Origin: Candidatus Moraniibacteriota bacterium
Lineage (GTDB): Bacteria; Patescibacteriota; Minisyncoccia; Moranbacterales; UBA2206
Assembly (NCBI GenBank): GCA_049303795.1
Contig: JBAQNM010000004.1
Coordinates: forward strand, 75,690-139,689
Length of the DNA: 64,000 nt
Direction: 5' to 3'
Part shown: piece after piece, positions 1-64,000 of the stretch
Layout of the letters: the number at the start of each line of letters is the position of its first letter
Numbering within the stretch: the first letter of the stretch is position 1
Made by a program: the position numbers and the translations under genes
The notes under the pieces: generated by a model
Database searches by the model: none
Seen by the model: only the letters and a program-made list of their open reading frames with translations
Told to the model about the DNA's origin: nothing

Positions 1-2388
1 TTCGCTGTTATATCTTTTTCCTGAACAAACATCACAAGGCAAATAGACATCAGGCATAAACTGCATTTCAATTTTATTATATCCATCCCCTTCACAATTA
101 TCACAACGCCCACCGCGCACGTTGAAGGAAAAACGACTAGCGGTGTAGCCCTTGGCTTTTGCATCGCGTGTTTCGGCGAACAATTCTCGAATAGCCGTGA
201 AAAGTCCCGTGTAAGTGGCTGGATTTGATCTTGGTGTGCGACCAATCGGACTTTGATCAATCATGATAACTTTGTTGAGATAATTTGCTCCCACAATTTC
301 ACTGTGACGCCCAGGACGATCCAATGAGCGCATAATTTTCGAAGACAAAGCTTTGAAAAGAATATCTTCAACCAAAGTTGATTTTCCTGATCCGGAAACT
401 CCCGTCACGCAAGTGAAAACTTTCAAAGGAAATTGCACAGTAATGTTTTTCAAATTATGTTCACGCGCTCCACGCACTACCAAAGTTTTTTTATTTTTCA
501 ACACTCGCCGAAAGCTTGGGATTTCAATTTTCAGATCTCCACGTAAATATCCAGCCGTAAGTGAATTTTTATTTTTCATCACCTCTTCAGGCGAACCCTT
601 GGCAATAATTTCTCCGCCGTGCTTACCTGCTCCCGGACCGATGTCAACCAAATAATCCGCCGCGCGCATTGTTTCTTCATCATGTTCCACCACAATTAAA
701 GTATTGCCAATATCTCGCAATTGCAAAAGTGTAGAGAGTAATTTAGCGTTATCTCGGGCATGCAGACCAATTGATGGTTCATCAAGAATATAGAGAACGC
801 CAACCAACTGCGAACCGATTTGCGAAGCCAAACGAATACGTTGTGATTCTCCGCCAGCCAAAGTGTTGGCTGTGCGACTTAATGCTAAATAACCAAGACC
901 AACATCTTCCAAAAATCCCAAACGATTTTGAATTTCCTTTAAAATTCTGCCGGCAATCAATTCTTCTCTTTTGGTTAAATCTAATTTTTGAAAAAAATCA
1001 CGAGTTTCTTTTACGCTAATTTTTGAAATTTCATAAATATTTTTATTTCCAACAGTCACTAGTAAGGCTTCTTTTTTATAGCGCGAACCAAGACAAACTG
1101 AACAAGGATTTTGCGACATATATTTTTCGATATCCGTCCTGACGCTTTCCGAATCAGTCTTGCGATAGCGATCAGTCAAATAGCCACAGACGCCACGCCA
1201 TTTCATATTATATTTCCAACTCGATCCAGTCTTACTGCGCAAGGTCACTGGAATTTCATCTGCATCTTCTTCATTAATCATATCCTGCGCATCAGTTGCC
1301 CCGAACATTAGGACATTGAAATCATCTTCGTCTAAATCACGAATACGTACGTTGTCACTGATATGATAAAAATTCGTGACAGCGCGTAAAATTGTGCCCT
1401 GCCAATTATTTTTTTTATAACTCCACGGCATAATTCCTCCCTCGGCAATCGTCTTATTTTTATCCGGCACAATTAAATCCGGATCAATTTCTTTTTTCAT
1501 TCCCAAACCTTCGCAAGCCTCGCAGGCGCCAAAAGGACTATTGAAAGAAAACAGACGTGGCTCCAGTTCTGGAAAATCAACCTCATGAATCGGACAAGAA
1601 AAATTTTGATTAAAAATCATTTCTTCTTTGTTTTTTAATTTAATTTTTAAAATCCCGCCGGAAAGTCTCAACGCCTTTTCCACCGATTCAAATAATCGAG
1701 AAATATTTTGGTCATTGATTTCCACCCGATCAACAAGAATATCAATACTATGCTTTTTATATTTTTCCAGTTTCACTTTTTCGCCAATCTTATTATCCAA
1801 CTCATACTTTTTTCCATTCACATAGGCAACGGAAAAACCACGCTTAAACATTTCCGAAAGCATCGTGGAATATTCGCCTTTACGCTCTCTGACCACCGGA
1901 GAAAAAATTTCAATCGCACATTTTTCTTGCTTCATTTTTTGTTTTTCTTTTCCCACGCAAACATTCAAAATACGATCCACAATCTCATCAGTCGAAAGTT
2001 TCACAATTTCCCGCTGGCAAATCGGACAATGTGCCACTCCGATTTTAGCATAAAGTAAACGCAGATAGTCATGAATCTCGGTTACCGTTCCCACTGTTGA
2101 ACGCGGATTATGCGAAGTTGATTTTTGATCAATAGAAATGGCCGGACTCAAACCTTCAATCGAATCAACGTCCGGCTTTCCCATTTGACCCAAGAATTGA
2201 CGCGCATAGCTGGAAAGACTTTCCAAATAACGTCTTTGCCCTTCAGCGAAAATCGTATCAAAAGCCAAAGTGGATTTTCCTGAACCGGAAATTCCCGTAA
2301 ACACGATAAACTTTCCTCGCGGTAAGGTGAGGTTAATATTTTTTAAATTGTGTTCACGCGCTCCACGAATAATCAAATCTTCTTGCAT
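1..2388 (-). CDS. uvrA: Excinuclease ABC subunit A (UvrA), N-terminal ~795 aa; 3' end lies beyond window start
   Basis: Reverse-strand ATG at 2388-2386 gives MQEDLIIRGAREHNLKNINLTLPRGKFIVFTGISGSGKSTLAFDTIFAEGQRRY, with a second Walker A (GVSGSGKST) and CxxC zinc-finger pairs. The ORF runs off the window edge, so it is absent from the ORF track; the + strand ORFs at 353-2058 are its antisense shadows. Confidence 0.9.
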   Translation of the reverse strand, partial: MQEDLIIRGAREHNLKNINLTLPRGKFIVFTGISGSGKSTLAFDTIFAEGQRRYLESLSSYARQFLGQMGKPDVDSIEGLSPAISIDQKSTSHNPRSTVGTVTEIHDYLRLLYAKIGVAHCPICQREIVKLSTDEIVDRILNVCVGKEKQKMKQEKCAIEIFSPVVRERKGEYSTMLSEMFKRGFSVAYVNGKKYELDNKIGEKVKLEKYKKHSIDILVDRVEINDQNISRLFESVEKALRLSGGILKIKLKNKEEMIFNQNFSCPIHEVDFPELEPRLFSFNSPFGACEACEGLGMKKEIDPDLIVPDKNKTIAEGGIMPWSYKKNNWQGTILRAVTNFYHISDNVRIRDLDEDDFNVLMFGATDAQDMINEEDADEIPVTLRSKTGSSWKYNMKWRGVCGYLTDRYRKTDSESVRTDIEKYMSQNPCSVCLGSRYKKEALLVTVGNKNIYEISKISVKETRDFFQKLDLTKREELIAGRILKEIQNRLGFLEDVGLGYLALSRTANTLAGGESQRIRLASQIGSQLVGVLYILDEPSIGLHARDNAKLLSTLLQLRDIGNTLIVVEHDEETMRAADYLVDIGPGAGKHGGEIIAKGSPEEVMKNKNSLTAGYLRGDLKIEIPSFRRVLKNKKTLVVRGAREHNLKNITVQFPLKVFTCVTGVSGSGKSTLVEDILFKALSSKIMRSLDRPGRHSEIVGANYLNKVIMIDQSPIGRTPRSNPATYTGLFTAIRELFAETRDAKAKGYTASRFSFNVRGGRCDNCEGDGYNKIEMQFMPDVYLPCDVCSGKRYNSE

Positions 2389-2444
2389 ATTTTAAATCTT
2401 TTAAACATCATTCAGTTTAGACTTTTTTTAACATTTAGGCAAGG

Positions 2445-2486
2445 GTAAAAAAACAAGGCCAGTCGCGAGATTCTCACAACTGGCTT
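2445..2486 (-). terminator. Rho-independent terminator (minus strand) after the 2530-2724 / 2883-4007 genes
   Basis: Stem gccagt (2457-2462) pairs with actggc (2478-2483) around a 15 nt loop. A-tract 2445-2452 is a U-tract on the minus transcript. Confidence 0.45.
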
Positions 2487-2529
2487 TTCGACAGGCTAGT
2501 ATTTTTGAACGTGAATGTTGTTGATTTTT

Positions 2530-2724
2530 TTATTGAAAAACAACCAGATCGCCCACTTTAAGGGGAACTCTATCCAAATCCCCCTGATTCAGAAGATACT
2601 TGTATGTATTGTTAACTTCTACCGTTGTAAGATTGCTTATTACTTTTTCTTTATACGCCTGTTTAACTTTTTCAAAAAGTTCGCCCAAACTTTTTGAACT
2701 TATTACTGCCGGAATCGTCAACAT
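2530..2724 (-). CDS. Hypothetical small protein (64 aa)
   Basis: ORF with AAGAAGGGGGG Shine-Dalgarno-like sequence just upstream (revcomp of 2725-2740). It sits between two terminator hairpins. No recognisable motif. Confidence 0.4.
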   Translation of the reverse strand: MLTIPAVISSKSLGELFEKVKQAYKEKVISNLTTVEVNNTYKYLLNQGDLDRVPLKVGDLVVFQ

Positions 2725-2816
2725 ATAGCCCCCCTTCTTTTTTATAAATTGTTCAAAAAATAACCAGCCTTAATAGATAATATTATTAAAAAATCCTTTC
2801 TGTCAAATATTTTACC

Positions 2817-2855
2817 TAAAAAAAGAAAGTCTGGAAAAAGTCCAGACCTTCTTAA
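2817..2855 (-). terminator. Rho-independent terminator after thioredoxin-fold gene
   Basis: Stem agtctgg (2828-2834) pairs with ccagac (2842-2847) around loop aaaag. A-tract 2817-2828 is a U-tract on the minus transcript. Confidence 0.5.
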
Positions 2856-2882
2856 ATATAAGTATATCCTATCTTTCCAAAA

Positions 2883-4007
2883 TTAATTTCCGCAAGCAGC
2901 ATCAGCGGATGCGCCATTGACTGCAGTACCTTCTCCAAATCCTGGAGCAGGAGCAGTCGCAGAAAGACTTGTGCTACATTCTTTTGGTTCAGTTTTGAAT
3001 GCAGAGCAGATAGTTTTCAAAAGACTAGCAGAATCTCTTCCAGCCCCTTTGACCTCAACTCCATTAACAATCAAGGTTGGAGAGCCTTGAACACCATATT
3101 TAACATTATCCTCTTTATTCACATCAAAAGTTGGAAATTGTCCACCACTCCAAGTGCTTTTATCAGCATACTTCTCTGAAACCTTAAACTGTTTATCAGT
3201 TGCGCTAACACAACTAGTCAATTTTACAGCGTTCACGCCAGCTGATTTAACGCAAGCCTCTGCCTGCTTACTATCTTTCAAGAAACACTTCAAATAAGCG
3301 CTAAGTTTGGCTGGTTCATTTTTTCCAATGCAATATTGTTTTAGGTTTTCATCCAATTCTACTTTCTCATGCATTGCATAGCTGACAAATTTCATTGAAT
3401 AATTCATTTTTGCTCCTAGAGTTTCAACTACAGGAATAATCCCTTTTTGAATTTGAGTTCCATAAGGACAATAACTCATTATGAATAACTCAACTACTGG
3501 CTTATCTGTCTTGGGAATTTCTGCTTGTGGCTCAGAATTAGCAGCTACATCGCCTTCAGAATTTTTTGCTTTCTCTTCAATCACTTGAGCAATATCCATA
3601 ACACCACCTTTTCCATCTGGAATAAACTTTTTACCATCTAGCGATAAATACGAAGTATATTCTTGTTGTTTGTCACCTTCTCCAATTTTTAACATCACTT
3701 TAAACATACCATTCTCTTTTGTAACATCTGATATTTCCGCTTTTGTCCCTGGTTGCATTAAGTTATTGTTAATAAAATCCTCTACTTTTGCTTTTGCAGC
3801 AGTTGTAGTCAAATGTGTTTTACTCCAAACCATTTTATAATAGCCAAACCCTGCAACCAAAATAACCAACACAATCGCTGCTATTATTTTTGGCAGATGT
3901 TCTTTATATTTCTCACAGCAGCATTTTTTTTCATCATGCGCGCACACTTCTTTCTGCTCCGAAGTTTTAACTTCAACTTCCGGCATTTCTTTTTTTTCTG
4001 TTTCCAT
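2883..4007 (-). CDS. Membrane-anchored thioredoxin-fold (DsbA-like) protein with atypical CPYG active-site motif and N-terminal CCC cluster
   Basis: Single TM helix (IIAAIVLVILVAGFGYY). Motif FIMSYCPYGTQ matches the thioredoxin active-site position, and the cis-Pro region GSPTLIVNGVEVKG is typical of the DsbA/thioredoxin fold. N-terminal CAHDEKKCCCEKYKEH cluster. Confidence 0.55.
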   Translation of the reverse strand: METEKKEMPEVEVKTSEQKEVCAHDEKKCCCEKYKEHLPKIIAAIVLVILVAGFGYYKMVWSKTHLTTTAAKAKVEDFINNNLMQPGTKAEISDVTKENGMFKVMLKIGEGDKQQEYTSYLSLDGKKFIPDGKGGVMDIAQVIEEKAKNSEGDVAANSEPQAEIPKTDKPVVELFIMSYCPYGTQIQKGIIPVVETLGAKMNYSMKFVSYAMHEKVELDENLKQYCIGKNEPAKLSAYLKCFLKDSKQAEACVKSAGVNAVKLTSCVSATDKQFKVSEKYADKSTWSGGQFPTFDVNKEDNVKYGVQGSPTLIVNGVEVKGAGRDSASLLKTICSAFKTEPKECSTSLSATAPAPGFGEGTAVNGASADAACGN

Positions 4008-4124
4008 AATTATTTATTACTTATTAAACTTAATTATTTAACTAATACTTTTAGCATTATAACCAATTTGCAAATTTGGCGCAAGTAATGGCCTTGTTAA
4101 ATAATCAATTTAGAAATTTTAGTA

Positions 4125-6371
4125 TTACCTCTCAATCCATTTACCAGAATTACATTCACAGTTCACACTTGAACAAGTCATTCCTGGACAACTACCAGCG
4201 CCTGGCTTAACTCCACAGTCTCCAGCATTACATGTTAGTGGTAAACAGACTCCAACCATCGTACCTACCGCTGGACGTGTCGCTCCGCAATTACTAGTTT
4301 GAGTAAAGGCTGTGCCCGTACAAATTGTGTTATTAGCAGGAGTCCAAGTTCTATCATTACATACATAATATTGACATTTTCTTCCGTCAGTACAACTAGA
4401 GGAATCCTCTCCAACATTTCTCCAGGATAGACTAGCTGTAGGCACATTTACATTATCATCCGTACACATAGTGCCAGCTGGAGGATTTGGCGTTCTGCAA
4501 TAACCAACTCCGGAAGGAAAATAGTATTGACATTTTCTAGCACTTGTACAATTAGAAGCCCTGCTAACCTGTATCCAATCTACGTTCGACGTTAAGCCTG
4601 CATCGTCACCTGAGCACATTACTGCTCCAGGCGGAAACAATCCAGTACAAGAATACAGCGGAGTTGGAGTAGGGGTTATGGTTGGAGTTGGCGTTGGTGT
4701 TATCGTTGGAGTCGGAGTTGGTGTAGAACAAACCTTTGTTCCAGCGCTATAAGTTCCACAATTATTAAGACAGCTGCTACCAATACAAGTATTAGCGGCA
4801 CAAACGCCATCAACAACACAAGTGCAACTACCACCACAACTAGTGCAACTAATGCCATTCCAAGTATATCCTTCGCTACAAACACGATTAGTTCCGGTAC
4901 AGGTGCCTGTTACAGTTGGATCAGCACTATTCCAAACTGAGAAATTACATGTTCTTGTTTTTGTTGAACCGGAAGTATTAAAAAATTGATGTTCAGCATC
5001 AAAAGTTCCAGTAAAAGCCCCTCCTGGATAGTTTTGAGTGTATCCAGCACTATAATTACAAACATAGCCACTACATGAAAATTCTCTACAAACAGCACTC
5101 CACATATTAGAATTTGCACCTGAAACAGCAGAATGTACTGTTTCGCCTGAATTAACTGTGTTACTATAGCCCACACAAGAAACACTAGCAGGAGGAGTAG
5201 CAGGACCAGCCCCTGAATTGACAGTCTGAGTCCCAGTGCATGTTCCAGTCACGCTTGGATTAGCACTATCCCAAACGGTATAAGTACAAGTTCTTGTTTT
5301 TGCAGAACCAGAAGTGTTATAGAATTGACTTTCCGAACCAAATGAGCCTGAAAAAGATCCTCCGGAATAATTCTGAACATACCCGGCACTATAATTACAA
5401 ACATAACTTCCACATGAAAACTCTCTGCAAACAGCGCTCCACATATTAGCATTTGCACCTGAAACAGCTGAATATACAGTGCCACCAGAGTTAACTGTAT
5501 GAGAATAACCTACACAAGAAACACCAGCTGGAGGAGTAGGTGTAACGGGACCAACTCCTGAATTGACAGTCTGCGTTCCAGTACATGTTCCAGTCAAACC
5601 AGGATTAGCGCTATCCCAAACGGTATAAGTACAAGTTCTTGTTTTTGCAGAACCAGAAGTATTATAAAATTGACTTTCTGAACCGAATGTTCCTGAAAAA
5701 GATCCTCCGGAATAATTTTGAACATACCCGGCACTATAATTACAAACATAACTTCCACATGAAAACTCTCTGCAAACAGCGCTCCACATATTAGCATTTG
5801 CACCTGAAACAGCTGAATATACAGTGCCACCAGAGCTAACTGTATGAGAATAGCCCACACAAGAAGGAATGTTGACACATACCCCACTCTGACATTGCTT
5901 ATTTGTTCCACAAGATGTTCCATTTGCAGCATTAGCCGTATATGCACAAGTATTTGATGAGCAAGTTGCGACCTTACAAACTGGAGGAGTTGCGGTGCAA
6001 TTTGAGGCCGTACAGCATCCTGTTCCAGATGCTCCTAGGAAAGTTGGTGGAGTTGCCGTAGTGGCACTTCCAAAAATTGCAGTACCATATGTTGGTGCCT
6101 GGTTGCTACGCCAACAACCGGCATCTATCCAACAAGATACGGGACTTGAAGCAGAACAAGGAATGGTTAACGACCCTCCTGTATAATATCCGGCACCAGT
6201 AGACCTGTTTGTTACTGAACAATATTTGCAACCACCGCCTGAATCACTACATGTAGTACCAGCAGAACAAGTATCTGAAGCATTAGCCATTGGGATGCCT
6301 GAGATTATTCCTGATAAAAAAAGAGCTAGGGAAAAGATAATAGAAAAGATAATTTTTTTATTCATACTCAT
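4125..6371 (-). CDS. Secreted cysteine-rich repeat protein (748 aa), cassette 1 large protein; C-terminus ...CNSGKWIER
   Basis: Sec-type signal peptide MSMNKKIIFSIIFSLALFLSGIISGIPMANA. Composition is about 10% Cys and very rich in S/T/G. Three ~115 aa tandem repeats (SCVGYSHTV...TRTCTYTVWDSANP...TGTCTGTQTVNSG). PT-rich linker TPTPTPTITPTPTPT. The internal minus ORFs at 4265-5947 are out-of-frame shadows. Confidence 0.8.
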   Translation of the reverse strand: MSMNKKIIFSIIFSLALFLSGIISGIPMANASDTCSAGTTCSDSGGGCKYCSVTNRSTGAGYYTGGSLTIPCSASSPVSCWIDAGCWRSNQAPTYGTAIFGSATTATPPTFLGASGTGCCTASNCTATPPVCKVATCSSNTCAYTANAANGTSCGTNKQCQSGVCVNIPSCVGYSHTVSSGGTVYSAVSGANANMWSAVCREFSCGSYVCNYSAGYVQNYSGGSFSGTFGSESQFYNTSGSAKTRTCTYTVWDSANPGLTGTCTGTQTVNSGVGPVTPTPPAGVSCVGYSHTVNSGGTVYSAVSGANANMWSAVCREFSCGSYVCNYSAGYVQNYSGGSFSGSFGSESQFYNTSGSAKTRTCTYTVWDSANPSVTGTCTGTQTVNSGAGPATPPASVSCVGYSNTVNSGETVHSAVSGANSNMWSAVCREFSCSGYVCNYSAGYTQNYPGGAFTGTFDAEHQFFNTSGSTKTRTCNFSVWNSADPTVTGTCTGTNRVCSEGYTWNGISCTSCGGSCTCVVDGVCAANTCIGSSCLNNCGTYSAGTKVCSTPTPTPTITPTPTPTITPTPTPLYSCTGLFPPGAVMCSGDDAGLTSNVDWIQVSRASNCTSARKCQYYFPSGVGYCRTPNPPAGTMCTDDNVNVPTASLSWRNVGEDSSSCTDGRKCQYYVCNDRTWTPANNTICTGTAFTQTSNCGATRPAVGTMVGVCLPLTCNAGDCGVKPGAGSCPGMTCSSVNCECNSGKWIER
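4857..5864. repeat. Intragenic tandem repeat, ~345 bp x 3, copies 2 and 3 near-identical at DNA level
   Basis: Repeated nucleotide blocks, e.g. ccagcactataattacaaacata...ctctgcaaacagcgctccacatattagcatttgcacctgaaacagc at ~5380-5480 and ~5725-5830. They encode the three SCVGYS...TVNSG protein repeats. Confidence 0.75.
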
Positions 6372-6372
6372 A

Positions 6373-6816
6373 TTATTTTTTATTAGCTTCGTTAATATTT
6401 ATATTTACTATCTCTTTATTTTCTTCATAATATTCAATAATTATTTCCTGACCCATTTTTAAGTCGGAAAGCTCAGCTTTTTCTCTGTTTTCACGAAGCC
6501 CTCTAGTCACAGGCGTCACTGGATCAATAAGTTTTATATCAAAAGACTCCACGCTTTTTTCTTTTTCTTCAATGCTCATATCACTTTCACTATTTTGCAA
6601 GCTTATAAAATCTATTGTGTTTTCATTCATTTTTACCAAATAGCCTGTTTTGGATCCAATAATCTTTGCCTCTTCGGAAGCTTCTTGAGTTGAACCAGTA
6701 TTTGATTTTCCTGTTTTTATTTTATTTTTATTCAAAAATGAAAAAAGAAAAAATACCATCACAAGGATAGCAATAATCCCAATTAAAAAACCCGCTACTT
6801 TTTTGTTTTTATCCAT
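6373..6816 (-). CDS. Small membrane-anchored protein (147 aa), cassette 1 partner
   Basis: N-terminal Lys-rich stretch plus one TM helix (VAGFLIGIIAILVMVFFLFSFL). C-terminal domain carries PVTPVTRGL...LSDLKMGQEIIIEY, a motif shared with the 15586-16032 protein. The stop abuts the start of the 4125-6371 gene. Confidence 0.7.
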   Translation of the reverse strand: MDKNKKVAGFLIGIIAILVMVFFLFSFLNKNKIKTGKSNTGSTQEASEEAKIIGSKTGYLVKMNENTIDFISLQNSESDMSIEEKEKSVESFDIKLIDPVTPVTRGLRENREKAELSDLKMGQEIIIEYYEENKEIVNININEANKK

Positions 6817-6893
6817 ACTTTTTTGTTTTTAAAATTTATGATATACATTAAAAAAATTAAACAAACCTTTTGTTTTTTATTTTTCTTGTGTTT

Positions 6894-6902
6894 ATTATAC
6901 CA
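6894..6902 (-). promoter_or_regulatory. Candidate extended -10 element (TGGTATAAT on minus strand) upstream of cassette 1
   Basis: Revcomp of 6894-6902 is TGGTATAAT, about 80 nt upstream of the ATG at 6816. Confidence 0.3.
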
Positions 6903-6966
6903 TATTTTTACACAAAACTAAAAGACTCATAGCACTGACCTGTGGATAACCTCCATTAATACCTTC

Positions 6967-8931
6967 TCACTTCATCTGCATTTTACGCAAAGAAGAAATT
7001 TCATCACGAATAATTGCCGCTTTTTCAAATTCTAATCCTCTAGCGGCGTCTTTCATTTCTTTTTCTCTTTGTTTAATATATCCGGCAATATCCTCTAGAG
7101 TTTCTATTTGAGAAAAATCTTGTGTGATGCGTGGATTAATTTCATGATCCACAATCGATTCAATTTTTTTCTTGATTGTTTTGGGCGTGATCTTATGTTT
7201 TTTATTATATGCCATTTGCAGAGTTCTGCGACGATTTGTTTCGGAAATAGCACGTTCCATTGATCCAGTCATTTGATCAGCATAAAGAATCACTCGCCCA
7301 CTCACATTACGCGCAGCGCGACCAATAGTTTGAATGAGTGAAGTTTCACTGCGAAGAAAGCCTTCCTTATCAGCGTCAAGAATTAAAACTAACGCGACTT
7401 CCGGAAGATCTAATCCTTCACGCAAAAGATTAACTCCAACCAAAACGTCAAATTCTCCGCGCCTTAATTTTTCCAAAATACGCACACGATCCAAGGTGTC
7501 CACTCCACTATGCAAATATTCAGCCTTCACTCCGCTTTCTTTTAGAAAATCAGATAAATCTTCTGCCATTTTCTTGGTTAGTGTTGTTACAAGCACACGA
7601 TTTTTTTTCTGAATCGTTTTCTCTATTTCCTTGGCAGCATCCTTGACTTGACCCTTGGCCGGCTTAATTATTAACTCCGGATCAATTAATCCTGTTGGTC
7701 GAATAACCTGTTCGGCCATATCTTCTTTTTTATTCTTCAATGCTTCATATTTTCCTGGCGTAGCAGAAACAAAAATAGCTTGCTTGATTTTTTTCTCAAA
7801 CTCCAAAAATTTAAGCGGACGATTATCAAAGGCACTAGGCAGACGAAAACCATTATTGATTAAATTTTCCTTACGAGATCGATCGCCATTATACATTCCA
7901 TTAAGCTGAGAAATTGTCACGTGCGATTCGTCAATCACAGTTAAAAAATCTTTAGGAAAATAATCAATCAAAGTATATGGTGCTTCGCCAGTTTTTCGTC
8001 CAGTTAAATATAGTGAATAATTCTCGATTCCATTGCAATAACCAATTTCGCGCATCATTTCAAGATCTTGTCTTGTTCTGCGCCAAATTCTTTCTGCTTC
8101 CAGAATTTTCCCTGCCTCTCGAAAAAATTTCACTTGCTGCTCCAATTCTTTTTCAATTTCTAATAGCGCTTCTCCCATGATTGCTTCCGGCACAACAAAA
8201 TGTTTCGCCGGATAGATAAGGGTTCTTTCTAAATTTGCCAGTTTTTCTCCAGTTATAAAATCATATTCAAAAATCTTCACAATTTTTCCATTTGCTATTT
8301 CTATCCGCGTAACTATCTCTCGTGCCGGTGGCATAATTTCCAGAGTCTCGCCAGTCAGACGAAATTTTCCGCGTGCCAAAATATCACTGCGCGAATATTG
8401 CATATCTACCAGTTTTCTGGCAATTTCATCACGATTAATTTGTTTTTTCAGTTCCAGTTCAAGCATTGTATCACGATAATAATCCGGCGAACCTAAACCA
8501 TAGATGCAAGAAACAGAAGCACAAATAATCACATCCTGTCGACTCATCAATCCCGCTGTTGCGGCATGACGCAAACGATCAATCTCATCATTGATCTGTG
8601 ATTCTTTTTCAATATAGGTATCCGTTGAGGCAATATAGGCTTCGGGTTGATAATAATCATAATAACTAACAAAATATTCCACCGCACTCTTGGGGAAAAA
8701 AGTACGAAACTCTTGCGCCAATTGTGCGGCTAGAGTTTTATTTGGCGCAATCACTAAAGTTGGTTTTTGCGTCTTTTCAATCACGTTTGCAATTGTGAAA
8801 GTTTTTCCCGATCCGGTCACACCTAAAAGCGTCTGGTATTTTTTTCCAGCTTTTAGCCCTCGCGTCAACTTCTTAACTGCTTGAGGCTGATCTCCAGCTA
8901 ATTTATATTTTGTATTTAATTTAAACTTCAT
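6967..8931 (-). CDS. uvrB: Excinuclease ABC subunit B (UvrB)
   Basis: MKFKLNTKYKLAGDQPQAVKKL...GVTGSGKTFTIANVIEK plus helicase motifs. Likely start is the ATG at 8931; the ORF-track extension to 8997 lacks homology. Confidence 0.9.
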   Translation of the reverse strand: MKFKLNTKYKLAGDQPQAVKKLTRGLKAGKKYQTLLGVTGSGKTFTIANVIEKTQKPTLVIAPNKTLAAQLAQEFRTFFPKSAVEYFVSYYDYYQPEAYIASTDTYIEKESQINDEIDRLRHAATAGLMSRQDVIICASVSCIYGLGSPDYYRDTMLELELKKQINRDEIARKLVDMQYSRSDILARGKFRLTGETLEIMPPAREIVTRIEIANGKIVKIFEYDFITGEKLANLERTLIYPAKHFVVPEAIMGEALLEIEKELEQQVKFFREAGKILEAERIWRRTRQDLEMMREIGYCNGIENYSLYLTGRKTGEAPYTLIDYFPKDFLTVIDESHVTISQLNGMYNGDRSRKENLINNGFRLPSAFDNRPLKFLEFEKKIKQAIFVSATPGKYEALKNKKEDMAEQVIRPTGLIDPELIIKPAKGQVKDAAKEIEKTIQKKNRVLVTTLTKKMAEDLSDFLKESGVKAEYLHSGVDTLDRVRILEKLRRGEFDVLVGVNLLREGLDLPEVALVLILDADKEGFLRSETSLIQTIGRAARNVSGRVILYADQMTGSMERAISETNRRRTLQMAYNKKHKITPKTIKKKIESIVDHEINPRITQDFSQIETLEDIAGYIKQREKEMKDAARGLEFEKAAIIRDEISSLRKMQMK

Positions 8932-8949
8932 AAGACCTTCGCTTGTGGC

Positions 8950-8996
8950 TGACCCGCCTCGACTCGCGGAGACGCTCGTCGACGCGAGGCGGGTCA
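8950..8996. other. GC-rich perfect inverted repeat (12 bp stem) in uvrB/manC intergenic region
   Basis: tgacccgcctcg (8950-8961) ... cgaggcgggtca (8985-8996) with a partly palindromic loop (cgtcgacg). Stands out in an AT-rich genome. No U-tract follows on the minus strand. Confidence 0.5.
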
Positions 8997-9053
8997 CCTT
9001 CCGGTTTAAATTTTGAATTGATTTTGAAATTATTTTCAGACATTACATAAAAT

Positions 9054-10133
9054 CTACAAATATTTGCCACCTCTCTCCTTAAGTTCCATCACCGTTTTTT
9101 TCACATCTTGTGATCGAGATTTAGGGCAAATTAAAAGCGCGTCATCAGTATCAATAATCACTAAATCATCAATACCAATTGTCGCAATTAACTTATCATC
9201 TCTTCCATAAATAATACACCCGGAAGTGTCAATATTCAATCTCTCTCCACGCACTAAATTTCTACGCTCATCTGTTTTGGTTAACATATTTTCATGAAGC
9301 GTATCCCAGGCCCCAATATCTTTCCATTCAAATTCTCCTTGAATAATCAGCACATCAGTCGGATCCATCTTTTCCGCCATGGCATAATCAACAGAAATTT
9401 TCTCCATAGAAAGATAAACTTTTTTGATCTCTGCTTCCTCATTTCCCTTCTTCATGAGAATTGCAATTTTTTTTAATTTAGAAGATAATTCTGGAGCATA
9501 TTTTTCATACGCCTCCAAAAATTTCCTCGGAGTCCACATGTAATAATTGGCATGCCAGAGATAATTACCATTTTCAATATACTGTTTCGCAGTTGCAAAA
9601 TCCGGCTTTTCTTTGTGTGATAAAAATTCATAAAATTCCACACCGTTTTTTTCAAACTTTTTAGCACCAATCTTAGTATAACCGAGAGCAGTATTGGGAT
9701 TAGTTGGATAAATTGAAATGTCCAGCATTTTGCCAGTTTCTTTAATTACGGCTTCCGCCTCTCGAATAGAGTTGATAAAGCGATCATTTCTGCCAATATA
9801 ATGATCAGAAGGAATAAAAGCCATTGGCTCATCGGCATCAAGTAGGCCCAAAAAAGTTGCGGCATAACCCATCGCTGGCCCAGTATCGCGCCTGCCTGGT
9901 TCAATAATAATATTTTTCATTGGAAAATCCGGCACCAATTCACGCACCTGTACTAATAACTCGCTAGTTGTAGCGATATATATTTTTTCGCTTGGAAAAT
10001 CCTTGAAGCGCTCGAGAGTTTCCTCGAACATCGTTTTATCAGAAATTAATTTACAAAATTGCTTTGGCTTATCAGACCTACTCATTGGCCAAAGTCGTGA
10101 ACCTCCACCACCAGCTAGAATTACAATGCGCAT
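9054..10133 (-). CDS. Mannose-1-phosphate guanylyltransferase-like nucleotidyltransferase (ManC/CpsB N-terminal domain type)
   Basis: MRIVILAGGGGSRLWPMSRSDKPKQF sugar-nucleotidyltransferase signature. No C-terminal cupin domain. Confidence 0.75.
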   Translation of the reverse strand: MRIVILAGGGGSRLWPMSRSDKPKQFCKLISDKTMFEETLERFKDFPSEKIYIATTSELLVQVRELVPDFPMKNIIIEPGRRDTGPAMGYAATFLGLLDADEPMAFIPSDHYIGRNDRFINSIREAEAVIKETGKMLDISIYPTNPNTALGYTKIGAKKFEKNGVEFYEFLSHKEKPDFATAKQYIENGNYLWHANYYMWTPRKFLEAYEKYAPELSSKLKKIAILMKKGNEEAEIKKVYLSMEKISVDYAMAEKMDPTDVLIIQGEFEWKDIGAWDTLHENMLTKTDERRNLVRGERLNIDTSGCIIYGRDDKLIATIGIDDLVIIDTDDALLICPKSRSQDVKKTVMELKERGGKYL

Positions 10134-10231
10134 ATGGTTTTTAATTTAAAAATTTTAAACAAACCCCCTATTCCATTATTAAACCACATTGCCAAAAAAA
10201 AGAATAGTAGCTAATTTTATATTCTTAAATT

Positions 10232-10247
10232 TGGCTTTTAAAAGCCA
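10232..10247. promoter_or_regulatory. 16 bp perfect palindrome TGGCTTTTAAAAGCCA between divergent genes
   Basis: Seen directly in the divergent promoter region between the manC-like gene (minus) and secG (plus). Confidence 0.3.
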
Positions 10248-10276
10248 TAAATTACTAAAACAAGCCTCATTCTTGC

Positions 10277-10305
10277 TTGACTAAAGAATTTCCTCATGCT
10301 AATCT
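10277..10305 (+). promoter_or_regulatory. Candidate sigma70-type promoter for secG (TTGACT - 17 nt - TAATCT)
   Basis: TTGACT at 10277-10282, a 17 nt spacer, and TAATCT at 10300-10305, about 28 nt upstream of the secG ATG. Confidence 0.35.
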
Positions 10306-10332
10306 TTCAAGGTAACTAAAAGACAATAAATT

Positions 10333-10563
10333 ATGCTAAAAATAGTAAATGTTTTTGAAATTGTAATCGCTATCTTGCTCGCCATATCAATTCTTCTTCA
10401 AAACCGAGGAGCCGGACTATCTGGTACCTTTGGTGGTGGCTTCGAAGGTTATCACACTAAACGTGGTTTTGAAAAGTTTCTAGTCTATTTTTCTATTGTG
10501 CTATCTGCGGCATTTATTATTTTGGCCATAATTAATTTGATTTTGACTAATAAATTAAATTAA
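10333..10563 (+). CDS. secG: Preprotein translocase subunit SecG
   Basis: 76 aa, two TM helices, central LLQNRGAGLSGTFGGG signature. Confidence 0.8.
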   Translation: MLKIVNVFEIVIAILLAISILLQNRGAGLSGTFGGGFEGYHTKRGFEKFLVYFSIVLSAAFIILAIINLILTNKLN

Positions 10564-10615
10564 ACCTATTAGTAAACTTTCTGAAAAATGTAAGTGGTTT
10601 TCATCAAAATACTGG

Positions 10616-12274
10616 ATGAGATTGTATCGAGTTACAAGCCTCAAAGAAAAATTCCTGTTCTGTTTTTTGATACTTTTTTTTATTTCATCTCTTAGCTACT
10701 GGCTAGTCTCTTCTTATTACTCCAAAACTGAATCAATCGCTAATTTCGGAGGTGAATATATCGAAGGAAATATTGGCCAACCAGCACATATTAATCCCGT
10801 TCTATCGCTTTCTAATGATGTTGACTCCGATCTCAGCCTTATTATCTATAATGGGCTTCTTAAATATAACGATAAAGGTGCATTAATTAATGACTTAACA
10901 GAAAGTTATGAGATTAATGAGGATAAAACTGTCTACACTTTTCATTTGAAAAAAAATGTAACTTGGCATGATGGAGAGAAATTAACTGCTGATGATGTAT
11001 TTTTCACTTTCAATTTAATCTCCGATCCGGCTTATAAAAGCCCCTTGCGATCAATTTGGCAAGGTGTCAGCGCTAATATTGTTGATGAATACACAATTTC
11101 TTTCAAAACCAGTCCATATGTTGGATTCCTTAATAATGCTACTTTTGGAATCATGCCCAAGCATATTTGGGAACCTGTTAAGCCAGAAAATTTTGCCTTA
11201 ACAGAACTGAACCTGGAACCAATTGGAACGGGCCCTTTTAAATATACCTCCTTTCAAAAAGATTCTAAAGGTAATATTTTGTCATATAAGCTAGTTGCCA
11301 ATCCTAATTATTTTTATGGCAAGCCTTATCTTTCAAAAATTACCTTCAATTTCTACACTGAAGAAAGTGCTCTTTTGGATGCTTATAACCGCAAAGAAAT
11401 AATGGGCATTAATAGTGTGTCCTCTCAAAACATCTCTACAATAAAAAATCAAAAAAACACCTTTGTGCACGAATTAAATATTCCCAGATATTTTGCTGTT
11501 TTTATTAATCAAATAAAAAGTGTCCCACTGGCAGATGATAAGGTGCGAGAAGCTCTAAATTATGCTACTAACCGAGAAGAATTAATTAATCTTTTATTAG
11601 ATGGAAAGGGTACACCGGTCTATTCACCAATCCTTCCTGGCATGCTCGGTTATAGCCCTGATTTAGGTAAGGTCAATTATGATTCAGAAAAAGCCAAAAA
11701 ACTTCTAGATGAGGCTGGTTGGAAAACATCCGGAGATGGTATCAGAGTTAAAGATGATAAATTACTGGAAATAAATCTAGTTACCACAAATTGGGATGAA
11801 TTTAACAAGCTAGCTGAAATTCTAAAAGCACAATGGGAAAAAGTTGGCGTAAAAGTCAATATCAATAGCCCAACTGTTTCTGATGTTCAACAGAACTATA
11901 TTCGCCCAAGAGAATATGAAGCGCTTCTTTTTGGACAAAATATTGGTGCTGATCCAGACCCCTATTCTTTTTGGCATTTTAGCCAGGGAAAAGATCCTGG
12001 GCTCAACCTAGCTATTTTTGGTGATGATACAAGTGATAAACTAATTGAAGCTGGCCGCATGGAATTCGATCCTGAAAAAAGGGCTCAGAATTATGTGGAT
12101 TTTCAGAATATCTTAATTAAAGAAATACCAGCAATTTTTCTTTGCAGTCCAAAATATATTTATCCAGTTAATAAATCCATACAAGGCATGACCACGGAAA
12201 ATATTGCTTCTCCTGCCAAACGTTTTTCTAATATTGAAAAATGGTATATCAAAACCAAAAGAATTTGGAAATGA
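10616..12274 (+). CDS. ABC transporter substrate-binding protein, family 5 (peptide/nickel/oligosaccharide type), orphan
   Basis: N-terminal anchor helix, then SBP_bac_5-like region LIIYNGLLKYNDKGALINDLTESYEINEDKTVYTFHLKKNVTWHDGEKLTADDV. No permease or ATPase genes adjacent. Confidence 0.75.
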   Translation: MRLYRVTSLKEKFLFCFLILFFISSLSYWLVSSYYSKTESIANFGGEYIEGNIGQPAHINPVLSLSNDVDSDLSLIIYNGLLKYNDKGALINDLTESYEINEDKTVYTFHLKKNVTWHDGEKLTADDVFFTFNLISDPAYKSPLRSIWQGVSANIVDEYTISFKTSPYVGFLNNATFGIMPKHIWEPVKPENFALTELNLEPIGTGPFKYTSFQKDSKGNILSYKLVANPNYFYGKPYLSKITFNFYTEESALLDAYNRKEIMGINSVSSQNISTIKNQKNTFVHELNIPRYFAVFINQIKSVPLADDKVREALNYATNREELINLLLDGKGTPVYSPILPGMLGYSPDLGKVNYDSEKAKKLLDEAGWKTSGDGIRVKDDKLLEINLVTTNWDEFNKLAEILKAQWEKVGVKVNINSPTVSDVQQNYIRPREYEALLFGQNIGADPDPYSFWHFSQGKDPGLNLAIFGDDTSDKLIEAGRMEFDPEKRAQNYVDFQNILIKEIPAIFLCSPKYIYPVNKSIQGMTTENIASPAKRFSNIEKWYIKTKRIWK

Positions 12275-12359
12275 TACCAATCTAGAGCTTCTCTTTTTTG
12301 CACATATCTTTAATAAAAAATATTGTTTCTCTAATAATTTATATTAAAAAAATAAACAT

Positions 12360-12971
12360 ATGCAAAATAACTTTGATTTTGTACCTAAACATTATGCTGC
12401 ACGCGAACAAGCAGAGATAAAAGATGTGCTTATGAATCCAAATGGCACTGGACCAGCGATTCATTACTATATGATCCGTGGCGGAGTTGATCAAAAAAAT
12501 ATTACCGTTTGGGAGCCAGGTACTATTTCGGGAGAATATATAAAAACCTATGGACACTATCACGTCGGTGAATTAGAAGAAGATTATGAAATTCTTTTTG
12601 GGGAAGGCGTCGCACTTTTGCAAAAATTATCTATAGATAAAAACGGAAATATGCTTGCTAATTCAGTAGAAGAATTCCGAGCAATAATAGTTAAGCCAGG
12701 AGATAAAATTCATATGGCGCCTAGCTATGGCCACTTATTAGCCAACACTGGTTCAACTTATTTTGTCACCGTCGATAACAGTCCAGTTAATTTTGAAGAA
12801 GGAAAAAATTCAGCTGATTTTCCCGGACATGCCGATTATCAACTTGTCAAAGAAATGCATGGATTTGCTTATTATGTAGTTGAACATAAAGGAAAACCAG
12901 TGCTCAAAAAAAATCCAAACTATAAAGAAATACTAAAAGAAGATTTGGGTGGACTGCCAGTTATTGAATAA
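12360..12971 (+). CDS. Cupin-type glucose-6-phosphate isomerase (cPGI)
   Basis: TVWEPGTISGEYIKTYGHYHVGELEEDYEILFGEGVALLQ and GDKIHMAPSYGHLLANTG parallel the two metal-binding cupin motifs of archaeal-type PGI (TKGHFH...E... and PP.W.H...N). Confidence 0.65.
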   Translation: MQNNFDFVPKHYAAREQAEIKDVLMNPNGTGPAIHYYMIRGGVDQKNITVWEPGTISGEYIKTYGHYHVGELEEDYEILFGEGVALLQKLSIDKNGNMLANSVEEFRAIIVKPGDKIHMAPSYGHLLANTGSTYFVTVDNSPVNFEEGKNSADFPGHADYQLVKEMHGFAYYVVEHKGKPVLKKNPNYKEILKEDLGGLPVIE

Positions 12972-12986
12972 TGAAAAAATAAAAAA

Positions 12987-13361
12987 ATGTCTATTATCGA
13001 GAGTGAAAAAATATGTGAACGTCCCTGGGGAAAATTTGAAATACTCGTAACTGCCGAAAAATACCAAGTTAAAAGATTAACTATTTATCCCAATGGGATA
13101 TTAAGCCTTCAGTCACACAAACATCGATCAGAACATTGGATTATAGTGTGTGGCACGGCAAAAGTAACTAATGGTGAAAATGTAATTATTTTCAATCAAA
13201 ACGAAAGTACTTTCATTCCATTAGGAAGTATTCACCGATTAGAAAATCCGGGAAAACAAAATCTAGAGGTAATCGAAGTGCAAACCGGTGACTATTTGGG
13301 GGAGGATGACATTATACGCTATGAAGATATTTATAATCGAAAAACTGACAATTCTTTATAG
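12987..13361 (+). CDS. Stand-alone cupin domain of type II mannose-6-phosphate isomerase
   Basis: RPWGKFEIL...VKRLTIYPNGILSLQSHKHRSEHWIIVCGTAKV matches the C-terminal cupin of bifunctional ManC/PMI enzymes. Confidence 0.65.
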   Translation: MSIIESEKICERPWGKFEILVTAEKYQVKRLTIYPNGILSLQSHKHRSEHWIIVCGTAKVTNGENVIIFNQNESTFIPLGSIHRLENPGKQNLEVIEVQTGDYLGEDDIIRYEDIYNRKTDNSL

Positions 13362-13420
13362 ACTAGTCCAATGGAAGATTTGAAGAAAAAATTAGCCTAG
13401 CTATTTAAACTAAAAAATCC

Positions 13421-13456
13421 AAAAAAACAGTCCCGAGTAATTGGGACTGTTTTTTA
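13421..13456. terminator. Bidirectional Rho-independent terminator
   Basis: A-tract, then stem acagtccc (13427-13434) paired with gggactgt (13443-13450), then a T-tract. Lies between convergent genes. Confidence 0.6.
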
Positions 13457-13496
13457 ATTTATCATATAAGCAATTGCGATTTTTTAAAAAGCCATG

Positions 13497-14010
13497 TTAT
13501 CTTTCTTCCCAATTTCCAGGACTACAAACATTCGTTCTACAACTCGAACTACACGTTTCTGGACAACCACCATTATTTACCCCATTGTCACAATCCTCAA
13601 ATAAACCCTTTATTCCGTCACCACAAACATCACAGTTATTAAACGTGCAACCTGCGCTACAAGTTTTTGGACAAACTCCATTGTTAGCACCTTTATCACA
13701 TAATTCACCTAATTCTAAAATTCCATTACCACACACGGAACAAGTGTTGCTCGTGCAGCTTGTGCTACAAATCTTTGGACAAACTCCATTGTTAGCTCCG
13801 TTATCACAAGTTTCAACTCCTTCCAAAACTCCATTACCACAAGTGGCTCCACCACAAGTGTTACTTGTACAAGTTGCGCTACAAGTCTTTGGACAAACTC
13901 CATTGTTGGCACCATCGTCACAAATTTCAGAGCCCTCTATAATCCCATTGCCACAAGTAACGCTACTGCAATCTTCTGTTCCAGCGGTATATCCACATCC
14001 ATTCCAACAA
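13497..14010. repeat. Four tandem ~37 aa Cys-rich repeats (CGNG...CDxGxNNGxCPxxCS)
   Basis: Visible in the translation of the 3' end of the 13497-15605 gene. The Pro-rich + strand ORF 13441-14037 is the antisense frame of these repeats. Confidence 0.7.
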
Positions 14011-15605
14011 TCAAAACCAAGGCAAGCATTGCAATAAAAAGGAGTGCAACCACCACAACCATCACAACTTCTAACAGTAACAGCCCCACTGCAAGAACCG
14101 ATTACTGATGGATTAAGAGTATTCCAAACTTTAAAATTACAACTTCTCGTTTGATCATCTCCGGAATTATTATAATATAATGCTGTAGCGTCAAGACTCT
14201 GTTCTATTGGATATGTTAGACTGTTATAAAAATAAGCTGGTGAATCATATGTACATACTCGATCAGTACATTCAAACTTATTGCAGGTATATTTTATTCT
14301 GTTAGCATTCCAAGCAGACACCGAGGCATCAGCAATTTCTCCTGAGTTAACAATACTATCATTACTATCATAAGCACAAGTCGGGCCATCACCTATTTGA
14401 GGAGGCTCGTCTCCGCTTCTGACTGAAACTCCACCGCCACATGTGGCTGTTTTATTATTGAAAGTATTTTTAACAGTAATTGTACAACTTCTTGTTTTTA
14501 AACTGCCTGAGGTATTATAGTAATAAAATGTAGCGCTATTATCTGCAAGAGGTAATGTATATACGGGAGAATTGTAATCATAGTTATCTTCATAATAACA
14601 CGTACCTGATGTGCAATTGAAATCAGAGCAAGTCCAACTAACTTCTTGGGCATTACTGGTGGTCAAATGTGTTTGAGCTGTCTTTCCTGAATCAATAGTT
14701 CCATCAGTTGAATAAACACAACTTGGACCATCAGGTGGAGGCGGTGTCACTACTGCGCCACTATGAACATTCACATTTCCATTGCAAGTTCTCTTCACGC
14801 TACTATTGGCACTACTCCAAACTGTGAATTTACAATTTCTTGATAAATCTTTGCCTGAATCATTATTAAATATAATCGAATTAGTTATAGTTCCATCAGA
14901 TGGTATATCAGTATTACCAGAATATGAATAGCTTTCATCATCATTGCAGGTTCCACCTGAGCACCTAAAGTTTGAGCAAACCCAACTAACCTTATCAGCG
15001 TGTGTGGCTGAAAACATTACGGTAATTGCAGCTCCCGAATTAGTGTCATATGAATAATCATTACAACTTGGCTCTGGGAAAGAATCTGCACACTTACCTT
15101 CTGCACAAACTTTTCCCGAACCACAAGCATGAATATCCTCACTTAATTTTTTATCTGCTGAGCAATAATACTCTTTTACTGTATTAGTATCAACACAATT
15201 ATCCCAAGCAGAGTCTTTATACGGATTAAATTCTACATATCCCTGTGTTGAATAATCCTTGCTATCAGAATCTACACAAATCATATCACATCTACCTTCA
15301 CTTGCTTTACAATAAGCATCCTCATAAAAACTGGTACAACTGTTAACGCTCTGATCAAGAGCACCTCCGGTACAAAAATATTCTGTCAAGTTGTTTCCAA
15401 CACAATTATCCCAAGCATCGTCAGCCTTAGTAGGCGTTCCATTGAAATCAGTATTACCTTGAATGAATGGCTTATTTCCACCATCAGAGTCAGTGCAAAC
15501 TGCTTTTGCTGATCCAACAAGAAAAAAAACAGATACGATCAGGACAAGGAAACTAGCAATTAATTTTTTATTCATATTCATAAATTTATTTTTTATCAAG
15601 AACAA
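13497..15605 (-). CDS. Secreted cysteine-rich repeat protein (702 aa), cassette 2 large protein; C-terminus ...CSPGNWEER
   Basis: Signal peptide (MNKKLIASFLVLIVSVFFLVGSAKA). Repeats of the C.FTVW.sanp..gtC.G type are shared with the 748 aa protein. The C-terminal region has four CGNG..E.GE.CD.GANNGVCPKTCS repeats resembling the Myxococcus cysteine-rich repeat. Confidence 0.8.
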   Translation of the reverse strand: MFLIKNKFMNMNKKLIASFLVLIVSVFFLVGSAKAVCTDSDGGNKPFIQGNTDFNGTPTKADDAWDNCVGNNLTEYFCTGGALDQSVNSCTSFYEDAYCKASEGRCDMICVDSDSKDYSTQGYVEFNPYKDSAWDNCVDTNTVKEYYCSADKKLSEDIHACGSGKVCAEGKCADSFPEPSCNDYSYDTNSGAAITVMFSATHADKVSWVCSNFRCSGGTCNDDESYSYSGNTDIPSDGTITNSIIFNNDSGKDLSRNCKFTVWSSANSSVKRTCNGNVNVHSGAVVTPPPPDGPSCVYSTDGTIDSGKTAQTHLTTSNAQEVSWTCSDFNCTSGTCYYEDNYDYNSPVYTLPLADNSATFYYYNTSGSLKTRSCTITVKNTFNNKTATCGGGVSVRSGDEPPQIGDGPTCAYDSNDSIVNSGEIADASVSAWNANRIKYTCNKFECTDRVCTYDSPAYFYNSLTYPIEQSLDATALYYNNSGDDQTRSCNFKVWNTLNPSVIGSCSGAVTVRSCDGCGGCTPFYCNACLGFDCWNGCGYTAGTEDCSSVTCGNGIIEGSEICDDGANNGVCPKTCSATCTSNTCGGATCGNGVLEGVETCDNGANNGVCPKICSTSCTSNTCSVCGNGILELGELCDKGANNGVCPKTCSAGCTFNNCDVCGDGIKGLFEDCDNGVNNGGCPETCSSSCRTNVCSPGNWEER

Positions 15606-16032
15606 TGACTATACTTAACGCGTTTTTGGTTTGTTTATCATATTCAATCATAATTGTTTGCCCAATCTTCAAATCAGAAAGTCTGCCATCTTTTTTATCA
15701 GCATCCAAGCCAACAGTAACAGGGGTTACTGGTGAAACAAGACTTATATTATAAGATTCTATTTCTCTTGATATTTTCATCTCATCTCCAATCTTAATCT
15801 CTTTCGGTGGCCCAAGAACATCTATGGATTGCTCATGCATTTTTCTTAACTCACCCGTAATTATTTCTGTTCCAACGTCTACTGTTTTCTCTTGAATAAT
15901 TTTTTGATTTTCTTCTGTATATTTTTTTGAAACCAAAAAAGAAGCAAAATAAATAATTGTAATAAATATAATTATTCCAATCAAGATAACTAAGCTTTTT
16001 TTGTTTCTTTCTGTTTTTTTCTGTTTTTTCAT
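15586..16032 (-). CDS. Small membrane-anchored protein (148 aa), cassette 2 partner
   Basis: Lys-rich N-terminus plus TM helix. Motif LVSPVTPVTVGL...LSDLKIGQTIMIEY is shared with the 6373-6816 protein. Its 3' end overlaps the start of the large gene. Confidence 0.7.
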   Translation of the reverse strand: MKKQKKTERNKKSLVILIGIIIFITIIYFASFLVSKKYTEENQKIIQEKTVDVGTEIITGELRKMHEQSIDVLGPPKEIKIGDEMKISREIESYNISLVSPVTPVTVGLDADKKDGRLSDLKIGQTIMIEYDKQTKNALSIVIVLDKK

Positions 16033-16106
16033 TTTTTTGTTTTAAATTTTATTACTTAGAACGCAAAAGAAAAAATTAAGTTTTCTCTTTCATGTTTATA
16101 TTAATA

Positions 16107-16112
16107 TTATAC
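16107..16112 (-). promoter_or_regulatory. Candidate -10 (TATAAT, minus strand) upstream of cassette 2
   Basis: Revcomp of 16104-16115 is GGGGTATAATAT, about 75 nt upstream of the ATG at 16032. Confidence 0.3.
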
Positions 16113-16168
16113 CCCATTTCAAACAAATCAACAATACTAGCTTTAAAAAACTGTGGATAAATATATTT

Positions 16169-16212
16169 AAAAAAAACAGAAGTATGCTAATCATTCATAC
16201 TTCTGTTTTGCG
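16169..16212. terminator. Bidirectional Rho-independent terminator after cassette 3 large gene
   Basis: A-tract, then 10 bp stem cagaagtatg (16177-16186) paired with catacttctg (16196-16205), then a T-tract. Confidence 0.65.
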
Positions 16213-16240
16213 TTTTATTTAATTTCAAACCGAAAGAAAA

Positions 16241-17473
16241 TCATCTCTCCTCCCAATTTCCAGAATTGCAAGAACCACAATGTGTCGTCTGAGCAGCACA
16301 ATTAGCAATTTCGGCAGGCGAGCACACACCTGCTCCGCAAGTTTTAATACATCCTTTTGGTTTGTCTCCACAACCACACACTGCATCTACACAAGTTGCT
16401 GGCATGCATGGAGGTGGTGTTACGGTTGGTGTTGGAGTTGCAGATGGAGAAACAATTATTGTTCGACTATCACAATTTGACCAAACATTATTACTGTCTT
16501 TAACTTTGAAACCAACCACCCAGGTTCCTGGAGAAAAAATAATACTACTAGTGTTAGGAACGCTAGTGCCAATATATAAAGCAGTTCCGGTACAACTCCC
16601 ATTTTTATACCATCTATAGCCTGTAATAGTATCTCCGGAATCAACATCATTTCCTGTTCCGGTAAAATTAAAAGAAAGGGTGCTAATTGTTTTTGGATTG
16701 TCCAAGGAATCTGGAATTGTTATCAACGCTGTAGGTGCAGTATTGCTGCTACTTACACTAGTCACCTCACTCATCATATTCGAACAAGCAGCTCCATATG
16801 ATGCTGGGTCATTCAAATTAGTATTAGTCGAATCAATGCAAAACCACCCAACTGGGCATTTCGTCTCGCTAACAGGAGAAAGTAAACCACTAGGCTCAAT
16901 TCCACTTTGCCATACAGACCACCAAATTACACCATCAGAAGAAATATGCTTTTCACAAGAATCATAAATTGTTTCACGAGCACCATCAGAATTGACTCCG
17001 GTAGCTTTTCCACCTTGATTTGGATCATTACCGAAATCATTATCAGTTCCTGTCACACATAATCCTGAGCTATTCATATATTGATAAGCTTCAGGGCAAC
17101 AATCACTAAAAGTCCCTTCCTCACCTAAGCAATCTGAAACACTGAGACATTTATTCTCTCCATTACAAACTTTTCCAGATGGACAATCAGAGTCAACACA
17201 ACATTCAACGGTTGCTTGATATCCCTTATTGTTATACCAACTTCCAGCACAAGAAGAGCTCCATGCCACAGAATCACAAGTTGCTCCTGGAGCTGTGCAC
17301 CAGGCATCGCATTTTTGAATTTTTTTATTAACACAGGCAGACTCACTACTAACATATGAATCATCACCATCCCCTTGTATCAACGGATTTGCCAATACAT
17401 AATCAATACTAATGAAAAAAACAAAGGACAAAAGCGAAAAAATAACACCTGCAATTTTCATTTTTATTTTCAT
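16241..17473 (-). CDS. Secreted cysteine-rich protein (410 aa), cassette 3 large protein; C-terminus ...CNSGNWEER
   Basis: Signal peptide MKIKMKIAGVIFSLLSFVFFISIDYVLA. Cys-rich N-terminal half, an Ig-like middle region and a PT linker. The C-terminal Cys cluster ends in SGNWEER. Confidence 0.75.
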   Translation of the reverse strand: MKIKMKIAGVIFSLLSFVFFISIDYVLANPLIQGDGDDSYVSSESACVNKKIQKCDAWCTAPGATCDSVAWSSSCAGSWYNNKGYQATVECCVDSDCPSGKVCNGENKCLSVSDCLGEEGTFSDCCPEAYQYMNSSGLCVTGTDNDFGNDPNQGGKATGVNSDGARETIYDSCEKHISSDGVIWWSVWQSGIEPSGLLSPVSETKCPVGWFCIDSTNTNLNDPASYGAACSNMMSEVTSVSSSNTAPTALITIPDSLDNPKTISTLSFNFTGTGNDVDSGDTITGYRWYKNGSCTGTALYIGTSVPNTSSIIFSPGTWVVGFKVKDSNNVWSNCDSRTIIVSPSATPTPTVTPPPCMPATCVDAVCGCGDKPKGCIKTCGAGVCSPAEIANCAAQTTHCGSCNSGNWEER

Positions 17474-17573
17474 TTTATTTTTTTATCAACTATTTGTATT
17501 TATATTGTTAAATTTTTACAAAATATTTGATAGTTTTTATTTATTTTAAATTGACTAACAAAAAAATTATTTA

Positions 17574-18005
17574 TTATTCTTGTCCTACAATCACTTCCAA
17601 AACTTCATTATTTTGTTTATTGTAAGTTATTTTAACATCTTTATCCATAGAAAGCTGAAATAATCCGATTTCTATTTTTTGAACATCTTCATTATTTTCT
17701 ACTTCCTGAAAAAAATTAGCTCCTTCGGAGGGTACAATCAAATCTAATTCCTGACCATCAACGCTAACCACCTTAAGTATAGAGATGTCAATTGAAACGA
17801 TTTTGGCTAAAATATTTTCCATTTCAATGCTGGACTGATTATTCTCTTCTTGATTTGATTGAAATTGAGTTTGAATAGAATTATTTTTTGAATCACCAAA
17901 TAAATGTTGCCTTTTACTAATAACCAATACCGCTAAGATAAAGGCCAAAACACCCACTATTATGATTAAACTTGCTCGAGTATTTTTTTTATTTTTTTGT
18001 TTCAT
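17574..18005 (-). CDS. Small membrane-anchored protein (143 aa), cassette 3 partner
   Basis: Same architecture as 6373-6816 and 15586-16032 (Lys-rich N-terminus, one TM, ~100 aa C-terminal domain) and the same position upstream of a Cys-rich gene. Sequence is more diverged. Confidence 0.55.
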   Translation of the reverse strand: MKQKNKKNTRASLIIIVGVLAFILAVLVISKRQHLFGDSKNNSIQTQFQSNQEENNQSSIEMENILAKIVSIDISILKVVSVDGQELDLIVPSEGANFFQEVENNEDVQKIEIGLFQLSMDKDVKITYNKQNNEVLEVIVGQE

Positions 18006-18024
18006 TTATTTATTTAAAATTTTA

Positions 18025-19008
18025 TTAGACTATAAAACCAACCTTATTTTTTATTTCTTTTAATTTCTTTCTAGCTAGTGGCTGGACCTTTTCAGCCCCA
18101 ACGCGAAGAATTTCCAAAACCTTTTTGTCGCTAAGTTCGGACATTCTTTTTTGAAATGGCACGAGAAAATTAATAATCACTTCTGCTAATTCCTTTTTGA
18201 AATCAGCATAACCTTTCCCGATATAAAGATTTTCCACTTCTTGTGGTGTTTTGTTATCTAGCAAACTATAGATATTGATCAAATTTTTGAGCGCTGGTTT
18301 TTTATCTCCATAAACTATTTCCGAGCCACTGTCTGTAATAGCTCTTTTGATTTTTTTACGAATCGCCTCCGCATCATCCGTAAGCGCGATATAGCTATAT
18401 TCACTTTTAGCAGATTTGGACATCTTCTTGCCCAATTCATCCAATGCCATAATATTTTCGCTTTCTTTTTTGGTGTAGTCCCCAGGAATAGTAAATGTTT
18501 CACCAAATTTTTTATTAAATCTTTCTGCAATTTTTCTGGTCAGCTCAATGTGTTGCTTTTGATCTTTGCCGACTGGAACAATCTGAGTATCATAAAGAAG
18601 AATATCGGCCGCCATAAGCACCGGATAATTCATGAGACCAGCATCGATTCCTGTTTTACTTTCTTTGCCAGATTTATCCTTAAACTGAGTCATTCTTTCA
18701 AGCTCAGGAATCTTAACAATCGTATTGAGAATCCACATAAGTTCCGCATGTTCAGGAACATGCGATTGAATAAAAATGGCACAGTTATTTGGATCAATTC
18801 CAGCTGCCAAATAAATTTTGGCAATTTCAATTGTGCGTCGACGCAAAACAGCCGGATCCTGGGGGACTGTGATGGCGTGCATATCAACAACGCAAAAAAT
18901 TGAATCATACTCATTTTGAAGTTTAACCCAGTTTTGAATAGCACCTAAATAGTTTCCGATATGGAGATTGCCTGATGGTTGAATGCCTGAAAAAATACGT
19001 TTTTTCAT
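18025..19008 (-). CDS. trpS: Tryptophanyl-tRNA synthetase
   Basis: Class I HIGH-type motif (GIQPSGNLHIGNYLG) and KMSKS motif. Confidence 0.9.
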   Translation of the reverse strand: MKKRIFSGIQPSGNLHIGNYLGAIQNWVKLQNEYDSIFCVVDMHAITVPQDPAVLRRRTIEIAKIYLAAGIDPNNCAIFIQSHVPEHAELMWILNTIVKIPELERMTQFKDKSGKESKTGIDAGLMNYPVLMAADILLYDTQIVPVGKDQKQHIELTRKIAERFNKKFGETFTIPGDYTKKESENIMALDELGKKMSKSAKSEYSYIALTDDAEAIRKKIKRAITDSGSEIVYGDKKPALKNLINIYSLLDNKTPQEVENLYIGKGYADFKKELAEVIINFLVPFQKRMSELSDKKVLEILRVGAEKVQPLARKKLKEIKNKVGFIV

Positions 19009-19090
19009 ATTATTACTTAACTGTTTAAATTTTTTAAACTATCAATTCTTTTTCATAATTAAATCATAGCAAAAAAATGAAGAACCAGCA

Positions 19091-19120
19091 ACAAAAAACC
19101 AACCACTTTTCATGGCTGGT
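19091..19120 (-). terminator. Rho-independent terminator after rnj
   Basis: On the minus transcript, CCAGCCA-loop-UGGUUGG (one G-U wobble) is followed by UUUUUUG. Confidence 0.45.
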
Positions 19121-19137
19121 TTTTTATTGAGACTATT

Positions 19138-20943
19138 TTAAACTTCTACAATCACAGGAAGAACCATCGGCCTGCGCTGAGTTTTAGTGAAAAGATATTG
19201 TCCAATCGCTTCACGAATATTATCTTCGATAAATTTCTTTTCTACGGAAGTTTTTTTGGAAGTCGTTTCTTTGATTACTTTTTTAACCTTAGTTTTGGCT
19301 TCATTAACTAAATCAAAATTATCTTTGACATAGATAAAGCCACGCGAAGTTATTTGAATATTACCCACAACTTCTTTGGTTTTGCTGTCTAGAATAACTG
19401 TGATCATAAACATACCATCCTCACTTAAAACCTGACGATCACGAAGCACAACTTGACCAATATCCCCCACGCCAAGCCCGTCAACAAAGACGTAACTCGT
19501 ATCAATTTTTTTCGCTAGAATTTTTGCTTTATCCTTTTGTACCTCTAAGACGTGTCCATTATCAAGCACGAAAATATTGTCTTTGTGAAATCCAATTTTG
19601 GTTGCTAATTTTTCGGCTTCTTTAAGCATATAATGATTGGCATAGACTGGTACAAAAAAATCTGGTTTTATTTGTTTGAGAATTTCCTGAATATCCATTG
19701 CGCTACAATGTCCACTGGTATGCACATCCATCAAATCTCCATGAATCACATTATCACACTTGCGATAAAGATTATCCTTCAAACGTTGAATTGTTCTTTC
19801 GTTTCCTGGAATAACTGAAGATGAAAAGATGATTGTATCATTTTTGCGAACTTTAATAAAGCGATGGTTATCTGTAATAATTCGAGATAACACTGCATTG
19901 CCTTCGCCTTGTGCTCCAGTACAAATAATAATGACTTTACTATCCGGATATTTATGGATATCATTAACCGGAATTAAAGTGTCTTTGTGCATTTTAATAT
20001 AACCTAACTCTTTGGCAATTTCGACATTCATTTTCATGCTATAGCCATCTAACGCAACTTTCTTGCCCACCTTCTCGGCATATTCCAAAATATGTCCAAT
20101 ACGTTTAATTTGAGATGAGAAAGTACCAATAATAATCTTTCCGGTTGCAGTACTAATTAATCTTTCCAGATTATTATACATTTCTTTTTCTGTAGTGCGA
20201 GAAGGATTGGTTACGATTGCACCAAGACTTTCTAGCATTAAAATACGCGGACTAGGCAATTGTGATAGATGCTGATAGGTTACCAAACTTTTTCCGGAAG
20301 AATCTTTTTCCATCGTCCAGTCTCCAGGATGTATTACGGTTCCAGAAGGAGTTTTAATAATTACTCCAACTGCATCCATAATGGAATGTTCGACGTCAAA
20401 GAATTCTATTTCAAATTTTCCTAAGCGAATTTTATCGGCAACTGTTTTAACGTGAATAGCTTTTAGTTGTTGTGCTGAACCTTTTTCAAAGTCTTCCATT
20501 TTCTTTTTCACCATCATCAAAGTCATGTCACGACCAATGACTGGTGGATAGCCTAAATTCCTGAGTAGAATTGGCGCAGCACCAATATGATCAAGATGGC
20601 CATGGCTCAAAATCACACCGCGAATTCTTTTTTCTTTGCCTTTTAGGTAGCTAATATTTGGAATGATATAATCAATTCCTGGCATATCTTCTTCAGGAAA
20701 CTGCATGCCCATATCCAAAATGACAATATCTCCTTCATATTCAAAAATAGTCATATTGCGACCAACCTCTTCTTGTCCTCCAAAAGGAATAATGCGTAAA
20801 GTATTTTTAGCACTAACTTCCGGTGTCGAAACTTTAACTGGCATCCTCTGAGGACTTCTATTTATACGTTCTTTCTTTTTGATGTCTTGCACCAAAGGTT
20901 TTTGTCCACCAAAATGGGCAGACACACTTGTTCTGTTAAACAT
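19138..20943 (-). CDS. rnj: Ribonuclease J (metallo-beta-lactamase/beta-CASP family)
   Basis: LRIIPFGGQEEVGRNMT start region and HGHLDHIG zinc motif. About 600 aa, with an N-terminal extension. Confidence 0.85.
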   Translation of the reverse strand: MFNRTSVSAHFGGQKPLVQDIKKKERINRSPQRMPVKVSTPEVSAKNTLRIIPFGGQEEVGRNMTIFEYEGDIVILDMGMQFPEEDMPGIDYIIPNISYLKGKEKRIRGVILSHGHLDHIGAAPILLRNLGYPPVIGRDMTLMMVKKKMEDFEKGSAQQLKAIHVKTVADKIRLGKFEIEFFDVEHSIMDAVGVIIKTPSGTVIHPGDWTMEKDSSGKSLVTYQHLSQLPSPRILMLESLGAIVTNPSRTTEKEMYNNLERLISTATGKIIIGTFSSQIKRIGHILEYAEKVGKKVALDGYSMKMNVEIAKELGYIKMHKDTLIPVNDIHKYPDSKVIIICTGAQGEGNAVLSRIITDNHRFIKVRKNDTIIFSSSVIPGNERTIQRLKDNLYRKCDNVIHGDLMDVHTSGHCSAMDIQEILKQIKPDFFVPVYANHYMLKEAEKLATKIGFHKDNIFVLDNGHVLEVQKDKAKILAKKIDTSYVFVDGLGVGDIGQVVLRDRQVLSEDGMFMITVILDSKTKEVVGNIQITSRGFIYVKDNFDLVNEAKTKVKKVIKETTSKKTSVEKKFIEDNIREAIGQYLFTKTQRRPMVLPVIVEV

Positions 20944-21334
20944 AGATTTTATTAGATTGCTCCTTTTTATTTTTTATAGAGCAATTTCATTATTTAATTT
21001 ATAGATTTAGCCAAGTTACTTTGGCAAATTATTGATTATGATATATTTCTGCTTGATATAACCAAGCAAAACTAAAAAGTTTAAATTACGATAAAAAAGA
21101 ATAGTGCCTAGAAGTGATTAGCACTAAATGACCGAAAGGGGTAAATAAGTTCAAGTGTCTATCTTCTCGTAAGAATTATATCATACTATTATACATGAAT
21201 CCAGAATAATGTCAACTCGAGTTAGAAAACAGGCTTTTTTGTCAATAATTACACAAAATAAAAAAAGGTGCTTGAGAATTCTGCTGGTTCGCAGTTTCTC
21301 AAACACCCTTATTGTTCGTGCGCTACAGATCTTT

Positions 21335-22084
21335 TTAGAATGCGCAGCTAATCCCGGCGTGTGTGACGTACAAATCTTCTCGGTAGTCAGTATCATCCAT
21401 GAAAGTCGGAAAATACATGTCGATTCCGACATTAGCCGATAATTTTTCGGAGAGCTGGTAGGTCATCCGCGGGGCAACCTTAATGATTAAGGCTTTTTCT
21501 GCACCGTAACCGCCCATATCAACATCAAGCTTTGTTTTCATATTAACTTTAAGCTTATCGGTGATATTGCAAGCCAGATCGACCATGGGGATAAGATAAA
21601 GTCCGGTCGTTTGACTGTTATGAACATCGTCGACAGGAAAATTATACTCAACCCTGAATCCTGGTATCGCCGTAATGATTCCAAGTGAAAATGCCTTGGA
21701 AACCTCGGCATTGACCTGGAGCACATCGTTATTGGTTGATGTTAACGTTCCTGGCGACATAAGATAATAGGCGCCACCGATTGTCCAGAAGTTTTTTGAG
21801 TACCATACGCTCAGATCCACTTCGGTCGCCGCGTTATCACCAACGTTGTTAAAGTTTGTCGGTAACGACGCCCAGACCGACCCGCCAAGGCCATTCTCAA
21901 AATTTTTGCCGGCTTCCATCTGAATCACAGGTTTGTCGTAAACCTCAAACCCTGATCCCAGCACATACGATCCAAGACCGTCAACAACCAGATATTCCCC
22001 TGATGCATACGCAACAGAATAACCCCCAGCCATTAAAGCAACCGCCGCTACCGTCATCAATACTGCAAGAATCAGTTTTTTCAT
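21335..22084 (-). CDS. Putative outer-membrane-type beta-barrel protein (porin/OMP-like), GC-anomalous gene
   Basis: Signal peptide MKKLILAVLMTVAAVALMAGGYSVAYA. Alternating hydrophobic beta-strand pattern and C-terminal ...GISCAF (terminal Phe). Strong SD (AGAGAGGGAAATCA) before the ATG at 22084. Local GC is about 47% against ~33% in the flanks. Confidence 0.5.
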   Translation of the reverse strand: MKKLILAVLMTVAAVALMAGGYSVAYASGEYLVVDGLGSYVLGSGFEVYDKPVIQMEAGKNFENGLGGSVWASLPTNFNNVGDNAATEVDLSVWYSKNFWTIGGAYYLMSPGTLTSTNNDVLQVNAEVSKAFSLGIITAIPGFRVEYNFPVDDVHNSQTTGLYLIPMVDLACNITDKLKVNMKTKLDVDMGGYGAEKALIIKVAPRMTYQLSEKLSANVGIDMYFPTFMDDTDYREDLYVTHAGISCAF

Positions 22085-22284
22085 TGATTTCCCTCTCTTT
22101 CGTTTTTTGCTCATCTCTGAGCGATTATTTTCATTTTTTTAAGCTACTATTATCCACTTTTGGATTTTAAATAGTAGCACTTTATTAGTTAAAAGTCAAC
22201 TGTAACTTTTTTAAATTCAATTTAAAGTTGTAAAATTTCAACAAGTTCGCTAGACTAATACATATCACTAATAAGAAACTATTT

Positions 22285-23358
22285 ATGTCACTAAAAATCG
22301 GCATCGTCGGTCTACCCAATGTGGGAAAATCAACCCTTTTCAAGGCTCTCACAAAAAATCCAGTCGACATTCAAAATTATCCTTTCTGCACAATTGAACC
22401 AAATGTGGGAATTGTGAAAGTGCCTGATATTCGTCTGGAAAAATTGGCTAAAATGTCAAATTCTGCCAAGATCATTTCGACTATCATTGAGTTTGTCGAT
22501 ATCGCTGGTCTTGTTAAGGGCGCCGCGACTGGCGAGGGATTGGGAAATAAATTTCTTGCCAATATCCGAGAAGTGGATGCAATTGTTCAAGTTGTCAGAG
22601 CTTTTCAAAATCCGGACATTATTCATGTGCATAATAAAATTGATCCGGAAAATGATATTGAAATAATCAATACGGAATTGATTTTAGCTGATTTAGACAC
22701 AATCAAAAAAACCCAAATAAGAATTGAGAAGGATGCTCGCGGAAATAAGAAAGGCGCATCCGAACAACTAGTTGTTTTGGAAAATATCAAAAAAACCTTG
22801 GAGGCTGGAAAGTTAGCTAATGAAACTACATTAGATTTAACTGATGACAACACAAAAATAATTATCCGTGAAATTTCACTCCTCACGATGAAGCCTTTTC
22901 TCTATGCCTATAATGTTTCTGATCAAAATGTAGTAGTGACAGGTCGCGACCTGTCACTATCTGATAATTTAGAAAACAGAAATCACGTTAAATTAGATAT
23001 TAAAATTGAAGAGGAGCTTTTGGAAATGACAGCTGAAGAAGCGCAAGAATTAGAAATAAAATCCAACCTTGATCAGTTGATTCTTAAGGCCTATGAAATT
23101 CTTGGACTTATCACCTTTCTCACAACTGGTGAAGACGAAACTCGCGCTTGGACAATCAGAAAAGACTCCACCGCGCCAATTGCCGGAACCGCTATTCATA
23201 ATGATTTTAAAGATAAATTCATCCGAGCAGAAGTTGTCCTGTGGAATGAACTTCTGGAAGCCGGATCTTGGGGCAAGGCACGCGAGATTGGAAAGCTTCG
23301 CACTGAAGGCAAGGAATATATTGTGCAAGATGGAGATGTAATTGAATTTAAGATTTAA
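22285..23358 (+). CDS. ychF: Ribosome-binding ATPase YchF (Obg-family GTPase)
   Basis: MSLKIGIVGLPNVGKSTLFKALT, G-domain plus TGS domain, 357 aa. Confidence 0.9.
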   Translation: MSLKIGIVGLPNVGKSTLFKALTKNPVDIQNYPFCTIEPNVGIVKVPDIRLEKLAKMSNSAKIISTIIEFVDIAGLVKGAATGEGLGNKFLANIREVDAIVQVVRAFQNPDIIHVHNKIDPENDIEIINTELILADLDTIKKTQIRIEKDARGNKKGASEQLVVLENIKKTLEAGKLANETTLDLTDDNTKIIIREISLLTMKPFLYAYNVSDQNVVVTGRDLSLSDNLENRNHVKLDIKIEEELLEMTAEEAQELEIKSNLDQLILKAYEILGLITFLTTGEDETRAWTIRKDSTAPIAGTAIHNDFKDKFIRAEVVLWNELLEAGSWGKAREIGKLRTEGKEYIVQDGDVIEFKI

Positions 23359-23372
23359 TTTTTATTTATTTT

Positions 23373-24176
23373 ATGACAATTTTTCAGGCAATTATTTTCG
23401 GAGCTGTTCAAGGCTTAGGTGAATTTCTACCAATCTCATCTTCAGGACATTTAGTTATTATTCCTTGGCTTTTTAATTGGAATGACCCTGGATTGGCTTT
23501 CGATGTTTCTCTGCATTTTGGAACACTACTTGCTGTGACTCTATTTTTTTGGCGTGATTGGATTGATATTATTACCAAGGCTTTTGGTCTTTTGAAAAAT
23601 AAAAAAAATATTTCAGCTTTTGATTATCCTAAAAACACTCTTTGGCTTCTCCTTATTGCAACTATTCCCGGCGCAATTGTGGGATTTTTATTGGAAAAAC
23701 AAGCCGAGACAATTTTTCGTGCTCCTTTTTTGATTGCCATAACACTTTCCTTAATGGGTGCGCTGTTATATTTCTTAGATAAAATTGGTAAAAAAAATAA
23801 ACGTTTCGAAGAATTATCACCTAGAAATGCATTATTTATAGGCATATCTCAAGCCATTGCCATTATTCCAGGAGTCTCACGTTCTGGCGCCACCATTTCT
23901 ACCGCATTAGCTTTGGGGTTTAATCGCACAAGCGCGGCGCGTTTTTCTTTTCTGATTTCTGCTCCAATAATTTTTGGCGCTACGATCTTAAAGTTCAAAG
24001 AGCTGATTTATAATTTTGGCCTAGTTGAATTTGTCGCCATTCTCTCAGCTACACTTTTTGGACTCTTGGCAATTTCTGGAATGTTAAAATTTATTGAAAA
24101 AACCAGCTATAAAATCTTTTTCTGGTATCGTTTAGTTTTGGCTGGAATTATCATTATTGTTCTAATTTTAAAATAA
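23373..24176 (+). CDS. uppP: Undecaprenyl-diphosphatase (UppP/BacA)
   Basis: MTIFQAIIFGAVQGLGEFLPISSSGHLVI signature, polytopic membrane protein. Confidence 0.9.
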   Translation: MTIFQAIIFGAVQGLGEFLPISSSGHLVIIPWLFNWNDPGLAFDVSLHFGTLLAVTLFFWRDWIDIITKAFGLLKNKKNISAFDYPKNTLWLLLIATIPGAIVGFLLEKQAETIFRAPFLIAITLSLMGALLYFLDKIGKKNKRFEELSPRNALFIGISQAIAIIPGVSRSGATISTALALGFNRTSAARFSFLISAPIIFGATILKFKELIYNFGLVEFVAILSATLFGLLAISGMLKFIEKTSYKIFFWYRLVLAGIIIIVLILK

Positions 24177-24275
24177 TATTTGACTAATCTCGATTTATCA
24201 CCTAGACTAATACCAATCTAGAAAGCCCGCTAATTCTCTCGCCTTATACTGAGCTTGTAAGGATAAGAGAATATT

Positions 24276-24308
24276 AAACCGCAAAGGTGCTTTCTTGAGC
24301 GGTTTTTA
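24276..24308 (+). terminator. Rho-independent terminator after uppP
   Basis: aaccgc (24277-24282) - loop - gcggtt (24299-24304), followed by TTT. Confidence 0.45.
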
Positions 24309-24339
24309 ATTAATTCATTTAATTTAACAGTAAAAAATT

Positions 24340-24885
24340 ATGCGCTATGAACTGTTTTATCTCGTGGGAGTTTCCAAAGAACTCGAACTCGAGAAAATCA
24401 AACAAGACGTGGACGAAATCGTCACTAGTCACGAAGGTGTTTTTGAAGAAAAAATAACCGAAGAAAAAAGAAAGATGGCCTATAAAATCAAAAAGGACAC
24501 TCATGGAATTTATATCGCCAAAAGATTCTCGCTTGAAGATACTACCCACATTGGGGAAATCATCAATAAGCTTAATTTGAATCCTGGAGTTTTACGTTTT
24601 ATTGTTAGCGATGCATCAGAACTGCCAGAACTAAAAACTAAGGAGGAAAGAATGGAACAAGAAGAAAAGAGAAATGCCACAGAGGCAATCCAAAGAGAAA
24701 AACAAGCTGAAATTGAAAAAGAGAAAATCCAGCAAAAAGAATCAGCCCTGTCATCTGCTAATGGGGAAAAACCAACAGAGAAGAAAACAATAACAACAGA
24801 AGAAGAAGTTGAAGCTGAGGAGAAAACTAAAAAAGAAACAGCCCAAGACCTAGACAAAAAATTAGAAGAAATACTAAACATTTAG
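24340..24885 (+). CDS. rpsF: 30S ribosomal protein S6 with charged C-terminal extension
   Basis: MRYELFYLVGVSKELELEKIKQDVDEIVTSHEGVF...HGIYIAKRFSLED, followed by a long E/K-rich tail. Confidence 0.9.
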   Translation: MRYELFYLVGVSKELELEKIKQDVDEIVTSHEGVFEEKITEEKRKMAYKIKKDTHGIYIAKRFSLEDTTHIGEIINKLNLNPGVLRFIVSDASELPELKTKEERMEQEEKRNATEAIQREKQAEIEKEKIQQKESALSSANGEKPTEKKTITTEEEVEAEEKTKKETAQDLDKKLEEILNI

Positions 24886-24962
24886 TTTAATATCAATTAA
24901 TTTATTATATTACTTAACATTCGTTAATTTAATTAGCAATAAATAATCAATAAAATAAAACT

Positions 24963-25445
24963 ATGAATATCAATAAAGTAATTCTCGTAGGAAGACTCAC
25001 GAGAGATCCAGAGGTACGCACCACAGCCACAGGTCAAACAGTTACTTCAATCTCTCTTGCTACTAACCGTTTCTGGAAAGACAAAAATGGCCAAAAGCAA
25101 GACCAAACAGAATTTCACAATGTAGTTCTCTGGGGAAAGTTAGGAGAAATTGCTGGTCAATATCTCACAAAAGGACAAGAAGCTTTTATTGAGGGTCGTA
25201 TGTCTACCAGAAAATATACTGGAAAAGATGGGGTTGAAAGAAGAACAACTGAAGTAGTTGCTGAAAACATGCAGCTTGGTTCGAGAGCAGGACAAGGAGG
25301 CGGACAAGCTTCTGGCAGTTATAATAAACCAGCCGCTACACCTGCTGATCAATCACAAAATCAATCATCAGCAGCTGATGAAATTCCAACAATCGACCTA
25401 GATGCCGAGGAAGATGAAGTAAGAATTGAGGACGTTCCTTTTTAG
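24963..25445 (+). CDS. ssb: Single-stranded DNA-binding protein
   Basis: MNINKVILVGRLTRDPEVRTTATGQ...FHNVVLWGKLGEIAG OB-fold. Gly/Gln-rich tail ending in the acidic EDVPF. Confidence 0.9.
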   Translation: MNINKVILVGRLTRDPEVRTTATGQTVTSISLATNRFWKDKNGQKQDQTEFHNVVLWGKLGEIAGQYLTKGQEAFIEGRMSTRKYTGKDGVERRTTEVVAENMQLGSRAGQGGGQASGSYNKPAATPADQSQNQSSAADEIPTIDLDAEEDEVRIEDVPF

Positions 25446-25480
25446 TCTTAATTAAAAAATAATTTACTAATTTCTAAAGT

Positions 25481-25723
25481 ATGTATAACAACCGTAATAA
25501 CAACGAAGTTGGCCCAATAGAAAAAAAACTTTGTTATTTTTGCCAAAACAGAATGGAAAAAATAGACTTCAAAGATGCCTATTTTATTAGACGTTTCATG
25601 AATTCTCAAGGAAAAATCTATCCTCCAAAACGTCATGGAGTTTGTGCTAAACACCAAAGACTTTTAGCTAATGCTATAAAAAAAGCCCGCGTTATGGCTC
25701 TAGTCCCATTTGTAGCGAGATAA
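25481..25723 (+). CDS. rpsR: 30S ribosomal protein S18
   Basis: CYFCQNRMEKIDFKDAYFIRRFMNSQGKIYPPKRHGVCAKHQRLLANAIKKARVMALVPF. Confidence 0.9.
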   Translation: MYNNRNNNEVGPIEKKLCYFCQNRMEKIDFKDAYFIRRFMNSQGKIYPPKRHGVCAKHQRLLANAIKKARVMALVPFVAR

Positions 25724-25745
25724 TTCATTTAAAAACAAATATTCT

Positions 25746-26303
25746 ATGATTGGAATTTCAGATATTAAAATTGGAAAAAATATCATACTTAATGATATGC
25801 CTTATTCCGTGCTCTATCACGAGCACTCTAAGACTGGTCGTGCCGGATCAGTTCTGCGCACCAGACTAAAAAATCTAACAACTGGAGCAGTTTTGGAAAA
25901 AACTTTTCAAGGAGCAGAAACTGTTGAAGAGGCCCAGATTGTAAAATCCAAAGCACAATTTCTTTATAAGGAAAATACGGATTATTGTTTTATGGATAAT
26001 GAATCCTATGAACAGTTTTCTTTATCCGCCGAAGCATTAGGAACAAATGTCGATTATCTTACCGAAGGGACAGAAGTAGTTTTTTTAAACTTCAATGACA
26101 ACGCCATCAATATTGAACTTCCAATTAAAATGACATTGAAAGTTGTAGAGGCGCCACCGGGAATAAAGGGCAACACTGTTTCCACTGGAGGAAAAATGGT
26201 TACACTAGAAACCGGCAAAAAAATTTCCACTCCCCTTTTCGTTGAAACTGGAGATAAGGTCATTGTAAATACCGAAAAAGGAGAATACGTTGGACGCGCT
26301 TAA
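25746..26303 (+). CDS. efp: Elongation factor P
   Basis: MIGISDIKIGKNIILNDMPYSVLYHEHSKTGRAGSVLRTRLKNLTTG. Three-domain length; Arg at the loop-tip modification position. Confidence 0.9.
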   Translation: MIGISDIKIGKNIILNDMPYSVLYHEHSKTGRAGSVLRTRLKNLTTGAVLEKTFQGAETVEEAQIVKSKAQFLYKENTDYCFMDNESYEQFSLSAEALGTNVDYLTEGTEVVFLNFNDNAINIELPIKMTLKVVEAPPGIKGNTVSTGGKMVTLETGKKISTPLFVETGDKVIVNTEKGEYVGRA

Positions 26304-26325
26304 ATTTAAAAAATGCTTAGAAAAT

Positions 26326-26355
26326 AAAAAATCTCGGGAAACTGAGATTTTTTAT
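26326..26355 (+). terminator. Rho-independent terminator after efp
   Basis: aaaatctc (26328-26335) - gggaaact - gagatttt (26344-26351), then TTATTG. Confidence 0.6.
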
Positions 26356-26389
26356 TGTAATTAAGCAAAATAATTGCTAGAATAATTCC

Positions 26390-26836
26390 ATGGGCACACT
26401 CGCAATCAACAAAAGAGCCAGTTTTGATTATTTTCTCCTCAATGAATATGAGGCGGGCTTAGTATTGTCCGGACAGGAAGTAAAATCAGCAAGATTGGGT
26501 CAAGTAAGCCTCAAAGAAAGCTTTGTTACACTAAAAGCCAATGAACTCTATCTCACTAATGCCTATATTGCCCCCTATAAGCAAGCCGGCCTTAAGCAGA
26601 TAAACGACCCAACACGCTCGAGAAAGCTTCTTTTGCGTAAATCTGAAATTCGTCAATTGATCGGCAAAGTACGCACGGAGGGCTTGACATTAGTGCCGCT
26701 TAAGATATATACTAAAAAGCGACTATTAAAGCTCAGTTTTGCAGTTGCTAAGGGCAAAAAAAAGTTCGATAAACGTGAAACAATAGCCAAAAAAGAAGTA
26801 ACCAGAGATATCCAAAGAGCTTTGAAAAACAACTGA
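26390..26836 (+). CDS. smpB: SsrA-binding protein SmpB
   Basis: FDYFLLNEYEAGLVLSGQEVKSARLGQVSLKESFVTLKANELYLTNAYIAPY signature; basic C-terminal tail. Confidence 0.9.
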   Translation: MGTLAINKRASFDYFLLNEYEAGLVLSGQEVKSARLGQVSLKESFVTLKANELYLTNAYIAPYKQAGLKQINDPTRSRKLLLRKSEIRQLIGKVRTEGLTLVPLKIYTKKRLLKLSFAVAKGKKKFDKRETIAKKEVTRDIQRALKNN

Positions 26837-26886
26837 TTTTCCAGACAAATCTTATCGTGTTGTTATTTGTTTATGACACTACGAAT

Positions 26887-27310
26887 GGGGATGCCTGGTT
26901 TCGACAGGTTGTACGTTTAAAATATGCAAGCCGAGGTTAATCATAACTCGTAAAACATGATTAAAAGTTATAAGTGCAAACTTACTAACAAAAGCAAGAA
27001 CTGCATTTGCTAACGCATTTACAGTAAACTTCGCTACCGCTCTTGCCTAATACCGATGTTCTCGGTTTAGCTTGAGTCATCGAACTTATCTACGCCCGAT
27101 AAATAAGTTTGGTGTCAAATTATCGGGATAGCTTCCAGCATCTTTCTTGAGTGCTAGAAGTGAAACAATTTCAGGGATAGAATAAAAAGGTTTGGTTTGT
27201 CTTTTACTTTTTATTCAACCCCGCCTTGGCGGTGAATTAAGACAAAATAAGCTTGTAGTATATTTTTGATGAATAATTTTGGACTCGAGTTCAACTCTCG
27301 CCATCTCCAC
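26887..27310 (+). ncRNA. ssrA: tmRNA (ssrA)
   Basis: 5' end GGGGATGCCTGGTTTCGACAGG and 3' tRNA-like end GGACTCGAGTTCAACTCTCGCCATCTCCA. An internal reading frame ends ...FATALA-stop. It lies immediately downstream of smpB. Confidence 0.7.
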
Positions 27311-27321
27311 GAAAATTAATC

Positions 27322-27885
27322 ATTAAATTTAAAACCATTAGAAGAACACCCTATAAGCGACCAGTTGTAAAAAAGGGTCCGCTTACCAGAATTAATGATC
27401 AAATTAGAGCCTTAGAGGTTCGTGTTATTCGTGATGCCGATGGAGAACAGCTTGGCACGATGCCAACTGAAAGAGCTCTGGAATTAGCTAAGGAAGATAT
27501 GCTGGATTTAGTTGAAATTGCACCTAACGCCACTCCTCCGGTTTGCAAGATTATGGATTTTGGTAAATTTCAATATCAAAAATCACGTTTGGAAAGAGTT
27601 AATAAATCCAAACAAAAGAAATCTGAAATTAAAGGAATTCGACTAGGCGTAAGGACTGATGCTCATGACCTAGATTTCAAAAAAAATCAAGCGGAAAAAT
27701 TTTTAAAAAAAGGTAACAAAGTTAAGGTGGAGCTGACTATGCGTGGAAGGGAAAAGGCACATCAAGACTTAGCCAGATTAAATTTAACCAGCTTTGTTCA
27801 ATCAATTTCATTTCCTTATAAAATTGAACAAGAAATAAAACGCTACCCTGGAGGCTTTAATGTTATCATTACTCCTGAAGAATAA
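27322..27885 (+). CDS. infC: Translation initiation factor IF-3, non-AUG (AUU) start
   Basis: In-frame upstream translation IKFKTIRRTPYKRPVVKKGPLTRINDQIRALEVRVIRDADGEQLGT precedes MPTERALELAKEDMLDLVEIAPNATPPVCKIMDFGKFQYQ. There is no in-frame ATG, so the conserved N-domain requires an ATT start near 27322. Confidence 0.75.
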   Translation: MKFKTIRRTPYKRPVVKKGPLTRINDQIRALEVRVIRDADGEQLGTMPTERALELAKEDMLDLVEIAPNATPPVCKIMDFGKFQYQKSRLERVNKSKQKKSEIKGIRLGVRTDAHDLDFKKNQAEKFLKKGNKVKVELTMRGREKAHQDLARLNLTSFVQSISFPYKIEQEIKRYPGGFNVIITPEE

Positions 27886-27922
27886 TATTTTATACAATAA
27901 TTAATTAGGATTTTTCAAATTT

Positions 27923-28123
27923 ATGCCAAAACTTAAAACTAAAAAAGCATTGTCAAAGAAAATTAAGATAACCAAAAATAAAAAAGTCATTCGTCGCTCA
28001 ACAGGACAAAATCATTATAATTCAAAAGAAGATGGTAAAGTAGGAAGAGCTAAAAAAGGCGACAAACGACTTTTCCGTGCTGATGAAAAAAATGTGCTAG
28101 CTGCTATGCACATCAAAGCCTAA
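27923..28123 (+). CDS. rpmI: 50S ribosomal protein L35
   Basis: MPKLKTKKALSKKIKITKNKKVIRR..., 66 aa, basic. Confidence 0.9.
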   Translation: MPKLKTKKALSKKIKITKNKKVIRRSTGQNHYNSKEDGKVGRAKKGDKRLFRADEKNVLAAMHIKA

Positions 28124-28158
28124 TTTTTGTTAATTTATATCTATATTTGTAAAACTAT

Positions 28159-28503
28159 ATGACCAGAGTAAAACGCGGAGTTGCCGCTTCCAAAAAAAGA
28201 AAGAACCTACTAGAAGATGCTAAAGGCTTCAACTGGAGAAGAAAATCACATTTTAGAGCTGCTAAAGAAGCATTAATTAAAGCCGGATCATACGCCTTTC
28301 GTGATCGTCGTGCCAAAAAACGCGTAATGCGAAAATTATGGATCACCAGACTCAATATTGCCTTGCGAGAAATGGGATTAAAATACAGCCAATTCATCAA
28401 ACTCATGTCAACCAAAAAAATCGAATTGGATCGCAAAGTACTTTCTCAAATGGCAGTGACTGAACCAAAAATATTTGCTAAATTTGTTGAAAAGGTAAAG
28501 TAA
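28159..28503 (+). CDS. rplT: 50S ribosomal protein L20
   Basis: MTRVKRGVAASKKRKNLLEDAKGFNWRRKSHFRAAKEALIKAGSYAFRDRRAKKR. Confidence 0.9.
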   Translation: MTRVKRGVAASKKRKNLLEDAKGFNWRRKSHFRAAKEALIKAGSYAFRDRRAKKRVMRKLWITRLNIALREMGLKYSQFIKLMSTKKIELDRKVLSQMAVTEPKIFAKFVEKVK

Positions 28504-28522
28504 TTACCCTTTCAAACTTAAA

Positions 28523-28560
28523 TAAAAAAAATCCTGAGAATATCGGGATTTTTTTATTTT
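28523..28560. terminator. Bidirectional Rho-independent terminator after rplT
   Basis: A-tract, then atcctga (28531-28537) - gaata - tcgggat (28543-28549) with one G-U wobble, then a T-tract. Confidence 0.55.
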
Positions 28561-28754
28561 TTCTTTAAAAGCACCTCTTTAATTAATCGCTGCATCGCAT
28601 AAAAAGGCAACCACAGCCAAGCTGTTTTCTTAGCCCAATTATTCAAAAAGGCGTTTGTGTCTGCCGTCATCGCCATGTCAAAAACAACATAAATAACAAA
28701 AACTATAAATGCGAAGATTAGAAAGATAAAAGCATAACCATCAAATATATTCAT
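28554..28754 (-). CDS. Hypothetical small membrane protein (66 aa)
   Basis: Single hydrophobic helix (YAFIFLIFAFIVFVIYVVF). No recognisable motif. Confidence 0.3.
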   Translation of the reverse strand: MNIFDGYAFIFLIFAFIVFVIYVVFDMAMTADTNAFLNNWAKKTAWLWLPFYAMQRLIKEVLLKKK

Positions 28755-28883
28755 AAGCTTTAATGTTAATTTATTTGGCCTCGTTTATAACAACTTAGCG
28801 AAAAACCTTTCTTCATGAGACCACCTCTCAATCTTACCACAAAATTAAAAAATTAAAAGGGCTCCACTTTTCAACACAAAAAA

Positions 28884-29159
28884 TTATTTTTGAAATTTTT
28901 TTTGACACTCAATCGCTATTTCTATACACTCCTCAGGATCATAACCAAGATCATCACACCACCTAATTGTGGCAAATATGATATTCCCGAGCTCTTTTTT
29001 CAGTTCTTCGTCAGAATGAGTTTCCCTATCTTTGATTGCATCTCGCTCCCAGCGACAAATATCACCAAAAACTTTTCCCAATCTAACAATAATTTCTGAG
29101 AGATTGCATTTTTTAGGCCAAATTTCACGACCTTGGTTTAATAAATTATTAATTTCCAT
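28884..29159 (-). CDS. MazG-like nucleotide pyrophosphohydrolase domain protein
   Basis: LSEIIVRLGKVFGDICRWER ... EELKKELGNIIFATIRWCDDLGYDPEECIEIA matches the E..LGD..F..IR..LG.D.EE pattern of MazG-like small proteins. Confidence 0.5.
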   Translation of the reverse strand: MEINNLLNQGREIWPKKCNLSEIIVRLGKVFGDICRWERDAIKDRETHSDEELKKELGNIIFATIRWCDDLGYDPEECIEIAIECQKKFQK

Positions 29160-29197
29160 AGATATAAAAATTGTTTATATATGCGAACTTTTTATAA

Positions 29198-29893
29198 TTA
29201 ATTATTACTATTGATTTCATAGACTACATCTTTTTTTTCAACCACAATCCTCCAATTATTTTCCTCGGCAATTTTTTTCAAGTTCAGATTAGGATTAAAA
29301 GCAATCGGATTATCCACAATCTCCAAAAACTTCGCATCCGATTCCGTATCACCTATTCCATAAGAGTCTTCTAGTGTTAATTTATTTTCCGCCGCATATT
29401 GCCTTACTACATGTCCCTTATGTACTGTTGGCGCAAAAGCTTCTTCTCCTGTATAAATTCCGTTATCATCTACTTCATAAACTGAACCAAAAGCGGCATC
29501 AAATTTTAAGTATTTATTATATTCCTCAACTATTTCAATCGGCGATCCAGACACAGCAATAATATGATAACCTTTCTTTCTCAGTTCGGCGATCAACTTA
29601 TTAGCAAAAATATAGGTGCGATCCTTAAAAAATGGAACGACTATCTTACTAGCTTCTATTATCTTATCCCTACTGCAGCCTTTAATATTTTCTGCATAAA
29701 GTGCTACCAGCTCCTTTCGATATTCCTCATAAGTCCCATTATGATCAAGCCATCTAGTATAAGCATGAACCAATTTATTCCTTACTTCTTTTTTAAAAAC
29801 TTTCAACCAAACTAATTCGTTAATCAATTCAAAAGCTAAATTTTTTCGAAATATTGTTCCGTCAATATCAAATACGGCAATTTTATTTTTCAT
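29198..29893 (-). CDS. HAD-superfamily hydrolase (HAD-IB / SerB-like)
   Basis: Motif I VFDIDGTIF and C-terminal GDTESDAKFLE (motif IV). Confidence 0.7.
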   Translation of the reverse strand: MKNKIAVFDIDGTIFRKNLAFELINELVWLKVFKKEVRNKLVHAYTRWLDHNGTYEEYRKELVALYAENIKGCSRDKIIEASKIVVPFFKDRTYIFANKLIAELRKKGYHIIAVSGSPIEIVEEYNKYLKFDAAFGSVYEVDDNGIYTGEEAFAPTVHKGHVVRQYAAENKLTLEDSYGIGDTESDAKFLEIVDNPIAFNPNLNLKKIAEENNWRIVVEKKDVVYEINSNN

Positions 29894-29908
29894 ATTTTTA
29901 ACTTATCT

Positions 29909-30577
29909 TTAAAATCTTAGATATTTTTCCCAATAATTATATAGTTCTTTTGTGGCGATTAAATCTCGCGCGCAATATCTGGCAATTTCTAGATATTTTC
30001 CTGTTTGATATAACTCGCCAACCATTGAGCCGTCAATTCCTTCATCCTTAGAACTCTTGATGCCAAAAAACTTAGCATAAAAATCCAGATTAAATTTCCT
30101 AATTGCTCCATAAAAAGTCAACTGGTCTAAAAGATCGCAATGCTTTTGAGACTCATAACGATAGCCTAATAAGTTCCTAGTTGGACGTACTCCATTTTTA
30201 GCACTACGCAAAATAAGAAACGGCAAATCAAAAGCGCGACCATTAAAGGTAACTATCTGATCATATTTTTCCACAATGCTCCAAAATTTTTCTAGAATTT
30301 CTTTTTCCGTACCACTTTGATAATGAATGTTTCCTTCTTCGAATATTGTCTTCTCGCCTCCGTTATTTTGAAAAAGCATCATACCCTTCATTGTATCTGG
30401 ATTAAGCATGCCAATTGCAACAATCTCGCCAGTCAGCGGATAAAATCCCAGTCTTTTTTTAACATCCTCCTCTTCTTCGGCTGTCTGGGTATATTTTAAT
30501 AAATATTCTTGCGTCTTTTTTTCAAAACTTTCAAAATCAAAACCAACAGTTTCAATATCAATAACTACCTTAGACAT
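29909..30577 (-). CDS. RNase H-fold 3'-5' exonuclease (PolB-exonuclease-like family)
   Basis: VVIDIETVGFDF (exo I), AFDLPFL (exo II) and YCARDLIATKELY (exo III). Confidence 0.6.
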   Translation of the reverse strand: MSKVVIDIETVGFDFESFEKKTQEYLLKYTQTAEEEEDVKKRLGFYPLTGEIVAIGMLNPDTMKGMMLFQNNGGEKTIFEEGNIHYQSGTEKEILEKFWSIVEKYDQIVTFNGRAFDLPFLILRSAKNGVRPTRNLLGYRYESQKHCDLLDQLTFYGAIRKFNLDFYAKFFGIKSSKDEGIDGSMVGELYQTGKYLEIARYCARDLIATKELYNYWEKYLRF

Positions 30578-30591
30578 ACAATTTGAAAAAA

Positions 30592-30765
30592 TTATTTCAT
30601 TCGTAATTTAGCGTATATTCCGTAAACTGCCAAAATCAAAGCAACCAGCATCCATTGTGTTCCGGCTAGTCCAAAAACATCTGTCTTATAGAGAGAATCA
30701 TAACCGGAAATCAACACTGCCAAAACAGAAAGTCCCATTAAGATATCGCTGTATTTTTTTGCCAT
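30592..30765 (-). CDS. Hypothetical small membrane protein (57 aa)
   Basis: Below the ORF-track cutoff. Strong SD AAAGGAGGTG 7 nt upstream of the ATG at 30765. Two hydrophobic segments (MAKKYSDILMGLSVLAVLISGYDSLYKTDVFGLAGTQWMLVALILAVYGIYAKLRMK). Confidence 0.45.
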   Translation of the reverse strand: MAKKYSDILMGLSVLAVLISGYDSLYKTDVFGLAGTQWMLVALILAVYGIYAKLRMK

Positions 30766-30855
30766 ATTAACACCTCCTTTCTGTTTTTATAGTATCATAT
30801 TGGAATAAATTCTCAAAACCTGGAAAAATTGATTTCAGATTGATTATTTCTAATT

Positions 30856-31662
30856 TTATTCAACCACAATCATCGCTTTGCGACCGTTTTTAATATCCTC
30901 GGGTTTCCCAGTAAAATCATGAATAGCGTTGTATAAAATATCGATATTATATTTATATCCTTCCCCTTTTCGCGTGCCAGGATCATTGGTGATTATGATA
31001 TCGCCGTCATATCCAACTAAAACTAAATTGTGATAGAGCGGTCCGGGAGCAGTGAAATTCGGATTGCCCAGTTCTCTGCCGGCCGCTGGAATAATAATCG
31101 GAAAACCACGCGCAAGATATTTTTTCAAAGCTGTTTTATCAAAATCATAAACTACTTTAAGTTTTTTTCCATTGGGAAGCTCGCCATAGAAATCCAAAAA
31201 TAAACCCAGAGTCTGCTCTGCTGTTGTATCTTTATAATCTCCAAATTTTTTATTTTGAAATTTAACTAAAGCTTGAATTTCACGCTCGGCAGTTTCCGGT
31301 GTCAACTTCTCTCCGGAAAAATAATACTCAAGCATAATGATTGAGGCTTCCTCGCAAGCTTCCTCATGAAGCGCGTCCCATTTTTTAAATGGTGCTTGAG
31401 AAGTAAATGGAACTGGAATTAAAATTTTGTTAGGTATTTTTTCCTCTGAAACTAATAAGGTATCGAGTGATTCTTTTTTATTTTCAACCTGTTCCTTAAC
31501 TATGTTTTCTTGAAAAATATTATCTTCTTTTAATTTTTCTTTTGCTTTTTCCAATTTAGGCTCAACTTTATTCTTTTTTGAGTCTGAATTCACAAAAAAG
31601 AGACTGGAAACAACCAAAATGAGACCGGCTAGAAAAAGAGTAATTTTAATATTTTTTGCCAT
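30856..31662 (-). CDS. Membrane-anchored putative C39-like cysteine peptidase domain protein
   Basis: N-terminal TM anchor. HEEACEEASIIMLEYY (candidate Cys nucleophile) and HNLVLVGYDGD (candidate His) are arranged as in the Peptidase_C39-like / YvpB family. Confidence 0.4.
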   Translation of the reverse strand: MAKNIKITLFLAGLILVVSSLFFVNSDSKKNKVEPKLEKAKEKLKEDNIFQENIVKEQVENKKESLDTLLVSEEKIPNKILIPVPFTSQAPFKKWDALHEEACEEASIIMLEYYFSGEKLTPETAEREIQALVKFQNKKFGDYKDTTAEQTLGLFLDFYGELPNGKKLKVVYDFDKTALKKYLARGFPIIIPAAGRELGNPNFTAPGPLYHNLVLVGYDGDIIITNDPGTRKGEGYKYNIDILYNAIHDFTGKPEDIKNGRKAMIVVE

Positions 31663-31712
31663 TTAATAATATTAAAAAAATAAAAGGTTAATTTAATTAT
31701 TCTTAATTAAAA

Positions 31713-32879
31713 TTAATCTCGATATATAATCACTGGGGTGCCAATTTCAGCCCAATCATAAACAGTTTGAGCTGCGCCGACACCAAGACGAACACAACCA
31801 TGAGAAACAGGAATGCCCAAGTGATTAGTGCCCTCCTTATATCCACCTGGCCATTCTGGCAATTCATGAATACCGAATTTTCCATCAGGCACAATTGCCA
31901 TCCAATAAGGCATATAAAGTCCATATGCTTTTGAATAGGCACGAGGAGATTTATTATAAATCTTATGATCACCAATAGGCGTATCCATTCCTCTCTTTCC
32001 CGAAGAAATTAAATTAACATTCAACAGTCTTCCATCTTCAAAAGTAGACATTATTTGTGTACCCAGATTAACATCAATATATTTACCAATGCTTATTTTT
32101 GCCCTTGTGTACTTCTCCGCCTGACTTAGTCGCAGTTGAAAATCTTTTTCCCAAATAACGGGAACCATGGGTTTTGTTTCAAAAGACCCTTCGTAAATAT
32201 TTTGATAGTCAGCGTCATCCGCGTCAACAAGCTTGGCATATATTTTCAAGTCATACTTAATACCATCCTGAATCCTGTCTTTGGGCAATAATTTAAATTG
32301 TGTTTTTTCTAGATTATTTTGATAGACTATGTCACTTTCTGGATTCAACAAAAATTTAATAAAATAGCCTTTGGTAGATTTATTAAAATTAACCACAATT
32401 GGATCTTCCGCTCCAATTACAACATCTTTTGCTTGATTCTCAGGAATAACAGATTCTACTTGAGGAACAACCGCAACTGTAAAATCCAATTGATTTTCAG
32501 CTATTTCTGTAAACATTGCGCTTTTTCCTGATGGAAGATAAATAGTATATTTTTTTCCTGGTTGCCAATTTTTATCCGGCGCGATAACTAACTTTCTTTT
32601 TTCATCATTAAATTTTAGCTGGACTTTTTCTTCTGGCACAACCCTTACGTCATCTGCATAAATAGTTTTCCAAACCGGAACTGAAAAATTTACCACAACC
32701 GACTCTGTTGCCTCAATATTATTTATTTTACCCAAAGCAATATTCACCCTAAACACTTCTCGATAAAACCGCAACCCATAAAAAATTATAAAAGAAAAAG
32801 CGATTGCCGAAAGACTAAATAAAAATAGTTTTCCAAGAATAGAAAAAATCTTGCTCTCTAAGGATAATCCGTTTTGCAT
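31713..32879 (-). CDS. L,D-transpeptidase (YkuD family) with N-terminal anchor and Ig-like domains
   Basis: C-terminal catalytic signature GIHELPEWPGGY...GIPVSHGCVRLGVGAAQTVYDW (His/Cys dyad). Confidence 0.8.
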   Translation of the reverse strand: MQNGLSLESKIFSILGKLFLFSLSAIAFSFIIFYGLRFYREVFRVNIALGKINNIEATESVVVNFSVPVWKTIYADDVRVVPEEKVQLKFNDEKRKLVIAPDKNWQPGKKYTIYLPSGKSAMFTEIAENQLDFTVAVVPQVESVIPENQAKDVVIGAEDPIVVNFNKSTKGYFIKFLLNPESDIVYQNNLEKTQFKLLPKDRIQDGIKYDLKIYAKLVDADDADYQNIYEGSFETKPMVPVIWEKDFQLRLSQAEKYTRAKISIGKYIDVNLGTQIMSTFEDGRLLNVNLISSGKRGMDTPIGDHKIYNKSPRAYSKAYGLYMPYWMAIVPDGKFGIHELPEWPGGYKEGTNHLGIPVSHGCVRLGVGAAQTVYDWAEIGTPVIIYRD

Positions 32880-32882
32880 AGA

Positions 32883-33896
32883 TTAATCATTGTTAAACAT
32901 TATTTTTGCCGTGTCCCAAAGCTCTGGATGATTTTGGGTAGTTTTAAGCCAATACCACCATTCAACACCCCAAAGATAAATTTCAGGAAAACCAACCTGC
33001 CTCGCAAAAGAAACGTTCTCTTGTAATCTATTAGCATTCATTGATTCAAATTGTTTTTCCAATGGTTGATTTGTTGTCCAACCAGCAATCCAGGGCTCTG
33101 CTTGAAGCTCAATCACAATAGCATTTTTTTGCCCAACTAGAAACCTATTCATCCAATATTTAAACTGAAAAAAACGTGGTCCAATCGGATAGGTATAGAA
33201 ACCATATTTACTACTATAAATTGTACGATACATTGTGGTGCCAAAAATGTCTGCTCTTTTTTCTGCTCGCGTCCAGAGACTAAGCTCTCCTGAATCAGTA
33301 ATAATAACCTTGTGTGTCGGATCAGTCGCTCGCACTAAAGCAATTTCTTGATCTAATAGAGAAACGTCCAATTCCGGACATTCACCAAATTTCAAAAATG
33401 GCTCATTTTCAACTTGCCAATATTTAACTGCCGAATTATTTTTATATCTTTCCACCACGATACTTATGAATTTCAATAGTTCTGTCTTTCTCTTTGCATC
33501 ATCAGCTTTAAGATGTTCTGGGATGAAACATTCTGGCCAACGCGGAACCTTTTGTCCAACAACTAAGATGATTTCGGCTTGTCTTTTTTCCGCTTCACTT
33601 AATTGCCAATCTAGATCAGCAAAATCATATTCCCCTTCTTTAGGTGAAACAAAATCCCAATAAACCGGAATTCTGATTTTCTTAATTCCCAAATCATCCA
33701 TTGTAGCTAAATATGCTTCTCGCCAATTAAGACCGATGTCCGTTGCGTAGCGCATTGAAAAAGTCACCCCCAATTTAGCTTCTGTATTTTCGTTCCAAAC
33801 TGGAATATTGAAAAAAATAATTAACACTGTGGCAAGGGAAAATAGTGTTAAAAAAAATTTGAAAACCAGCTTTGCAATCTTTTTTATTTTTTGCAT
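32883..33896 (-). CDS. Membrane-anchored glycoside hydrolase, clan GH-A TIM-barrel (GH5/GH42-like)
   Basis: N-terminal TM. YWQVENEP motif (the NEP catalytic acid/base of clan GH-A) and an aromatic-rich C-terminal half. Confidence 0.45.
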   Translation of the reverse strand: MQKIKKIAKLVFKFFLTLFSLATVLIIFFNIPVWNENTEAKLGVTFSMRYATDIGLNWREAYLATMDDLGIKKIRIPVYWDFVSPKEGEYDFADLDWQLSEAEKRQAEIILVVGQKVPRWPECFIPEHLKADDAKRKTELLKFISIVVERYKNNSAVKYWQVENEPFLKFGECPELDVSLLDQEIALVRATDPTHKVIITDSGELSLWTRAEKRADIFGTTMYRTIYSSKYGFYTYPIGPRFFQFKYWMNRFLVGQKNAIVIELQAEPWIAGWTTNQPLEKQFESMNANRLQENVSFARQVGFPEIYLWGVEWWYWLKTTQNHPELWDTAKIMFNND

Positions 33897-33919
33897 ATTA
33901 TTTTATTTAAATTTTATTT

Positions 33920-34846
33920 TTAAGCACGAGAAACTAAAACAATACCAACGGTAATAATAATAATTGCCAATAATTTCTGCGTAATACTTTTCCAATCTTT
34001 TTTTTCCTCAAATACATTTGGTAGCCACAAAGAAAAAATTATTCCGAGCAAAAAAATAAAAACATATTCGGTTGCTACCATAGCGTTTACAATTGTAACA
34101 CTAGCCAATGGGAGTGATGTGGCTTTCTCTTTGAGAAAACTCCCTGTCCCTCCAGTCGCCTTAGTTAGGGTAAACATAAAGCCTGATGTTTTGTGTTCCT
34201 TTTTCGGTTTTTTGAATTTCACTAACGATCCTAGCAAAATTTTTCTCCAACTAGGCACAATAAAAAAACTTAACACTCCCAAAAAAGCGCCTGCGCGAGT
34301 CCAAATAAAAACATTATAAAAATTGTCATACTGATAGAACCCCTTGAAAAAGACCGCTGAAAAAGCTAATAATACTCCAGCCAAAATTGACCAATAAAAA
34401 CCCTTGAATAATTTTTGCTCACGCGTGTGAGAAAAATCATAGGAAATTGAAAGACCACCAACAATCAATAGAATGAGCCCGATAAGCTCCCTCGCATATA
34501 ACCGCTCTCCTAGAAAAATTAATGCTAAGAAAAATAGCACAATAGGCACCACTGCCCCAACTACCGGTGTCACCCTACTTGCCTCACTTTTATTTATGGC
34601 AAAAAATAACGCTAACATTCCATAGATAAAAATTATTCCGGCGATAAACCTTATAATAGCTTCGACTGGATCAATAGCGTGAAAACCAAATGGAACAAAG
34701 ACAAAAGCAAAAAGACCGAATGTTCCTGAATAGAAAGCATAAACAATTGGATGGGAAACTCTTTTTGAGGATAGAAGAAATTTATCAAGAATAATTTCCA
34801 AAGAGAGCAAAAAATATGCAATTGTAGTAATTGTCAGCCAAGACAT
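33920..34846 (-). CDS. Polytopic membrane protein, probable DMT/EamA-like transporter
   Basis: About 10 predicted TM helices in two halves, 308 aa. Confidence 0.4.
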   Translation of the reverse strand: MSWLTITTIAYFLLSLEIILDKFLLSSKRVSHPIVYAFYSGTFGLFAFVFVPFGFHAIDPVEAIIRFIAGIIFIYGMLALFFAINKSEASRVTPVVGAVVPIVLFFLALIFLGERLYARELIGLILLIVGGLSISYDFSHTREQKLFKGFYWSILAGVLLAFSAVFFKGFYQYDNFYNVFIWTRAGAFLGVLSFFIVPSWRKILLGSLVKFKKPKKEHKTSGFMFTLTKATGGTGSFLKEKATSLPLASVTIVNAMVATEYVFIFLLGIIFSLWLPNVFEEKKDWKSITQKLLAIIIITVGIVLVSRA

Positions 34847-34879
34847 AAAGATTCTTTTATTTTGTATCTTTATTCTACA

Positions 34880-35578
34880 CTAAGAATTCAATTTCTCATA
34901 GTACATAGCAACATCACTAATCCATTTTCGCACTCCAGCTGGATCATGACCGGCACAACTCGATCCGCATTTCCAAATAATCATTTCTTCCGGTGTATCA
35001 ATTTCTTTTTCAATTAAATCTCGAATTCTTTCTCCAACAACAGAAATAGCTTGCTCGGGAGAATCAAAACAGCTATAACCAGAATCAGTTTGATTATACG
35101 TTCCGCGATAACCCCAATAGTTGTAGCAATCCTTATTGGCCTTTTGCGGAGCATGCTTGCCCCAATTACTTTCTTTTTTGGCAATCGCAATTAAAAACGA
35201 GGCTGTTTTTGAGTCACACTTAGAAATATAAGGCAACATTTCCTCAATTGGATGACTAACTACTAAATCATAATATTTACCATTTTTTATTTCCTCATCT
35301 TTCTTTGTTTCTTTTTCCTTTTGTTTATTTTTTCTTTTTTCCATTTCAATTATTTCTAGTCTTTTCTTTATTGGCTCTAAAGGATCAAACTCTCCGAAAT
35401 CGATTGGGTTGTATTTTTCTAAGGTCACCTTGGCTTCCGGCGCTTCTGCCAGAGAAATATTATTGATGCTAAAATGAAATAAAAAAAACAGCCCCACAAT
35501 AATTATGGGCGTTATTTTGGCTAATATATTCAGTTTTTTGCCTATTCTCCCCTTCAAACTCGGCAGATCTTCGCTCAT
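34880..35578 (-). CDS. Membrane-anchored lysozyme-like/transglycosylase-like protein, paralogue 1
   Basis: TM anchor, K/E-rich linker, then IAIAKKESNWGKH...DCYNYWGYRG...CFDSPEQAI...IDTPEEMIIWKCGSSC...VRKWISDV. Collinear with 44301-45350. The AIAxxES motif resembles the SLT catalytic region. Confidence 0.4.
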   Translation of the reverse strand: MSEDLPSLKGRIGKKLNILAKITPIIIVGLFFLFHFSINNISLAEAPEAKVTLEKYNPIDFGEFDPLEPIKKRLEIIEMEKRKNKQKEKETKKDEEIKNGKYYDLVVSHPIEEMLPYISKCDSKTASFLIAIAKKESNWGKHAPQKANKDCYNYWGYRGTYNQTDSGYSCFDSPEQAISVVGERIRDLIEKEIDTPEEMIIWKCGSSCAGHDPAGVRKWISDVAMYYEKLNS

Positions 35579-35721
35579 ATTAGATTATTCCCCTGTTTCC
35601 CCTTTTCTCCCCAATACTGGTTAAAAAGTAACTTTGTAATTCTAGCAAATTATGGGGATGGAGTCAACCATGATTATGCACAAGTAACTATGAACTTAAA
35701 TATTCACCTTATTGATTTCCA

Positions 35722-35757
35722 TTAAAAAAGGCGTTGCGACATTCATCGCAACGCCTT
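35722..35757 (-). terminator. Rho-independent terminator at the left edge of the GC-rich island
   Basis: 10 bp stem ggcgttgcga (35730-35739) paired with tcgcaacgcc (35746-35755). A-tract 35724-35729 is a U-tract on the minus strand. Confidence 0.6.
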
Positions 35758-35794
35758 CGCGTTATCCTAAGCGATCATATTTAGCTCCTCCAAG

Positions 35795-37402
35795 CTAATG
35801 ACCACTGTCCTCTTTTTTATTGTTGATGATCTGATCAACCCAGTGTTTTGGATTTTCTGGATTAACCCAGTATACCTTGTCGTTATCAGCGTTCATAATC
35901 GCAATCTCCGGCTTTCCTCCAGTGCCGAATCGCTCCGGATTATCTTTGTTCAGAGTTACAACCGTTGAAAGCCAAAAGAAAGTAGCTTTTCCATCGATAA
36001 TCTTGATGTATGGCCTATTTTCAACGGCCCGGACTATTTGCCAAGTGTACGCCTTACGGCTGTCTTGAATCTTCTGCGCGACAGCCCCGACCCCGGTATA
36101 ATTCTCCCCATGCATATAATGTTTATACACATAAATAGGACCGATGCCATCTCCCGGATAAAGCATGCTGGCATTTAACCCCTTGGCCGGTTCATAATAC
36201 GGCTCGAAGGAAAAATAACCATACAGCTTTGACTTTTCCGGTTCGTTGGGAAAATTGAAGTAAGTCGTAAATGGCTGTTCATTGGAATCCTCTGATAGAT
36301 CTGAAACCACCACATCACCCATATGATAGAAAGGTGCCGGTCCCCAGAAGCCATTGTCAAACTTGAAACTATCAGCATCGAACCTTTCAACTATTGCTGG
36401 TACGATGCTTTGCCCCTTCAGAAAAGGATGTTTGAAAATGTCTTCCGGCGGAATCCATTTTCCGATACCAAAAACCCAGAGTTTCAGTTTTTGCAAAAAA
36501 CTCAATTGGCTATTATCTGGGATAATTAAAACTCCGCCCTTTTCCGGCCAGGGAAAAATTATTCCATTCCAATGTATAAGCTTGACTACTTCAACCCACC
36601 TCCCTTCGTCATCTTTTGTTAAGAACATTTCAGCCGGCTGATAATTTAAAAAACGCCATAAGCCGAATGTTTTAATCGTGTTGGTAATCACATTTTTTCC
36701 GAGTATCATATGCTGTCCAGTCTCAAAAGCAACCTTAACTTTCGCTTTTCCTTCAAAGCTTGGATAGGCTTCTTCACCGGAAACATTAAACACGGCATAG
36801 GACCTGCTAATGAGCTGGTTAATACCTGGGGGAGGCTCAATGAGCATCGTCCAGTTGTAATCATCCTTACCCACTCGCACAAAAAATGGATCACTGATTT
36901 GAAAACTTTCGTTTGTCTTCGTCTCAGCTTGAGTGAGCATTGATTGGCGTGGCTGGACTCTTTCATGACCAGTCAGCGGCATCTCCTTAAGTTCAACAAT
37001 ATCCAAAGTCTTGTACCGAAAATACAGTGACAAGTATTCATGGACATCGAATCCCTTATAAGCAGAATAGGCATAAAGGCCAGCAATTAAAACCAGCACT
37101 ACCGAAAAACCCAGCCGGGTAAACTTACGGCGAAAAACCAGTCTGAACATCAGGTAGAGCACCATACACAGGAGGCCGATAGTCAGCAATATCCAGAGGT
37201 GATTTCTCGCCCAGATGAGATATGGTTGCCACAGACCCCTAAGACCAAAGATGAACATCAGACTAATTACCACTGAGACCAGAAACGATCTCAAATGGTT
37301 TTTTAATTGGTTTTTGATTCCGCGGTTGATGTTGTGCCATAAATAATATATTTGGCCGTGTTGCTCATTTACCGCGGAAATCTTTTGTTTCGTTTTTTCC
37401 AT
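35795..37402 (-). CDS. Island protein 1: large membrane protein (4 TM + ~400 aa extracytoplasmic aromatic-rich domain)
   Basis: Start assigned to the ATG at 37402, which has a perfect SD GAGGAGG (revcomp of 37408-37416); the longer ORF-track version overlaps the upstream gene. GC is about 45%. Confidence 0.55.
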   Translation of the reverse strand: MEKTKQKISAVNEQHGQIYYLWHNINRGIKNQLKNHLRSFLVSVVISLMFIFGLRGLWQPYLIWARNHLWILLTIGLLCMVLYLMFRLVFRRKFTRLGFSVVLVLIAGLYAYSAYKGFDVHEYLSLYFRYKTLDIVELKEMPLTGHERVQPRQSMLTQAETKTNESFQISDPFFVRVGKDDYNWTMLIEPPPGINQLISRSYAVFNVSGEEAYPSFEGKAKVKVAFETGQHMILGKNVITNTIKTFGLWRFLNYQPAEMFLTKDDEGRWVEVVKLIHWNGIIFPWPEKGGVLIIPDNSQLSFLQKLKLWVFGIGKWIPPEDIFKHPFLKGQSIVPAIVERFDADSFKFDNGFWGPAPFYHMGDVVVSDLSEDSNEQPFTTYFNFPNEPEKSKLYGYFSFEPYYEPAKGLNASMLYPGDGIGPIYVYKHYMHGENYTGVGAVAQKIQDSRKAYTWQIVRAVENRPYIKIIDGKATFFWLSTVVTLNKDNPERFGTGGKPEIAIMNADNDKVYWVNPENPKHWVDQIINNKKEDSGH

Positions 37403-37412
37403 AATTGCCTCC

Positions 37413-38018
37413 TCAGTGCTTTGCTGTATATTTACGAATGAGTTCGTGAGGATCAACGGGTTTTTCTTCGACCACTTCAGGTCTCGCTTCAGCCGTTTCT
37501 GCCACAGACGTTTCAGGCTTTTCCGCTTTTTCTTCTGCTGAATGATTTTTTGCAGGTTTCCACTTTTTGAAAAGCGAGCGGAAACCATCAATCAATTCCT
37601 TGATCCAGTCTATCATGCTGAACTTTACTCGGCCCTCAGAAACATCATCAGCCCATTCGAAAAGATCAGATCTTTTCGTCCAGCGCTGATATGCCCACGG
37701 TGCCAGAGAAAATCCAAGCATAATCATCAGGATTCCGACCGGCAGTCCGAGAAGTTCAAACAGCAGATTGACTGGTGCGTATTTCAAGGAAATTACAGCC
37801 TGCATAATATAAATGATGAAGGCTGCGAGAATCTTCTTGTTGATCGGCCGTTTGTAGATGAAGCCGTCGGCCTTGTCCTCAGAAATTTGATTTTCCTCGG
37901 AATGGCACAGGTTGTGCCACCAGCGGCAAAGTTTTGAACCATACTTCCAGTCTGCAATAAAGGTCAGAATGCCAACCTTAAAAAGTACAATCGCCATAAA
38001 AATTCCATATGCTGTCAT
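37413..38018 (-). CDS. Island protein 2: small membrane protein (201 aa) with acidic C-terminal tail
   Basis: Three or four TM helices. C-terminal EEKAEKPETSVAETAEARPEVVEEKP. Separated from the downstream gene by a 10 bp gap. Confidence 0.5.
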   Translation of the reverse strand: MTAYGIFMAIVLFKVGILTFIADWKYGSKLCRWWHNLCHSEENQISEDKADGFIYKRPINKKILAAFIIYIMQAVISLKYAPVNLLFELLGLPVGILMIMLGFSLAPWAYQRWTKRSDLFEWADDVSEGRVKFSMIDWIKELIDGFRSLFKKWKPAKNHSAEEKAEKPETSVAETAEARPEVVEEKPVDPHELIRKYTAKH

Positions 38019-38051
38019 GTTCTGTCTCCCTGTGTGATATGTTTACATTGT

Positions 38052-39338
38052 TTAATCGTTTTTGACTTGTGGTTGCGGTTCATAAGCTTCCTTAATTACG
38101 TTGACCGCCCAGTCTTTCTTGCTTTCCAACCAGTTTGGGTAATCTTGGAAAAATCGCTTTTTGTTGTAAGCATAAAGCTGAACAACATCCAGCGGATTCA
38201 GCTCCGAAAGAAGCTGCCAAATAATCGCTTGCACTGTTGGTTTTAATTTTGCTTTTGGATGAATCAGCAATCGGCGTAGTTCCGGTGGCAAGTCTTTAAT
38301 AGCCCTTTTAGGCTCCTTGTCAAACTGGATCATAAACCGTTCTATCTGAAAAAATTCCGGCGGCAAGCCGTCTTTGAGACCGGCTGCCAGACTTTTTTTC
38401 TGATTTGGATTGAGTGATCCGAAGAATATCGTCGGACACTTTCGAAGTTGCGCCTCAATCAAAAGACATTCCCATATGCGCTCAAGAACCTCCGGACTTT
38501 TATGATAAAAACTCTCACTAACATCCAGTAATCCTTTTTCCTCCATGACCGATAAAAGATTTTCATCTGCCAGGGAATACGCTCCGGGAACACTACCCTG
38601 CAATTCTCTGAATTGAGCATCATTCTCGAGGATCAGCAGTCCATCTTGACTGCACTTATCATCCCGAAAAACATATGCTCCGCCAAAAGCCGCCGTCCAG
38701 AAACTGCAGATTCCGTCAACCGGAATGCTTGGTATAATCACTGATCTGCTCCTGAGATCGCCGAATGACTTGGCACTTTCGATTATTTTTCTGCGCAAGT
38801 TTTCGTCGAACCAGGAATCATCTTTTCGCATAAACTTGTTAACCAGAGTACGCTGATCCTGGGCGCCTTTAATGAGCCCACTTGATGCTGAAGTCCGAAT
38901 AATAACGGAATCAACAAAAAGCAGATCACCCGGATTAAGATAATGCGACAGGTTTTGGTCAATATCCAGAATCACTGCCGTCTCTTCTGTAATGTCCGCC
39001 ACTTGCCGGCTAAACCGTTGGAATACTTCTTCCATAAGCGACCGGCTAAATGAATAATACGGGTAATAGACAGTTTTTCCGTTTTGTTTTGGTGTTAAAA
39101 TAATATGAAATTGGTTCGCTCCACCGTGCGCCAGATAGAACATCTCGTTCTTTTCCTTGGCAATTTCAGGACTCCAACCGGAGCCGTCAATGCTAAACTC
39201 TGTAAGCATGGTTGGTGACAAACCAATTTCCCTAAGACACTCATTATAGCGATTTATGAGCGTCCCTGAATGAATCTGTATAAGATGCCGACCATACAAG
39301 CCAGCATCGATCAATTTCTGTAGTGCCTCCATGGGCAA
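38052..39338 (-). CDS. Island protein 3: hypothetical soluble protein (428 aa)
   Basis: Long ORF with GC-rich codon usage. Shares short motifs with 41254-42432 (e.g. DIDQNL / GIDQNL). Confidence 0.5.
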   Translation of the reverse strand: MPMEALQKLIDAGLYGRHLIQIHSGTLINRYNECLREIGLSPTMLTEFSIDGSGWSPEIAKEKNEMFYLAHGGANQFHIILTPKQNGKTVYYPYYSFSRSLMEEVFQRFSRQVADITEETAVILDIDQNLSHYLNPGDLLFVDSVIIRTSASSGLIKGAQDQRTLVNKFMRKDDSWFDENLRRKIIESAKSFGDLRSRSVIIPSIPVDGICSFWTAAFGGAYVFRDDKCSQDGLLILENDAQFRELQGSVPGAYSLADENLLSVMEEKGLLDVSESFYHKSPEVLERIWECLLIEAQLRKCPTIFFGSLNPNQKKSLAAGLKDGLPPEFFQIERFMIQFDKEPKRAIKDLPPELRRLLIHPKAKLKPTVQAIIWQLLSELNPLDVVQLYAYNKKRFFQDYPNWLESKKDWAVNVIKEAYEPQPQVKND

Positions 39339-39344
39339 CCTCCA

Positions 39345-41324
39345 TTAGCCATTTTTTTGGTTAAGAAAACGTTTCTTGGCCTCTTCCTGCCGATTAATTT
39401 CATCCACAATCGCTTGAATTCTACGCTCTTCATCAGCCGAAAGTATCCTTGTCATAGCGTCCAAGTATCGGAAAGATTCCTCGAGCCTGAGCTGGGAGAA
39501 CGAAAGTCCCTTCATATTACCCTTCATCATTTCAATCAGGATATTTTTCTTTGTTGCATAATCCTGACGGAAAAACTTTTCCGGATGTTCCCACCAGTCT
39601 TTCTCCAGGTCAAAATCCATAATCCTGGTACTGACTGCTTCTTGGATATTTCGCACATCCCGAGAAGAGAATAATGGAAATACCTTTTTGACTTCAAGAT
39701 GTAGTATCGCAAAGAAGCGATGCTCTGTCGGATCCGCTTCCCGAAGCACTTTTTCATAAATTTCGTTTATCCGCTGATCGGTAGGTTTTTCATATTTACC
39801 ACAAACCGATAAGAGGTTTGGTCCGAGTGCTTGGGCAGTCTTATACTCATACCCTTCCGGATCTTTCATATTAATAAACTTCGGATCCATCTTGGCGTAT
39901 TTTACCCACCAGAGGTAATCCTGATCCAGAAAGTCTTCCAAAGTTTTGGCACCATCGATTATCGCCCGAACTTTAATTCGGGAAAGGACGGCTTTGTCAA
40001 GTTGTTCCGGTATATTGGTGTATAGCTCAATCACTGAGTTGCCGTGATTGATAGCCGTAGCACCTTCTGTGTTGGTCAAAAATGCGCCGATTACTTCCCG
40101 CACTCCAGCAGATACGCCTGGTCTTGTTCTGTCCTCAAAATTGTTTTCGGCATCATCGGCCGGTGCGTAAATAATCCTATTCGGATCACGCATCGGATGC
40201 ATCCAATCCAACATCCTTTCTTTCGACCCTCCCTGAAAAGTTGAAACAACATTTTCAGGCATCGGCCAGAAAAGAAAAGGATAGCCTAATTGTTCGCAAC
40301 GGTCTTTGAGCATAGTCGCAATCGCTGCGATCAACATGCTTTTTCCTGTTCCAGGGATTCCATGCCCCAGCCGAACCGTTGAGAATCCCCTCAGTTCCTG
40401 CATAGGATTTTTCTTGGCAGTAAAATCATAACATAATAATCTTTCCACCAATCGATGAGCGTGGTGCTTAGCATCATGATTTCCCACGATTTCGGTAAGC
40501 TCCATTCGATTAAATTCTACTGTCGCACTACTCGAAATAACCTGAGAATCAAAACCATTAATATTAAATTCAGTTCCTTCCAGTTTATAATGGTTATTCT
40601 CAAAAATTTCCTTCCGATTAAGAGAGCCCAAGCGCATCTTAATGTCCTCAATGACTGCCTGAAAATAAAGTAGCGTCATTTTGACAAAAGCCACCTCCGG
40701 TTTAGTTTTGATTGTTTCCAGAAGATCAGTTGCATAGGCCGTGTAATAGAAAACCATACACGTCCCGGCTATTTGCGGAAGGGTAAAATCAGTTTCCGGT
40801 ATTCCATCAATCTGGTGGTTTACCGCCGAAACTTCTTCCGTACGGTATTTGGACAATTTCCAAACTACGTAATAGGCCGTGGCAAACATATAGACCGCCG
40901 AGGCTGTTTCCTTTATTTCATTAAATTCGGTTTTTTGCTTATCTGAAAGGATCTTTCTCTTATTCAGGGCTATGAGATTTTCCATGCCACTGTGACGATA
41001 ATATTCCCAGAACAGATGCATGCCGATCCGCAAACCCTGGCGGACGGTTGTCAGCACGTGAAGTACTGCTTCGTCCATCAGGAATGGATCGTTGTTGAAC
41101 TTTGGCGCGAGCTTCATCAGGGACAACTCTTTTTCGATCCCAGCCTCGGCTGCTTCACTCCACTGCTTGGCGCCAGGAACGTTCATAGTTAATCTTGCTT
41201 TTTTTGGCTTCCACAGCACTTTTGCAAGAAGGGCGGTAGCGTCCGTGGTGAATCTATTCAAATCTTGTTCTTTTATCGGCAGACAAGCTGCAATGGTTTT
41301 TTCCTGCATAGATATTCTCCTCAT
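39345..41324 (-). CDS. Island protein 4: AAA+ family ATPase (659 aa)
   Basis: Walker A LGHGIPGTGKSMLIAAIA, preceded by IVGNHDAKHHAHRL, with the following region arranged as in AAA proteins. The 5' end overlaps the 3' end of the upstream gene by ~70 nt. Confidence 0.55.
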   Translation of the reverse strand: MRRISMQEKTIAACLPIKEQDLNRFTTDATALLAKVLWKPKKARLTMNVPGAKQWSEAAEAGIEKELSLMKLAPKFNNDPFLMDEAVLHVLTTVRQGLRIGMHLFWEYYRHSGMENLIALNKRKILSDKQKTEFNEIKETASAVYMFATAYYVVWKLSKYRTEEVSAVNHQIDGIPETDFTLPQIAGTCMVFYYTAYATDLLETIKTKPEVAFVKMTLLYFQAVIEDIKMRLGSLNRKEIFENNHYKLEGTEFNINGFDSQVISSSATVEFNRMELTEIVGNHDAKHHAHRLVERLLCYDFTAKKNPMQELRGFSTVRLGHGIPGTGKSMLIAAIATMLKDRCEQLGYPFLFWPMPENVVSTFQGGSKERMLDWMHPMRDPNRIIYAPADDAENNFEDRTRPGVSAGVREVIGAFLTNTEGATAINHGNSVIELYTNIPEQLDKAVLSRIKVRAIIDGAKTLEDFLDQDYLWWVKYAKMDPKFINMKDPEGYEYKTAQALGPNLLSVCGKYEKPTDQRINEIYEKVLREADPTEHRFFAILHLEVKKVFPLFSSRDVRNIQEAVSTRIMDFDLEKDWWEHPEKFFRQDYATKKNILIEMMKGNMKGLSFSQLRLEESFRYLDAMTRILSADEERRIQAIVDEINRQEEAKKRFLNQKNG

Positions 41325-42432
41325 TGTAGGTATATTTTATTGTGTCTTTAAAGGCAGCGAAGTCACCATTCTTATCCATGAGTTGTCGTAAATAATGTGG
41401 CAACAGCATGTAATGGTGAATTTGCGAGGCCTTCTTTTCATAGCATTCCAGATCTGTTTCCGGGATATAAAATATTTCCCGAAGTTGGCCCAGAGAAAAC
41501 GGGCTCTTCGATCTTTTTTGTTCTTGCGAAATAACAATCTCGTCGCAGAACGTGAAGATAAAATCGTCAGGGCTCTCTGCGTTTTGAACCAACAGGTTGT
41601 GAAGCGCATAAGGATCTCTTGAAAACGATTTTGTACAAATCGGTCCCAACATAATCCGTTTGATTGATTTCGGGTGAATGTCCTTCAAGTTTTGATCAAT
41701 TCCCATTGCCATTATGCCGATAGGCGGAACCCGAGAACCTTCAGCCTGGACAATTTCCAGAAACTTATCGTAATTGGGTCCTTTTTCTGTCAATGAGTTA
41801 GCCTCCTGATCCTGGTCGAACGCCATAATACAAATGTTGGGTTTATTGCTGGCAAAATCATAGCCAGCCCAACTGAAAATGTAATGGCGAAATTCTTCAC
41901 TTTCTCCTGTCAGAATTAAATTCCCGGGAATGAAAGTAAGGAAGATACTGGGATCAAGTTTTTCGAAAAAATATCTCTGACCAAGTTGCGCCAGAATTTC
42001 CGGAGATTCTTCCTGCTGCTTAAACATGAAATCAAGCAAACCACTTTTCAAATTAACAAGAGATGGCAGTTCATTTAATTTTTGTTCACGCATTCTGAGG
42101 TCCACCTCCAGAGCACCAATTTCCTGATAACTGGGAAACCCAGAATCAGAAAGATCAACGATTAGCGTATGCTCGGGATCGTAGGTATATTTCCGTCGAA
42201 GCGCTCGGATAGTTCCGAGCAATTTTTCCAGAAAACCTGTAACGATTCCCGGTTCGTAATTTTTTCGTCCCGATTCCACTGCCTGGCATTGAAAAACGGC
42301 CAAGAGCATTTGAAAAATGGAATATAATTGATTGAAATACTGGGCATATTCATCCCTGTTTTTAAGCTTTTCCAGTTTAAACTGGGATAATCCTTCATTC
42401 CAGACATCTTGACCTGTGCCATTTTTATTCAT
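41254..42432 (-). CDS. Island protein 5: hypothetical protein (392 aa)
   Basis: Long ORF. Weak similarity to island protein 3. Confidence 0.5.
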   Translation of the reverse strand: MNKNGTGQDVWNEGLSQFKLEKLKNRDEYAQYFNQLYSIFQMLLAVFQCQAVESGRKNYEPGIVTGFLEKLLGTIRALRRKYTYDPEHTLIVDLSDSGFPSYQEIGALEVDLRMREQKLNELPSLVNLKSGLLDFMFKQQEESPEILAQLGQRYFFEKLDPSIFLTFIPGNLILTGESEEFRHYIFSWAGYDFASNKPNICIMAFDQDQEANSLTEKGPNYDKFLEIVQAEGSRVPPIGIMAMGIDQNLKDIHPKSIKRIMLGPICTKSFSRDPYALHNLLVQNAESPDDFIFTFCDEIVISQEQKRSKSPFSLGQLREIFYIPETDLECYEKKASQIHHYMLLPHYLRQLMDKNGDFAAFKDTIKYTYNEENIYAGKNHCSLSADKRTRFE

Positions 42433-42511
42433 GTCAGTTCATCCTTTCTCTGTAAAAATGGGCAGGCTTTTTGGGCCTGCCCGGTTTTGGTTGATTTGTT
42501 GAAGCCGGTTG

Positions 42512-43870
42512 CTAATTAGCGCCCGGTTGATTATCCGGTTGATCTTCGACGTAACGAAAATACGATGTCGAAAGTGGATCAATAAGATATTTCTCCTTAA
42601 ACAACTGCCTGGCCTTGTCTTCCCGAAGGCGGATTTGTTGGATTGCCTCTGCTTGAGCAGCTGCGGCCTTAATAACCTTGGCTACCCGATCAGGCTGATT
42701 TTCCACTTTTTGCATCCGGACATTATCGCTCGCAGCGCCAGCACTGGCCATATATTCTACATTTGATTGGTCGATGGCTGCGCCCATATCGTCCAGTTGC
42801 TTGGCAATATCCTGATCAGACATCGCCTTCATCGCTTCCAGCCTGGACTTAAACGTGACCACCCTTTCCTGGGTGTCCGAACGCAGTGCCGTAATCCACA
42901 TTATGTGGTTATCCCGCAACTTCATCTGGGTACGTTCGTGCACCTGGAGCTCTTCGGCGAATTTTTCTTTCGATTGAAAGAGAATCAGTGCCGTGTTTCT
43001 GCGGCCCCTGATATCTTCCACCTCCGACCGAAGGTTTGAAACTTTTGTGTCCTGAGCGGCGTACTCAGGACTTCCATTAAGAAAAGTGCCGAACATCTCT
43101 TCTTCTGTTTGCAGTTCGGCTTCTTTCTCCTGGAGTTGCTGATCCAGGGCCTCTAATGCCCTGGCCGCCTCTTCTTTGATCCGGAATGCTTCTGCTTTTC
43201 GGGTTTGAACGGCCACCAGTTGTTTTTCAATGGCTTCTTTTCTTTTCTCCATGATTCCAATGGTCTGTTCGACCTTATATTGGAAATCTTGGAGAGATTC
43301 TTCCATATTTTTGGTTTGCAGTCGACGACGAGCCCGCCGTTTGGCTTCAGCTTTGGCATCTTCAATACCTTGCTTGGCATTTGTGATTGCCTGATTCGCC
43401 TGGGCAATAGCCTTTTCGCGTCGGTGCAAAAAATTCCACTTCTGGCCAGCTTCTTCGAGTTTAACATTGGCACTTCCGAGTTTGGCTTCCGCGTCGGTGA
43501 CCAGCTTCAATTCCTCGGCATTGGGTCTCATGAGAACTGCATATTCAGCTCCCATCGATTCCAAAATTGCGTTGAGCCCGAAGACCGCATTGGCCAGATC
43601 CGCTTCTTCTTCCTTGATCGATTCCCGTAAAGAAGCAAAATCAGCCTTAAGTACTTTCATTCGGATGTCACGCTCGTGCTTATCCTTAATCTGCTCAGCT
43701 TGTTCGAACTTCGCTTTCAGTTCGTCAAGCTTGGTGTCGAGGTTTCTTTGCGCCGGTTTTTCCAGGGTTTGGATCGATGCCTCGGTATCTTTGAGAAGAT
43801 TCTGAAGCATATCCATTGATACGCCTGCTACTCCGCCTTGTCCTGTGGTCGTTCCTACATAATCATTCAT
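42512..43870 (-). CDS. Island protein 6: long coiled-coil protein (~452 aa), possibly TelA/PspA-like
   Basis: Start assigned to the ATG at 43870 with SD AAAAGGAGGAAG (revcomp of 43874-43886). Sequence is dominated by heptad-like E/K/A/Q/L repeats. The family guess is tentative. Confidence 0.5.
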   Translation of the reverse strand: MNDYVGTTTGQGGVAGVSMDMLQNLLKDTEASIQTLEKPAQRNLDTKLDELKAKFEQAEQIKDKHERDIRMKVLKADFASLRESIKEEEADLANAVFGLNAILESMGAEYAVLMRPNAEELKLVTDAEAKLGSANVKLEEAGQKWNFLHRREKAIAQANQAITNAKQGIEDAKAEAKRRARRRLQTKNMEESLQDFQYKVEQTIGIMEKRKEAIEKQLVAVQTRKAEAFRIKEEAARALEALDQQLQEKEAELQTEEEMFGTFLNGSPEYAAQDTKVSNLRSEVEDIRGRRNTALILFQSKEKFAEELQVHERTQMKLRDNHIMWITALRSDTQERVVTFKSRLEAMKAMSDQDIAKQLDDMGAAIDQSNVEYMASAGAASDNVRMQKVENQPDRVAKVIKAAAAQAEAIQQIRLREDKARQLFKEKYLIDPLSTSYFRYVEDQPDNQPGAN

Positions 43871-44136
43871 CTGACTTCCTCCTTTTAGGTTATACTTCAA
43901 TAATGCACCATACATACAACTAATAATACGGGTACTCTTGCTAATAAAAACTCCTTTTATGTTTATATTATTATTCAATAGTAACTATTAGATTGTCAAT
44001 GAGCTGTAAAAAATCAGCTATTCTTCCAATTTTTCTTGGAAAAATTTATACTGATTTTTACGCTTCAATAAAGGCAATTAATAAGCCTCTGGCTAAAGCC
44101 TAAAAACCAATCACTGGATTGCTTAATATACACCAA

Positions 44137-44160
44137 AAGCTATTGATTTGTCAATAGCTT
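44137..44160. promoter_or_regulatory. Perfect 10 bp inverted repeat AAGCTATTGA-TTTG-TCAATAGCTT upstream of the island operon
   Basis: Seen directly. A related half-site GATTGTCAATGAGCT occurs at 43993-44007; its revcomp contains TTGACA. Confidence 0.4.
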
Positions 44161-44260
44161 GCACAGCTAACACACCAAAGACACCTTTGGCATGATATCA
44201 AGGATAAAATTTGCTAGTTGATAATCAAACAACCAGTAAAAATTCAATATTTGGCCAAAC

Positions 44261-44288
44261 AAAAAAACGAAGTGAGTCTCGTTTTTTT
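44261..44288. terminator. Weak bidirectional terminator-like hairpin at the right edge of the island
   Basis: A-tract, then aaaacga - agtgagtc - tcgtttt, then a T-tract. The stem is AU-rich. Confidence 0.3.
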
Positions 44289-44300
44289 ACTTGTAGGTAT

Positions 44301-45350
44301 TTAATTTTTCGCTTCAAACTGCTTGAAATAATAATCCACATCATCTATCCATTTTTGCACCGCTTTTGGATTATCCCAGGAACAATCATAACCGCACTTC
44401 CAAGGCAAAACCATTTCCTGTGGTGTATCAATTTTTTCATTATAAACTAAAGAGCCAATTCTTTTGGATGCGCTATCAACGGCATCCTTAACACTATCAA
44501 AACAAGTATGCCCACCTGTTCCCATACGCTCTCTTTTTTTGCGAAATCCCCAATAATTATAACAATCTTCTCCATCCAAAACCGGAACGTGCACACCCCA
44601 AGAACTTTCCTTTTTAGCAATCGCTACCAGAAATATCGCCACGACTCTATCTTGCTTGGCAATTTCAGAAACCATTTGTTCAATTGGATAACCCTTAACC
44701 ATTTCTCTTAATTTTTGTTCGAATTCAGCCGTTTCTTTATTTGACAATTCAGCTAAAAGCTTTGCAGTATATTCATTTATTTCTTTTTGGACAGCTTCTT
44801 CATCAATCGCCTGCGCACCTAAAACCATTTCTGCTGTTTTATTTTCTGCTAATTGCTGGGTCTCATGAGCACTGGCTCCTTGACCAAGATAACGATAGAT
44901 CATCGTCATCAAAAACATCCCAAAAATTAGCGAGGTGACAAGCGAGATATTCCACATTCGAACCATTCCAACTCCGTGAGTATATCCACTAAGTGCATCT
45001 TTTATATATTGCAACAAACTAGAATAACGCTCTTTCAAATCAAAATAACTTGGATTTTCTTTTCTCCAATAAATCCGTTTTCTGGCTTTGCGAGATAAAA
45101 CACAATCCACATTTCCCGTGAAAGATAATCTTTTTTCTCCAGCACGCATTCTCCGCAGCTCTGATTGAGTGAAATATAACTTTGAATCGCTGGTTGTGAA
45201 GTTATTTATTTTTCCATATTTATTAGAAAACAAAACCGAAGAATTTTTGTTCTTCAGAATAAATTGAGTCAAATTATAATCAAATTCTCTCAGTTTTTTT
45301 CGCTCGCGAGAGATGCCATCAAAAGAAAAGTTTTTTTGTATTTTTTGCAT
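44301..45350 (-). CDS. Membrane-anchored lysozyme-like/transglycosylase-like protein, paralogue 2
   Basis: VAIAKKESSWGVH...DCYNYWGFRK...CFDSVKDAV...IDTPQEMVLPWKCGYDC...VQKWIDDV, collinear with 34880-35578. Confidence 0.4.
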   Translation of the reverse strand: MQKIQKNFSFDGISRERKKLREFDYNLTQFILKNKNSSVLFSNKYGKINNFTTSDSKLYFTQSELRRMRAGEKRLSFTGNVDCVLSRKARKRIYWRKENPSYFDLKERYSSLLQYIKDALSGYTHGVGMVRMWNISLVTSLIFGMFLMTMIYRYLGQGASAHETQQLAENKTAEMVLGAQAIDEEAVQKEINEYTAKLLAELSNKETAEFEQKLREMVKGYPIEQMVSEIAKQDRVVAIFLVAIAKKESSWGVHVPVLDGEDCYNYWGFRKKRERMGTGGHTCFDSVKDAVDSASKRIGSLVYNEKIDTPQEMVLPWKCGYDCSWDNPKAVQKWIDDVDYYFKQFEAKN

Positions 45351-45376
45351 TGGTTATCTTATGCTTATCTGCTTTT

Positions 45377-46225
45377 TTATCTTTTTACATTATACCATTT
45401 TTTTATCTTTTTCCAAAACATTATCCCCAGCCCACTGAAAAACATAATTACACTGAAAATTTGTCCCAAGGTTAAGCCAAAAAAAAGAAAACCTATTTGT
45501 GAATCGGGCTCCCGATAAAATTCACCGAAAAAGCGTGCAGTGGCATAAGCACATAGATAGATTGCGGCAAGCTTTCCTTGAAAAACCTTACTATTTCTAA
45601 TTGTCCAAAGGAAAATAAATACTACAATGCCTTCAAGAAACGCTTCATACAATTGCGATGGGTGACGCAGAAGATGCAATTCATCATCTGGAAAATACAT
45701 TCCCCACCATTTTTCAGTTACCCGACCATACAACTCTCCGTTTAGAAAATTACCAAGGCGACCAAAAAAATACCCTGCGGGAATTGCAGGGACAGAAAAA
45801 TCAATCAAATCCCAAAATTTAAGTTTATTTCTTCGAGTGAAGATTATGGCAAAAATTATTGCTCCAATCAATCCTCCGTGATAACTCATTCCGTAAATAC
45901 CAACCAAATTTCCTGTTGATAAATCAAATGGAGATATGATGGCTAGCGGGTTAGAAATGTAGTAAAAAAAATTATAGAAAAAAACATAACCCAATCTGGC
46001 TCCAACCACAACTCCAATAAAACAGAAAATTAAAAAGTCAAACAACTGACTCTTAGACAATTTTCCCTCACCCAATGCCAATCTTTTTTTTAATAAAAAA
46101 TACACAACTAAAAAAGCCACTAGATACATCATGGCATACCAACCAAAAGAAAAAGGACCAATCCATACAATCTCTGGGTTTATTTGAAAAGGAATATACT
46201 GATAGAATTCAATAAATTTACTCAT
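45377..46225 (-). CDS. lgt: Prolipoprotein diacylglyceryl transferase
   Basis: Polytopic membrane protein with YGMSYHGGLIGAII...FGRLGNFLNGELYGR signature. Confidence 0.85.
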   Translation of the reverse strand: MSKFIEFYQYIPFQINPEIVWIGPFSFGWYAMMYLVAFLVVYFLLKKRLALGEGKLSKSQLFDFLIFCFIGVVVGARLGYVFFYNFFYYISNPLAIISPFDLSTGNLVGIYGMSYHGGLIGAIIFAIIFTRRNKLKFWDLIDFSVPAIPAGYFFGRLGNFLNGELYGRVTEKWWGMYFPDDELHLLRHPSQLYEAFLEGIVVFIFLWTIRNSKVFQGKLAAIYLCAYATARFFGEFYREPDSQIGFLFFGLTLGQIFSVIMFFSGLGIMFWKKIKKWYNVKR

Positions 46226-46278
46226 TTACTTTTTTTGAAATATGTCAGACAATCATTTTGTATCCTTTTTTTCAATTT

Positions 46279-46893
46279 CTATTCAAAGCAACAATCGACT
46301 GCTTTACGCACAAGTTCACCCAGTTTTCCCATAAAATTACTATTTCCGGATTTATCAAGTTTATTTTCTGAAACGATGGATGCTGAATTATGAGCATTAT
46401 TACCGGAAGAATGATTAACTTCTTTTTTTATTTGATCATGTTTATTCAGGGCTTCCACATCAATCTCTTTTATATCTCCAGTATTAATCACTTTCATATT
46501 AATTCCCCAAAAAAGAGAATAGAGATCATAGGCTTTTTGAAAAAGCTCATGCGCTTTTTCTTTCCTACCCATGCCTTGTTGTTTAGTTCCCACTTCCATC
46601 AGTCGCATTGAAGCTGCCAAAAGATGCTTGGAAATACACCATTCCTCTCCTTCCGGATTCTTGACTATTTCGCGAAGCAAATCACCACGCATCTTACGCA
46701 CTTCTTGCAACAGATCAAAATAGCCGGGCTTTTGCAATTTCGCCCCGGTAAAAAAGAAATGCTCTTCGATGCTGACCAAATTCATAATGGCAATAGACAG
46801 ATCCTGATCAGATGAAAGATCAAGTTTATCTTGCTTTTTCATATGATCCACTTTTTCAATCAACTCGTTAAGATTTTTAATTTTATCCTCCAT
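46279..46893 (-). CDS. Hypothetical protein (204 aa)
   Basis: Long ORF, no recognisable motif, ends in CCFE. Confidence 0.4.
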   Translation of the reverse strand: MEDKIKNLNELIEKVDHMKKQDKLDLSSDQDLSIAIMNLVSIEEHFFFTGAKLQKPGYFDLLQEVRKMRGDLLREIVKNPEGEEWCISKHLLAASMRLMEVGTKQQGMGRKEKAHELFQKAYDLYSLFWGINMKVINTGDIKEIDVEALNKHDQIKKEVNHSSGNNAHNSASIVSENKLDKSGNSNFMGKLGELVRKAVDCCFE

Positions 46894-46899
46894 ATATTT

Positions 46900-47421
46900 T
46901 TAATTTAGAGTTAAATAATAAAATAGTCCGCTAGCTATAAATAATATTACCAATGGGATAATAACTTTTTGAAAAGGAAAGTAGACTTTTCCGCCATTTC
47001 TTTGTTTAAGTTTAAAACTAAGAATGCCACCGAAAAAAAATAAAATACTGCCAATAATCATGCCCAAAACTAATTTATCGATACCCCAAAAACTGTGCAT
47101 CGGCTGTCCAATTAAGTTCTTCCAATATAATGGAGCAACGGTGAGAAAATAAAAAGAACCAAAAATAATTGTTCTTTTTCCAAAAAAATTAATTTTTTTC
47201 TTAGCAAGATATTCTATAGTCCACATCGATAAGGAAACAAGCAAAGCACCAATCCAGAGACCGGTGACAGTATCATCAATACCCAGATAATTTGAAAGTT
47301 CAAGCCCCGCTCCAACTGCAACGACGCAAACTGGACAAAAGGCCTGCGCTGAAAAAATAGGCATCAAGCTTAAGCCAGTGAGTAAGAAAAGGAGTTTTTT
47401 TCTAAAAAAATTATTGAACAT
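46900..47421 (-). CDS. Membrane protein with CPVC motif after first TM helix (possible redox partner; not a canonical four-Cys DsbB)
   Basis: Four hydrophobic helices. FCPVCVV lies at the predicted outer face. Only one Cys pair is present. Confidence 0.35.
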   Translation of the reverse strand: MFNNFFRKKLLFLLTGLSLMPIFSAQAFCPVCVVAVGAGLELSNYLGIDDTVTGLWIGALLVSLSMWTIEYLAKKKINFFGKRTIIFGSFYFLTVAPLYWKNLIGQPMHSFWGIDKLVLGMIIGSILFFFGGILSFKLKQRNGGKVYFPFQKVIIPLVILFIASGLFYYLTLN

Positions 47422-47803
47422 TTATTTTATCTTTAAAAAATTGGATTATTTCATCTTGACCTAAATAACATTTTCCGTCTGTCCAAAGAAATGGCACCTT
47501 TCCATTTTTTTCTTTTTCCCAATTACAAGACTTCTGTTTATCTACCATTAAATTAGCATTGGCGCTATCGCTACCAACCTCCCGCTGAGAAAAAGAAATT
47601 TTGTCTTTTATATTATTATCTGCAATGTATTTTTCCACTATCTTACAATGAGAACATTCATTGCTGTAAAACAAGATGATTGCTGAATCATCTGTTGTTG
47701 AAGCGCAACCACTAAAAATAGAAGCGGCTAGAAACAAAAAACTACCTAAAATAATTTTCTTCATAAAAAAATAAAAATAACTTTTTAAACTTGCAAAATA
47801 CAA
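47411..47803 (-). CDS. Thioredoxin-like lipoprotein with CxxC (CSHC) active site
   Basis: Lipobox FSGC after the signal peptide (alternative start at MKKIIL, 47761). ILFYSNECSHCKIVEKYIADNNI is a thioredoxin/glutaredoxin-like CxxC context. Confidence 0.55.
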   Translation of the reverse strand: MYFASLKSYFYFFMKKIILGSFLFLAASIFSGCASTTDDSAIILFYSNECSHCKIVEKYIADNNIKDKISFSQREVGSDSANANLMVDKQKSCNWEKEKNGKVPFLWTDGKCYLGQDEIIQFFKDKINVQ

Positions 47804-47904
47804 CTAATTAGAATTATACCAATAAAACTATTATACAACAAGTTTGGCACAAAAAAAACAGCCCCGATTGCTCAGGACTGCTTTTTTAAGTTTCTAAAGA
47901 TAGA

Positions 47905-48225
47905 TTAGTATCTTTTTCCACCAAAACCACCGTCAGATCCACCCGGTTTTCGGAAACCACCAGTTCTTGGTCTTTCCTCCATTGGGCGAGCTTCGTTAAC
48001 AGTCAAAGTTCTTCCTTCGAACTCTTTTCCGTCAAACATAGCGATAGCTTTTTGTGCTTCTTCATCAGAAGACATTTCCACGAAACCAAAACCTTTAGAA
48101 CGTCCAGACATTTTATCATTGATGATAATTGCTGTTTGAACTGCTCCAGCTTGAGAGAAATAATCCTTCAAACCGTCTTGGGTTGTGCTGTAGGATAAAC
48201 CTCCTACGTACAATTTTTGTGCCAT
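47905..48225 (-). CDS. RRM-type RNA-binding protein with Gly-rich tail
   Basis: RNP2 LYVGGLSY and RNP1 KGFGFVEM. C-terminal RGG/GGF-rich tail. Confidence 0.8.
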   Translation of the reverse strand: MAQKLYVGGLSYSTTQDGLKDYFSQAGAVQTAIIINDKMSGRSKGFGFVEMSSDEEAQKAIAMFDGKEFEGRTLTVNEARPMEERPRTGGFRKPGGSDGGFGGKRY

Positions 48226-48499
48226 TTTTTTGCCTTATATACTTGATTACGCATTGCAAGCCGACCTTCTCACTTAGCTTACTTCTCTGAAAACTGACGC
48301 TTTCAGTCTTTTTCCTTAGATTCACATATAAGGCAAAACCTGCTGAGAAAACTTACAATAGACACAGTATACACTATAATGAGAAAAAAATCAAGTGGCT
48401 GGGCAAGCCATACTCAAATCCAAAAAAGTTTAAAAAAAGCGCCGGTTAAAAATTTAACCTGGCGCTAATGTTCATAGGAGGGAATTTTTGTCATATACG

Positions 48500-49108
48500 T
48501 TACTCTGAGTTTGAATTTTTCATCTGAGAACATTCGGAACAAGAAAAATAACAAACTCCGTGATCCTCGGAATAATCAATACATTCTTTTATAAACTGAC
48601 AAAAGAAGTTTCTGTGTTTTTCCGCCTCATTCTCTTGAAGCGATCTACGCATAGGAATAATGGTTATTATTATTTCCGGATATCCAATAGGACTAAAATG
48701 CAAATTCTTGCTCTCATCAACTTTTCTTTTTCTAACCTTAACGCCTCTTGGCCGATTAGTCATTGGTTTTTTAATTTCCATCGGCGGAGTAGTTGCGCCT
48801 TGAGAGTTAACTTTTTCAATCACATTATTTCCCGCTTGATGTTCCATCGCTTCTTTAACCACAACTGGAGAAGGACTTGAATCATCAGATTCTTTTATCG
48901 TTCCTTGAGTGCAAGATCCTGTGTATAAGTTTGACATGAAATTTCTCACATTCATTCTTCCAACCAGTTCTCCCATTCCCTTGGGAAAACTTTTTTCTGC
49001 CCATTCCTGCAAACTCAAATTACTTTTGTTAAAATCCTTCCTCTCCTTAATCGAGAGGCAATCCGCTAAGCCTTGAACTTGATTTAGGACGTTCTTGTCG
49101 TCGACCAT
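48500..49108 (-). CDS. Hypothetical protein (202 aa) with C-terminal Cys cluster
   Basis: Long ORF. C-terminal CQFIKECIDYSEDHGVCYFSCSECSQ could bind zinc. Confidence 0.35.
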   Translation of the reverse strand: MVDDKNVLNQVQGLADCLSIKERKDFNKSNLSLQEWAEKSFPKGMGELVGRMNVRNFMSNLYTGSCTQGTIKESDDSSPSPVVVKEAMEHQAGNNVIEKVNSQGATTPPMEIKKPMTNRPRGVKVRKRKVDESKNLHFSPIGYPEIIITIIPMRRSLQENEAEKHRNFFCQFIKECIDYSEDHGVCYFSCSECSQMKNSNSE

Positions 49109-49220
49109 TTGTCACCCCCGCTTCTTTTTTATGATTAATTTCAGTTATGAATTATTTTAGGTACCAACTTATACATAACAAAAAACTACTAAATAGTCAA
49201 AGAAATTTATTTAACTTATT

Positions 49221-50819
49221 TTATTTTTTCATTCTCACTATTGCTAACTTTATTTTTTCATAACCAATACTGGCTGGCAGCTTAGCTTTAATTGGTGACA
49301 GTTTTTCTGTGCTTCCAATTTGAGAAACTACACGCGCGATTTTTTCTTCTTCAGAGGGAGAAAGAAAATCCTCTACTTTCAATTTTCCGCCTGAGGCATA
49401 CCAATCAATCAAGTGACCATAAATTGTTCTAATGCCCAATCCCCTGATTTTGGCAATTTTTTCGACGCTATATTTTTGCTCATATAGTTTCACGGTTTCT
49501 TTGATTGTGCCGGAAATGAATCCCTTCGATTTTTCGCCTTTAACCTTCTCGAATTTTTCTTGACCTTTAGTCGCTTTCCAATTTAGACAAACATCGCATC
49601 CGCGACAATTGCTCGGATGACTTAAAAGTTCCGGGTCATTAAAATATTCTAAAATCATCGTCCTGCGACATTTTTTACTAGTGGCATATTCCACCATCTT
49701 TTCCAAGCGATCATATTTTATATTCAAAATTTTCCACATTTCTGTTTGATCCTTGCCCTGATCCTGCATTTCACCTTTGCTCATGCGAATGAAAAATTTG
49801 TGCGTGTTAACATCTTTTTTAGCATGAAGCAAAACACAATAAGATTTTTCACCATCTCGCCCGGCACGTCCAGCTTCTTGATAGTAGCCTTCAAGACTCC
49901 CGGGCATACCTGAGTGGATGACAAAGCGGATGTCGGCTTTATCCACACCCATCCCAAAGGCCACGGTTGCCACAATCACCTGAAATTTATTTTCCATAAA
50001 ATCTTCTTGGACTTTTTCTCTTTTTTTCGCTTCCATCCCGGCGTGATAGGCTATCGCTTTGATCCCGTTTTCTTTTAGATATTTTGCAATAACTTCCGTT
50101 TCTTTTCTGGTGAGCGAATAAACAATCCCCGCGCCGGAAAGACTTTTTATAATGCGCAAAATTTCTTCATACCTTTCTTTGGTTTTCAAATCACACTGCA
50201 CTAGAAATTTCAAATTCGGCCGGTCAAATCCACGAATGAAAACTTTGGGATTTTTGAGCTCCAATCTTTCGATAATATCATCCTTCACTTCCGTTGTAGC
50301 CGTCGCCGTGAAAGCCGCCACAATCGGACGTTTTTTCAAATTACGAATATACTTTCTAATCTCCAAATAATCCGGCCGGAAATCATGTCCCCACTGCGAA
50401 ACACAATGTGCTTCGTCCACTGAAAACAAAAAAATGTCTAGCTCGGAAAAAAGTTTTTGAAATTGAGCATTACCAAAACGCTCAGGGGCAACATACAAAA
50501 TCTTGATTTGTCCGGTTTTTATTTTGACAATATTTTCCTGAATTTCTTCAAAGGTTAGTGAGCTATTGATAAAAACCGCCGGAATTCCTCGAGCATTGAG
50601 CGCATCCACCTGATCTTTCATCAGAGCAATCAGTGGAGAAATAACCACCGATAATTTATCCGCGATTATTGATGGCAACTGATAGCACAAGGATTTTCCC
50701 CCACCCGTTGGCATCAACGCAACTGTGTCATGCCCATTCATGATAGCTTCCACAATTTCTTTTTGCCCTGGACGAAACTGCGAAAAGTTAAAATATTTTT
50801 GTAAATTTTTTTCGAGCAT
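49221..50819 (-). CDS. recQ: ATP-dependent DNA helicase RecQ
   Basis: FRPGQKEIVEAIMNGHDTVALMPTGGGKSLCYQLP, DEAH box (FSVDEAHCVSQWGHDFR), Zn-binding Cys cluster and HRDC-like C-terminus. Start taken at the Met of MLEKNLQKYF. Confidence 0.85.
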   Translation of the reverse strand: MLEKNLQKYFNFSQFRPGQKEIVEAIMNGHDTVALMPTGGGKSLCYQLPSIIADKLSVVISPLIALMKDQVDALNARGIPAVFINSSLTFEEIQENIVKIKTGQIKILYVAPERFGNAQFQKLFSELDIFLFSVDEAHCVSQWGHDFRPDYLEIRKYIRNLKKRPIVAAFTATATTEVKDDIIERLELKNPKVFIRGFDRPNLKFLVQCDLKTKERYEEILRIIKSLSGAGIVYSLTRKETEVIAKYLKENGIKAIAYHAGMEAKKREKVQEDFMENKFQVIVATVAFGMGVDKADIRFVIHSGMPGSLEGYYQEAGRAGRDGEKSYCVLLHAKKDVNTHKFFIRMSKGEMQDQGKDQTEMWKILNIKYDRLEKMVEYATSKKCRRTMILEYFNDPELLSHPSNCRGCDVCLNWKATKGQEKFEKVKGEKSKGFISGTIKETVKLYEQKYSVEKIAKIRGLGIRTIYGHLIDWYASGGKLKVEDFLSPSEEEKIARVVSQIGSTEKLSPIKAKLPASIGYEKIKLAIVRMKK

Positions 50820-50839
50820 TGGTGTTTTTAAATTAACCT

Positions 50840-51832
50840 TTAAAATCCATTTATTCTTACTGATGTTCGTGCGCCACATCGAGTAATTTCAAAATTAGGA
50901 TCTTTTCTTTCAAGTTTTACCATCTTATTGCCCAGAATAGATCTGCTATATAAAATATAAGCATCATCAACAAGATATACGCCTAATTGGAATGAACCTT
51001 GTTGGCAATCAATAACTTGATCGTTTTTTTCCATATAACACAAAAATTCAACTATCCATTCTTCTGGAGTTTGACCAGATTCTCCTTGATATTGCTTTTC
51101 AGTTTGAATTAATTTTAGATATTTTTTTGGAGCATCATGTATTTCTAATTGTTTTCGACCATTAATTATTTTGCCTTTACCTTCTTCAGGCATATTCATA
51201 TCACCCTCTCTAAAAATAATTAAATAACCGGGAATTGATTTTTGAGCGTTAATAAGTTGTTTTTTTGTTTTCCCTTGATGATTTTCATAAGAGAAACCAT
51301 TAACATCATAAACTAACTCGTTTTTCTCATCAGCGTTAGCATACATTTCATTAATATAAACTGGCTCATTTATGTCCAAATCAAAAGGCATCAGTTCCTC
51401 AATTTTACTTTCTTTATTCCTTTTAACATAAAATAACTTTCCTTCTTTATGATGTTTGAGCAATTGCCTTTTGAGTGTTTCGATGAGCTTACTTAACGGC
51501 ATCGCAAACGGTACAATCTCAAGCTCTGTAAATCCTTGTTTCATCTTAGTTTCAAACATTTCTTTGTTTTTTAAGATGGCAGTTCTAATTTCATTCATCG
51601 TGGGCAGATCATAAGTTTGACCATCAATACCCAGAATTCTCATTTTGACATCCGTTCCGTCTATTTGAGTTTCATTGTTTTCATCAATCCAAGTTCTTGG
51701 CATGGGAGAAATTAATCCTAATTGATTGAGAATCTTAGCTTTATCTTCATACTGATTTTTCAGTTCTAAAGACAGCCATCTTTCTAGGGTGGATGGTTCT
51801 TGAGATTCTGGGTTGGGGAATTCGTGGGACAT
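50840..51832 (-). CDS. Paralogous family protein A (330 aa), unknown function
   Basis: N-terminal ~125 aa about 80% identical to 51861-52853 and 56025-57020 (STLERWLSLELKNQYE.KAKILNQLG.ISPMPRTWIDENNETQIDGTDVKMRI.GIDGQTYDLP). The C-terminal half is diverged; the C-terminus is GARTSVRINGF. Confidence 0.55.
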   Translation of the reverse strand: MSHEFPNPESQEPSTLERWLSLELKNQYEDKAKILNQLGLISPMPRTWIDENNETQIDGTDVKMRILGIDGQTYDLPTMNEIRTAILKNKEMFETKMKQGFTELEIVPFAMPLSKLIETLKRQLLKHHKEGKLFYVKRNKESKIEELMPFDLDINEPVYINEMYANADEKNELVYDVNGFSYENHQGKTKKQLINAQKSIPGYLIIFREGDMNMPEEGKGKIINGRKQLEIHDAPKKYLKLIQTEKQYQGESGQTPEEWIVEFLCYMEKNDQVIDCQQGSFQLGVYLVDDAYILYSRSILGNKMVKLERKDPNFEITRCGARTSVRINGF

Positions 51833-51860
51833 AGTTATTTTTTAAATATAAAAACTAGAT

Positions 51861-52853
51861 TTATAATACTCTTACGGACGAACGCGCACCATTGCCCTCA
51901 AACTGAAACCCCGGATTATTCCGATACAAGAAGGCCTGATGATTGTCTTGGTGCCAGCTAGTTGATGGAACAGCGACAGAAAGCGGGAAAAACCCACCCA
52001 ACTGGAAAGAAGCCTTGCTATTTCCCTGATAGTCATCGATTACTTGATTATGTTTTTCCAATGTAGTTAGAAATTTAGTAATCCATTCTTCCGGAGTTTG
52101 ACCTTGTTCATTTTGATACGCCCTTCCCGTTCTTAGAAACATTAGATAGTCATCAGGAGAAATATTAGCTTCCAACCTCTCCCTCCCGCTAATTACTTCC
52201 CCATGATTTCCTCTTGGAATATTCGGATTTTTTTCATTGAGCGTAATAATAAAACCTTTTTTACTTTCTTTTAAAATTTCTTTTTTGGTTTTTCCTTGAT
52301 GATTGTCTCTGATGAATTTTTTGGGATAATAGACTATCGTTCCTTCAGTGTCAGCATTATCATAACCTTCCCATTTGTTGATTGGGCCGCTTTCATCTAA
52401 TTCCAGTTTTTGCAGTGGTTCATTCTCATCATCAATGTTTTTCTTAGCCGTGAATAGCTTTCCCTCCTTATGATGTTTTAGAATAGTTCTTTCCATTGTT
52501 TTGATAAGCTGATCAAGTGGCATCGCGAAAGGTATGATGTTTAAATCAGTAAACCCTTGCTCCATCTTTTTTTCAAACATTTCTTTGTTTTCTAGAATGG
52601 CAGTTCTAATTTCATTCATCGTGGGCAGATCATAAGTTTGACCATCAATTCCCATAATTCTCATTTTAACATCCGTTCCGTCTATTTGAGTTTCATTATT
52701 TTCATCGATCCAAGTTCTAGGCATGGGAGAAATAATTCCAAGTTGATTGAGAATTTTGGCTTTAGATTCATATTGATTTTTCAGTTCTAAAGATAGCCAT
52801 CTTTCTAGGGTGGATAGTTCTTGAGATTCTGTTTTGGGAAATTCGTGGGACAT
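51861..52853 (-). CDS. Paralogous family protein B (330 aa), unknown function
   Basis: As for A; C-terminus GARSSVRVL. Confidence 0.55.
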   Translation of the reverse strand: MSHEFPKTESQELSTLERWLSLELKNQYESKAKILNQLGIISPMPRTWIDENNETQIDGTDVKMRIMGIDGQTYDLPTMNEIRTAILENKEMFEKKMEQGFTDLNIIPFAMPLDQLIKTMERTILKHHKEGKLFTAKKNIDDENEPLQKLELDESGPINKWEGYDNADTEGTIVYYPKKFIRDNHQGKTKKEILKESKKGFIITLNEKNPNIPRGNHGEVISGRERLEANISPDDYLMFLRTGRAYQNEQGQTPEEWITKFLTTLEKHNQVIDDYQGNSKASFQLGGFFPLSVAVPSTSWHQDNHQAFLYRNNPGFQFEGNGARSSVRVL

Positions 52854-52874
52854 AGAATTTTATCGCTAATTATT

Positions 52875-55800
52875 TTATTCTAAACTTTTGTGCCAAACAT
52901 GTTTTTCATAGAAATGAGGCTTGTTCAAATCTTCACCAGTATTAAGATCGTCATAAATTTTTGATTCCGGATCGCCAGAATTGTCATCCAATGCTCTCAG
53001 GCGAATCAGTTCAATTTGCTCATCCGTGTATTCTTCCGGCAAGTTTCCTTTTCCTATTGATCCGCCATGTTGTTCGGCAATGGCAATTGTTTTTATCGGA
53101 AGTCCTCTGAATATTTTTTCCACTCCAGTAAGAATTGCTTCAACTTGATCTTGGTCTTCCACGCCAGGAGCATAATAAATTCCATTAAGCAAAATTGCCA
53201 ATTTTCCTTCTTCATCAATTCCAAAACTTCCAAAAATGAAACCTAGATTTTCTTTGGCTTGTTTTTTTTGCTCCCCTTCTTGACTGGCTATCTCCGGCTC
53301 TTCTAGCGAAACAACGAAAGAAAGTGGATCGGCATTGATTGAAGCTACCCAATATTTGTTTTGAGTTTGAAACTGAATAGTCTGCTCATAATTAATGCTG
53401 GAAAAGCAACAGATTTTACTATCAGCAAAACGAACCATATTCATAAATCTTTCCGTCTTATCTAGATATTGCAAATTTAAAAGTTTGCGCTTTCGCATAT
53501 CTCCACCAATTGGTCTTTGGTAAGTTTTTGAATCGGTAATCGCCCGAAAAGGTCCCTGGAGATGACTTTCCATTTCCTGAATCAAATGCACATCGCTCTC
53601 CCTGAAACGTTCTTCACCCAAGGCTTGCATGGTGATGTAGGTGAAAATTGCGCTAGGCGATTTTTCTGTTAAGGCTAAAATTTCATTGCCCAGTTTTTCA
53701 ATTTCCGCTTCTTTTTCTTCCTTGCTCAAATGAGCAAATCTTTCTTGAATTTTTTCATCACCCAAAAGGCTTTTTTCTTTATCCAGCTCTTTCAATTCTT
53801 CTTCGATTTTCTGGATTTTTTCTTCCAGCTCTTTTTTGACACTTGCATTTTCTTGATTTTCTAGACCCTTCAAAAGATTGTTTCGCGCTTTTCTTTTTTT
53901 GTAAATATTTTTTTGGATGTTCGATTCTTTTTCATTTACACCTTTCAATATAACCAGCAACTCTTTTTTGATTTTTTTAAGATCGAGACGTTTCACGTCT
54001 AGTTTCGGCAAAATTTCTTCACCTCTCACTGGCACTGAATTTTCTGAAAAAACTTGGGCAAGCGAAACATCCAATACCATCTTTTCTCCCAAAGCTCTCC
54101 AAGTATCTTTCATCTCTACGTGCGCTCTTTCCCGAAATCCGGGAAAACCAGCTTCGATTTCATCTATCAGAGCCAAGCGATCGACAAAAGTTTGCGCGCC
54201 TTTCATTTTTTCGATTAAATTTTCATTCTTATCTTCTTCTAAATATTCACGATAAAACGGGAAAAGAAAAATAACGCCAAGTTGTCTGCGACCAAGTACT
54301 TGTCCAAGTTCCCGATTAGCATTCTCGACCAAGGCATTCTCTCGAACATCAAAACTAACTTCTTGCGAAGCTTGCTCTTTCGGCAAAGGAAATTTTCCTT
54401 GCCTTAGATTTTCAATTATTTTTTCCGCTTCTTCTTCCGTAATTCCATTTTCAATCAATGATTGCTTGAATTTTCTAATCGGTTTTTCGTGTATTTTCAA
54501 ATTATCAATCAATCCAATCATTTCTTTAAATTTATCAAAACCATAGTTGTTAATTAAGTTGAAACGATCATCTCCACCGTGAAGCAGATAATAAATCATA
54601 GCGTCATTTTCATTTTCGGAAAGTTTTTCTACCAGTTCGCGATTATTCTCTATCCCAGAAAACATCTCTTGACTCGCTTTTATTTTTTCAATTCTTTCCA
54701 CGAGTGGCGCGTCTTTCCATTTTTTGTCATTAGAGATAAAATTCAAAATTTCACGACTAGGCACTACACCTAAATCAGTGATAACACTTTTGACTATTTC
54801 CAGCGATTGCATTTCAGCTTCCACGCCATCTTTACACTTAGCCTTTTCTTCACTCCACCAAGTTTTGAGGTCTTGGGAAAGATAATTATTGTCAATTAAT
54901 TTTCCAAGGAGATAGACTGACAAATGACGATTGAGCTTTCTGTCTCCAGCCAATTTAAGTGCAATGTCATTCCCCCGCCAATCCTCAAAATTCTCCAAGA
55001 AAACCTTGAGAATTCTAGATAGATAATCTTGTTCTTTCTTTTCTTTTCCTTCTCCTTCTTCATCTCGAATAAGCTCTAGTAGCAATTGTCGGGAATCCTC
55101 ACCCAAACTGCCCAGAGCCTCACTCAAAAGTATGACAATTTGTTCGTCATTTTTTTCGCCTTTTGCAACTGTATCACGCAGTTCCTTATGCAGTCGCAAC
55201 CGCACATTTCTTCTTTGCACCTCTTCAAGACTCTTACTTTCAACAATTGATTGATGCAGAAATCTTGAAGTTGAAACATCAAAAATTTGTGAGATTATTT
55301 TTTTCTTTTCCTTAGGAATCAGATCCAGAAACTTGACCCTTTCCGCTTCAGGCAAAACCAAAGCATAACTTTCCAATAACTTAGCATCATTCAAAATCTC
55401 CTGAGCAATTCTCTCTTTTTCCGGCAGTGGCAATTTCTTTATTCGACGAAATTGGATTCCTAAAAGCGTTGCATCAGCAAAAAAACTAGCGGGTGTATCT
55501 TTGGGAATATCCTTGGATTTCTCTGTACATTCAGAGGCAGATTTCAATTCATCATCAAAATCCTCTCCGCATTGTTCTTTGGCTTTCGCGGATTGAGAAT
55601 ATAGATAAGCGGAAAAATTGGGAAACAAATTCTCATTTTCGCTAGCTTCATTGGAAAAATTTTCTGATTTTTTCTTCAAATCTTCTTTTGAATCTCCACT
55701 CTCTTTCCATTCTCCCTTAGCTTCCTGAAAAACGAGATTGAGTATTTTTTCCCAAGCGCGAAGCATCGCCTCATTGCCTGCTGGTTTTGACAAATTAAGC

Positions 55801-55940
55801 ATTTCGATTTTGAACCGTTGGCCTCTCTTTCGAAAATCAGCCCGCGCTTCAATCGAACGTTTTTCCTCCACGCTCAAAATTTCCGCTGGAGTTTCTTTTT
55901 TAGGAAAAAGTCTATTTATTTTTTGCTCAAATTTTAGCAT
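52875..55940 (-). CDS. Large hypothetical protein (1021 aa), charged/helical, unknown function
   Basis: Uninterrupted 3 kb ORF between paralogues B and C. No recognisable catalytic motif. Confidence 0.55.
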   Translation of the reverse strand: MLKFEQKINRLFPKKETPAEILSVEEKRSIEARADFRKRGQRFKIEMLNLSKPAGNEAMLRAWEKILNLVFQEAKGEWKESGDSKEDLKKKSENFSNEASENENLFPNFSAYLYSQSAKAKEQCGEDFDDELKSASECTEKSKDIPKDTPASFFADATLLGIQFRRIKKLPLPEKERIAQEILNDAKLLESYALVLPEAERVKFLDLIPKEKKKIISQIFDVSTSRFLHQSIVESKSLEEVQRRNVRLRLHKELRDTVAKGEKNDEQIVILLSEALGSLGEDSRQLLLELIRDEEGEGKEKKEQDYLSRILKVFLENFEDWRGNDIALKLAGDRKLNRHLSVYLLGKLIDNNYLSQDLKTWWSEEKAKCKDGVEAEMQSLEIVKSVITDLGVVPSREILNFISNDKKWKDAPLVERIEKIKASQEMFSGIENNRELVEKLSENENDAMIYYLLHGGDDRFNLINNYGFDKFKEMIGLIDNLKIHEKPIRKFKQSLIENGITEEEAEKIIENLRQGKFPLPKEQASQEVSFDVRENALVENANRELGQVLGRRQLGVIFLFPFYREYLEEDKNENLIEKMKGAQTFVDRLALIDEIEAGFPGFRERAHVEMKDTWRALGEKMVLDVSLAQVFSENSVPVRGEEILPKLDVKRLDLKKIKKELLVILKGVNEKESNIQKNIYKKRKARNNLLKGLENQENASVKKELEEKIQKIEEELKELDKEKSLLGDEKIQERFAHLSKEEKEAEIEKLGNEILALTEKSPSAIFTYITMQALGEERFRESDVHLIQEMESHLQGPFRAITDSKTYQRPIGGDMRKRKLLNLQYLDKTERFMNMVRFADSKICCFSSINYEQTIQFQTQNKYWVASINADPLSFVVSLEEPEIASQEGEQKKQAKENLGFIFGSFGIDEEGKLAILLNGIYYAPGVEDQDQVEAILTGVEKIFRGLPIKTIAIAEQHGGSIGKGNLPEEYTDEQIELIRLRALDDNSGDPESKIYDDLNTGEDLNKPHFYEKHVWHKSLE

Positions 55941-56024
55941 ATTATTTCAAAATTCGATTTAACTATTTTTTTATTTTTTATATTAAATTTTAAATCTAAG
56001 TTCTAATCTGCCAAAAAACAAAAA

Positions 56025-57020
56025 TCATAAAACCCTCACGGACGAACGCGCGCCATAGTCCCCATTCCGATACTCAGGATCGTACCTACCAAAATTGGCC
56101 CGCCGACCGGCGCGGAACCAGTAAGCATTCGGGACATTGCCAGAAAATGGAAAATATGCACCCAGTTGAAAAGAAGCTTTGCCGTTCCCCCTATAACCAT
56201 CAATCACTTGATTATACTTTTCCAACGTAGTCAGAAATTTAGCAATCCATTCTTCTGGAATTTGTCCTTGCTCGTTTTGGTATTGCGCTTCTGTCTGAAG
56301 CATTTCTAAGTAATCATTTGATGCTTTATTAGCTTCCAATCTTTTTCTCTCACCAATAATTTCATTTTGGTTTTCTTTTGGTATATTGGGATTTTTTTCA
56401 TTGAATGTAACAATAAAACCTTTTTTGGTTTTTTCAAGAATTTCTTTTTTAGTTTGGCCTTGATGATTGTCTCTGATGAATTTTTTGGGATAATAGACTA
56501 TTTTTCCTTCAGTGTCAGCGTTATCATAACCTTCCCATTTGTTAACTGGTTCACTCCCTAATTCTAATGGCTCTAACTTTTCATTTTCATCATCAATATT
56601 TTTCTTGAGCGTAAACAGTTTTCCTTCTTTGTGATGTTTAATCAAAGTTCTTTCCATTGTTTTAATAAGTTGATCAAGTGGCATGGCAAAAGGAATGATG
56701 TTTAAATCAGTAAATCCTTGCTTCATCTTTTTTTCAAACATTTCTTTGTTTTCCAGGATAGCAGTTTTGATTTCTTCCATTCTGGGTAAATCATAAGTTT
56801 GACCGTCAATTCCCAGAATTCTCATTTTGACATCCGTTCCATCAATTTGAGTTTCATTATTTTCATCAATCCAAGTTCTGGGCATTGGAGAGATAATCCC
56901 GAGTTGATTGAGAATTTTAGCTTTAGATTCATATTGATTTTTCAGTTCTAAAGACAGCCATCTTTCTAGGGTGGATTCTTGTTCATGGGATTTGATTGTT
57001 GGAGGAGTTTCGGGGAACAT
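56025..57020 (-). CDS. Paralogous family protein C (331 aa), unknown function
   Basis: As for A and B; C-terminus GARSSVRVL. Confidence 0.55.
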   Translation of the reverse strand: MFPETPPTIKSHEQESTLERWLSLELKNQYESKAKILNQLGIISPMPRTWIDENNETQIDGTDVKMRILGIDGQTYDLPRMEEIKTAILENKEMFEKKMKQGFTDLNIIPFAMPLDQLIKTMERTLIKHHKEGKLFTLKKNIDDENEKLEPLELGSEPVNKWEGYDNADTEGKIVYYPKKFIRDNHQGQTKKEILEKTKKGFIVTFNEKNPNIPKENQNEIIGERKRLEANKASNDYLEMLQTEAQYQNEQGQIPEEWIAKFLTTLEKYNQVIDGYRGNGKASFQLGAYFPFSGNVPNAYWFRAGRRANFGRYDPEYRNGDYGARSSVRVL

Positions 57021-57101
57021 AGGATTTTATTGTTAATTCAAATCTGTTTTATCATAAAAATAAAAGCATGTCTGTTTTAAAATTTTAGGAAAATAAATAC
57101 C

Positions 57102-60100
57102 CTAATCCTTAATCACTACCGCACCTTTATCACTTTTTAATTTCTTAAATAAAACATATTTTGTTCCATTGTAATAACGACAGAAATTATTAGAAATAAT
57201 TTCTTCTTTGGGAATTTCTTCAATTCTTCGTCCTTTTTTCAAGCTTTCCGCTTCGGCAATTATCGCCTGTTCTTCTTCCAAAATTCGTTGATCTGTTTCG
57301 TTCAGTTTGATTGGATAATCCTTCCCATTTAAATTAAACTCGCTAATAATCTTGCGCGTATCTTTGAGACTGACTTTACCGGATTTTTTTTCTGAAAATT
57401 TAAACCACTTAATATTTTCCCTACCAATTTCTTCTATCATATCATCAAAATCAATTTCCAGATCTTCCACTTTTTTTATTGTCAAAATTTTTGCTTTATA
57501 ATTATTTCCGGAGGAAATTTCTCCGCTTTCATTTTCCACTATTTCAAATCCCAATTTCCTAAGGTTTTCAAAAAAACCGGCGGATTTTTTATAATCAAAA
57601 GAATAATCAAAAATAATCGCCACACGCCCATCTTTTTTTAAAACTCCATTCAACTCATAGAAAATTTTGGCTCTTTCATAATCTTCATTTTTGATCACTA
57701 AGCTTGATTCCTGAATTGCCAAATTGAGCGTAGCATAATCAAATGTTTTTTCTTTGAATGGCAAATTAGCAAAACTGCCTGCCACTGCCTTTCCTGAAAC
57801 CGCCTTAGCAAAATGATGAGCATTGAGATCAAGACTAAAAATATTTTTTTGCATTTCCACGCTAGAATGTTTGTATAAAAGTTCCGGTCCGCTAGCTAAA
57901 TCAATGACTTGCATTTTCCCGCCATTTTTTCCAGCCCCTTTCGACATGCGCTCTATAATTGATGCGCTCACTCTGGCAGTATTGGCCTGATAACTGCGTG
58001 CGCCCAATTCCTTATAGCACTCGGCATAACTTTCACCGTGCTGAAGTAGAAAATCAGAAAAATTTTTCTCTCCGATTTCTTTGGTATAGCCAAACATGCG
58101 CATTAATCTTTCCCAGGAGGAAAAATAATATTCGGCAAATTCGGCGTTAACTTCCAAACTGGAATCAAATTGTTTTTCATCTTTTTCTAGCATGGCTTTT
58201 TCCGCTTCGCTAATCGGAACTCCGGAGATTAATTTTTCAATCGCTCTTTCTTTAGTTCGAATATAACTATAAATTCCTTCTTCGATAGAATTAGAAGTGA
58301 CCATTGTCACGGCTGACAAATCATGTTTGAGGCCTTCGCGATAAGCGCGACCGATTTGTTGTTTTTTATCATAAATTGTCCAAGGTTCGTTATAATGAAT
58401 AACTTTATCTGCACCGGAAAAATCCACGCCAACATCCGCTGTGTCACCACTGACAAATAATACCATCTTCCCTTCGCCATTATTAAACTCATTTTGAATA
58501 TTCGTTCTTTGAGCGCGATCATCCTTGCCATGGATAGTTCGCACTACGACATTTTGTGGCAAATCAAGTTTAGGAATAATATTTTTTTCTCCCCGAATAA
58601 CATTTTCCACGTAGTCATTCACAAAAACAACAATCCTATCATTCACTGCCAAGGATTCATGCAACTCATCTTTGAGCGCAGAAATTTTACTGCCTTCAAT
58701 TTTTTCCGGAGCGGTAATATCCAGCATTTCCGGATTAAGCAAAAACTGGCGCATAATCTGAATTTTTTGCATCGCTGTCAATTCGTCTTCTTCGAGCAAT
58801 GTTTCATAGAGTTCTTTTTCCAACTCTGTCATTTCGATTCTTCTTTCTTCCACCAGAAACTCAGGCATGGCGATACTTTCCGCCAATTGTTTTTTCTGCA
58901 TTCGCGGAATAAGCAGATTTCGTAAATCAAGCATTTCGCCTCTGATGATTCTTTGCGATAACGTTTCGTTTTCCACCTCTTGATTCCCCACGTAAAATTT
59001 TTCCGGATAAAGCAATTTAAGAATCATCGCCACATCACTCACCTTGTTTGGCACCGGAGTACCAGAAAGAAGCGCTAGATATTCTTCCTCGCCTTGAATT
59101 TTTTGCGCCAATCTTTCCACATTTTCAAAACGCACGCCTTTGATATTTTTTATTTTATGCGCCTCATCCACAATCAACATATCAAAACCAGAATTTTCCA
59201 AAGAAGCTACATATTCATCTTTCATTTTTTCCTGAGAAATTAAAATGTAGTCAAACGGCTTATTTAATTTTTCAAGATCATCCAAAGATTTAATTATTAG
59301 AACTCTCGGAGCCAATCCCTTCTGAAAATATCCGTCTTTTTCATCGGACAAATATTTTTCCCACGTATCTTCGACATTACTTGGAACAATGATCAAGGCT
59401 TTTTTGAGTCCCAAATATTCCTTAGCCAAAATAACTGACGCACTTTTTCCCAGCCCCATCTCATCGGCAATCAACATTTTCTTTTTTTCTTTTATTTCTT
59501 GAATATTAACTAGCTGATTGATGTCCGGAAAAGTTCTTCCATGTTTTAGACTTTCCAAAATGCAATCTGGCTTTTTAAGATCGAGCAGAGAAAAATAATA
59601 GCCTTCCGCCTCAGTTATAATTTCCCAAAGCTCATCATCCTCTAAGCTCAACACTTCACTGCCCAATCTATCCAGCACTATTTTTATCAGTTGTCGAATA
59701 TCATCAATCTGGGCCTTTTTTTGCTCCTTTTGACAATCAGCCAAAATTCTTTCTTTTACTACTTCGAGTAGAGCGCTTTTGAAATCCGGATTGGATAGCA
59801 GTTCTTTACACGGCTCAAAAGTTGTCCAGTCGAGTGGTCTTTTTTGCATGGCGACTTCTCCCAAATATTCTGCCAGCTCACCATTTATATAATCCATTGG
59901 AATGCCTTTGAAATTTGGATGAAAATGTAAAAGGATATCTGTCATACGCGAAGAGCCAAAAAACGCCATCGCTTGTTCAATTTTTTTTGCATCAACCTTG
60001 CCTTCGCTAAGATTTTTCAAATATTCACTTAGCTCAATTCTATTCTCCTCAGATTTTCTTCTTTCCGCACCGACATTCACTCTTTTTATTTCCGGAAAAG

Positions 60101-61565
60101 CAAGGTTGATAAGATTGATCATGTTTTCAAGATTATCTTTTTTTGTACCAAAATTTTTAAGAAGTGTTCCACCCTTTCTCTTTTCAAGTCCGCTATCAGC
60201 ACCAAAGATTGTTTTTCGAAATTCTCCACTATCACAAAAACGTAAATCGATTGAAGAATTTTCTAACAATTTCTTGAGATGCTTCGGATTAGTATAGTCA
60301 AATTTTTCACGAACGATACCTATAGAATTTAGTAGAGCAATCATATTCTCAGCATCTGCATTTCCTGTGCCAAAATTTTTAAGAAGCACATGACCCACTC
60401 TTTTTTCAAATACACTGTCAACGCCAAAGGTTGCTTTTTGAAATTCTGTTGAGCCACAATTAGTTAGATCGATTGGCGAAGCATCAAACAATTTTTTAAG
60501 GTGTCCTAGATTTGAATAATCAAATTTTTCTCGAGCAATTCCAACAAAATTTAAAAGTGCAATCATATTATCAAAATCTACAACTTTCGTTCCGAAATTT
60601 CTAAGCAATGTCGTGCCTTTTCTTTCTTTAAATCTGCTACCAATACCAAAAGTTGCTTTTCCGAAATCACTAAAGCTACAAGAGATTAAATCAACTGGAG
60701 AATAGCTAAACATTTCTTTTAAATTTTCCAGATCAGCATATCCACATTCTAACTTTTTTTGCTTACAAGCAATTCCAGCAAAACTTAGAAGTGCAATCAT
60801 ATTGCTAGTGTTTACTTTTTTTGTACCAAAATTTTTAAGAAGTGCTGTGCCATTTTTCTTTTCAAATCTACTATTAGCACCAAATACTCCCTCCTGAAAT
60901 TCCACTAACCCGCAGGCAGTTAAATCAATTGTGGATTCTTTAAATAACTCACTAAGCTGCTCCGCGTTAGAGTAATCACATTCTGGCTTTTTTTGTTCAC
61001 GAGTGATTCCGACAAAATTTAAAAAAGCGACCATATTTTTAATATCTGCAACTCTTGTCCCAAAATTTTTAAGAAATGAATAGCCTCCTCTTTTTTCAAA
61101 TCTACTCTTGGCGCCAAAGGTTGCTCTCTGAAATTCACTACTGCCACAAGTCAATAAATCAATTGGTGAGTCCTGAAACATTTCTCGTAAATGCTCTGGG
61201 TTGGAATAACTACATTCTGGTTTTTTTTGCTCGCGAGCAATTCCGACAAAATTTAAAAGAGCGACCATATTGCTAAAATCTTGTTTTTTTGTACCAAAAT
61301 TATTAAGCAACGTTGCGCCTATCCTTTCTTTGAATTTATTATTAACGCCAAAGGTCGTTTCTGTAAATTCTCGCGCGCTGCAAATTGCCAAATCGATTGG
61401 CGAATCCTTTAGCATTTCTCGCAAGTGCTCTGGATTAGAATAATCGAGTTTTTCTTCAACTTCTTGTTTTTCTTTATTTTTTTCTTCAGCACAAATCTGA
61501 CAACTCATTTTCGGATTGCCATGCGCACACAATTGACTTGGGTTTGGAAATTTAAATTCGGACAT
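57102..61565 (-). CDS. Multidomain protein: six ~75 aa tandem repeats, SNF2-family helicase, and C-terminal SAM-methyltransferase-like domain (~1488 aa)
   Basis: SNF2 motifs: LIADEMGLGKSASVILAKEY (motif I), LIVDEAHKIKN (DEAH box), LLSGTPVPNKVSDV, and helicase-C ...IGRAYREG. C-terminal KMQVIDLASGPELL and GVLKKDGRVAIIFDY resemble methyltransferase motif I and a post-I motif. Start taken at the ATG at 61565. Confidence 0.7.
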   Translation of the reverse strand: MSEFKFPNPSQLCAHGNPKMSCQICAEEKNKEKQEVEEKLDYSNPEHLREMLKDSPIDLAICSAREFTETTFGVNNKFKERIGATLLNNFGTKKQDFSNMVALLNFVGIAREQKKPECSYSNPEHLREMFQDSPIDLLTCGSSEFQRATFGAKSRFEKRGGYSFLKNFGTRVADIKNMVAFLNFVGITREQKKPECDYSNAEQLSELFKESTIDLTACGLVEFQEGVFGANSRFEKKNGTALLKNFGTKKVNTSNMIALLSFAGIACKQKKLECGYADLENLKEMFSYSPVDLISCSFSDFGKATFGIGSRFKERKGTTLLRNFGTKVVDFDNMIALLNFVGIAREKFDYSNLGHLKKLFDASPIDLTNCGSTEFQKATFGVDSVFEKRVGHVLLKNFGTGNADAENMIALLNSIGIVREKFDYTNPKHLKKLLENSSIDLRFCDSGEFRKTIFGADSGLEKRKGGTLLKNFGTKKDNLENMINLINLAFPEIKRVNVGAERRKSEENRIELSEYLKNLSEGKVDAKKIEQAMAFFGSSRMTDILLHFHPNFKGIPMDYINGELAEYLGEVAMQKRPLDWTTFEPCKELLSNPDFKSALLEVVKERILADCQKEQKKAQIDDIRQLIKIVLDRLGSEVLSLEDDELWEIITEAEGYYFSLLDLKKPDCILESLKHGRTFPDINQLVNIQEIKEKKKMLIADEMGLGKSASVILAKEYLGLKKALIIVPSNVEDTWEKYLSDEKDGYFQKGLAPRVLIIKSLDDLEKLNKPFDYILISQEKMKDEYVASLENSGFDMLIVDEAHKIKNIKGVRFENVERLAQKIQGEEEYLALLSGTPVPNKVSDVAMILKLLYPEKFYVGNQEVENETLSQRIIRGEMLDLRNLLIPRMQKKQLAESIAMPEFLVEERRIEMTELEKELYETLLEEDELTAMQKIQIMRQFLLNPEMLDITAPEKIEGSKISALKDELHESLAVNDRIVVFVNDYVENVIRGEKNIIPKLDLPQNVVVRTIHGKDDRAQRTNIQNEFNNGEGKMVLFVSGDTADVGVDFSGADKVIHYNEPWTIYDKKQQIGRAYREGLKHDLSAVTMVTSNSIEEGIYSYIRTKERAIEKLISGVPISEAEKAMLEKDEKQFDSSLEVNAEFAEYYFSSWERLMRMFGYTKEIGEKNFSDFLLQHGESYAECYKELGARSYQANTARVSASIIERMSKGAGKNGGKMQVIDLASGPELLYKHSSVEMQKNIFSLDLNAHHFAKAVSGKAVAGSFANLPFKEKTFDYATLNLAIQESSLVIKNEDYERAKIFYELNGVLKKDGRVAIIFDYSFDYKKSAGFFENLRKLGFEIVENESGEISSGNNYKAKILTIKKVEDLEIDFDDMIEEIGRENIKWFKFSEKKSGKVSLKDTRKIISEFNLNGKDYPIKLNETDQRILEEEQAIIAEAESLKKGRRIEEIPKEEIISNNFCRYYNGTKYVLFKKLKSDKGAVVIKD
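60125..61450. repeat. Six tandem ~225 bp (75 aa) coding repeats at the 5' end of the SNF2/MTase gene
   Basis: Protein repeat consensus YSNPEHL.E.F.DSPIDL..C...EF..ATFG..SRFEKR.G..LLKNFGTK..D..NMIALLNFVGIAREQ. The DNA copies are recognisably similar but not identical, and in frame. Confidence 0.75.
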
Positions 61566-61595
61566 AAGTTTTATTTTCCCCTTCCATTGTAACAC

Positions 61596-61632
61596 AAAAA
61601 CCGGCCTTGCCTAAACAAAACCGGTTTTAAAA
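61596..61632. terminator. Bidirectional terminator-like hairpin
   Basis: aaaaccgg (61597-61604) - 16 nt loop - ccggtttt (61621-61628), flanked by A and T runs. Confidence 0.4.
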
Positions 61633-61652
61633 ATATCACTAGTAACAATAAA

Positions 61653-62090
61653 TTATTCCGTTGTCGTTCCATCAAATTCCGCTTCATTACTTTCCGCCTC
61701 AACTTTAGTGGCACGAACAATTCCATCTTTGTGATGAGCTGGAGAATAGATAGTATAGAGTTTTAAACTTTCTGTTTCAGAAACATTAATCACATTATGC
61801 TCAGCGCCAGCTGGCACAACAATCGCTACGCCATCACCAACCTCATATTCGTTTCCATCGATAATCACTTTTCCCTCACCTTTTTCAAAACGGAAAAATT
61901 GATCGTTTTCTGCGTGGACCTCCATACCAATTTCTTCTTTTGGCAAAAGACTCATTAACACCAACTGACTATGCTTTCCGGTGTAAAGTACTTTTCTAAA
62001 ATTATTATTTTCGAGAGTGTCTTTCTCTATGTTTCCCATAAATCCTTTCATATGTTTTTTATTATTCCAAACTACAAAATAAATATCCAA
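61653..62090 (-). CDS. Cupin domain protein
   Basis: GMEVHAENDQFFRFEKGEGKVIIDGNEYEVGDGVAIVVPAGAEHNVIN, a two-His plus Glu cupin motif pattern. Confidence 0.55.
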   Translation of the reverse strand: MDIYFVVWNNKKHMKGFMGNIEKDTLENNNFRKVLYTGKHSQLVLMSLLPKEEIGMEVHAENDQFFRFEKGEGKVIIDGNEYEVGDGVAIVVPAGAEHNVINVSETESLKLYTIYSPAHHKDGIVRATKVEAESNEAEFDGTTTE

Positions 62091-62123
62091 CCCTATTTTG
62101 TAATTTAAAATTTTATTAAATAA

Positions 62124-62474
62124 TTATTTAGCTTTTTTTATTATTTTAATTCCTCTAATCCCAAGAATAAACAAAATGATAATTACTAATTTTAAAATGT
62201 AGTGGCCATGCAAGTCGATAAAATCTCTCGTCATCGGAGTATTATTCCCAAATAAAAGATGTGAAGCAATGCCAATTGGCAAGGTCAGAAACAGCCAGTT
62301 TTTCCTGGGAATCTCTATGTTGATTTTTCTAAATATTTTGGAAAGCAAGGATGATAATAAATATATTCCCAAAAAGGCCACCGCGAAATCAAAAATAGCG
62401 TAATCGCCTAAGCGAAATTGTCTCAAAAATTCTATTGGAATCATATAGTTTGCATATAAATTACTTATTCTCAA
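62124..62474 (-). CDS. Hypothetical membrane protein (116 aa)
   Basis: Three hydrophobic helices. Confidence 0.35.
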   Translation of the reverse strand: MRISNLYANYMIPIEFLRQFRLGDYAIFDFAVAFLGIYLLSSLLSKIFRKINIEIPRKNWLFLTLPIGIASHLLFGNNTPMTRDFIDLHGHYILKLVIIILFILGIRGIKIIKKAK

Positions 62475-62595
62475 CTGTTTTTATTATGCCTGATTTTTGG
62501 ATAAAAAACAATAAAAAAAACCAGCAATCTCGTTGAGTGTTAACTCATGAGATTACTGGCAATTGAAAGTTTATATTTTGTCGTTATCTACCAAA

Positions 62596-63738
62596 TCAGA
62601 ACGGGTAAATTATTCCTGCGTCTTTGACTTCCGGTGCCTGATAAGCAACGTATTCTTCTTCGCGAAATTTATCAAACGCCGCAATGGTGCACTTTTCCGC
62701 ATCATCAGGATTGCCTGTCCCATCGAACTTTTCAAGGTAGGAATACATTGCGGCAGTCTCATTCGTGAAAATTGCGCCCTGTCCTTTCCATTTTCCTTCA
62801 GAAATCAATTCGAGCATAATATTCTCAAACTTTCCTTTTTGATTTCCAAAACCAGGTACCCAGAATGTCCCATAGGGACATAATTTACGAAGCATTCCTG
62901 TGGCTCGATGAGTCGAACCAGCCACCAGACCAAAAGGTGAGAGTTCGTCATAGATGAGGCCGTATTGTTGAGTCCATCTGCCCACATCTTCAGCTACACA
63001 CTCTTCCAGTGTTTTCCCGCGCTGAGGAATAAATAATTGTTGGTAATCCGGTCCGCTATCATTGGACGACTTGCAGACCACAATTATGCCTTTGCCTTTT
63101 TCCCGCATCAATCTCAATCCTTGCGCAGGAATGACGTTTTTCTTTTTTGCTTCATCAAGCAAGACAACGTCCTTCCCCATGTATATCAGAGTGTTCATCG
63201 TGTCGTATGGTAGATATGAGTGATCCATTTCGAGCTTTTCAAGGCTACCTATGAATCGGTTAAAATATCCGATCATTGTGGCCCCGAGATCACCTCGTTT
63301 GCAATCATGTTGGTAGATAATGCGGGTGTCCAGTTTTTTTTCAAGTTGCCGCATATAATCCACGACTCGCATCATCATGAAGTCACCGGGTGGACCCCAT
63401 TCTTGATACACTCCGTCCTGATCTTTGAATGTCCGAAGACCACAGACTTCAATCCAAATTCGAAGCATTTTCTTGGTGTAAATCTCGGCGGCCGCCATAA
63501 TCCCCGCCTTCACACGACGCATTTCCGGATCTTTCATATTGGTTAGTTCCAACAGCTTGAGATAATATTCATATTCCTCCCCGCTGGTAACACGTCCGTA
63601 AATGGCGTAGTTTTCTTCGCGTCCGGTGAACATGTGCGGACACGGCCCTGGGCACAAAAGTGTTTTTTGTACTCTTTGTGCCACTGCCAGTTCGTGATGT
63701 GCATGCTCAATCTGCATAAGTGGTAAATTTTCTGTCAT
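62596..63738 (-). CDS. GC-anomalous gene; possible OMP-decarboxylase-fold (TIM-barrel) protein
   Basis: Start at the ATG at 63738 with SD AAGGAG 9 nt upstream. IIYQHDCKRGDLGATM resembles the D-x-K-x-x-D-I-x-x-T motif of the ODCase/KGPDC fold. GC is about 44%. Confidence 0.3.
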   Translation of the reverse strand: MTENLPLMQIEHAHHELAVAQRVQKTLLCPGPCPHMFTGREENYAIYGRVTSGEEYEYYLKLLELTNMKDPEMRRVKAGIMAAAEIYTKKMLRIWIEVCGLRTFKDQDGVYQEWGPPGDFMMMRVVDYMRQLEKKLDTRIIYQHDCKRGDLGATMIGYFNRFIGSLEKLEMDHSYLPYDTMNTLIYMGKDVVLLDEAKKKNVIPAQGLRLMREKGKGIIVVCKSSNDSGPDYQQLFIPQRGKTLEECVAEDVGRWTQQYGLIYDELSPFGLVAGSTHRATGMLRKLCPYGTFWVPGFGNQKGKFENIMLELISEGKWKGQGAIFTNETAAMYSYLEKFDGTGNPDDAEKCTIAAFDKFREEEYVAYQAPEVKDAGIIYPF

Positions 63739-64000
63739 GATTTCACGTCTCCTTTTCATTTTCTCTTCATTTTTTTAGGTGCTTTTGAGCAGCCTATGCA
63801 AAATGCATATCTGCCACACTCTCCATCTGTCGGCTTTTTACAATCTGATGCTGGCTTTGCATTAAACTTTTTTCCATTTGAATTTTTTGGCATAAGCTTC
63901 ATTTCTCCTTTTATAATAAGAGTTCATAAAACTTCACAAAAAAATGCATCTATATATAACTGCTTTTGGCAGTGTTAATTTTTAACGAACTATTTATAGA

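Follow-up and report, generated by a model that had tools for sequence, protein, structure and literature searches.

The window, the whole 64,000-nt stretch of Candidatus Moraniibacteriota DNA that was analyzed, contains at 35.8–43.9 kb a block of six consecutive minus-strand genes (g6 to g1, Table 1) with a GC content of 44%, versus about 35% in the surrounding DNA. The block lies between two host genes, p349 and p232, which have a common C-terminal domain (AKKES.WG...CYNYWG). Gene starts were adjusted using the position of the SD sequence, the alignment of homologues and public gene calls.

Table 1. Genes and sequence features of the six-gene block and its borders
Feature	Coordinates	Strand	Description
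p232	34880..35578	-	host gene, downstream side of insertion site; repeat families D6 and D14
intrinsic terminator	35724..35755	-	GGCGTTGCGA-TGAATG-TCGCAACGCC then T6; read directly from sequence
g1	35795-37402	-	535 aa; ORF, start MEKTKQ after GAGGAGG; agrees with public 535-aa call
g2	37413-38018	-	201 aa; ORF call
g3	38052-39332	-	426 aa; ORF call, DUF6638
g4	39345-41309	-	654 aa; ORF call, Pfam AAA
g5	41254-42432	-	392 aa; ORF call
stem-loop	42460..42482	-	GGGCAGGC-CCAAAAA-GCCUGCCC then AUUUUU, inside 79-nt g6-g5 spacer
g6	42512-43870	-	452 aa; start MNDYVG after AAGGAGG; agrees with public 452-aa call
promoter-like site	43970..43999	-	TTGACA-18-AATAAT, ~100 nt upstream of g6; 11/12 matches, consensus match only
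promoter-like site	44125..44160	-	TTGACA-18-TATATT, -35 box inside the palindrome; pattern match only
palindrome	44137-44160	-	AAGCTATTGA-CAAA-TCAATAGCTT, perfect 10+4+10
p349	44301..45350	-	host gene, upstream side of insertion site; paralogue of p232

SD sites precede all six genes (AAGGAGG for g6, AAGGA for g5, GAGGAG for g4, GGAGGT for g3, GGGAG for g2 and GAGGAGG for g1), whereas SD matches of at least 5 nt are absent from the 27 host genes examined, in agreement with the strong, host-atypical SD usage reported in the initial annotation. The 10-bp gap between g2 and g1 was likewise found. The 3′ end of g5 runs into the start of g4, as had been described, but the overlap, previously given as ~70 nt, is 56 nt with the corrected g4 start and 71 nt if g4 begins at 41324. 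The AAA assignment of g4 and its Walker A motif also stand, with its length changed from 659 to 654 aa by the start correction. The operon is closed, 40 nt past the g1 stop codon, by the expected terminator, which has a perfect 10-bp stem, a 6-nt loop and a T6 tail. Upstream of g6, the operon's first gene, the perfect palindrome and TTGACA element recorded earlier are both present, and the palindrome, a candidate operator, overlaps the -35 box of the TTGACA-18-TATATT site. A GC-rich hairpin followed by a U-run in the spacer between g6 and g5 was absent from the initial annotation. This stem-loop (MFE -20.8 kcal/mol, z -3.1) is terminator- or attenuator-like, and a strong hairpin occurs at the same position in the cassettes of Bdellovibrionota, Desulfonema, L150, Buchananbacteria and Trueperaceae, such that a hairpin follows g6 in six cassettes from five phyla, with hairpin sequences unrelated to each other. 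The promoter, operator and attenuator assignments are offered as pattern matches only.

The composition of the block differs from that of its surroundings, as had been claimed from its elevated GC. GC content in the 1-kb windows from 36001 to 44000 was 0.427–0.455 versus 0.33–0.37 in the flanks, and the shift coincides with the coding ends at ~35,800 and ~43,870. GC3 was 0.44–0.49 for the island genes versus 0.30 ± 0.06 for the 47 other called ORFs of the window, three of which (1750-2058, 21335-22114 and 62596-63759) also have values of 0.45–0.48. The first of these three ORFs, of 102 aa, is of doubtful status. The tetranucleotide distance was 0.269 for the 36–44 kb segment versus 0.10–0.20 in all other 8-kb windows.

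Mapping of the island ends onto relatives without the block identified 57 related Patescibacteria metagenome loci with the order lgt-p349-p232-EamA-h337-x388, none of which contained g1–g6, and in these relatives p349 and p232 are adjacent and about 250–500 bp apart. With the flank order preserved and the site between p349 and p232 empty, the block is an insertion. The nearest homologues are in other phyla, in DNA of 45–56% GC. In other genomes the GC of the cassette equals that of its local flanks, so the genes are not inherently GC-rich; nor did the six genes correspond to a known housekeeping operon of equally high GC in relatives. Thus, the GC3 and tetranucleotide deviations, the foreign SD usage, the empty sites, the distant homologues and the flank-matching GC elsewhere uphold the suspicion of horizontal acquisition. 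It is most improbable that the block is an inert passenger, recently acquired and neither expressed nor used by its host, even though its composition has not been ameliorated and SD-dependent initiation is foreign to a host whose genes are without SD motifs: none of the six ORFs is disrupted or shortened compared with homologues, the same insertion with an identical g5 protein is present on six contigs (four loci examined; four samples or assemblies), and near-consensus promoter-like sites lie upstream of g6.

The search for the same six-gene synteny in other genomes showed that the cassette recurs in at least seven bacterial phyla. The order g6-g5-g4-g3-g2-g1 was found in nearly all of 80 cassette-spanning genome loci, as well as in others, and the full order of coiled-coil, unannotated, AAA, DUF6638, small membrane and large membrane proteins is also present in Bacteroidota, Bdellovibrionota and other Patescibacteria. 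A core of the four soluble genes (g6, g5, g4 and g3) occurs in Deinococcota, Desulfobacterota, Rhizobiaceae and Vibrio-labelled replicons; it has no linked membrane gene in Trueperaceae, Desulfonema and the Vibrio-labelled replicons, and in Sinorhizobium it is accompanied by a different 2-TM protein, DUF2333. The cassette thus consists of a four-gene soluble core and an exchangeable membrane module, here g2 and g1. The g5/g4 and g4/g3 junctions are overlapping or 0–12 nt apart in most loci.

Pfam annotates two of the six proteins only, g4 (AAA) and g3 (DUF6638). None of the six had a match in PADLOC, PHROGs or NCBIfam, and full-text literature searches found nothing relevant to the cassette, consistent with the proposal that the system is undescribed. 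We therefore conclude with high confidence that the block is one copy, gained by horizontal transfer, of a conserved and self-contained cassette that is as yet undescribed, and that it was inserted between the tandem paralogues p349 and p232.

The cassette has moved between phyla, occurs patchily and has entered even a reduced genome, which could point to an anti-phage or abortive infection system. In such a system a cytoplasmic sensor complex of the AAA ATPase and its partners would, on infection, trigger effectors that disrupt the membrane, either g1/g2 or the helical g6. Membrane-linked defence systems such as Zorya and Kiwa likewise combine membrane proteins and an ATPase in a horizontally transferred multi-gene cassette, and a few g6 homologues have very weak matches to pore-forming toxins (T3SSipB, 3/38; HBL, 1/38). 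However, none of the six proteins matched a PADLOC model, no phage homologues of g4 were found, and nuclease, NADase and protease domains are absent from the cassette. The genomic context also argues against a defence role: there is no association with defence islands, the genes directly beside the cassette in about 70 loci have housekeeping functions (ABC-F, GT2, amidase, acyl-CoA dehydrogenase and transporters), and the PADLOC matches among neighbours were generic ABC-ATPase cross-matches (6/113) and singletons. Moreover, the flanks are conserved inside Flavobacteriaceae sub-lineages, which indicates vertical inheritance, and g4 keeps 45–55% identity across phyla, unlike fast-turnover immune genes. 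A defence function is accordingly judged quite unlikely.

The g4 protein is a single-domain classical AAA ATPase with a ~290-aa N-terminal domain that carries no annotation. Its motifs include the Walker A sequence GIPGTGKS, the pore loop STFQGG, the Walker B sequence IIYAPADDAEN and the sensor-1 TN, together with the arginine-finger region LSRIKVR and the lid FSSRDVRNI. The 71 g4 homologues compared have kept Walker A, the aromatic residue of the pore loop, sensor-1 and the arginine fingers, and these motifs suggest an ATPase competent for threading. In every member Walker B is D-D and not D-E, and ATP turnover may therefore be slow or regulatory. The best matches to the AAA-domain profile were Cdc48/p97, AFG2, VAT, NSF, Vps4, Rpt4 and TRIP13, with Cdc48/p97 the closest. 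The matches to Cdc48/p97/VAT and AFG2/SPATA5 (E about 1e-9) align over Walker A, pore loop 1, sensor-1 and the arginine fingers, and reliance on partner proteins, as proposed below for g4, would be a further likeness to these ATPases and their adaptors. Conversely, they have tandem D1-D2 domains and a D-E Walker B, their N-domains are unrelated in sequence to that of g4, and the cassette partners are unrelated to UBX, Ufd1 and Npl4. A PDB sequence search with the g4 N-domain gave no match, and neither MIT nor another known substrate-binding domain was detected in it.

The two ~400-aa proteins, g3 and g5, had been described as weakly related, but this was not supported by hhalign (probability 0.1–1%), and their AlphaFold models differ in architecture. 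In g3 an N-terminal alpha/beta domain (1-260) precedes a C-terminal helical domain; g5 has an N-terminal helical hairpin and helices (28-158) and, at 167-370, an alpha/beta domain whose strands are very long. Both models are confident and neither has a fold match among solved structures in the PDB, an outcome of the suggested structure checks (AlphaFold and Foldseek) that agrees with the novelty of the system. Many Asp, Glu, His, Lys, Arg, Ser and Asn residues are invariant in g3 and g5, and the two could be enzymes instead of adaptors. If so, one or both might be novel-fold enzymes of a small-molecule or modification pathway whose product the ATPase, coiled-coil and membrane proteins organize or export. 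A NUDIX hydrolase gene, which 11 Flavobacteriaceae loci carry between g4 and g3, would fit such a pathway, as would the weak resemblance of the g5 C-terminal domain to the cup-shaped ligand-binding SMP, NTF2 and SnoaL folds in Foldseek, which is non-significant (probability at most 0.16). We nonetheless regard this reading as very unlikely, given that no significant enzyme match was found by structure or sequence, that linked transporter or biosynthetic genes are not conserved across lineages, and that metabolic pathways do not typically include a classical AAA ATPase carrying a threading pore loop.

The ~450-aa coiled-coil protein proposed earlier is confirmed in g6, which is alpha-helical with heptad periodicity over residues 1-315; its best-conserved stretch is the non-heptad C-terminal region at ~295-400 (FQSKE.F, L.SDT.ER). 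A PDB profile search with g6 returned generic coiled coils only. No Pfam match to PspA, Snf7 or TelA was found in 38 members of the g6 family, and the lack of sequence similarity to PspA/Vipp1, Snf7 and TelA counts against a membrane-remodelling role, as does the lack of any homology that would connect a part of the cassette with such a role. For g1, previously described as a 4-TM protein, hydropathy predicts three TM helices (39-57, 71-89 and 94-112), as it does in five homologues. These follow a short N-terminus predicted to be cytoplasmic and precede a ~420-aa domain, predicted to be outside the cell and rich in conserved W/G/P. Conserved in at least 58 loci, g1 has no family annotation, with no match in Pfam or PDB sequence searches. 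The g2 protein is predicted to have three TM helices, with a charged C-terminal tail of ~90 aa on the cytoplasmic side; elsewhere its position is held, in at least 46 loci, by an ORF of ~170-220 aa that evolves fast and has 2-3 TM helices.

From these features we tentatively propose, as the best reading although one that is plausible and falls short of probable, that the cassette encodes a machine that uses ATP to remodel a scaffold of coiled coils at the cytoplasmic membrane; this grading concerns the mechanism alone and not the identification of the block as an acquired copy of the cassette. The g6 protein would be produced in excess because the hairpin that follows it attenuates transcription or stabilizes the upstream message, and would assemble, at the cytoplasmic side of the membrane, into a scaffold of helical or coiled-coil type. 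The scaffold would be anchored to the membrane and joined to the envelope by g2, via its cytoplasmic tail, and g1, via its large external domain. A g4 hexamer with its conserved aromatic pore loop would thread, and so disassemble or remodel, the scaffold or a scaffold-bound client. The g5 and g3 proteins would be translationally coupled on either side of g4 and act as fixed-stoichiometry adaptors or regulators, as suggested by the close gene junctions. The membrane link is suggested by the TM helices of g1 and g2 and by the alternative membrane partner in Rhizobiaceae; several phyla have the core without a membrane gene, and membrane action may therefore not be essential.

In overall logic such a machine would resemble ESCRT-III/Vps4, NSF/SNARE or Cdc48 and its adaptors, while being built from unrelated parts. 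As proposed, the cassette shares with ESCRT-III/Vps4 of archaea and eukaryotes and with bacterial PspA/Vipp1 (IM30) a helical polymer-former acting at the membrane with a classical-clade AAA that bears a threading pore loop, and a structural subunit that is encoded first and probably over-expressed, and Vps4 is a significant match to the g4 AAA domain. It differs in that g6 bears no PspA_IM30 or Snf7 signature, g4 has no detectable MIT domain, and the obligatory partners g3 and g5 have no counterpart there. A 2025 review describes a Vps4-like ATPase as apparently absent from bacterial ESCRT-III systems (PMC7619361), and the AAA contexts described in the available portion of a PSP gene-neighbourhood survey differ from the cassette (PMC11237479). 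The likeness to NSF/SNAP/SNARE, in which an AAA disassembles a membrane-anchored coiled-coil complex via adaptors, is in logic only, since no SNARE, SNAP or NSF-N homology was detected. The Bacteroides aerotolerance (Bat)/MoxR operons are also conserved Bacteroidota operons combining an AAA+ ATPase with membrane proteins. MoxR, however, belongs to a separate AAA+ clade (AAA_3) with partners bearing DUF58, VWA and TPR domains, and Pfam matches to these four are absent from all six island proteins.

The same components could instead form a machine for the assembly, extraction or quality control of envelope proteins, in which the AAA unfoldase, with g5 and g3 as adaptors, inserts, extracts or exports a specific client, possibly g1 or a protein passed to its external domain, with g6 as a stator or tether and not the substrate. 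The nearest AAA kin (Cdc48/p97, AFG2 and Msp1-like classical AAA) pull proteins out of membranes and complexes or unfold them, and the conserved pore loop, the large conserved external domain of g1 and the exchangeable membrane partner would suit this role. We consider it unlikely, however, given the cores that lack a linked membrane protein, the hairpin suggesting that g6 is the abundant component, and a search of linked genes that found no secretion-system component, signal-peptide cargo or peptidase. The initial annotation had overlooked that the block is one copy of a cassette conserved over many phyla, and our sequence comparisons support its import from another phylum into the tiny-genome Candidatus Moraniibacteriota.

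The region of raised GC content described in the initial annotation was borne out by a GC scan, by GC3 and by tetranucleotide composition. In the 1-kb scan, eight consecutive windows (36001-44000) had a GC of 0.427-0.455, as against 0.33-0.37 in the adjoining windows and ~0.36 for the window as a whole, and at 150-bp resolution the edges of the step were the 3' end of g1 (~35,800) and the start codon of g6 (~43,870), the last and first genes of a six-gene minus-strand operon. The GC3 of the island genes was 0.44-0.49 versus 0.30 +/- 0.06 in the other ORFs of the window, and the tetranucleotide L1 distance of the 36-44 kb interval (0.269) was a clear outlier relative to the 0.10-0.20 found elsewhere. 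The GC excess is located at synonymous positions. Since three non-island ORFs also had a GC3 of 0.45-0.48, it is the unbroken 8-kb run that distinguishes the island.

The starts of the six genes were corrected using the position of the Shine-Dalgarno (SD) sequence, alignment with homologues and public gene calls made independently for identical contigs. The difference that had been noted between strong SD sequences in the island and weak ones elsewhere held, as the six island sites are AAGGAGG, GAGGAGG, GGAGGT, GAGGAG, AAGGA and GGGAG, whereas none of 27 host genes (e.g. across 2883-34846 and 44301-61565) had an SD match of ≥5 nt. The leaders of the host genes are A/T-rich and ATAAAATAAT-like, and translation initiation in the host seems to proceed without SD pairing. 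The tight packing of the operon was likewise seen, with a 10-bp gap between g2 and g1 and a g5/g4 overlap, initially put at ~70 nt, of 56 or 71 nt depending on the choice of g4 start. The closing terminator and the perfect upstream palindrome that had been reported are both present, the latter overlapping the -35 box of a promoter-like TTGACA-18-TATATT site; the promoter, operator and attenuator are predicted from sequence patterns or folding energy. Elsewhere in the window are three similar gene pairs, in each of which a large protein (748, 694 and 410 aa) is followed by a small one of ~145 aa. These pairs matched no Pfam family, and the second-codon-position GC of the large members (0.52-0.65) suggests low complexity rich in Gly/Ala/Pro/Ser/Thr. 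A separate gene encodes a 1487-aa protein with an SNF2-type helicase and a methyltransferase domain.

Positions of the island genes, neighbouring features and selected features of compared loci
Feature	Sequence	Position	Strand	Product or remark
g6	window	42512-43870	-	452 aa, coiled-coil protein
g5	window	41254-42432	-	392 aa
g4	window	39345-41309	-	654 aa, classical AAA ATPase
g3	window	38052-39332	-	426 aa, DUF6638 protein
g2	window	37413-38018	-	201 aa, membrane protein
g1	window	35795-37402	-	535 aa, membrane protein
Terminator	window	35755-35724		closes the operon
Palindrome	window	44137-44160		perfect
p232	window	34880-35578		host gene flanking the island
p349	window	44301-45350		host gene flanking the island
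tmRNA gene	window	26887-27312		Rfam, 154 bits
High-GC3 ORFs	window	1750-2058; 21335-22114; 62596-63759		outside the island
Gene pairs	window	4125-6816; 13497-16032; 16241-18005		large, then small protein
Helicase-methyltransferase gene	window	57102-61565		1487 aa
S. meliloti Ak57 cassette (L086)	CP090106.1	2666923-2675787		split by an insertion
Joined g5 and g4 ORF	L033	6921-10007		1028 aa
Heat-shock cluster side	L151	1-4747		Buchananbacteria

For a survey of the empty site, metagenome contigs were searched with the flanking host gene p349, and the proteins of the window were mapped onto the 57 related loci obtained. The order f204 ... lgt - p349 - p232 - EamA-like - h337 - x388 is kept in these loci, with p349 and p232 lying a few hundred bp apart in L117, L120, L104, L106, L099 and others; in L096 the EamA-like gene directly adjoins p349, and in the closest relative (L093, 69% identity) the gene after p349 is an ORF of 420 aa, MurA-like by eye. 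Genes g1-g6 were absent from all 57 loci. The block is an insertion, and it combines the two marks by which a genomic island is recognized, a synonymous-site composition that deviates from that of the host (GC3 0.47 versus 0.30) and a site that is empty in relatives. Six contigs on record bear this insertion with an identical g5 protein, the four loci examined representing four samples or assemblies, and it is therefore fixed in this population. Samples with the island include SRR28062879 and SRR28062869. An alternative, that the island is an unexpressed passenger, we consider highly improbable. That an organism with a minimal genome took up and kept 8 kb of foreign DNA suggests that the block confers a strong selective advantage. 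The flanking genes p349 and p232 are themselves tandem paralogs with a common C-terminal domain of ~130 aa (AIAKKES.WG ... CYNYWG ... WKCG) that has no Pfam match, and the pair, or p349 alone, adjoins lgt in many related Patescibacteria contigs.

In other genomes the GC of the same genes equals that of their flanks, being 0.556 against 0.565 in a Bdellovibrionota locus (L001), 0.297 against 0.299 in a Polaribacter-like locus (L059), 0.619 against 0.617 in Sinorhizobium (L086) and 0.360 against 0.337 in Paceibacterota (L042), and the high GC of the island thus comes from a donor and is not intrinsic to the genes. The nearest relative of g4 (70% identity) is on a contig of 50% GC and the next nearest is ~54% identical. 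Other Patescibacteria copies of g4 (47% identity in Buchananbacteria and 49% in a Patescibacteria MAG) are no nearer than those of other phyla, which points to independent acquisitions. There was no integrase or transposase among the six genes, no att-like direct repeat at the island ends beyond those arising from the paralogous flanks p349 and p232, and no tRNA gene adjoining the island. The tmRNA gene (tag peptide ANLLTKARTAFANAFTVNFATALA) lies 8.5 kb away and did not serve as the integration site of the island. A phage origin was rejected based on the lack of any tblastn match to g4 in 50,697 phage records, as was carriage on plasmids, since the DUF6638 matches in PLSDB are to megareplicons or mislabelled chromosomes and not to mobile plasmids.

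Relatives of g4 number >1,600 in a protein collection clustered at 90% identity, with 45-55% identity held across phyla. A genome scan with the DUF6638 alignment gave 80 loci, in which gene order was then determined by tblastn with the six proteins, and the order g6-g5-g4-g3-(g2)-g1 was found in nearly all sufficiently long loci. These include Bacteroidota (Flavobacteriales, Chitinophagales and Saprospiraceae), Bdellovibrionota and Paceibacterota, and among cultured Flavobacteriales the cassette is present in Psychroserpens, Gelatiniphilus, Aureisphaera, Lacinutrix, Maribacter and Aureitalea. All six genes are also present in Buchananbacteria and in L150, a genome of 54-59% GC, and in at least 46 loci the place of g2 is taken by a small membrane ORF that evolves fast. 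Only the four soluble genes occur in Trueperaceae, Desulfonema magnum and Vibrio-labelled 0.9-Mb replicons, and in Sinorhizobium meliloti the four core genes (hhalign probability 97.7% for the coiled-coil gene and 99.8% for g5) are accompanied by a different membrane protein, DUF2333, with two TM helices. As such, the unit is a four-gene soluble core (g6, g5, g4 and g3) plus an exchangeable membrane module. Of 1.84 billion sequences, 586 representatives at 50% identity matched the DUF6638 profile, each a stand-alone protein of ~400-480 aa, and the genomes that host the cassette number roughly 600 or more.

Several loci depart from this arrangement in detail. Some Flavobacteriaceae (L043, L051, L055, L057-L059, L064, L074, L076, L080 and L084) have a NUDIX hydrolase gene (~195 aa) between g4 and g3, and a 23S-rRNA-IVP / bAvd-like four-helix gene lies within or beside the cassette in nine loci (inside in seven). 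In S. meliloti Ak57 an endonuclease-domain gene and an ISRm16 transposase split the ATPase from the DUF6638 gene, with the DUF2333 gene downstream; this 3.7-Mb record is labelled pSymB, yet it carries chromosomal markers (trpE, tdk and cho genes). DUF6638 matches were also found on 0.88-0.94 Mb replicons labelled as plasmids, namely three V. parahaemolyticus records and Vibrio vulnificus FORC_036 (L087, NZ_CP015514.1); in L087, the one examined, the four-gene core is beside mfd. In a long-read Flavobacteriales MAG (L033) g5 and g4 form one ORF, which may be a true fusion or may stem from an indel error and, given the latter possibility, was left out as evidence. In Candidatus Buchananbacteria (L151) the six-gene cassette is ~1.7 kb downstream of hrcA-grpE-dnaK-dnaJ, with two small genes between, a single case that may be coincidence.

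No gene outside the six was found to be conserved across lineages; the flanks are conserved within sub-lineages and consist of housekeeping genes. This context bears on the possibility that the cassette is a defence system, which we regard as decidedly unlikely. Among 113 immediate neighbours at ~70 loci the recurrent families were housekeeping ones, and the PADLOC matches were ABC-F cross-hits or singletons, a count that covers immediate neighbours only and shows no preference of the cassette for defence islands. Also arguing against defence are that none of the six proteins matched PADLOC-DB 2.0 at E ≤0.1, that there were no phage matches and that the ATPase is slow-evolving.

The g4 protein is a single-domain classical AAA ATPase (Pfam AAA, PF00004, 32 bits versus a cut-off of 21). 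The features that define this class are a Walker A of GxxGxGK[ST], a second homology region that holds the sensor-1 Asn and the arginine fingers, and a pore loop 1 in which an aromatic residue precedes Gly. All are found in g4, whose motifs align with those of Cdc48 D1 and D2. Conserved in 71 homologues were the Walker A GIPGTGKS, the pore loop 1 S-T-F-Q-G-G, the sensor-1 T-N, the arginine-finger region D.A..SR...R and the lid motif FSSRD.RNI, and the pore-loop Phe aligned with the pore-loop residues of Cdc48. The best matches of the AAA-domain profile were Cdc48/p97, AFG2/SPATA5, VAT and NVL, followed by NSF, Vps4, Rpt4 and TRIP13 (E-values 1e-9 to 4e-6). The canonical Walker B hhhhDE, with its catalytic Glu, was not found in the g4 family, which has an invariant D-D-A-E instead (IIYAPADDAEN), the second Asp aligning with the catalytic Glu of Cdc48. 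The 285-aa N-domain had no Pfam match and no PDB chain at E <0.4 with a profile of 33 sequences. The g4 protein bears every hallmark of a substrate-threading classical AAA.

In g3, residues 18-420 matched DUF6638 (PF20343) at 149 bits (E 2e-43; gathering score 27 bits), and the family was matched by the g3 homologues of every cassette too. The kinship proposed in the initial annotation between g3 and g5, the two proteins of ~400 aa, was not upheld; there was no detectable relation, the hhalign probability for the pair being 1% when 4+4 sequences were aligned and 0.1% for 33+36, and the two models differ in predicted architecture. That g3 and g5 are enzymes of a pathway is very unlikely in our estimation. 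The composition of g6 is 56% Ala, Glu, Lys, Leu, Gln and Arg, with stretches of up to 73 residues free of Pro and Gly; heptad periodicity extends over residues 1-315 and conservation is best in the non-heptad C-terminal region, while a [FM]D[LM]L motif is conserved at the N-terminus. Its profile retrieved only generic coiled coils from the PDB and none of 38 members matched PspA, Snf7 or TelA in Pfam, and these assignments were rejected. Transmembrane topology was predicted by a simple hydropathy scan, which gave g1 three TM helices and not the four proposed initially, together with a basic N-terminus and an ectodomain of ~420 aa in which numerous Trp, Gly and Pro residues are invariant. No annotation was obtained for g1 in Pfam and PDB profile searches, and a relationship to DUF2333 was rejected (hhalign probability 0.7%; no g1 member matched DUF2333 in Pfam). 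For g2, three TM helices and a charged tail of ~90 aa were predicted, the tail probably being cytoplasmic by the positive-inside rule. Profile-versus-PDB searches gave no match for g1, g5, g3 or the g4 N-domain, nor did PADLOC, PHROGs or NCBIfam yield a meaningful match to one of the six proteins. Two of the six have confident models without a solved structural relative, and four belong to no described family.

In most loci, g5 and g4, and likewise g4 and g3, either overlap or leave a gap of 0-12 nt, as is typical where translation is coupled and stoichiometry fixed. Between g6 and g5 there is a stable GC-rich hairpin, followed in the window by AUUUUU (z -3.1), and hairpins of unrelated sequence occupy the same position in the cassettes of Bdellovibrionota, Desulfonema, L150, Buchananbacteria and Trueperaceae. 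Structural subunits are usually made in excess over the products of later genes by means of a stem-loop behind the first gene and, by analogy, the hairpin 3' of g6 would favour over-production of g6.

The cassette is foreign, conserved and self-contained. We speculate that g6, in excess, would build a coiled-coil scaffold, that a g4 hexamer would remodel or dismantle this scaffold or a client bound to it, that g5 and g3 would serve as stoichiometric adaptors or regulators, and that g2 and g1 would anchor the system in the membrane and connect it to the envelope, a role that may be taken by DUF2333 in Rhizobiaceae and by unlinked partners or none elsewhere. As a whole, this scaffold-remodelling mechanism is the likeliest of the readings but tentative, and we put its chances somewhat short of even. 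A client-specific chaperone for the extraction or assembly of envelope proteins is a different reading of the cassette, and an unlikely one. In S. meliloti, the locus tag SMc02733 is near the expected place of the cassette and is a candidate cassette gene that was left out as evidence; it appears once as a ChvI-bound fragment in a DNA-binding screen (PMC3687685) and, if it is a cassette gene, this would be a hint of regulation by envelope stress.

The cassette resembles ESCRT-III/Vps4, NSF/SNARE and Cdc48 with its adaptors in logic, but not by membership. At the level of sequence, it contains no ESCRT-III signature (PF03357 / PF04012, by which subunits with the helical-hairpin fold of that superfamily are recognized), no tandem AAA domains and no adaptor families, and g4 is without a detectable MIT domain, which is N-terminal in the meiotic clade (Vps4, katanin and spastin) and binds ESCRT-III or substrate tails there. 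It also differs from the MoxR/Bat operon in having none of the Pfam families of MoxR (AAA_3), DUF58 and VWA proteins. The available portion of a survey of PSP gene neighbourhoods concerns other AAA contexts (PMC11237479), bacteria appear to lack a Vps4-like ATPase according to a 2025 review (PMC7619361), and a description of the cassette was not found in the full-text literature searched. The cassette is therefore, in our view, a system of a new kind whose central ATPase is from a known superfamily, where "new" reflects negative database and literature searches and not a demonstrated activity. It may be an unrecognized bacterial machine, a functional analogue and not a homologue of ESCRT-III/Vps4 or NSF/SNARE, in which a classical AAA unfoldase and two novel-fold partners would drive cycles of assembly and disassembly of a coiled-coil scaffold at the cytoplasmic membrane, with exchangeable membrane modules coupling it to the envelope and enough mobility to have reached at least seven phyla, genome-reduced Patescibacteria included; taken together, these statements are doubtful.

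A classical AAA unfoldase that has its own dedicated set of partners is usually the sign of an important cell-biological machine, such as the proteasome, ESCRT, NSF and Cdc48, and a new one from bacteria would be a genuine addition. The cassette is conserved and apparently self-sufficient at four to six proteins, and its hosts are ecologically important, genetically tractable bacteria, among them marine Flavobacteriaceae, Sinorhizobium meliloti, Desulfonema, cable bacteria, Bdellovibrionota and Patescibacteria. If the scaffold-remodelling mechanism is true, the cassette would bear on whether bacteria possess ATP-driven remodelling of membranes or scaffolds akin to that by the ESCRT of archaea and eukaryotes.

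Follow-up and report, generated by a model that had tools for sequence, protein, structure and literature searches.

A probably frozen DGR target cassette of a Patescibacteria-specific type, without reverse transcriptase, in a Candidatus Moraniibacteriota genome

Diversity-generating retroelements (DGRs) account for roughly 80% of the reverse transcriptases (RTs) of CPR bacteria (PMC8632793). The targets of the CPR-specific clade of DGRs lack annotation, neither membrane domains nor other conserved domains can be recognised in them, and their role is acknowledged as open (PMC8144416). One arrangement of CPR-type DGRs, architecture B3 of Wu et al. 2018, consists of a reversed avd, a TR and an RT, and targets that are not adjacent to the retroelement (remote targets) have been tabulated in the same survey (PMC5758913). 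Among characterised DGR variable proteins, Mtd of a Bordetella phage, TvpA of Treponema and TaqVP of Thermus have the C-type-lectin/FGE fold. These proteins are the closest known kind to the three paralogues described here, together with the unannotated cellular targets of the Patescibacteria DGR clade (“clade 2” of Roux et al. 2021, PMC8144416; the “CPR set” of Wu et al. 2018, PMC5758913).

The paralogues lie in a genome of Candidatus Moraniibacteriota (CPR), within an analysed stretch of 64,000 nucleotides (the window; all coordinates refer to it), next to genes for two helicases. This neighbourhood recalls several defence systems, namely DISARM (DrmD with DrmMI/MII), BREX (BrxHI/HII, PglX), Zorya (ZorD) and Dpd (DpdE/DpdF), which have an SF2 ATPase core of the SNF2 or RecQ type in common. 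We compared the locus with both groups of systems.

Layout of the locus and sequence variation in the paralogues

An ORF check of the window recovered all six minus-strand ORFs at the places and in the order originally predicted (Table 1). From the large ORF to parA the intergenic gaps measure 81, 84, 21 and 28 nt, and parA overlaps the longest recQ ORF by 40 nt. The large ORF encodes 1487 aa from an ATG, as in GenBank, or 1497 aa from an upstream GTG. A transcription terminator had been proposed at 61596-61632; the hairpin exists (6-7 bp stem, ~16-nt loop), but a terminator scan made no call there.

Table 1. Features of the locus in window coordinates
Feature	Position	Strand	Description
recQ	49221-50879	minus	
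paralogue A (parA)	50840-51832	minus	330 aa; diverged copy of the paralogue family
VR-equivalent of paralogue A	50851-50977	minus	decayed; resembles no TR any more
paralogue B (parB)	51861-52853	minus	330 aa; predicted DGR variable protein
VR-equivalent of paralogue B	51866-51983	minus	3' IMH-like end drifted
1021-aa ORF	52875-55940	minus	putative conserved partner of the variable proteins
spacer	55941-56024	minus	AT-rich, 84 nt; between the 1021-aa ORF and parC
paralogue C (parC)	56025-57020	minus	331 aa; predicted DGR variable protein, C-type-lectin/FGE fold; best-preserved copy
VR-equivalent of paralogue C	56030-56147	minus	codon-for-codon alignment with the TR and VRs of related locus L001
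SNF2-methyltransferase-like large ORF	57102-61565	minus	neighbour outside the conserved module

The three paralogues are related, as had been proposed, with 77% identity between B and C, 58% between A and B and 57% between A and C; parA scores 422 bits against the family HMM. The suggested pattern of a constant N-terminal and a variable C-terminal half applies to A versus B and C. It fails for B versus C, which show extra variation only in their final ~40 residues (62% nucleotide identity, against 81.5% across the rest of the gene). The predicted structure of the paralogues shows the same C-type-lectin/FGE fold as known DGR variable proteins. By this model each paralogue is a DGR variable protein in which a conserved N-terminal domain is followed by a domain of C-type-lectin/FGE fold, and the last ~40 residues of the latter are the diversified, predicted ligand-binding surface. 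The earlier view of the paralogues as variable specificity subunits is thus borne out in another form, as ligand-binding variable proteins linked to the gene for the 1021-aa protein; a DGR was not among the readings considered in the original prediction. Unlike known DGR variable proteins, the paralogues have an N-terminal domain without a known relative, occur as three tandem or flanking copies, one of them with a decayed VR, and lack TR, Avd and RT beside them. The proteins scanned contain no hydrophobic stretch that could cross a membrane (maximum KD19 <= 1.0), and the paralogues are therefore read as soluble.

The VR-equivalents were compared with the TR and VRs of the related locus L001. 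The AAC/AAT codons of the L001 TR face NNY codons in the VR-equivalent of parC, and this VR-equivalent shares its IMH-like 3' end (GAGGGTTTTATGATTT) without any difference with the L001 VR. At the positions of TR adenines, taken from the L001 TR and thus from another genome, B and C are identical in only 8 of 36 cases, versus 65 of 82 elsewhere (Fisher p = 6e-9), and their codons follow the pattern AAY -> NNY with the third base kept. Judged from these sequences, paralogues B and C appear to carry the imprint of adenine mutagenesis. Paralogue A matches the L001 TR at 33 of 82 non-adenine positions. A similar mixture is found in locus L003, which has no RT and contains seven paralogues beside its 1021-family gene: the C-termini of p2 and p7 are canonical, and those of p1 and p3-p6 have diverged.

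The local absence of RT and TR, along with the differences between B and C outside the VR, could also be accounted for by duplication, drift and positive selection on the binding surface alone, with no DGR ever active in this lineage. Such an origin is very improbable given that the B/C differences cluster at nucleotides that are adenines in the TR of a relative, that NNY codons retain their third base, and that the invariant framework of the VR is common to the window and its actively diversified homologues.

Retroelement cassettes in related loci and their absence from the window

Of 28 loci, ~22 combine the 1021-aa and paralogue families, L001, L003, L004 and L005 among them. Directly upstream of the 1021-family gene, Avd, TR and a DGR RT were identified in 19 out of 22 informative related loci, where the cassette has the order par, TR, Avd(-), RT(+), 1021(+), par(-). 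The exact B3 core order is present in L001, L004, L005 and L026-L046, with targets on one or both sides of the core; these loci differ from B3 in that a conserved gene for ~1020-1070 aa separates the RT from the downstream target. The 1021-family ORF, on the same strand as the RT, begins at or within the end of the RT ORF in nearly all loci that bear a DGR. The RT genes contain a (GA)n tract. The TR (~115 nt) corresponds to the 3'-terminal ~115 nt of the paralogue genes at its flanks, with an identity of 83-88% within TR/VR pairs. Their mismatches fall at TR adenines in 22/24, 20/22, 17/18, 19/20, 14/16 and 8/8 cases per pair, amounting to 100 out of 108 for the homologues in L001, L004 and L005. 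Variants inside 90%-identity clusters of the relatives differ almost solely at residues ~281-311.

In contrast to B3, the window keeps the 1021-aa gene and the targets, whereas the core is absent. Searches by tblastn, clade-specific profile HMMs and sensitive blastn found no RT, Avd or TR in 74 kb, comprising the window and 10 kb to its right. The place of TR-Avd-RT (~1.5 kb in relatives) is occupied by the 84-nt spacer, in which there is a promoter-like site (TTGGCA-16-TAAAAT) but no trace of a TR. The ParB and ParC proteins are each represented by one single sequence across four NCBI MAG assemblies, so that hypervariability of their VRs is lacking at the assembly level, whereas the relatives show VR-restricted variants. 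The VR DNA of parC in a second assembly (L007) is likewise identical to that in the window. Because no RT, Avd or TR was found in the 74 kb and the B and C proteins are identical across the four assemblies, we regard the region 50840-57020, with a probability of about 80%, as a DGR target cassette of a Patescibacteria-specific type that lacks the RT and has frozen VRs. RT-less modules of the 1021-family gene and paralogues were also identified in three more lineages (L003, L034 and L047, mutually 38-50% identical).

We infer that the RT was lost from the lineage of the window, rather than that the cassette is served in trans. In the relatives, the RT would copy the TR RNA with errors at adenines, and the cDNA would replace the sequence at the 3' end of each flanking paralogue gene. 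The same machinery probably once wrote the VRs of parB and parC in the lineage of the window; TR, Avd and RT would then have disappeared, leaving the 84-nt spacer and VRs that appear frozen, and paralogue A would have drifted further by ordinary mutation.

An RT, Avd and TR located elsewhere in the genome could still diversify parC, and perhaps parB, in trans. Remote targets are described (PMC5758913), CPR genomes often have several DGRs each (PMC10907252, with reference to Paul et al. 2017), parC retains an intact IMH-like end of its VR, and the search for RT and TR spanned 74 kb of the genome. We consider ongoing service in trans unlikely, since the RT is local in 19 of the 22 related loci, the parB IMH-like end and the whole parA VR have drifted, and neither the ParB and ParC proteins nor the parC VR DNA differ between assemblies, whereas DGR-linked relatives vary within 90% clusters. 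A scan for a TR-like pattern (ATGGYGCGCGTTCGTCCGT) in a contig collection that excludes the genome of the window gave 14 chance matches, all in high-GC genomes and none corresponding to the VRs of the window.

The SNF2 fusion gene and recQ as neighbours

The original prediction placed all six genes in one new defence or DNA-modification system centred on the SNF2-methyltransferase fusion, in which the paralogues would act as specificity or sensor subunits. The genes do share a strand with short gaps, and most of the domains assigned to the large protein were recovered: six repeats with a 222-234 nt period (~75 aa; DNA 60081-61450), an SNF2 ATPase (SNF2-rel_dom E = 7.6e-20, Helicase_C E = 2.1e-15) with DEAH at residue 800, and, in addition, a Cys/His cluster at the N-terminus. 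The methyltransferase-like C-terminus is marginal. Its Methyltransf_11 match scores 22.4-24.2 bits, barely above the Pfam cut-off of 21.2, and covers model positions 1-95 of 95, as it does in the orthologue P0087 (21.9 bits). SAM motif I is degenerate (DLASGPE), the DNA-amino-MTase motif [DNS]PP[YFWH] is absent throughout the protein and its orthologues, and no PDB relative of the region was found by phmmer. The fusion shares the SF2 ATPase core with the defence systems named above, and its SNF2 core and marginal methyltransferase-like domain lie in one polypeptide; it differs from them in the Methyltransf_11 type of this domain, which lacks DNA-MTase motifs, and in the housekeeping character of its orthologues' neighbourhood.

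The PADLOC comparison proposed with the prediction returned generic matches of the fusion to ZorD, DpdE and DrmD, and no match for the three paralogues and the gene for the 1021-aa protein. Every defence-family score is far under its curated cut-off. For NCBIfam models the large helicase reaches 54 against 610 for DrmD, 71 against 500 for DpdE and 29 against 1500 for ZorD, and RecQ reaches 221 against 550 for DpdF; overall, scores are placed 10-50 times under the equivalog cut-offs. Defence partner genes (DrmA/B/C, PglZ, BrxC/L, ZorA-C, DpdA-D and others) are absent from the window.

Gene content in related genomes separates the fusion from the other genes in both directions. Its sole full-length relatives, P0087 and P0088 (70-71% identical), belong to three loci of related genomes. 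The orthologues adjoin genes for glycolysis, acetyl-CoA synthetase and recJ, and HMM scans of the three loci detected no paralogue, 1021-aa, RT or Avd genes near them. Conversely, no SNF2 gene is present in the 1021-family loci with annotated gene tables (L001, L003-L005), and across the 28 loci with this family RT, Avd or paralogue genes stand in place of the fusion. The components of the supposed system are therefore scattered, with no co-occurrence, an outcome that had been named with the prediction as one that would refute it, and the SNF2-methyltransferase-like protein is lineage-specific and not part of the conserved module.

RecQ scores 469 bits against TIGR00614 recQ_fam (cut-off 220) and contains the DEAD, Helicase_C, RecQ_Zn_bind and HTH_40 domains. 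We rejected it as a DGR accessory of the HRDC type, as the HRDC domain is absent and recQ is not a conserved neighbour; it was not seen adjoining the 1021/paralogue module in L001-L005. Both the SNF2-methyltransferase-like gene and recQ are unrelated neighbours that share the strand by chance. With these two unrelated and the paralogues identified as DGR-type variable proteins, an identity that accounts for them fully, the locus is not a new defence operon, and a single six-gene system is hardly credible. For annotation, this removes a false candidate defence system: an SNF2 gene beside variable paralogues does not, on its own, indicate a defence island.

The 1021-aa protein and the possible role of the cassette

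The 1021-aa family comprises 53 full-length homologues with 42-83% identity, all from Patescibacteria. The protein of the window has every invariant column of their alignment and is therefore counted as under selection. Neither it nor the paralogues have a match in Pfam, NCBIfam, PADLOC or PHROGs, and PDB searches with profiles of both families yielded only noise (Pol lambda 8-kDa domain, E = 0.13; a 64-aa domain, E = 0.32). The AF2 model (pLDDT 83) predicts a helical-repeat scaffold of ~800 residues followed by a C-terminal alpha/beta domain (~residues 810-1021). Invariant residues of this domain include D840/S841/C844/C845, N919/G920/Y922/Y923 and D997/D998. In Foldseek this domain matches GNATs with E-values of 0.2-1, a probability of up to 0.95 and target-normalised TM-scores of 0.4-0.54, and the model superposes on GNAT-fold acyltransferases such as NAA80, NatD/NAA40, SSAT, the tabtoxin-resistance protein and AtaT. 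It differs from them in the lack of a sequence-level match, in its fusion to the helical repeats and in the acetyl-CoA pyrophosphate loop, as no canonical Q/RxxGxG/A motif is evident by eye in the modelled loop before helix 930-943. The C-terminal domain may thus be weakly GNAT-like.

Distant relatives of the family (289 representatives at 50% clustering) contain its N-terminal, middle and C-terminal parts as modules, in proteins that reach 2682 aa. No informative Pfam domain is present in six of these relatives, and no DGR was found in the context of one, P0086. A phage origin of the family was rejected because IMG/VR contains no member.

Since the 1021-aa protein is kept intact together with the variable proteins even where the RT is missing, it is probably their functional partner, a scaffold or effector acting on what they bind, and not a retrohoming factor. 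There is a modest chance that it is instead a DGR accessory of a new kind, required in this clade for homing or for making the cDNA, the copy in the window being a relic not yet decayed. Its ORF adjoins or overlaps that of the RT in DGR-bearing loci, the known accessory genes avd, HRDC, MSL and CH1 were found in the same way (PMC5758913), and the very weak Pol lambda match points in this direction; in the available part of Wu et al. 2018 (PMC5758913), the gene is not among these accessory classes. Four loci that are independent of each other and have no RT (those of the window, L003, L034 and L047) nevertheless preserve its full length and all family-invariant columns, domains of the family also occur in far larger proteins outside DGR contexts, and no nucleic-acid enzyme fold was detected in the protein, all of which speaks against an accessory role.

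One CPR DGR target family is thus linked to a strongly conserved partner of ~1000 aa (~22 of 28 loci), and the pair outlasts the loss of the retroelement in several lineages, after which the paralogue arrays diverge. The locus offers a concrete protein pair for work on interaction and activity, and a natural “frozen” counterpart for cassettes that are still diversifying. Tentatively, the helical, GNAT-like 1021-aa protein and the soluble C-type-lectin variable proteins might constitute an undescribed, Patescibacteria-wide intracellular recognition-effector module. If so, the DGR would keep renewing the subunits that bind, and whatever these capture, for example proteins of phages or host cells, would be modified or signalled on by the large partner. 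Such a module could persist hard-wired, as in the window, after a useful specificity had been fixed. It would also offer a first way, in terms of function, into the question left by Roux et al. 2021 of why membrane and other recognisable domains are missing from the DGR targets of CPR bacteria.

The 1021-aa gene and the paralogue family within retroelements

The conserved unit consists of the 1021-aa gene and the ~330-aa paralogues A, B and C (parA, parB and parC), and it is part of a diversity-generating retroelement (DGR). The paralogue family is small (30 clusters among 5.8 billion proteins), and the 1021-aa family, with 53 full-length members (42–83% identity), is well conserved in Patescibacteria. 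Each of the four long related contigs (loci L001, L003, L004 and L005) carries the two families side by side, and in L001, L004 and L005 the pair sits inside a DGR. There, a bAvd accessory gene and an RVT_1 reverse transcriptase (RT) gene immediately precede the 1021-aa gene, which the RT gene overlaps, and a template repeat (TR) of ~115 nt adjoins Avd and is 83–88% identical to the flanking paralogue genes at their 3' ends, the variable regions (VRs). The mismatches between TR and VR fall at TR adenines in 22/24, 20/22, 17/18, 19/20, 14/16 and 8/8 cases; a bias of this kind is the hallmark that defines DGR mutagenic retrohoming. JGI metagenomes, when scanned, added 24 further loci, for which six-frame HMM searches gave the gene order paralogue, TR, Avd(-), RT(+), 1021(+), paralogue(-). 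The RT gene directly precedes the 1021-aa gene in 19 of the 22 loci that extend far enough. Members of the 1021-aa family are absent from IMG/VR viral contigs, in line with the cellular DGR clade restricted to CPR that Roux et al. (2021; PMC8144416) described.

The RT genes of related cassettes, outside the window, carry a (GA)n tract (n = 5–15; 13 of 18 genes), always 19–32 nt upstream of the codons for a conserved PIGNLTSQ motif. In the assembled consensus, the reading frame is broken across the tract in all ten complete RT genes with n of at least 7 (both +1 and -1 shifts occur), and the genes without the tract are intact. The tract suggests a slipped-strand on/off switch (phase variation) or programmed slippage of the mutagenic RT; a text search of the literature found no paper connecting DGRs with simple-sequence-repeat phase variation. 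Small genes of the 23S_rRNA_IVP (four-helix-bundle) family, which is probably related to bAvd, adjoin the variable-protein gene of L001 and, in L009, a locus with an SNF2-fusion orthologue, lie close to an ABC-transporter operon; the window locus has no counterpart of them.

Features of the window and of related loci
Feature	Locus	Position	Strand	Remark
recQ	window	49221-50879	-	
parA	window	50840-51832	-	
parB	window	51861-52853	-	
1021-aa gene	window	52875-55940	-	
parC	window	56025-57020	-	
SNF2-methyltransferase fusion	window	57102-61565	-	1487 aa from ATG, start used in GenBank
Six repeats of the fusion	window	60081-61450		74–78 aa each
387-aa protein	window	62596-63759	-	
tmRNA gene	window	26887-27312	+	Rfam RF00023, 154 bits
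Tandem intragenic repeats	window	4848-5831		in large minus-strand ORF; period about 339–345 nt
Tandem intragenic repeats, second set	window	13632-14520		in large minus-strand ORF; period about 108–114 nt at 13632-13967
(GA)n tract locus	L001	14567-15539	-	
(GA)n tract locus	L005	868-1819		
(GA)n tract locus	L026	767-1758		
Further (GA)n tract loci	L027, L030, L031, L032, L036, L038, L039, L041, L045, L046			
RT-less module	L003 (ENA k141_114668)	9980-19528		
23S_rRNA_IVP gene	L001	11032-11379		
23S_rRNA_IVP gene	L009	22555-22923		

Adenine imprint at the window locus and RT-less modules

The sequence comes from a MAG of Candidatus Moraniibacteriota (Patescibacteria/CPR). The six minus-strand ORFs have the order and spacing claimed in the original prediction, and the paralogy of the three ~330-aa proteins is genuine (pairwise identity 57–77%). 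Pfam, NCBIfam, PADLOC and PHROGs contain no model that matches a paralogue or the 1021-aa protein. At their 3' ends, parB and parC can be aligned with the TR and VRs of L001 codon for codon. Opposite the adenines of this TR, which is that of another genome, the two genes are identical at 8 of 36 positions, about the random expectation, versus 65 of 82 at non-adenine positions, matching the 81.5% over the gene remainder (Fisher's exact p = 6e-9). Both carry NNY codons opposite TR AAC/AAT codons. The 3' end of parC is identical to the IMH-like end of the L001 VR, the corresponding end of parB has drifted, and the VR-equivalent of parA is decayed throughout (33/82 matches at non-adenine positions). 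Set against the imprint in parB and parC, divergence of the paralogues without any DGR is very improbable.

Neither the 64-kb window nor the adjoining 10 kb on its right, taken from a second assembly of this locus (L007), yielded an RT, Avd or TR in searches with clade-specific HMMs for RT and Avd, with tblastn, and with sensitive blastn using the VRs as queries. An 84-nt AT-rich spacer containing a promoter-like site occupies the position that holds about 1.5 kb of TR-Avd-RT in relatives. For both parB and parC, four MAG assemblies encode one and the same protein sequence. Taken together, the imprint, the missing local machinery and the invariant proteins lead us to read the locus as once diversified and now static, that is, as an orphaned or frozen DGR target cassette (probability of this identity about 0.8). 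Trans diversification by a distant DGR in the same genome is unlikely but retains some weight, since the machinery search covered the window plus 10 kb; the invariance of the two proteins speaks against it.

RT-less modules of the 1021-aa gene and paralogues also occur in three further lineages (L003, L034 and L047), with 1021-aa proteins 38–50% identical to that of the window. In L003, a 1030-aa partner is followed by seven tandem paralogues, two with the canonical VR framework and five with diverged C-termini. In L034, a paralogue fragment immediately precedes the 1021-aa gene, as in the window, and in L047 paralogue genes are found on the strand opposite the 1021-aa gene, both upstream and downstream of it. 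The neighbours of the L003 module are genes for a serine recombinase, a TraG/VirD4-like coupling protein, a Replic_Relax protein and DUF3768; the module therefore possibly lies on an integrative mobile element.

The SNF2 fusion, RecQ and other window features

The original prediction placed the SNF2-methyltransferase fusion at the centre of a six-gene defence or DNA-modification system. The six repeats and the SNF2 ATPase (DEAH at residue 800) are indeed present. The methyltransferase-like C-terminus held in part: it just passes Pfam Methyltransf_11 (22–24 bits versus a cut-off of 21.2), but DNA-MTase motif IV was looked for and is absent, and motif I is degenerate (DLASGPE). The N-terminus has a CxH...CxxC cluster followed by 6–8 copies, depending on the orthologue, of the ~75-aa repeat (consensus DYSNPEHL...SPIDL..C..EF....FG..S.F..R.G..LL.NFGTKK.D.ENMIALLNF.GI.RE), with faint Pfam matches to HTH_62 and SAM-like.

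Genuine relatives of the fusion number only three, and all come from Moraniibacteriota or Parcubacteria. In L009, L010 and L011, the orthologues have pfkB and a Y1-transposase-like gene at one flank, and genes for acetyl-CoA synthetase, a response regulator and RecJ at the other; HMM searches detected neither the paralogues nor a 1021-aa, RT or Avd gene at these loci. RecQ scores above the recQ_fam cut-off and lacks an HRDC domain; in the loci compared, L001 and L003–L005 among them, it is not conserved beside the 1021-aa/paralogue module. The fusion and RecQ are best treated as unrelated neighbours. Despite the confirmed gene order, the six-gene system is hardly tenable, since the fusion orthologues occur without the module genes and the helicase core falls far short of every defence-equivalog cut-off.

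Elsewhere in the window, tmRNA is the sole Rfam family reaching its gathering threshold, and a higher-GC block at 36–44 kb contains protein-coding ORFs and no rRNA. The two sets of tandem repeats have related 49-nt segments in common. The 387-aa protein may be a divergent PyrF-like protein; it matches orotidine-5'-phosphate decarboxylase subfamily 2 below threshold (71 bits versus 110.6) and nothing in Pfam.

The variable proteins and their probable 1021-aa partner

Both the fold (C-type lectin, CLec) and the behaviour of the paralogues are those of DGR variable proteins. The AlphaFold2 model of paralogue C is confident (pLDDT 92, pTM 0.90; 26-sequence alignment). In the family alignment, the last ~40 residues are hypervariable within an invariant frame (S.QLGAYF..S..VP...W.R..R.A.L.....P.......GARSS.RV), and variants of DGR-linked relatives within 90%-identity clusters differ almost only at residues ~281–311. 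No hydrophobic segment able to span a membrane was found in the paralogues, which fits the description of CPR DGR targets without membrane or other recognisable domains (PMC8144416).

In the AlphaFold2 model of the 1021-aa protein (pLDDT 83, pTM 0.68), helical repeats make up about 800 residues, and an alpha/beta domain follows at ~810–1021. Against the PDB, the Foldseek matches of this C-terminal domain are weak but consistently GNAT acetyltransferases (E 0.2–1, probability ≤0.95, TM-score to target 0.4–0.54), and those of the rest are ARM/HEAT-like solenoids. A profile search of 1.84 billion representatives yielded 289 relatives, six of which were checked against Pfam and had no informative domain; one distant relative stands in a non-DGR context. 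Proteins reaching 2682 aa in length contain the N-terminal, middle and C-terminal parts independently of one another. All invariant columns of the 53-sequence alignment are present in the window protein, and chiefly for this reason it probably still functions without a local RT.

Wu et al. (2018; PMC5758913) give avd, HRDC, MSL and CH1 as DGR accessory gene classes, and our literature search, with Paul et al. 2017 outside its scope, found no description of the 1021-aa protein. With RT-adjacent loci on one side and RT-less modules on the other, a role as retrohoming accessory, and not as partner of the variable proteins, is doubtful but retains some weight. As a partner, the 1021-aa scaffold/GNAT-like protein would act together with soluble CLec proteins, the paralogues, which would bind ligands via the former VR surface; we infer this working with lower confidence than the identity of the cassette.

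DGRs, CLec variable proteins and the abundance of DGRs in CPR are already known. Two aspects are apparently undescribed, according to a literature search excluding Paul et al. 2017: an obligate ~1000-aa partner gene wedged between RT and target in this clade, and the repeated survival of partner and targets after RT loss.

What the first reader, a model, noticed from the sequence alone, without database searches (positions are those of the whole stretch)
50840..57020. Three paralogues with conserved N-terminal half and hypervariable C-terminal half, ~90% nt identity at 5' ends
A (50840-51832), B (51861-52853) and C (56025-57020) share STLERWLSLELKNQYE.KAKILNQLG.ISPMPRTWIDENNETQIDGTDVKMRI.GIDGQTYDLP.M.EI.TAIL.NKEMFE.KM.QGF..L.I.PFAMPL..LI.T..R.L.KHHKEGKLF almost exactly. 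After about residue 130 they diverge strongly, then re-converge at ASFQLG and at the C-terminal GAR[ST]SV. The 5' nucleotide sequences of A and B are nearly identical (ccatctttctagggtggat.gttcttgagattctg...aattcgtgggacat). This is recent duplication followed by accelerated divergence of one module, as seen for specificity, immunity or toxin-antitoxin-like subunits.
Basis: seen in the sequence. Interest (0 to 1): 0.6.

Follow-up and report, generated by a model that had tools for sequence, protein, structure and literature searches.

The report
Orphaned retroelement-diversified protein paralogues, recombined
The three look-alike genes belong to a large, uncharacterised protein family of ultra-small (CPR) bacteria whose last ~40 amino acids are rewritten by a diversity-generating retroelement in relatives, but here the retroelement is missing and the shared front ends come from gene conversion, not from fast evolution of the back halves.

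Summary
Three paralogues lie on the minus strand: A 50840-51832, B 51861-52853, C 56025-57020.

- **Family.** About 970 clusters at 50% identity, seen only in Patescibacteria among named hits, with no Pfam or PDB match.
- **DGR target in relatives.** In at least 15 related loci the last ~115 nt has a template repeat just downstream, then Avd and a DGR-type reverse transcriptase. Nearly all template-to-gene mismatches sit at template adenines.
- **B and C.** They differ at 25/32 template-adenine positions against 14/73 others (p=1e-8).
- **No machinery here.** The window has no template repeat, Avd or RT. Each of B and C is one invariant sequence in four MAGs. The ~1021-aa gene that follows the RT in relatives sits 84 nt after C.
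- **The "conserved N-terminal half".** This is a gene-conversion tract of ~100 codons. It is 88-95% nt identical, has low dS, and carries a 14-aa insertion absent from the 14 closest homologues.
- **Beyond codon 100.** A belongs to a different subfamily from B and C, which match foreign orthologues as well as each other.
- **Selection.** dN/dS stays below 1 from codon 19 on. A's variable region has decayed.

Function is unknown. This is a new member of a known kind.

The parts
50840..51832 (-). Paralogue A (330 aa). A chimera. Its N-terminal ~100 codons are shared with B and C. The rest belongs to subfamily 2 (P0014-16-like). The region equivalent to the variable region has decayed.
   Evidence: ORF. 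Family HMM E 1e-120. The trees place residues 135-284 with P0014-16 at 100% bootstrap. There is no adenine-position bias against B, C or the template repeats.
51861..52853 (-). Paralogue B (330 aa), subfamily 1 body with an A-type N-terminus. Identical to NCBI protein WAV31_01445 (Candidatus Moraniibacteriota).
   Evidence: AlphaFold model: pLDDT 95.6, pTM 0.92. No Foldseek match in PDB or BFVD.
56025..57020 (-). Paralogue C (331 aa), subfamily 1 body with an A-type N-terminus. Identical to WAV31_01435.
   Evidence: Its middle region is 81% identical to foreign P0005, against 74% to B.
51870..51983 (-). DGR-type variable region (VR) of B, about codons 291-328. It ends in the GC-rich segment TGGTGCGCGTTCGTCCGT.
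   Evidence: Aligns with the template repeats of 16 related loci. B and C differ at 25/32 template-adenine positions against 14/73 others, p=1.4e-8. At 12 AAY-equivalent codons they differ at positions 1/2/3 in 10/10/3 cases.
56034..56147 (-). DGR-type variable region of C, about codons 292-329. Its 3' flank GTGAGGGTTTTATGATTT is nearly identical to the VR flank of the active locus L006.
50855..50968 (-). Decayed region of A equivalent to the VR. The scaffold residues VP, W, R..RxAxL are lost. Only G-A-R-T-S-V-R is kept, at protein level.
   Evidence: 53-56% of the non-adenine positions also differ.
51533..51832 (-). 5' gene-conversion tract in A, codons 1 to ~100.
   Evidence: 88-95% nt identity to B over the first 300 nt, then 68%. 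pS is 0.27 here against 0.68-0.83 downstream. The 14-aa insertion is shared.
52554..52853 (-). 5' gene-conversion tract in B, codons 1 to ~100.
56712..57020 (-). 5' gene-conversion tract in C, codons 1 to ~103. The first ~13 codons differ.
52875..55940 (-). Gene for a 1021-aa protein conserved and uncharacterised in CPR bacteria. In relatives it follows the DGR reverse transcriptase and overlaps its 3' end. The model is a helical solenoid (residues 1-810) plus an alpha/beta C-terminal domain.
   Evidence: Homologues lie next to family members in L004, L006, L070, L125, L067, L118, L151 and L152. 56 homologues, none with a Pfam domain. Model pLDDT 82. Foldseek gives only weak ARM/HEAT-like and GNAT-like matches, E 0.3-1.5.
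55941..56024 (.). 84-nt spacer between C and the 1021-aa gene. In relatives the ~1.5-1.9 kb block of template repeat, Avd and RT occupies this position. It is absent here.
   Evidence: Cassette order in L006, L070, L125 and L151. No RT, Avd or template-repeat match anywhere in the window.

Best explanation
A, B and C are members of a large protein family, apparently specific to CPR/Patescibacteria. Its C-terminal ~38 codons are the variable region (VR) of a diversity-generating retroelement (DGR).

**How the cassette works in relatives**

The gene order is: target gene, template repeat (TR) 150-300 nt downstream, Avd on the opposite strand, RT, and often a ~1021-aa protein gene. The RT copies the TR RNA with errors at adenines. 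The cDNA then replaces the VR. This rewrites about 12-15 Asn (AAY) codons.

**What the window holds**

The window holds the target genes and the 1021-aa gene, but not the TR-Avd-RT block.
- B and C carry VRs whose mutual differences have the DGR signature.
- They are most likely remote or orphaned targets. They were diversified in the past and are now static. This step is inferred.
- A is a member of a second subfamily whose VR has decayed.

**Why the front ends look alike**

The striking N-terminal identity comes from gene conversion of the first ~100 codons among the three copies. Conversion placed an A-type N-terminus with a unique 14-aa insertion onto the subfamily-1 bodies of B and C.

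**Proposed function (inferred, not shown)**
- The variable C-terminus is a ligand-binding surface.
- The N-terminal module, uniform within a genome, docks the paralogues to a common partner, plausibly the 1021-aa helical protein.
- None of the three has an N-terminal hydrophobic segment, so they are probably intracellular.
For: **The DGR in relatives is shown**
- L006: 16-18 TR-to-VR mismatches, all at TR adenines. The TR peptide is rich in Asn.
- 15 further TR/VR pairs are strongly adenine-biased, most of them almost exclusively: L067 24/24, L070 18/18, L081 15/15, L134 21/22; weakest L088 22/34 and L103 15/20.
- The RT carries the IGNLTSQIFANIYLNEFD and YLRYGDDF motifs, and Avd is adjacent.
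- Natural variants within 90%-identity clusters differ at 0-2 positions in residues 1-280, with one outlier at 7, and at more than 15 positions inside the VR.
- In L151 the two targets have VR pS 0.03 and pN 0.22.

**The signature in the window is shown**
- B and C differ at 25/32 adenine positions against 14/73 others.
- At AAY-equivalent codons they differ at positions 1/2/3 in 10/10/3 of 12 cases. The third base is still a pyrimidine in 11/12 (B) and 12/12 (C).

**No machinery in the window**
- No RT, Avd or TR in the window, in ~9 kb (9.4 kb) beyond its high end, or in ~3 kb beyond its low end.

**Static**
- B and C are each one exact sequence in 4 MAGs.

**Gene conversion**
-.

**Link to the 1021-aa gene**
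-.

**Literature**
- CPR DGR targets are known to lack recognisable domains, and recombination of target modules has been proposed (PMC8144416).
Against: - No cognate TR or RT was found for this genome, so the DGR history of B and C rests on proxy TRs from species only 57-64% identical.
- The four MAGs that carry identical B and C may be near-clonal samples. Their invariance is therefore weak evidence of inactivity.
- The docking-module idea has no direct evidence. In L152 the N-terminal conservation persists although synonymous sites are saturated. Purifying selection alone can therefore produce part of the pattern.
Confidence: 0.75

Rival explanations
1. B and C are still being diversified, in trans, by a DGR (TR-Avd-RT) located elsewhere in the same genome. 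Remote targets are known for DGRs.
For: - C keeps the GC-rich VR end and a 3' flank almost identical to those of active loci.
- In L006 and L134, copies 4-6 kb from the TR are diversified.
- Only 13 of 62 evaluable family members have a TR directly downstream, so remote copies are the norm.
- The contig is 187 kb, and only about 77 kb of it was inspected.
Against: - B and C each occur as one exact sequence in four MAGs. DGR-linked relatives show 5-7 VR variants per 90% cluster.
- B and C differ at 19% of non-adenine VR positions, and their 3' flanks differ. This suggests long drift since any common templating.
- No RT with a Moraniibacteriota name appeared among the top 120 RT hits, though this is inconclusive.
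Confidence: 0.25
2. A recent triplication was followed by accelerated, selection-driven divergence of the C-terminal half, as in specificity or immunity subunits.
For: - Divergence is strongly non-uniform along the length.
- pN/pS rises to about 0.7 in the last 40 codons of B against C.
Against: - dN/dS is 0.05-0.3 across the N-terminal and middle regions, and dS itself is 2-5 times lower in the 5' part.
- In the middle region B and C are as close to foreign proteins as to each other, and A sits in another subfamily with 100% bootstrap.
- A 14-aa insertion is shared across the subfamilies only in this genome.
Confidence: 0.05
3. The N-terminal similarity comes from strong purifying selection and co-evolution with a genome-specific partner, without gene conversion.
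For: - In L152, seven tandem paralogues keep 55-92% N-terminal identity with saturated synonymous sites.
- Between genomes the N-terminal part is less conserved than the middle: 58-61% against 66-73%. This fits partner co-evolution.
Against: - Synonymous divergence drops in the window's 5' tract: pS 0.27-0.40 against 0.63-0.71.
- Nucleotide identity steps sharply at nt ~300.
- The identical 14-aa insertion occurs in paralogues of two subfamilies.
- The permutation test gives p=2e-4.
Confidence: 0.12
4. The genes are immunity or toxin-associated proteins of a polymorphic toxin system, SUKH-like, and are unrelated to DGRs in this genome.
For: - Weak SMI1/KNR4 (SUKH-1) Pfam hits in 8 of 85 members, best E 0.003.
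- Tandem paralogue arrays occur (window, L152).
Against: - The hits are below Pfam thresholds.
- Foldseek finds no SUKH structure.
- There is no adjacent toxin-like gene and no PADLOC hit.
- The DGR linkage of the family is direct.
Confidence: 0.04

Closest known systems
DGR variable (target) proteins of CPR/Patescibacteria: DGR clade 2 of Roux et al. 2021 (PMC8144416); first surveyed by Paul et al. 2017 (not readable here)
   Same: - The VR lies at the C-terminus, with a TR just downstream, Avd, and an RT with the DGR motifs.
- Mismatches are adenine-specific.
- There is no recognisable transmembrane or functional domain.
- The hosts are CPR bacteria from groundwater and sediment.
   Different: - The window's three copies have no TR, Avd or RT within reach.
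- One copy, A, has lost the VR scaffold.
- The copies are chimeras made by N-terminal gene conversion.
- I could not check whether this exact family is one of the published target clusters.
Bordetella phage BPP-1 Mtd / Treponema TvpA type DGR targets (C-type lectin fold VR)
   Same: - The VR is about 115-135 nt long, is built on AAY codons, and ends in a GC-rich conserved segment.
- From my own recollection, the VR motif W..R..RxAxL....P.......G[AF]R..[AV]R resembles the FGE-type CLec VR.
   Different: - Foldseek against the PDB, which holds Mtd and TvpA, gave no match with E below 0.7 for a model with pLDDT 95.6.
- No FGE-sulfatase Pfam hit appeared in 85 members.
DGR-diversified putative antigen sensors linked to MoxR-like AAA ATPases in multicellular bacteria (Dore et al. 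2024, PMC10907252)
   Same: - Both are apparently cytoplasmic DGR targets.
- Several targets occur per locus, including short ones.
- Some members of this family are fused to an N-terminal AAA_5 (MoxR-like) domain: P0324, P0326, P0366, P0394.
   Different: - No vWA, VMAP, peptidase or TIR partners were seen.
- The conserved partner here is a 1021-aa helical protein of unknown function.
- The hosts are CPR bacteria, and no conflict-system function is shown.
Concerted evolution / segmental gene conversion in paralogous surface or receptor gene families (general phenomenon)
   Same: - There is a sharp identity step.
- dS is reduced in the tract.
- Trees are incongruent on the two sides of the breakpoint.
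   Different: The converted part here is the constant N-terminal module of a DGR target. The variable part is supplied by a different mechanism.

Membership tests
DGR target (variable protein) | A template repeat homologous to the 3' end of the gene is present in the same genome | tested here: not met
   No TR-like copy lies in the 64-kb window or in ~12 kb of flanks, by blastn, nhmmer and the family HMM. The feature is met in 16 related loci. The rest of the genome could not be searched; the genome-contig scan returned only chance hits.
DGR target (variable protein) | VR differences are confined to template adenines | tested here: met
   **Relatives:** 14-24 mismatches per pair, almost all at adenines.

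**Window, using the three closest TRs as proxy:** B and C differ at 25/32 adenine positions against 14/73 non-adenine positions, p=1.4e-8. At AAY codons, positions 1/2/3 differ in 10/10/3 of 12 cases. A fails this test.
DGR target (variable protein) | A DGR-type reverse transcriptase and the accessory protein Avd are nearby | tested here: not met
   The window and its flanks give no hit to the RT profile or to Avd. The feature is met in 19 related loci.
DGR target (variable protein) | A conserved GC-rich element lies at the 3' end of the VR (IMH-like) | tested here: met
   B and C end in TGG(T/C)GCGCGTTCGTCCGT, in a genome of 36% GC. TR_L067 has TGGCGCGCGTTCGTCCGC. Its function as an IMH is inferred, not tested.
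DGR target (variable protein) | The VR lies in a C-type lectin fold domain | tested here: inconclusive
DGR target (variable protein) | Ongoing diversification: VR variants exist in populations | tested here: not met
   B and C are each one exact sequence in 4 MAGs. The feature is met for relatives P0010 (7 variants) and P0013 (5 variants).
Gene-conversion tract (concerted evolution of paralogues) | Phylogenetic incongruence across a breakpoint, with reduced synonymous divergence inside the tract | tested here: met
   - Residues 14-100: A, B and C form one clade, 100% bootstrap.
- Residues 135-284: A groups with P0014-16 at 100%; an A-B-C clade has 0% support.
- pS is 0.27-0.40 inside the tract against 0.63-0.71 beyond it.
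- The run test for A-B gives p=2e-4.
- The 14-aa insertion is shared.
Polymorphic toxin immunity proteins (SUKH superfamily) | Significant match to a SUKH profile or fold, and an adjacent toxin gene | tested here: not met
   Hits are below threshold only, best E 0.003 in 8 of 85 members. There is no structural hit and no toxin-like neighbour.
Known anti-phage defence systems (PADLOC) | Match of A, B, C or the 1021-aa protein to a defence-system model | tested here: not met
   None of the four proteins has a hit. Only the neighbouring SNF2-methyltransferase protein matches generic SNF2 helicase models such as ZorD, DpdE and DrmD.

The most novel reading that the evidence does not exclude
This family, together with the conserved 1021-aa helical protein, forms a previously undescribed intracellular recognition system specific to CPR bacteria.

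- Several paralogous "receptors" share a genome-uniform N-terminal docking module, kept uniform by gene conversion.
- Each carries a different DGR-written C-terminal binding surface, on a fold that is not a recognisable C-type lectin.
- All dock onto one large scaffold or enzyme, possibly with a GNAT-like domain.
- The AAA_5-fused variants are the single-chain version of the same system.
- The window would then show a repertoire "frozen" after the loss of the retroelement.
Probability: 0.2. Interest if true: 0.75.

Novelty: new member of a known kind. Interest (0 to 1): 0.5.

Why it matters
- **A functional label.** The analysis assigns one, DGR variable protein, to a family of about 970 sequence clusters that is annotated only as "hypothetical" in CPR genomes.
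- **Steep N-to-C divergence gradients can mislead.** In paralogues such a gradient can arise from conversion of the conserved end rather than from fast evolution of the divergent end.
- **Where the targeted hypermutation is.** It is confined to ~38 codons.
- **A new gene link.** A conserved 1021-aa gene is linked to this DGR type. No Pfam, PHROG, NCBIfam or PADLOC model and none of the DGR papers I could read covers it. It is a concrete candidate partner for experiments on what DGR targets do in episymbiotic ultra-small bacteria.
- **An apparent endpoint.** The window itself seems to document target genes that outlived their retroelement.

Tried and rejected
**Searches that found nothing**
- Pfam, PADLOC, NCBIfam, PHROGs and PDB sequence searches on A, B, C and the 1021-aa protein gave nothing significant.
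- Foldseek of the B model against PDB and BFVD had no match below E 0.5.
- Foldseek of the 1021-aa model found only weak solenoid and GNAT-like matches.

**Tools unavailable or papers not held**
- Paul et al. 2017 could not be read.

**Attempts to find the cognate DGR of this genome**
- blastn, nhmmer and tblastn of the window and flanks found nothing.
- A scan of GTDB representative genomes for the VR-end 18-mer returned 60 chance hits in GC-rich genomes, so the genome is not in that set.
- An RT profile search returned 3038 CPR RTs, none recognisably from this MAG in the top 120, so it was uninformative.
- Extending the contig with edge proteins added ~9 kb (9.4 kb) on one side and ~3 kb on the other, with no RT.

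**Readings rejected**
- Positive selection on the C-terminal half: dN/dS is below 1 there.
- Recent whole-gene triplication: the trees are incongruent.
- The first attempt at search for related loci failed because the alignment was too diverse. It worked with a 17-sequence subset.


Full report
**1. The observation**

The window carries three intact ORFs on the minus strand at exactly the reported coordinates: A 50840-51832 (330 aa), B 51861-52853 (330 aa) and C 56025-57020 (331 aa).

The minus-strand gene order is:
- a 1497-aa SNF2 helicase-methyltransferase fusion;
- C;
- a 1021-aa ORF;
- B;
- A;
- RecQ.

The proteins align end to end.
- Over alignment columns 19-140 they are 85-94% identical.
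- A drops to 42-45% against B and C in the middle, and to about 31-33% at the end.
- B and C stay 74% identical through the middle and fall to 32-41% only in the last ~40 residues.
- Nucleotide identity between A and B is 88-95% for the first 300 nt. It then steps down to 68% and then to about 50%.

However, the break is near residue 100, and only the extreme C-terminus is unusually variable between B and C.

**2. Selection analysis does not support "accelerated divergence"**

Nei-Gojobori estimates give these values:

| Region | dN/dS |
|---|---|
| N-terminal part | 0.05-0.17 |
| Middle | 0.1-0.3 |
| Last ~50 codons | at most ~0.5 |

- dS is itself heterogeneous. It is 0.2-0.6 in the first 80 codons and saturated (above 1.4) further on.
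- Low synonymous divergence confined to one end points to homogenisation of that end.

**3. What the proteins are**

- A, B and C have no significant hit in Pfam, PADLOC, NCBIfam, PHROGs or PDB sequences.
- A profile search found 106 homologues. All are unnamed or "hypothetical". Every hit that carries an organism name comes from Patescibacteria (Moraniibacteria, Wolfebacteria, Nealsonbacteria), often with several per contig.
- B and C are identical to NCBI proteins WAV31_01445 and WAV31_01435 of a Candidatus Moraniibacteriota MAG.
- An exhaustive HMM search counts 967 clusters at 50% identity with E<=1e-3.
- AlphaFold gives a very confident model of B (pLDDT 95.6, pTM 0.92).
- Foldseek finds nothing similar in PDB or BFVD.

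**4. The family is a DGR target**

*Locus L006.* Two family members flank a homologue of the 1021-aa gene together with an RT, a bAvd gene and a short non-coding copy of the family's 3' end.
- That copy encodes an Asn-rich peptide, NSSDNVPNCNWNRDNQQANLNRNNPRNQNENNGARFSAR.
- It differs from the two gene copies at 18 and 16 positions, all of them adenines in the short copy.
- This is the defining signature of a diversity-generating retroelement: template repeat (TR) to variable region (VR).

*Metagenome survey.* A survey of 80 metagenome loci found the same arrangement repeatedly.
- 16 loci carry a TR 150-300 nt downstream of a full-length member. In most pairs nearly all mismatches fall at adenines.
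- Examples: L067 24/24, L070 18/18, L081 15/15, L101 17/17, L134 21/22. The weakest are L088 22/34 and L103 15/20.
- Avd lies on the opposite strand. The RT bears the DGR motifs IGNLTSQIFANIYLNEFD and YLRYGDDF.

*Natural variants.* Variants inside 90%-identity clusters of two DGR-linked relatives differ at 0-2 positions in residues 1-280. One P0013-cluster member differs at 7. They differ at more than 15 positions within residues ~282-310.

*Locus L151.* The two targets have VR pS 0.03 against pN 0.22.

*Literature.* Published surveys already report that CPR genomes are rich in DGRs whose targets lack recognisable domains (PMC8144416).

**5. The window's copies**

*No DGR machinery.*
- No TR, RT or Avd exists in the window.
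- None exists in the ~9 kb (9.4 kb) beyond its high end or the ~3 kb beyond its low end.

*B and C still carry the imprint.*
- The three closest TRs were used as proxy. B and C differ at 25 of 32 positions that are adenine in all three TRs. They differ at only 14 of 73 positions that are adenine in none (Fisher p=1.4e-8).
- At the 12 AAY-equivalent codons they differ at codon positions 1/2/3 in 10/10/3 cases. The third base is still a pyrimidine in 11/12 (B) and 12/12 (C). Ordinary drift at relaxed codons would hit third positions at least as often.
- Both end in the GC-rich TGGYGCGCGTTCGTCCGT that is also the TR end in L067.

*A shows no adenine bias* and has lost the conserved VR scaffold residues.

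*B and C are invariant.* Each occurs as one exact sequence in four MAGs. This contrasts with the multi-variant clusters of DGR-linked relatives. The four MAGs may be closely related samples, so this is suggestive only.

*Copies without a local DGR are common in the family.*
- Only 13 of 62 evaluable members have a TR directly downstream.
- Only 7 of 23 loci of at least 8 kb contain an RT.

**6. The 1021-aa neighbour**

- Homologues of the 1021-aa ORF (52875-55940) occur next to family members in L004, L006, L067/68, L070, L118, L125, L151 and L152.
- In the DGR-bearing loci the gene starts inside the 3' end of the RT gene.
- In a 770-kb contig (L151) the order is: target, TR, Avd (opposite strand), RT, 1035-aa gene, second target (convergent).
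- In the window, C is followed after only 84 nt by the 1021-aa gene. This is the cassette with the TR-Avd-RT block missing.
- The protein family has 56 homologues, all CPR where named, and none has a Pfam domain.
- It is modelled as a long helical solenoid plus an alpha/beta C-terminal domain (pLDDT 82).
- Foldseek gives only weak ARM/HEAT-like and GNAT-like similarities, E 0.3-1.5. Its role is unknown.

**7. Origin of the conserved N-terminus**

*Identity comparisons.*
- In residues 135-284, B and C are 66-81% identical to proteins from other genomes (P0004-P0009). C is closer to P0005 (81%) than to B (74%).
- A is closest to P0014-16 (52-53%).
- In residues 14-134, A, B and C are 86-94% identical to each other but only 50-67% to anything foreign.
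- All three share a 14-residue insertion (RTWIDENNETQIDGTDV region) absent from the 14 closest homologues.

*Neighbour-joining bootstraps.*

| Residues | A+B+C clade | A+P0014-16 clade | Other |
|---|---|---|---|
| 14-100 | 100% | 0% | A+B+C joined to P0014-16: 94% |
| 101-134 | 1% | 95% | B+C: 87% |
| 135-284 | 0% | 100% | |

*Conclusion.*
- A run test on polymorphic sites gives p=2e-4 for A-B.
- The simplest reading is gene conversion of the first ~100 codons. An A-type (subfamily 2) N-terminus now sits on the subfamily-1 bodies of B and C.
- Two sister MAGs break their assemblies inside A. This fits a repeat.

*A similar but older pattern in L152.*
- Seven tandem paralogues follow the large gene there. 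Their N-termini are 55-92% identical, their C-terminal parts are 14-55% identical, and synonymous sites are saturated.
- So selection also keeps the N-terminal module uniform within a genome.

**8. Mechanism and function**

*Shown.*
- The DGR mechanism operates in relatives.
- The DGR-type mutational imprint is present in B and C.
- The machinery is absent locally.
- There is a recombination breakpoint.

*Inferred.*
- B and C are remote or orphaned targets that are now static.
- The variable C-terminus is a binding surface.
- The genome-uniform N-terminal ~100 residues are a docking module for a shared partner, plausibly the 1021-aa protein.

*On localisation.*
- The proteins have no N-terminal hydrophobic segment.
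- Some family members are fused to an N-terminal AAA_5/MoxR-like ATPase.
- Together these favour an intracellular role. This recalls the MoxR-linked DGR "sensor" proposals for multicellular bacteria (PMC10907252). No conflict-system partners were seen here.

**9. Verdict**

- It is a DGR variable-protein family in a locus that has kept its targets and accessory gene but not its retroelement. Gene conversion creates the conserved 5' ends.
- In kind it is known: CPR DGR targets. The new elements are the window's particular state, the chimeric paralogues, the undetected fold and the conserved 1021-aa partner.
- Interest is moderate.

Noticed in passing
window 57102-61595 (-), repeats at 60738-61443: The neighbouring 1497-aa protein fuses an SNF2 helicase to a methyltransferase domain. 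It matches PHROG 62 at E 6e-56 and generic ZorD, DpdE and DrmD helicase models. Its N-terminus holds five or six tandem ~78-aa repeats (234-nt period, 72% nt identity) with the motif YSNPEHLREM...FG...F..R.G..LLKNFGTK. The repeats have no known domain.
   Followed up: partly
L152 8001-17946: A relative's locus has the ~1030-aa gene followed by seven tandem family paralogues. Their N-termini are conserved and their C-halves very divergent. Only two keep a DGR-type VR, and a TR follows the seventh. The array lies next to TraG-like and relaxase genes, so it may sit on a conjugative element.
   Followed up: partly
P0324, P0326, P0366, P0394 (family representatives, 745-902 aa): Some family members carry an N-terminal AAA_5 (MoxR/dynein-type) ATPase domain fused upstream of the ~310-aa family domain. 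Other long members (P0357, P0391, P0434, P0423, P0426) have N-terminal extensions with no Pfam match.
   Followed up: partly
L006 14540-15551, L067 2489-3488, L070 1802-2803, L084 6454-7453: In several loci the DGR RT gene is split into two or three ORFs by a frameshift or stop. Even so, the linked targets show VR variants in nature. The cause could be assembly error, recent decay or programmed recoding.
   Followed up: no
L006 16237-16520: The second target in L006 has a 1-nt insertion near the VR 3' end. This produces an aberrant 349-aa ORF. The correct C-terminus (GARFSARVL) is readable in another frame.
   Followed up: no
window 26887-27312 (+): A tmRNA gene (Rfam RF00023, 154 bits) is the only Rfam match at gathering threshold in the 64-kb window.
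   Followed up: no
window 36000-44000: A block with G+C of 43-45% stands out against ~35% elsewhere. It gives no rRNA match, and its content was not examined.
   Followed up: no
window 50840-50879: As listed from its first ATG, the RecQ ORF (49221-50879) overlaps the 3' end of A by 40 nt. An internal Met 20 codons downstream would remove the overlap.
   Followed up: no
sister MAGs (P0003, P0108-P0110): In two other Moraniibacteriota MAGs the assemblies break inside gene A, leaving partial proteins of 82-266 aa at contig ends. This fits assembly collapse at the ~90% identical 5' repeat shared with B.
   Followed up: partly
family alignment A3 (85 members): Weak, sub-threshold Pfam hits to SMI1/KNR4 (SUKH-1) occur in 8 of 85 members, best E 0.003. 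The structure search does not support them.
   Followed up: partly
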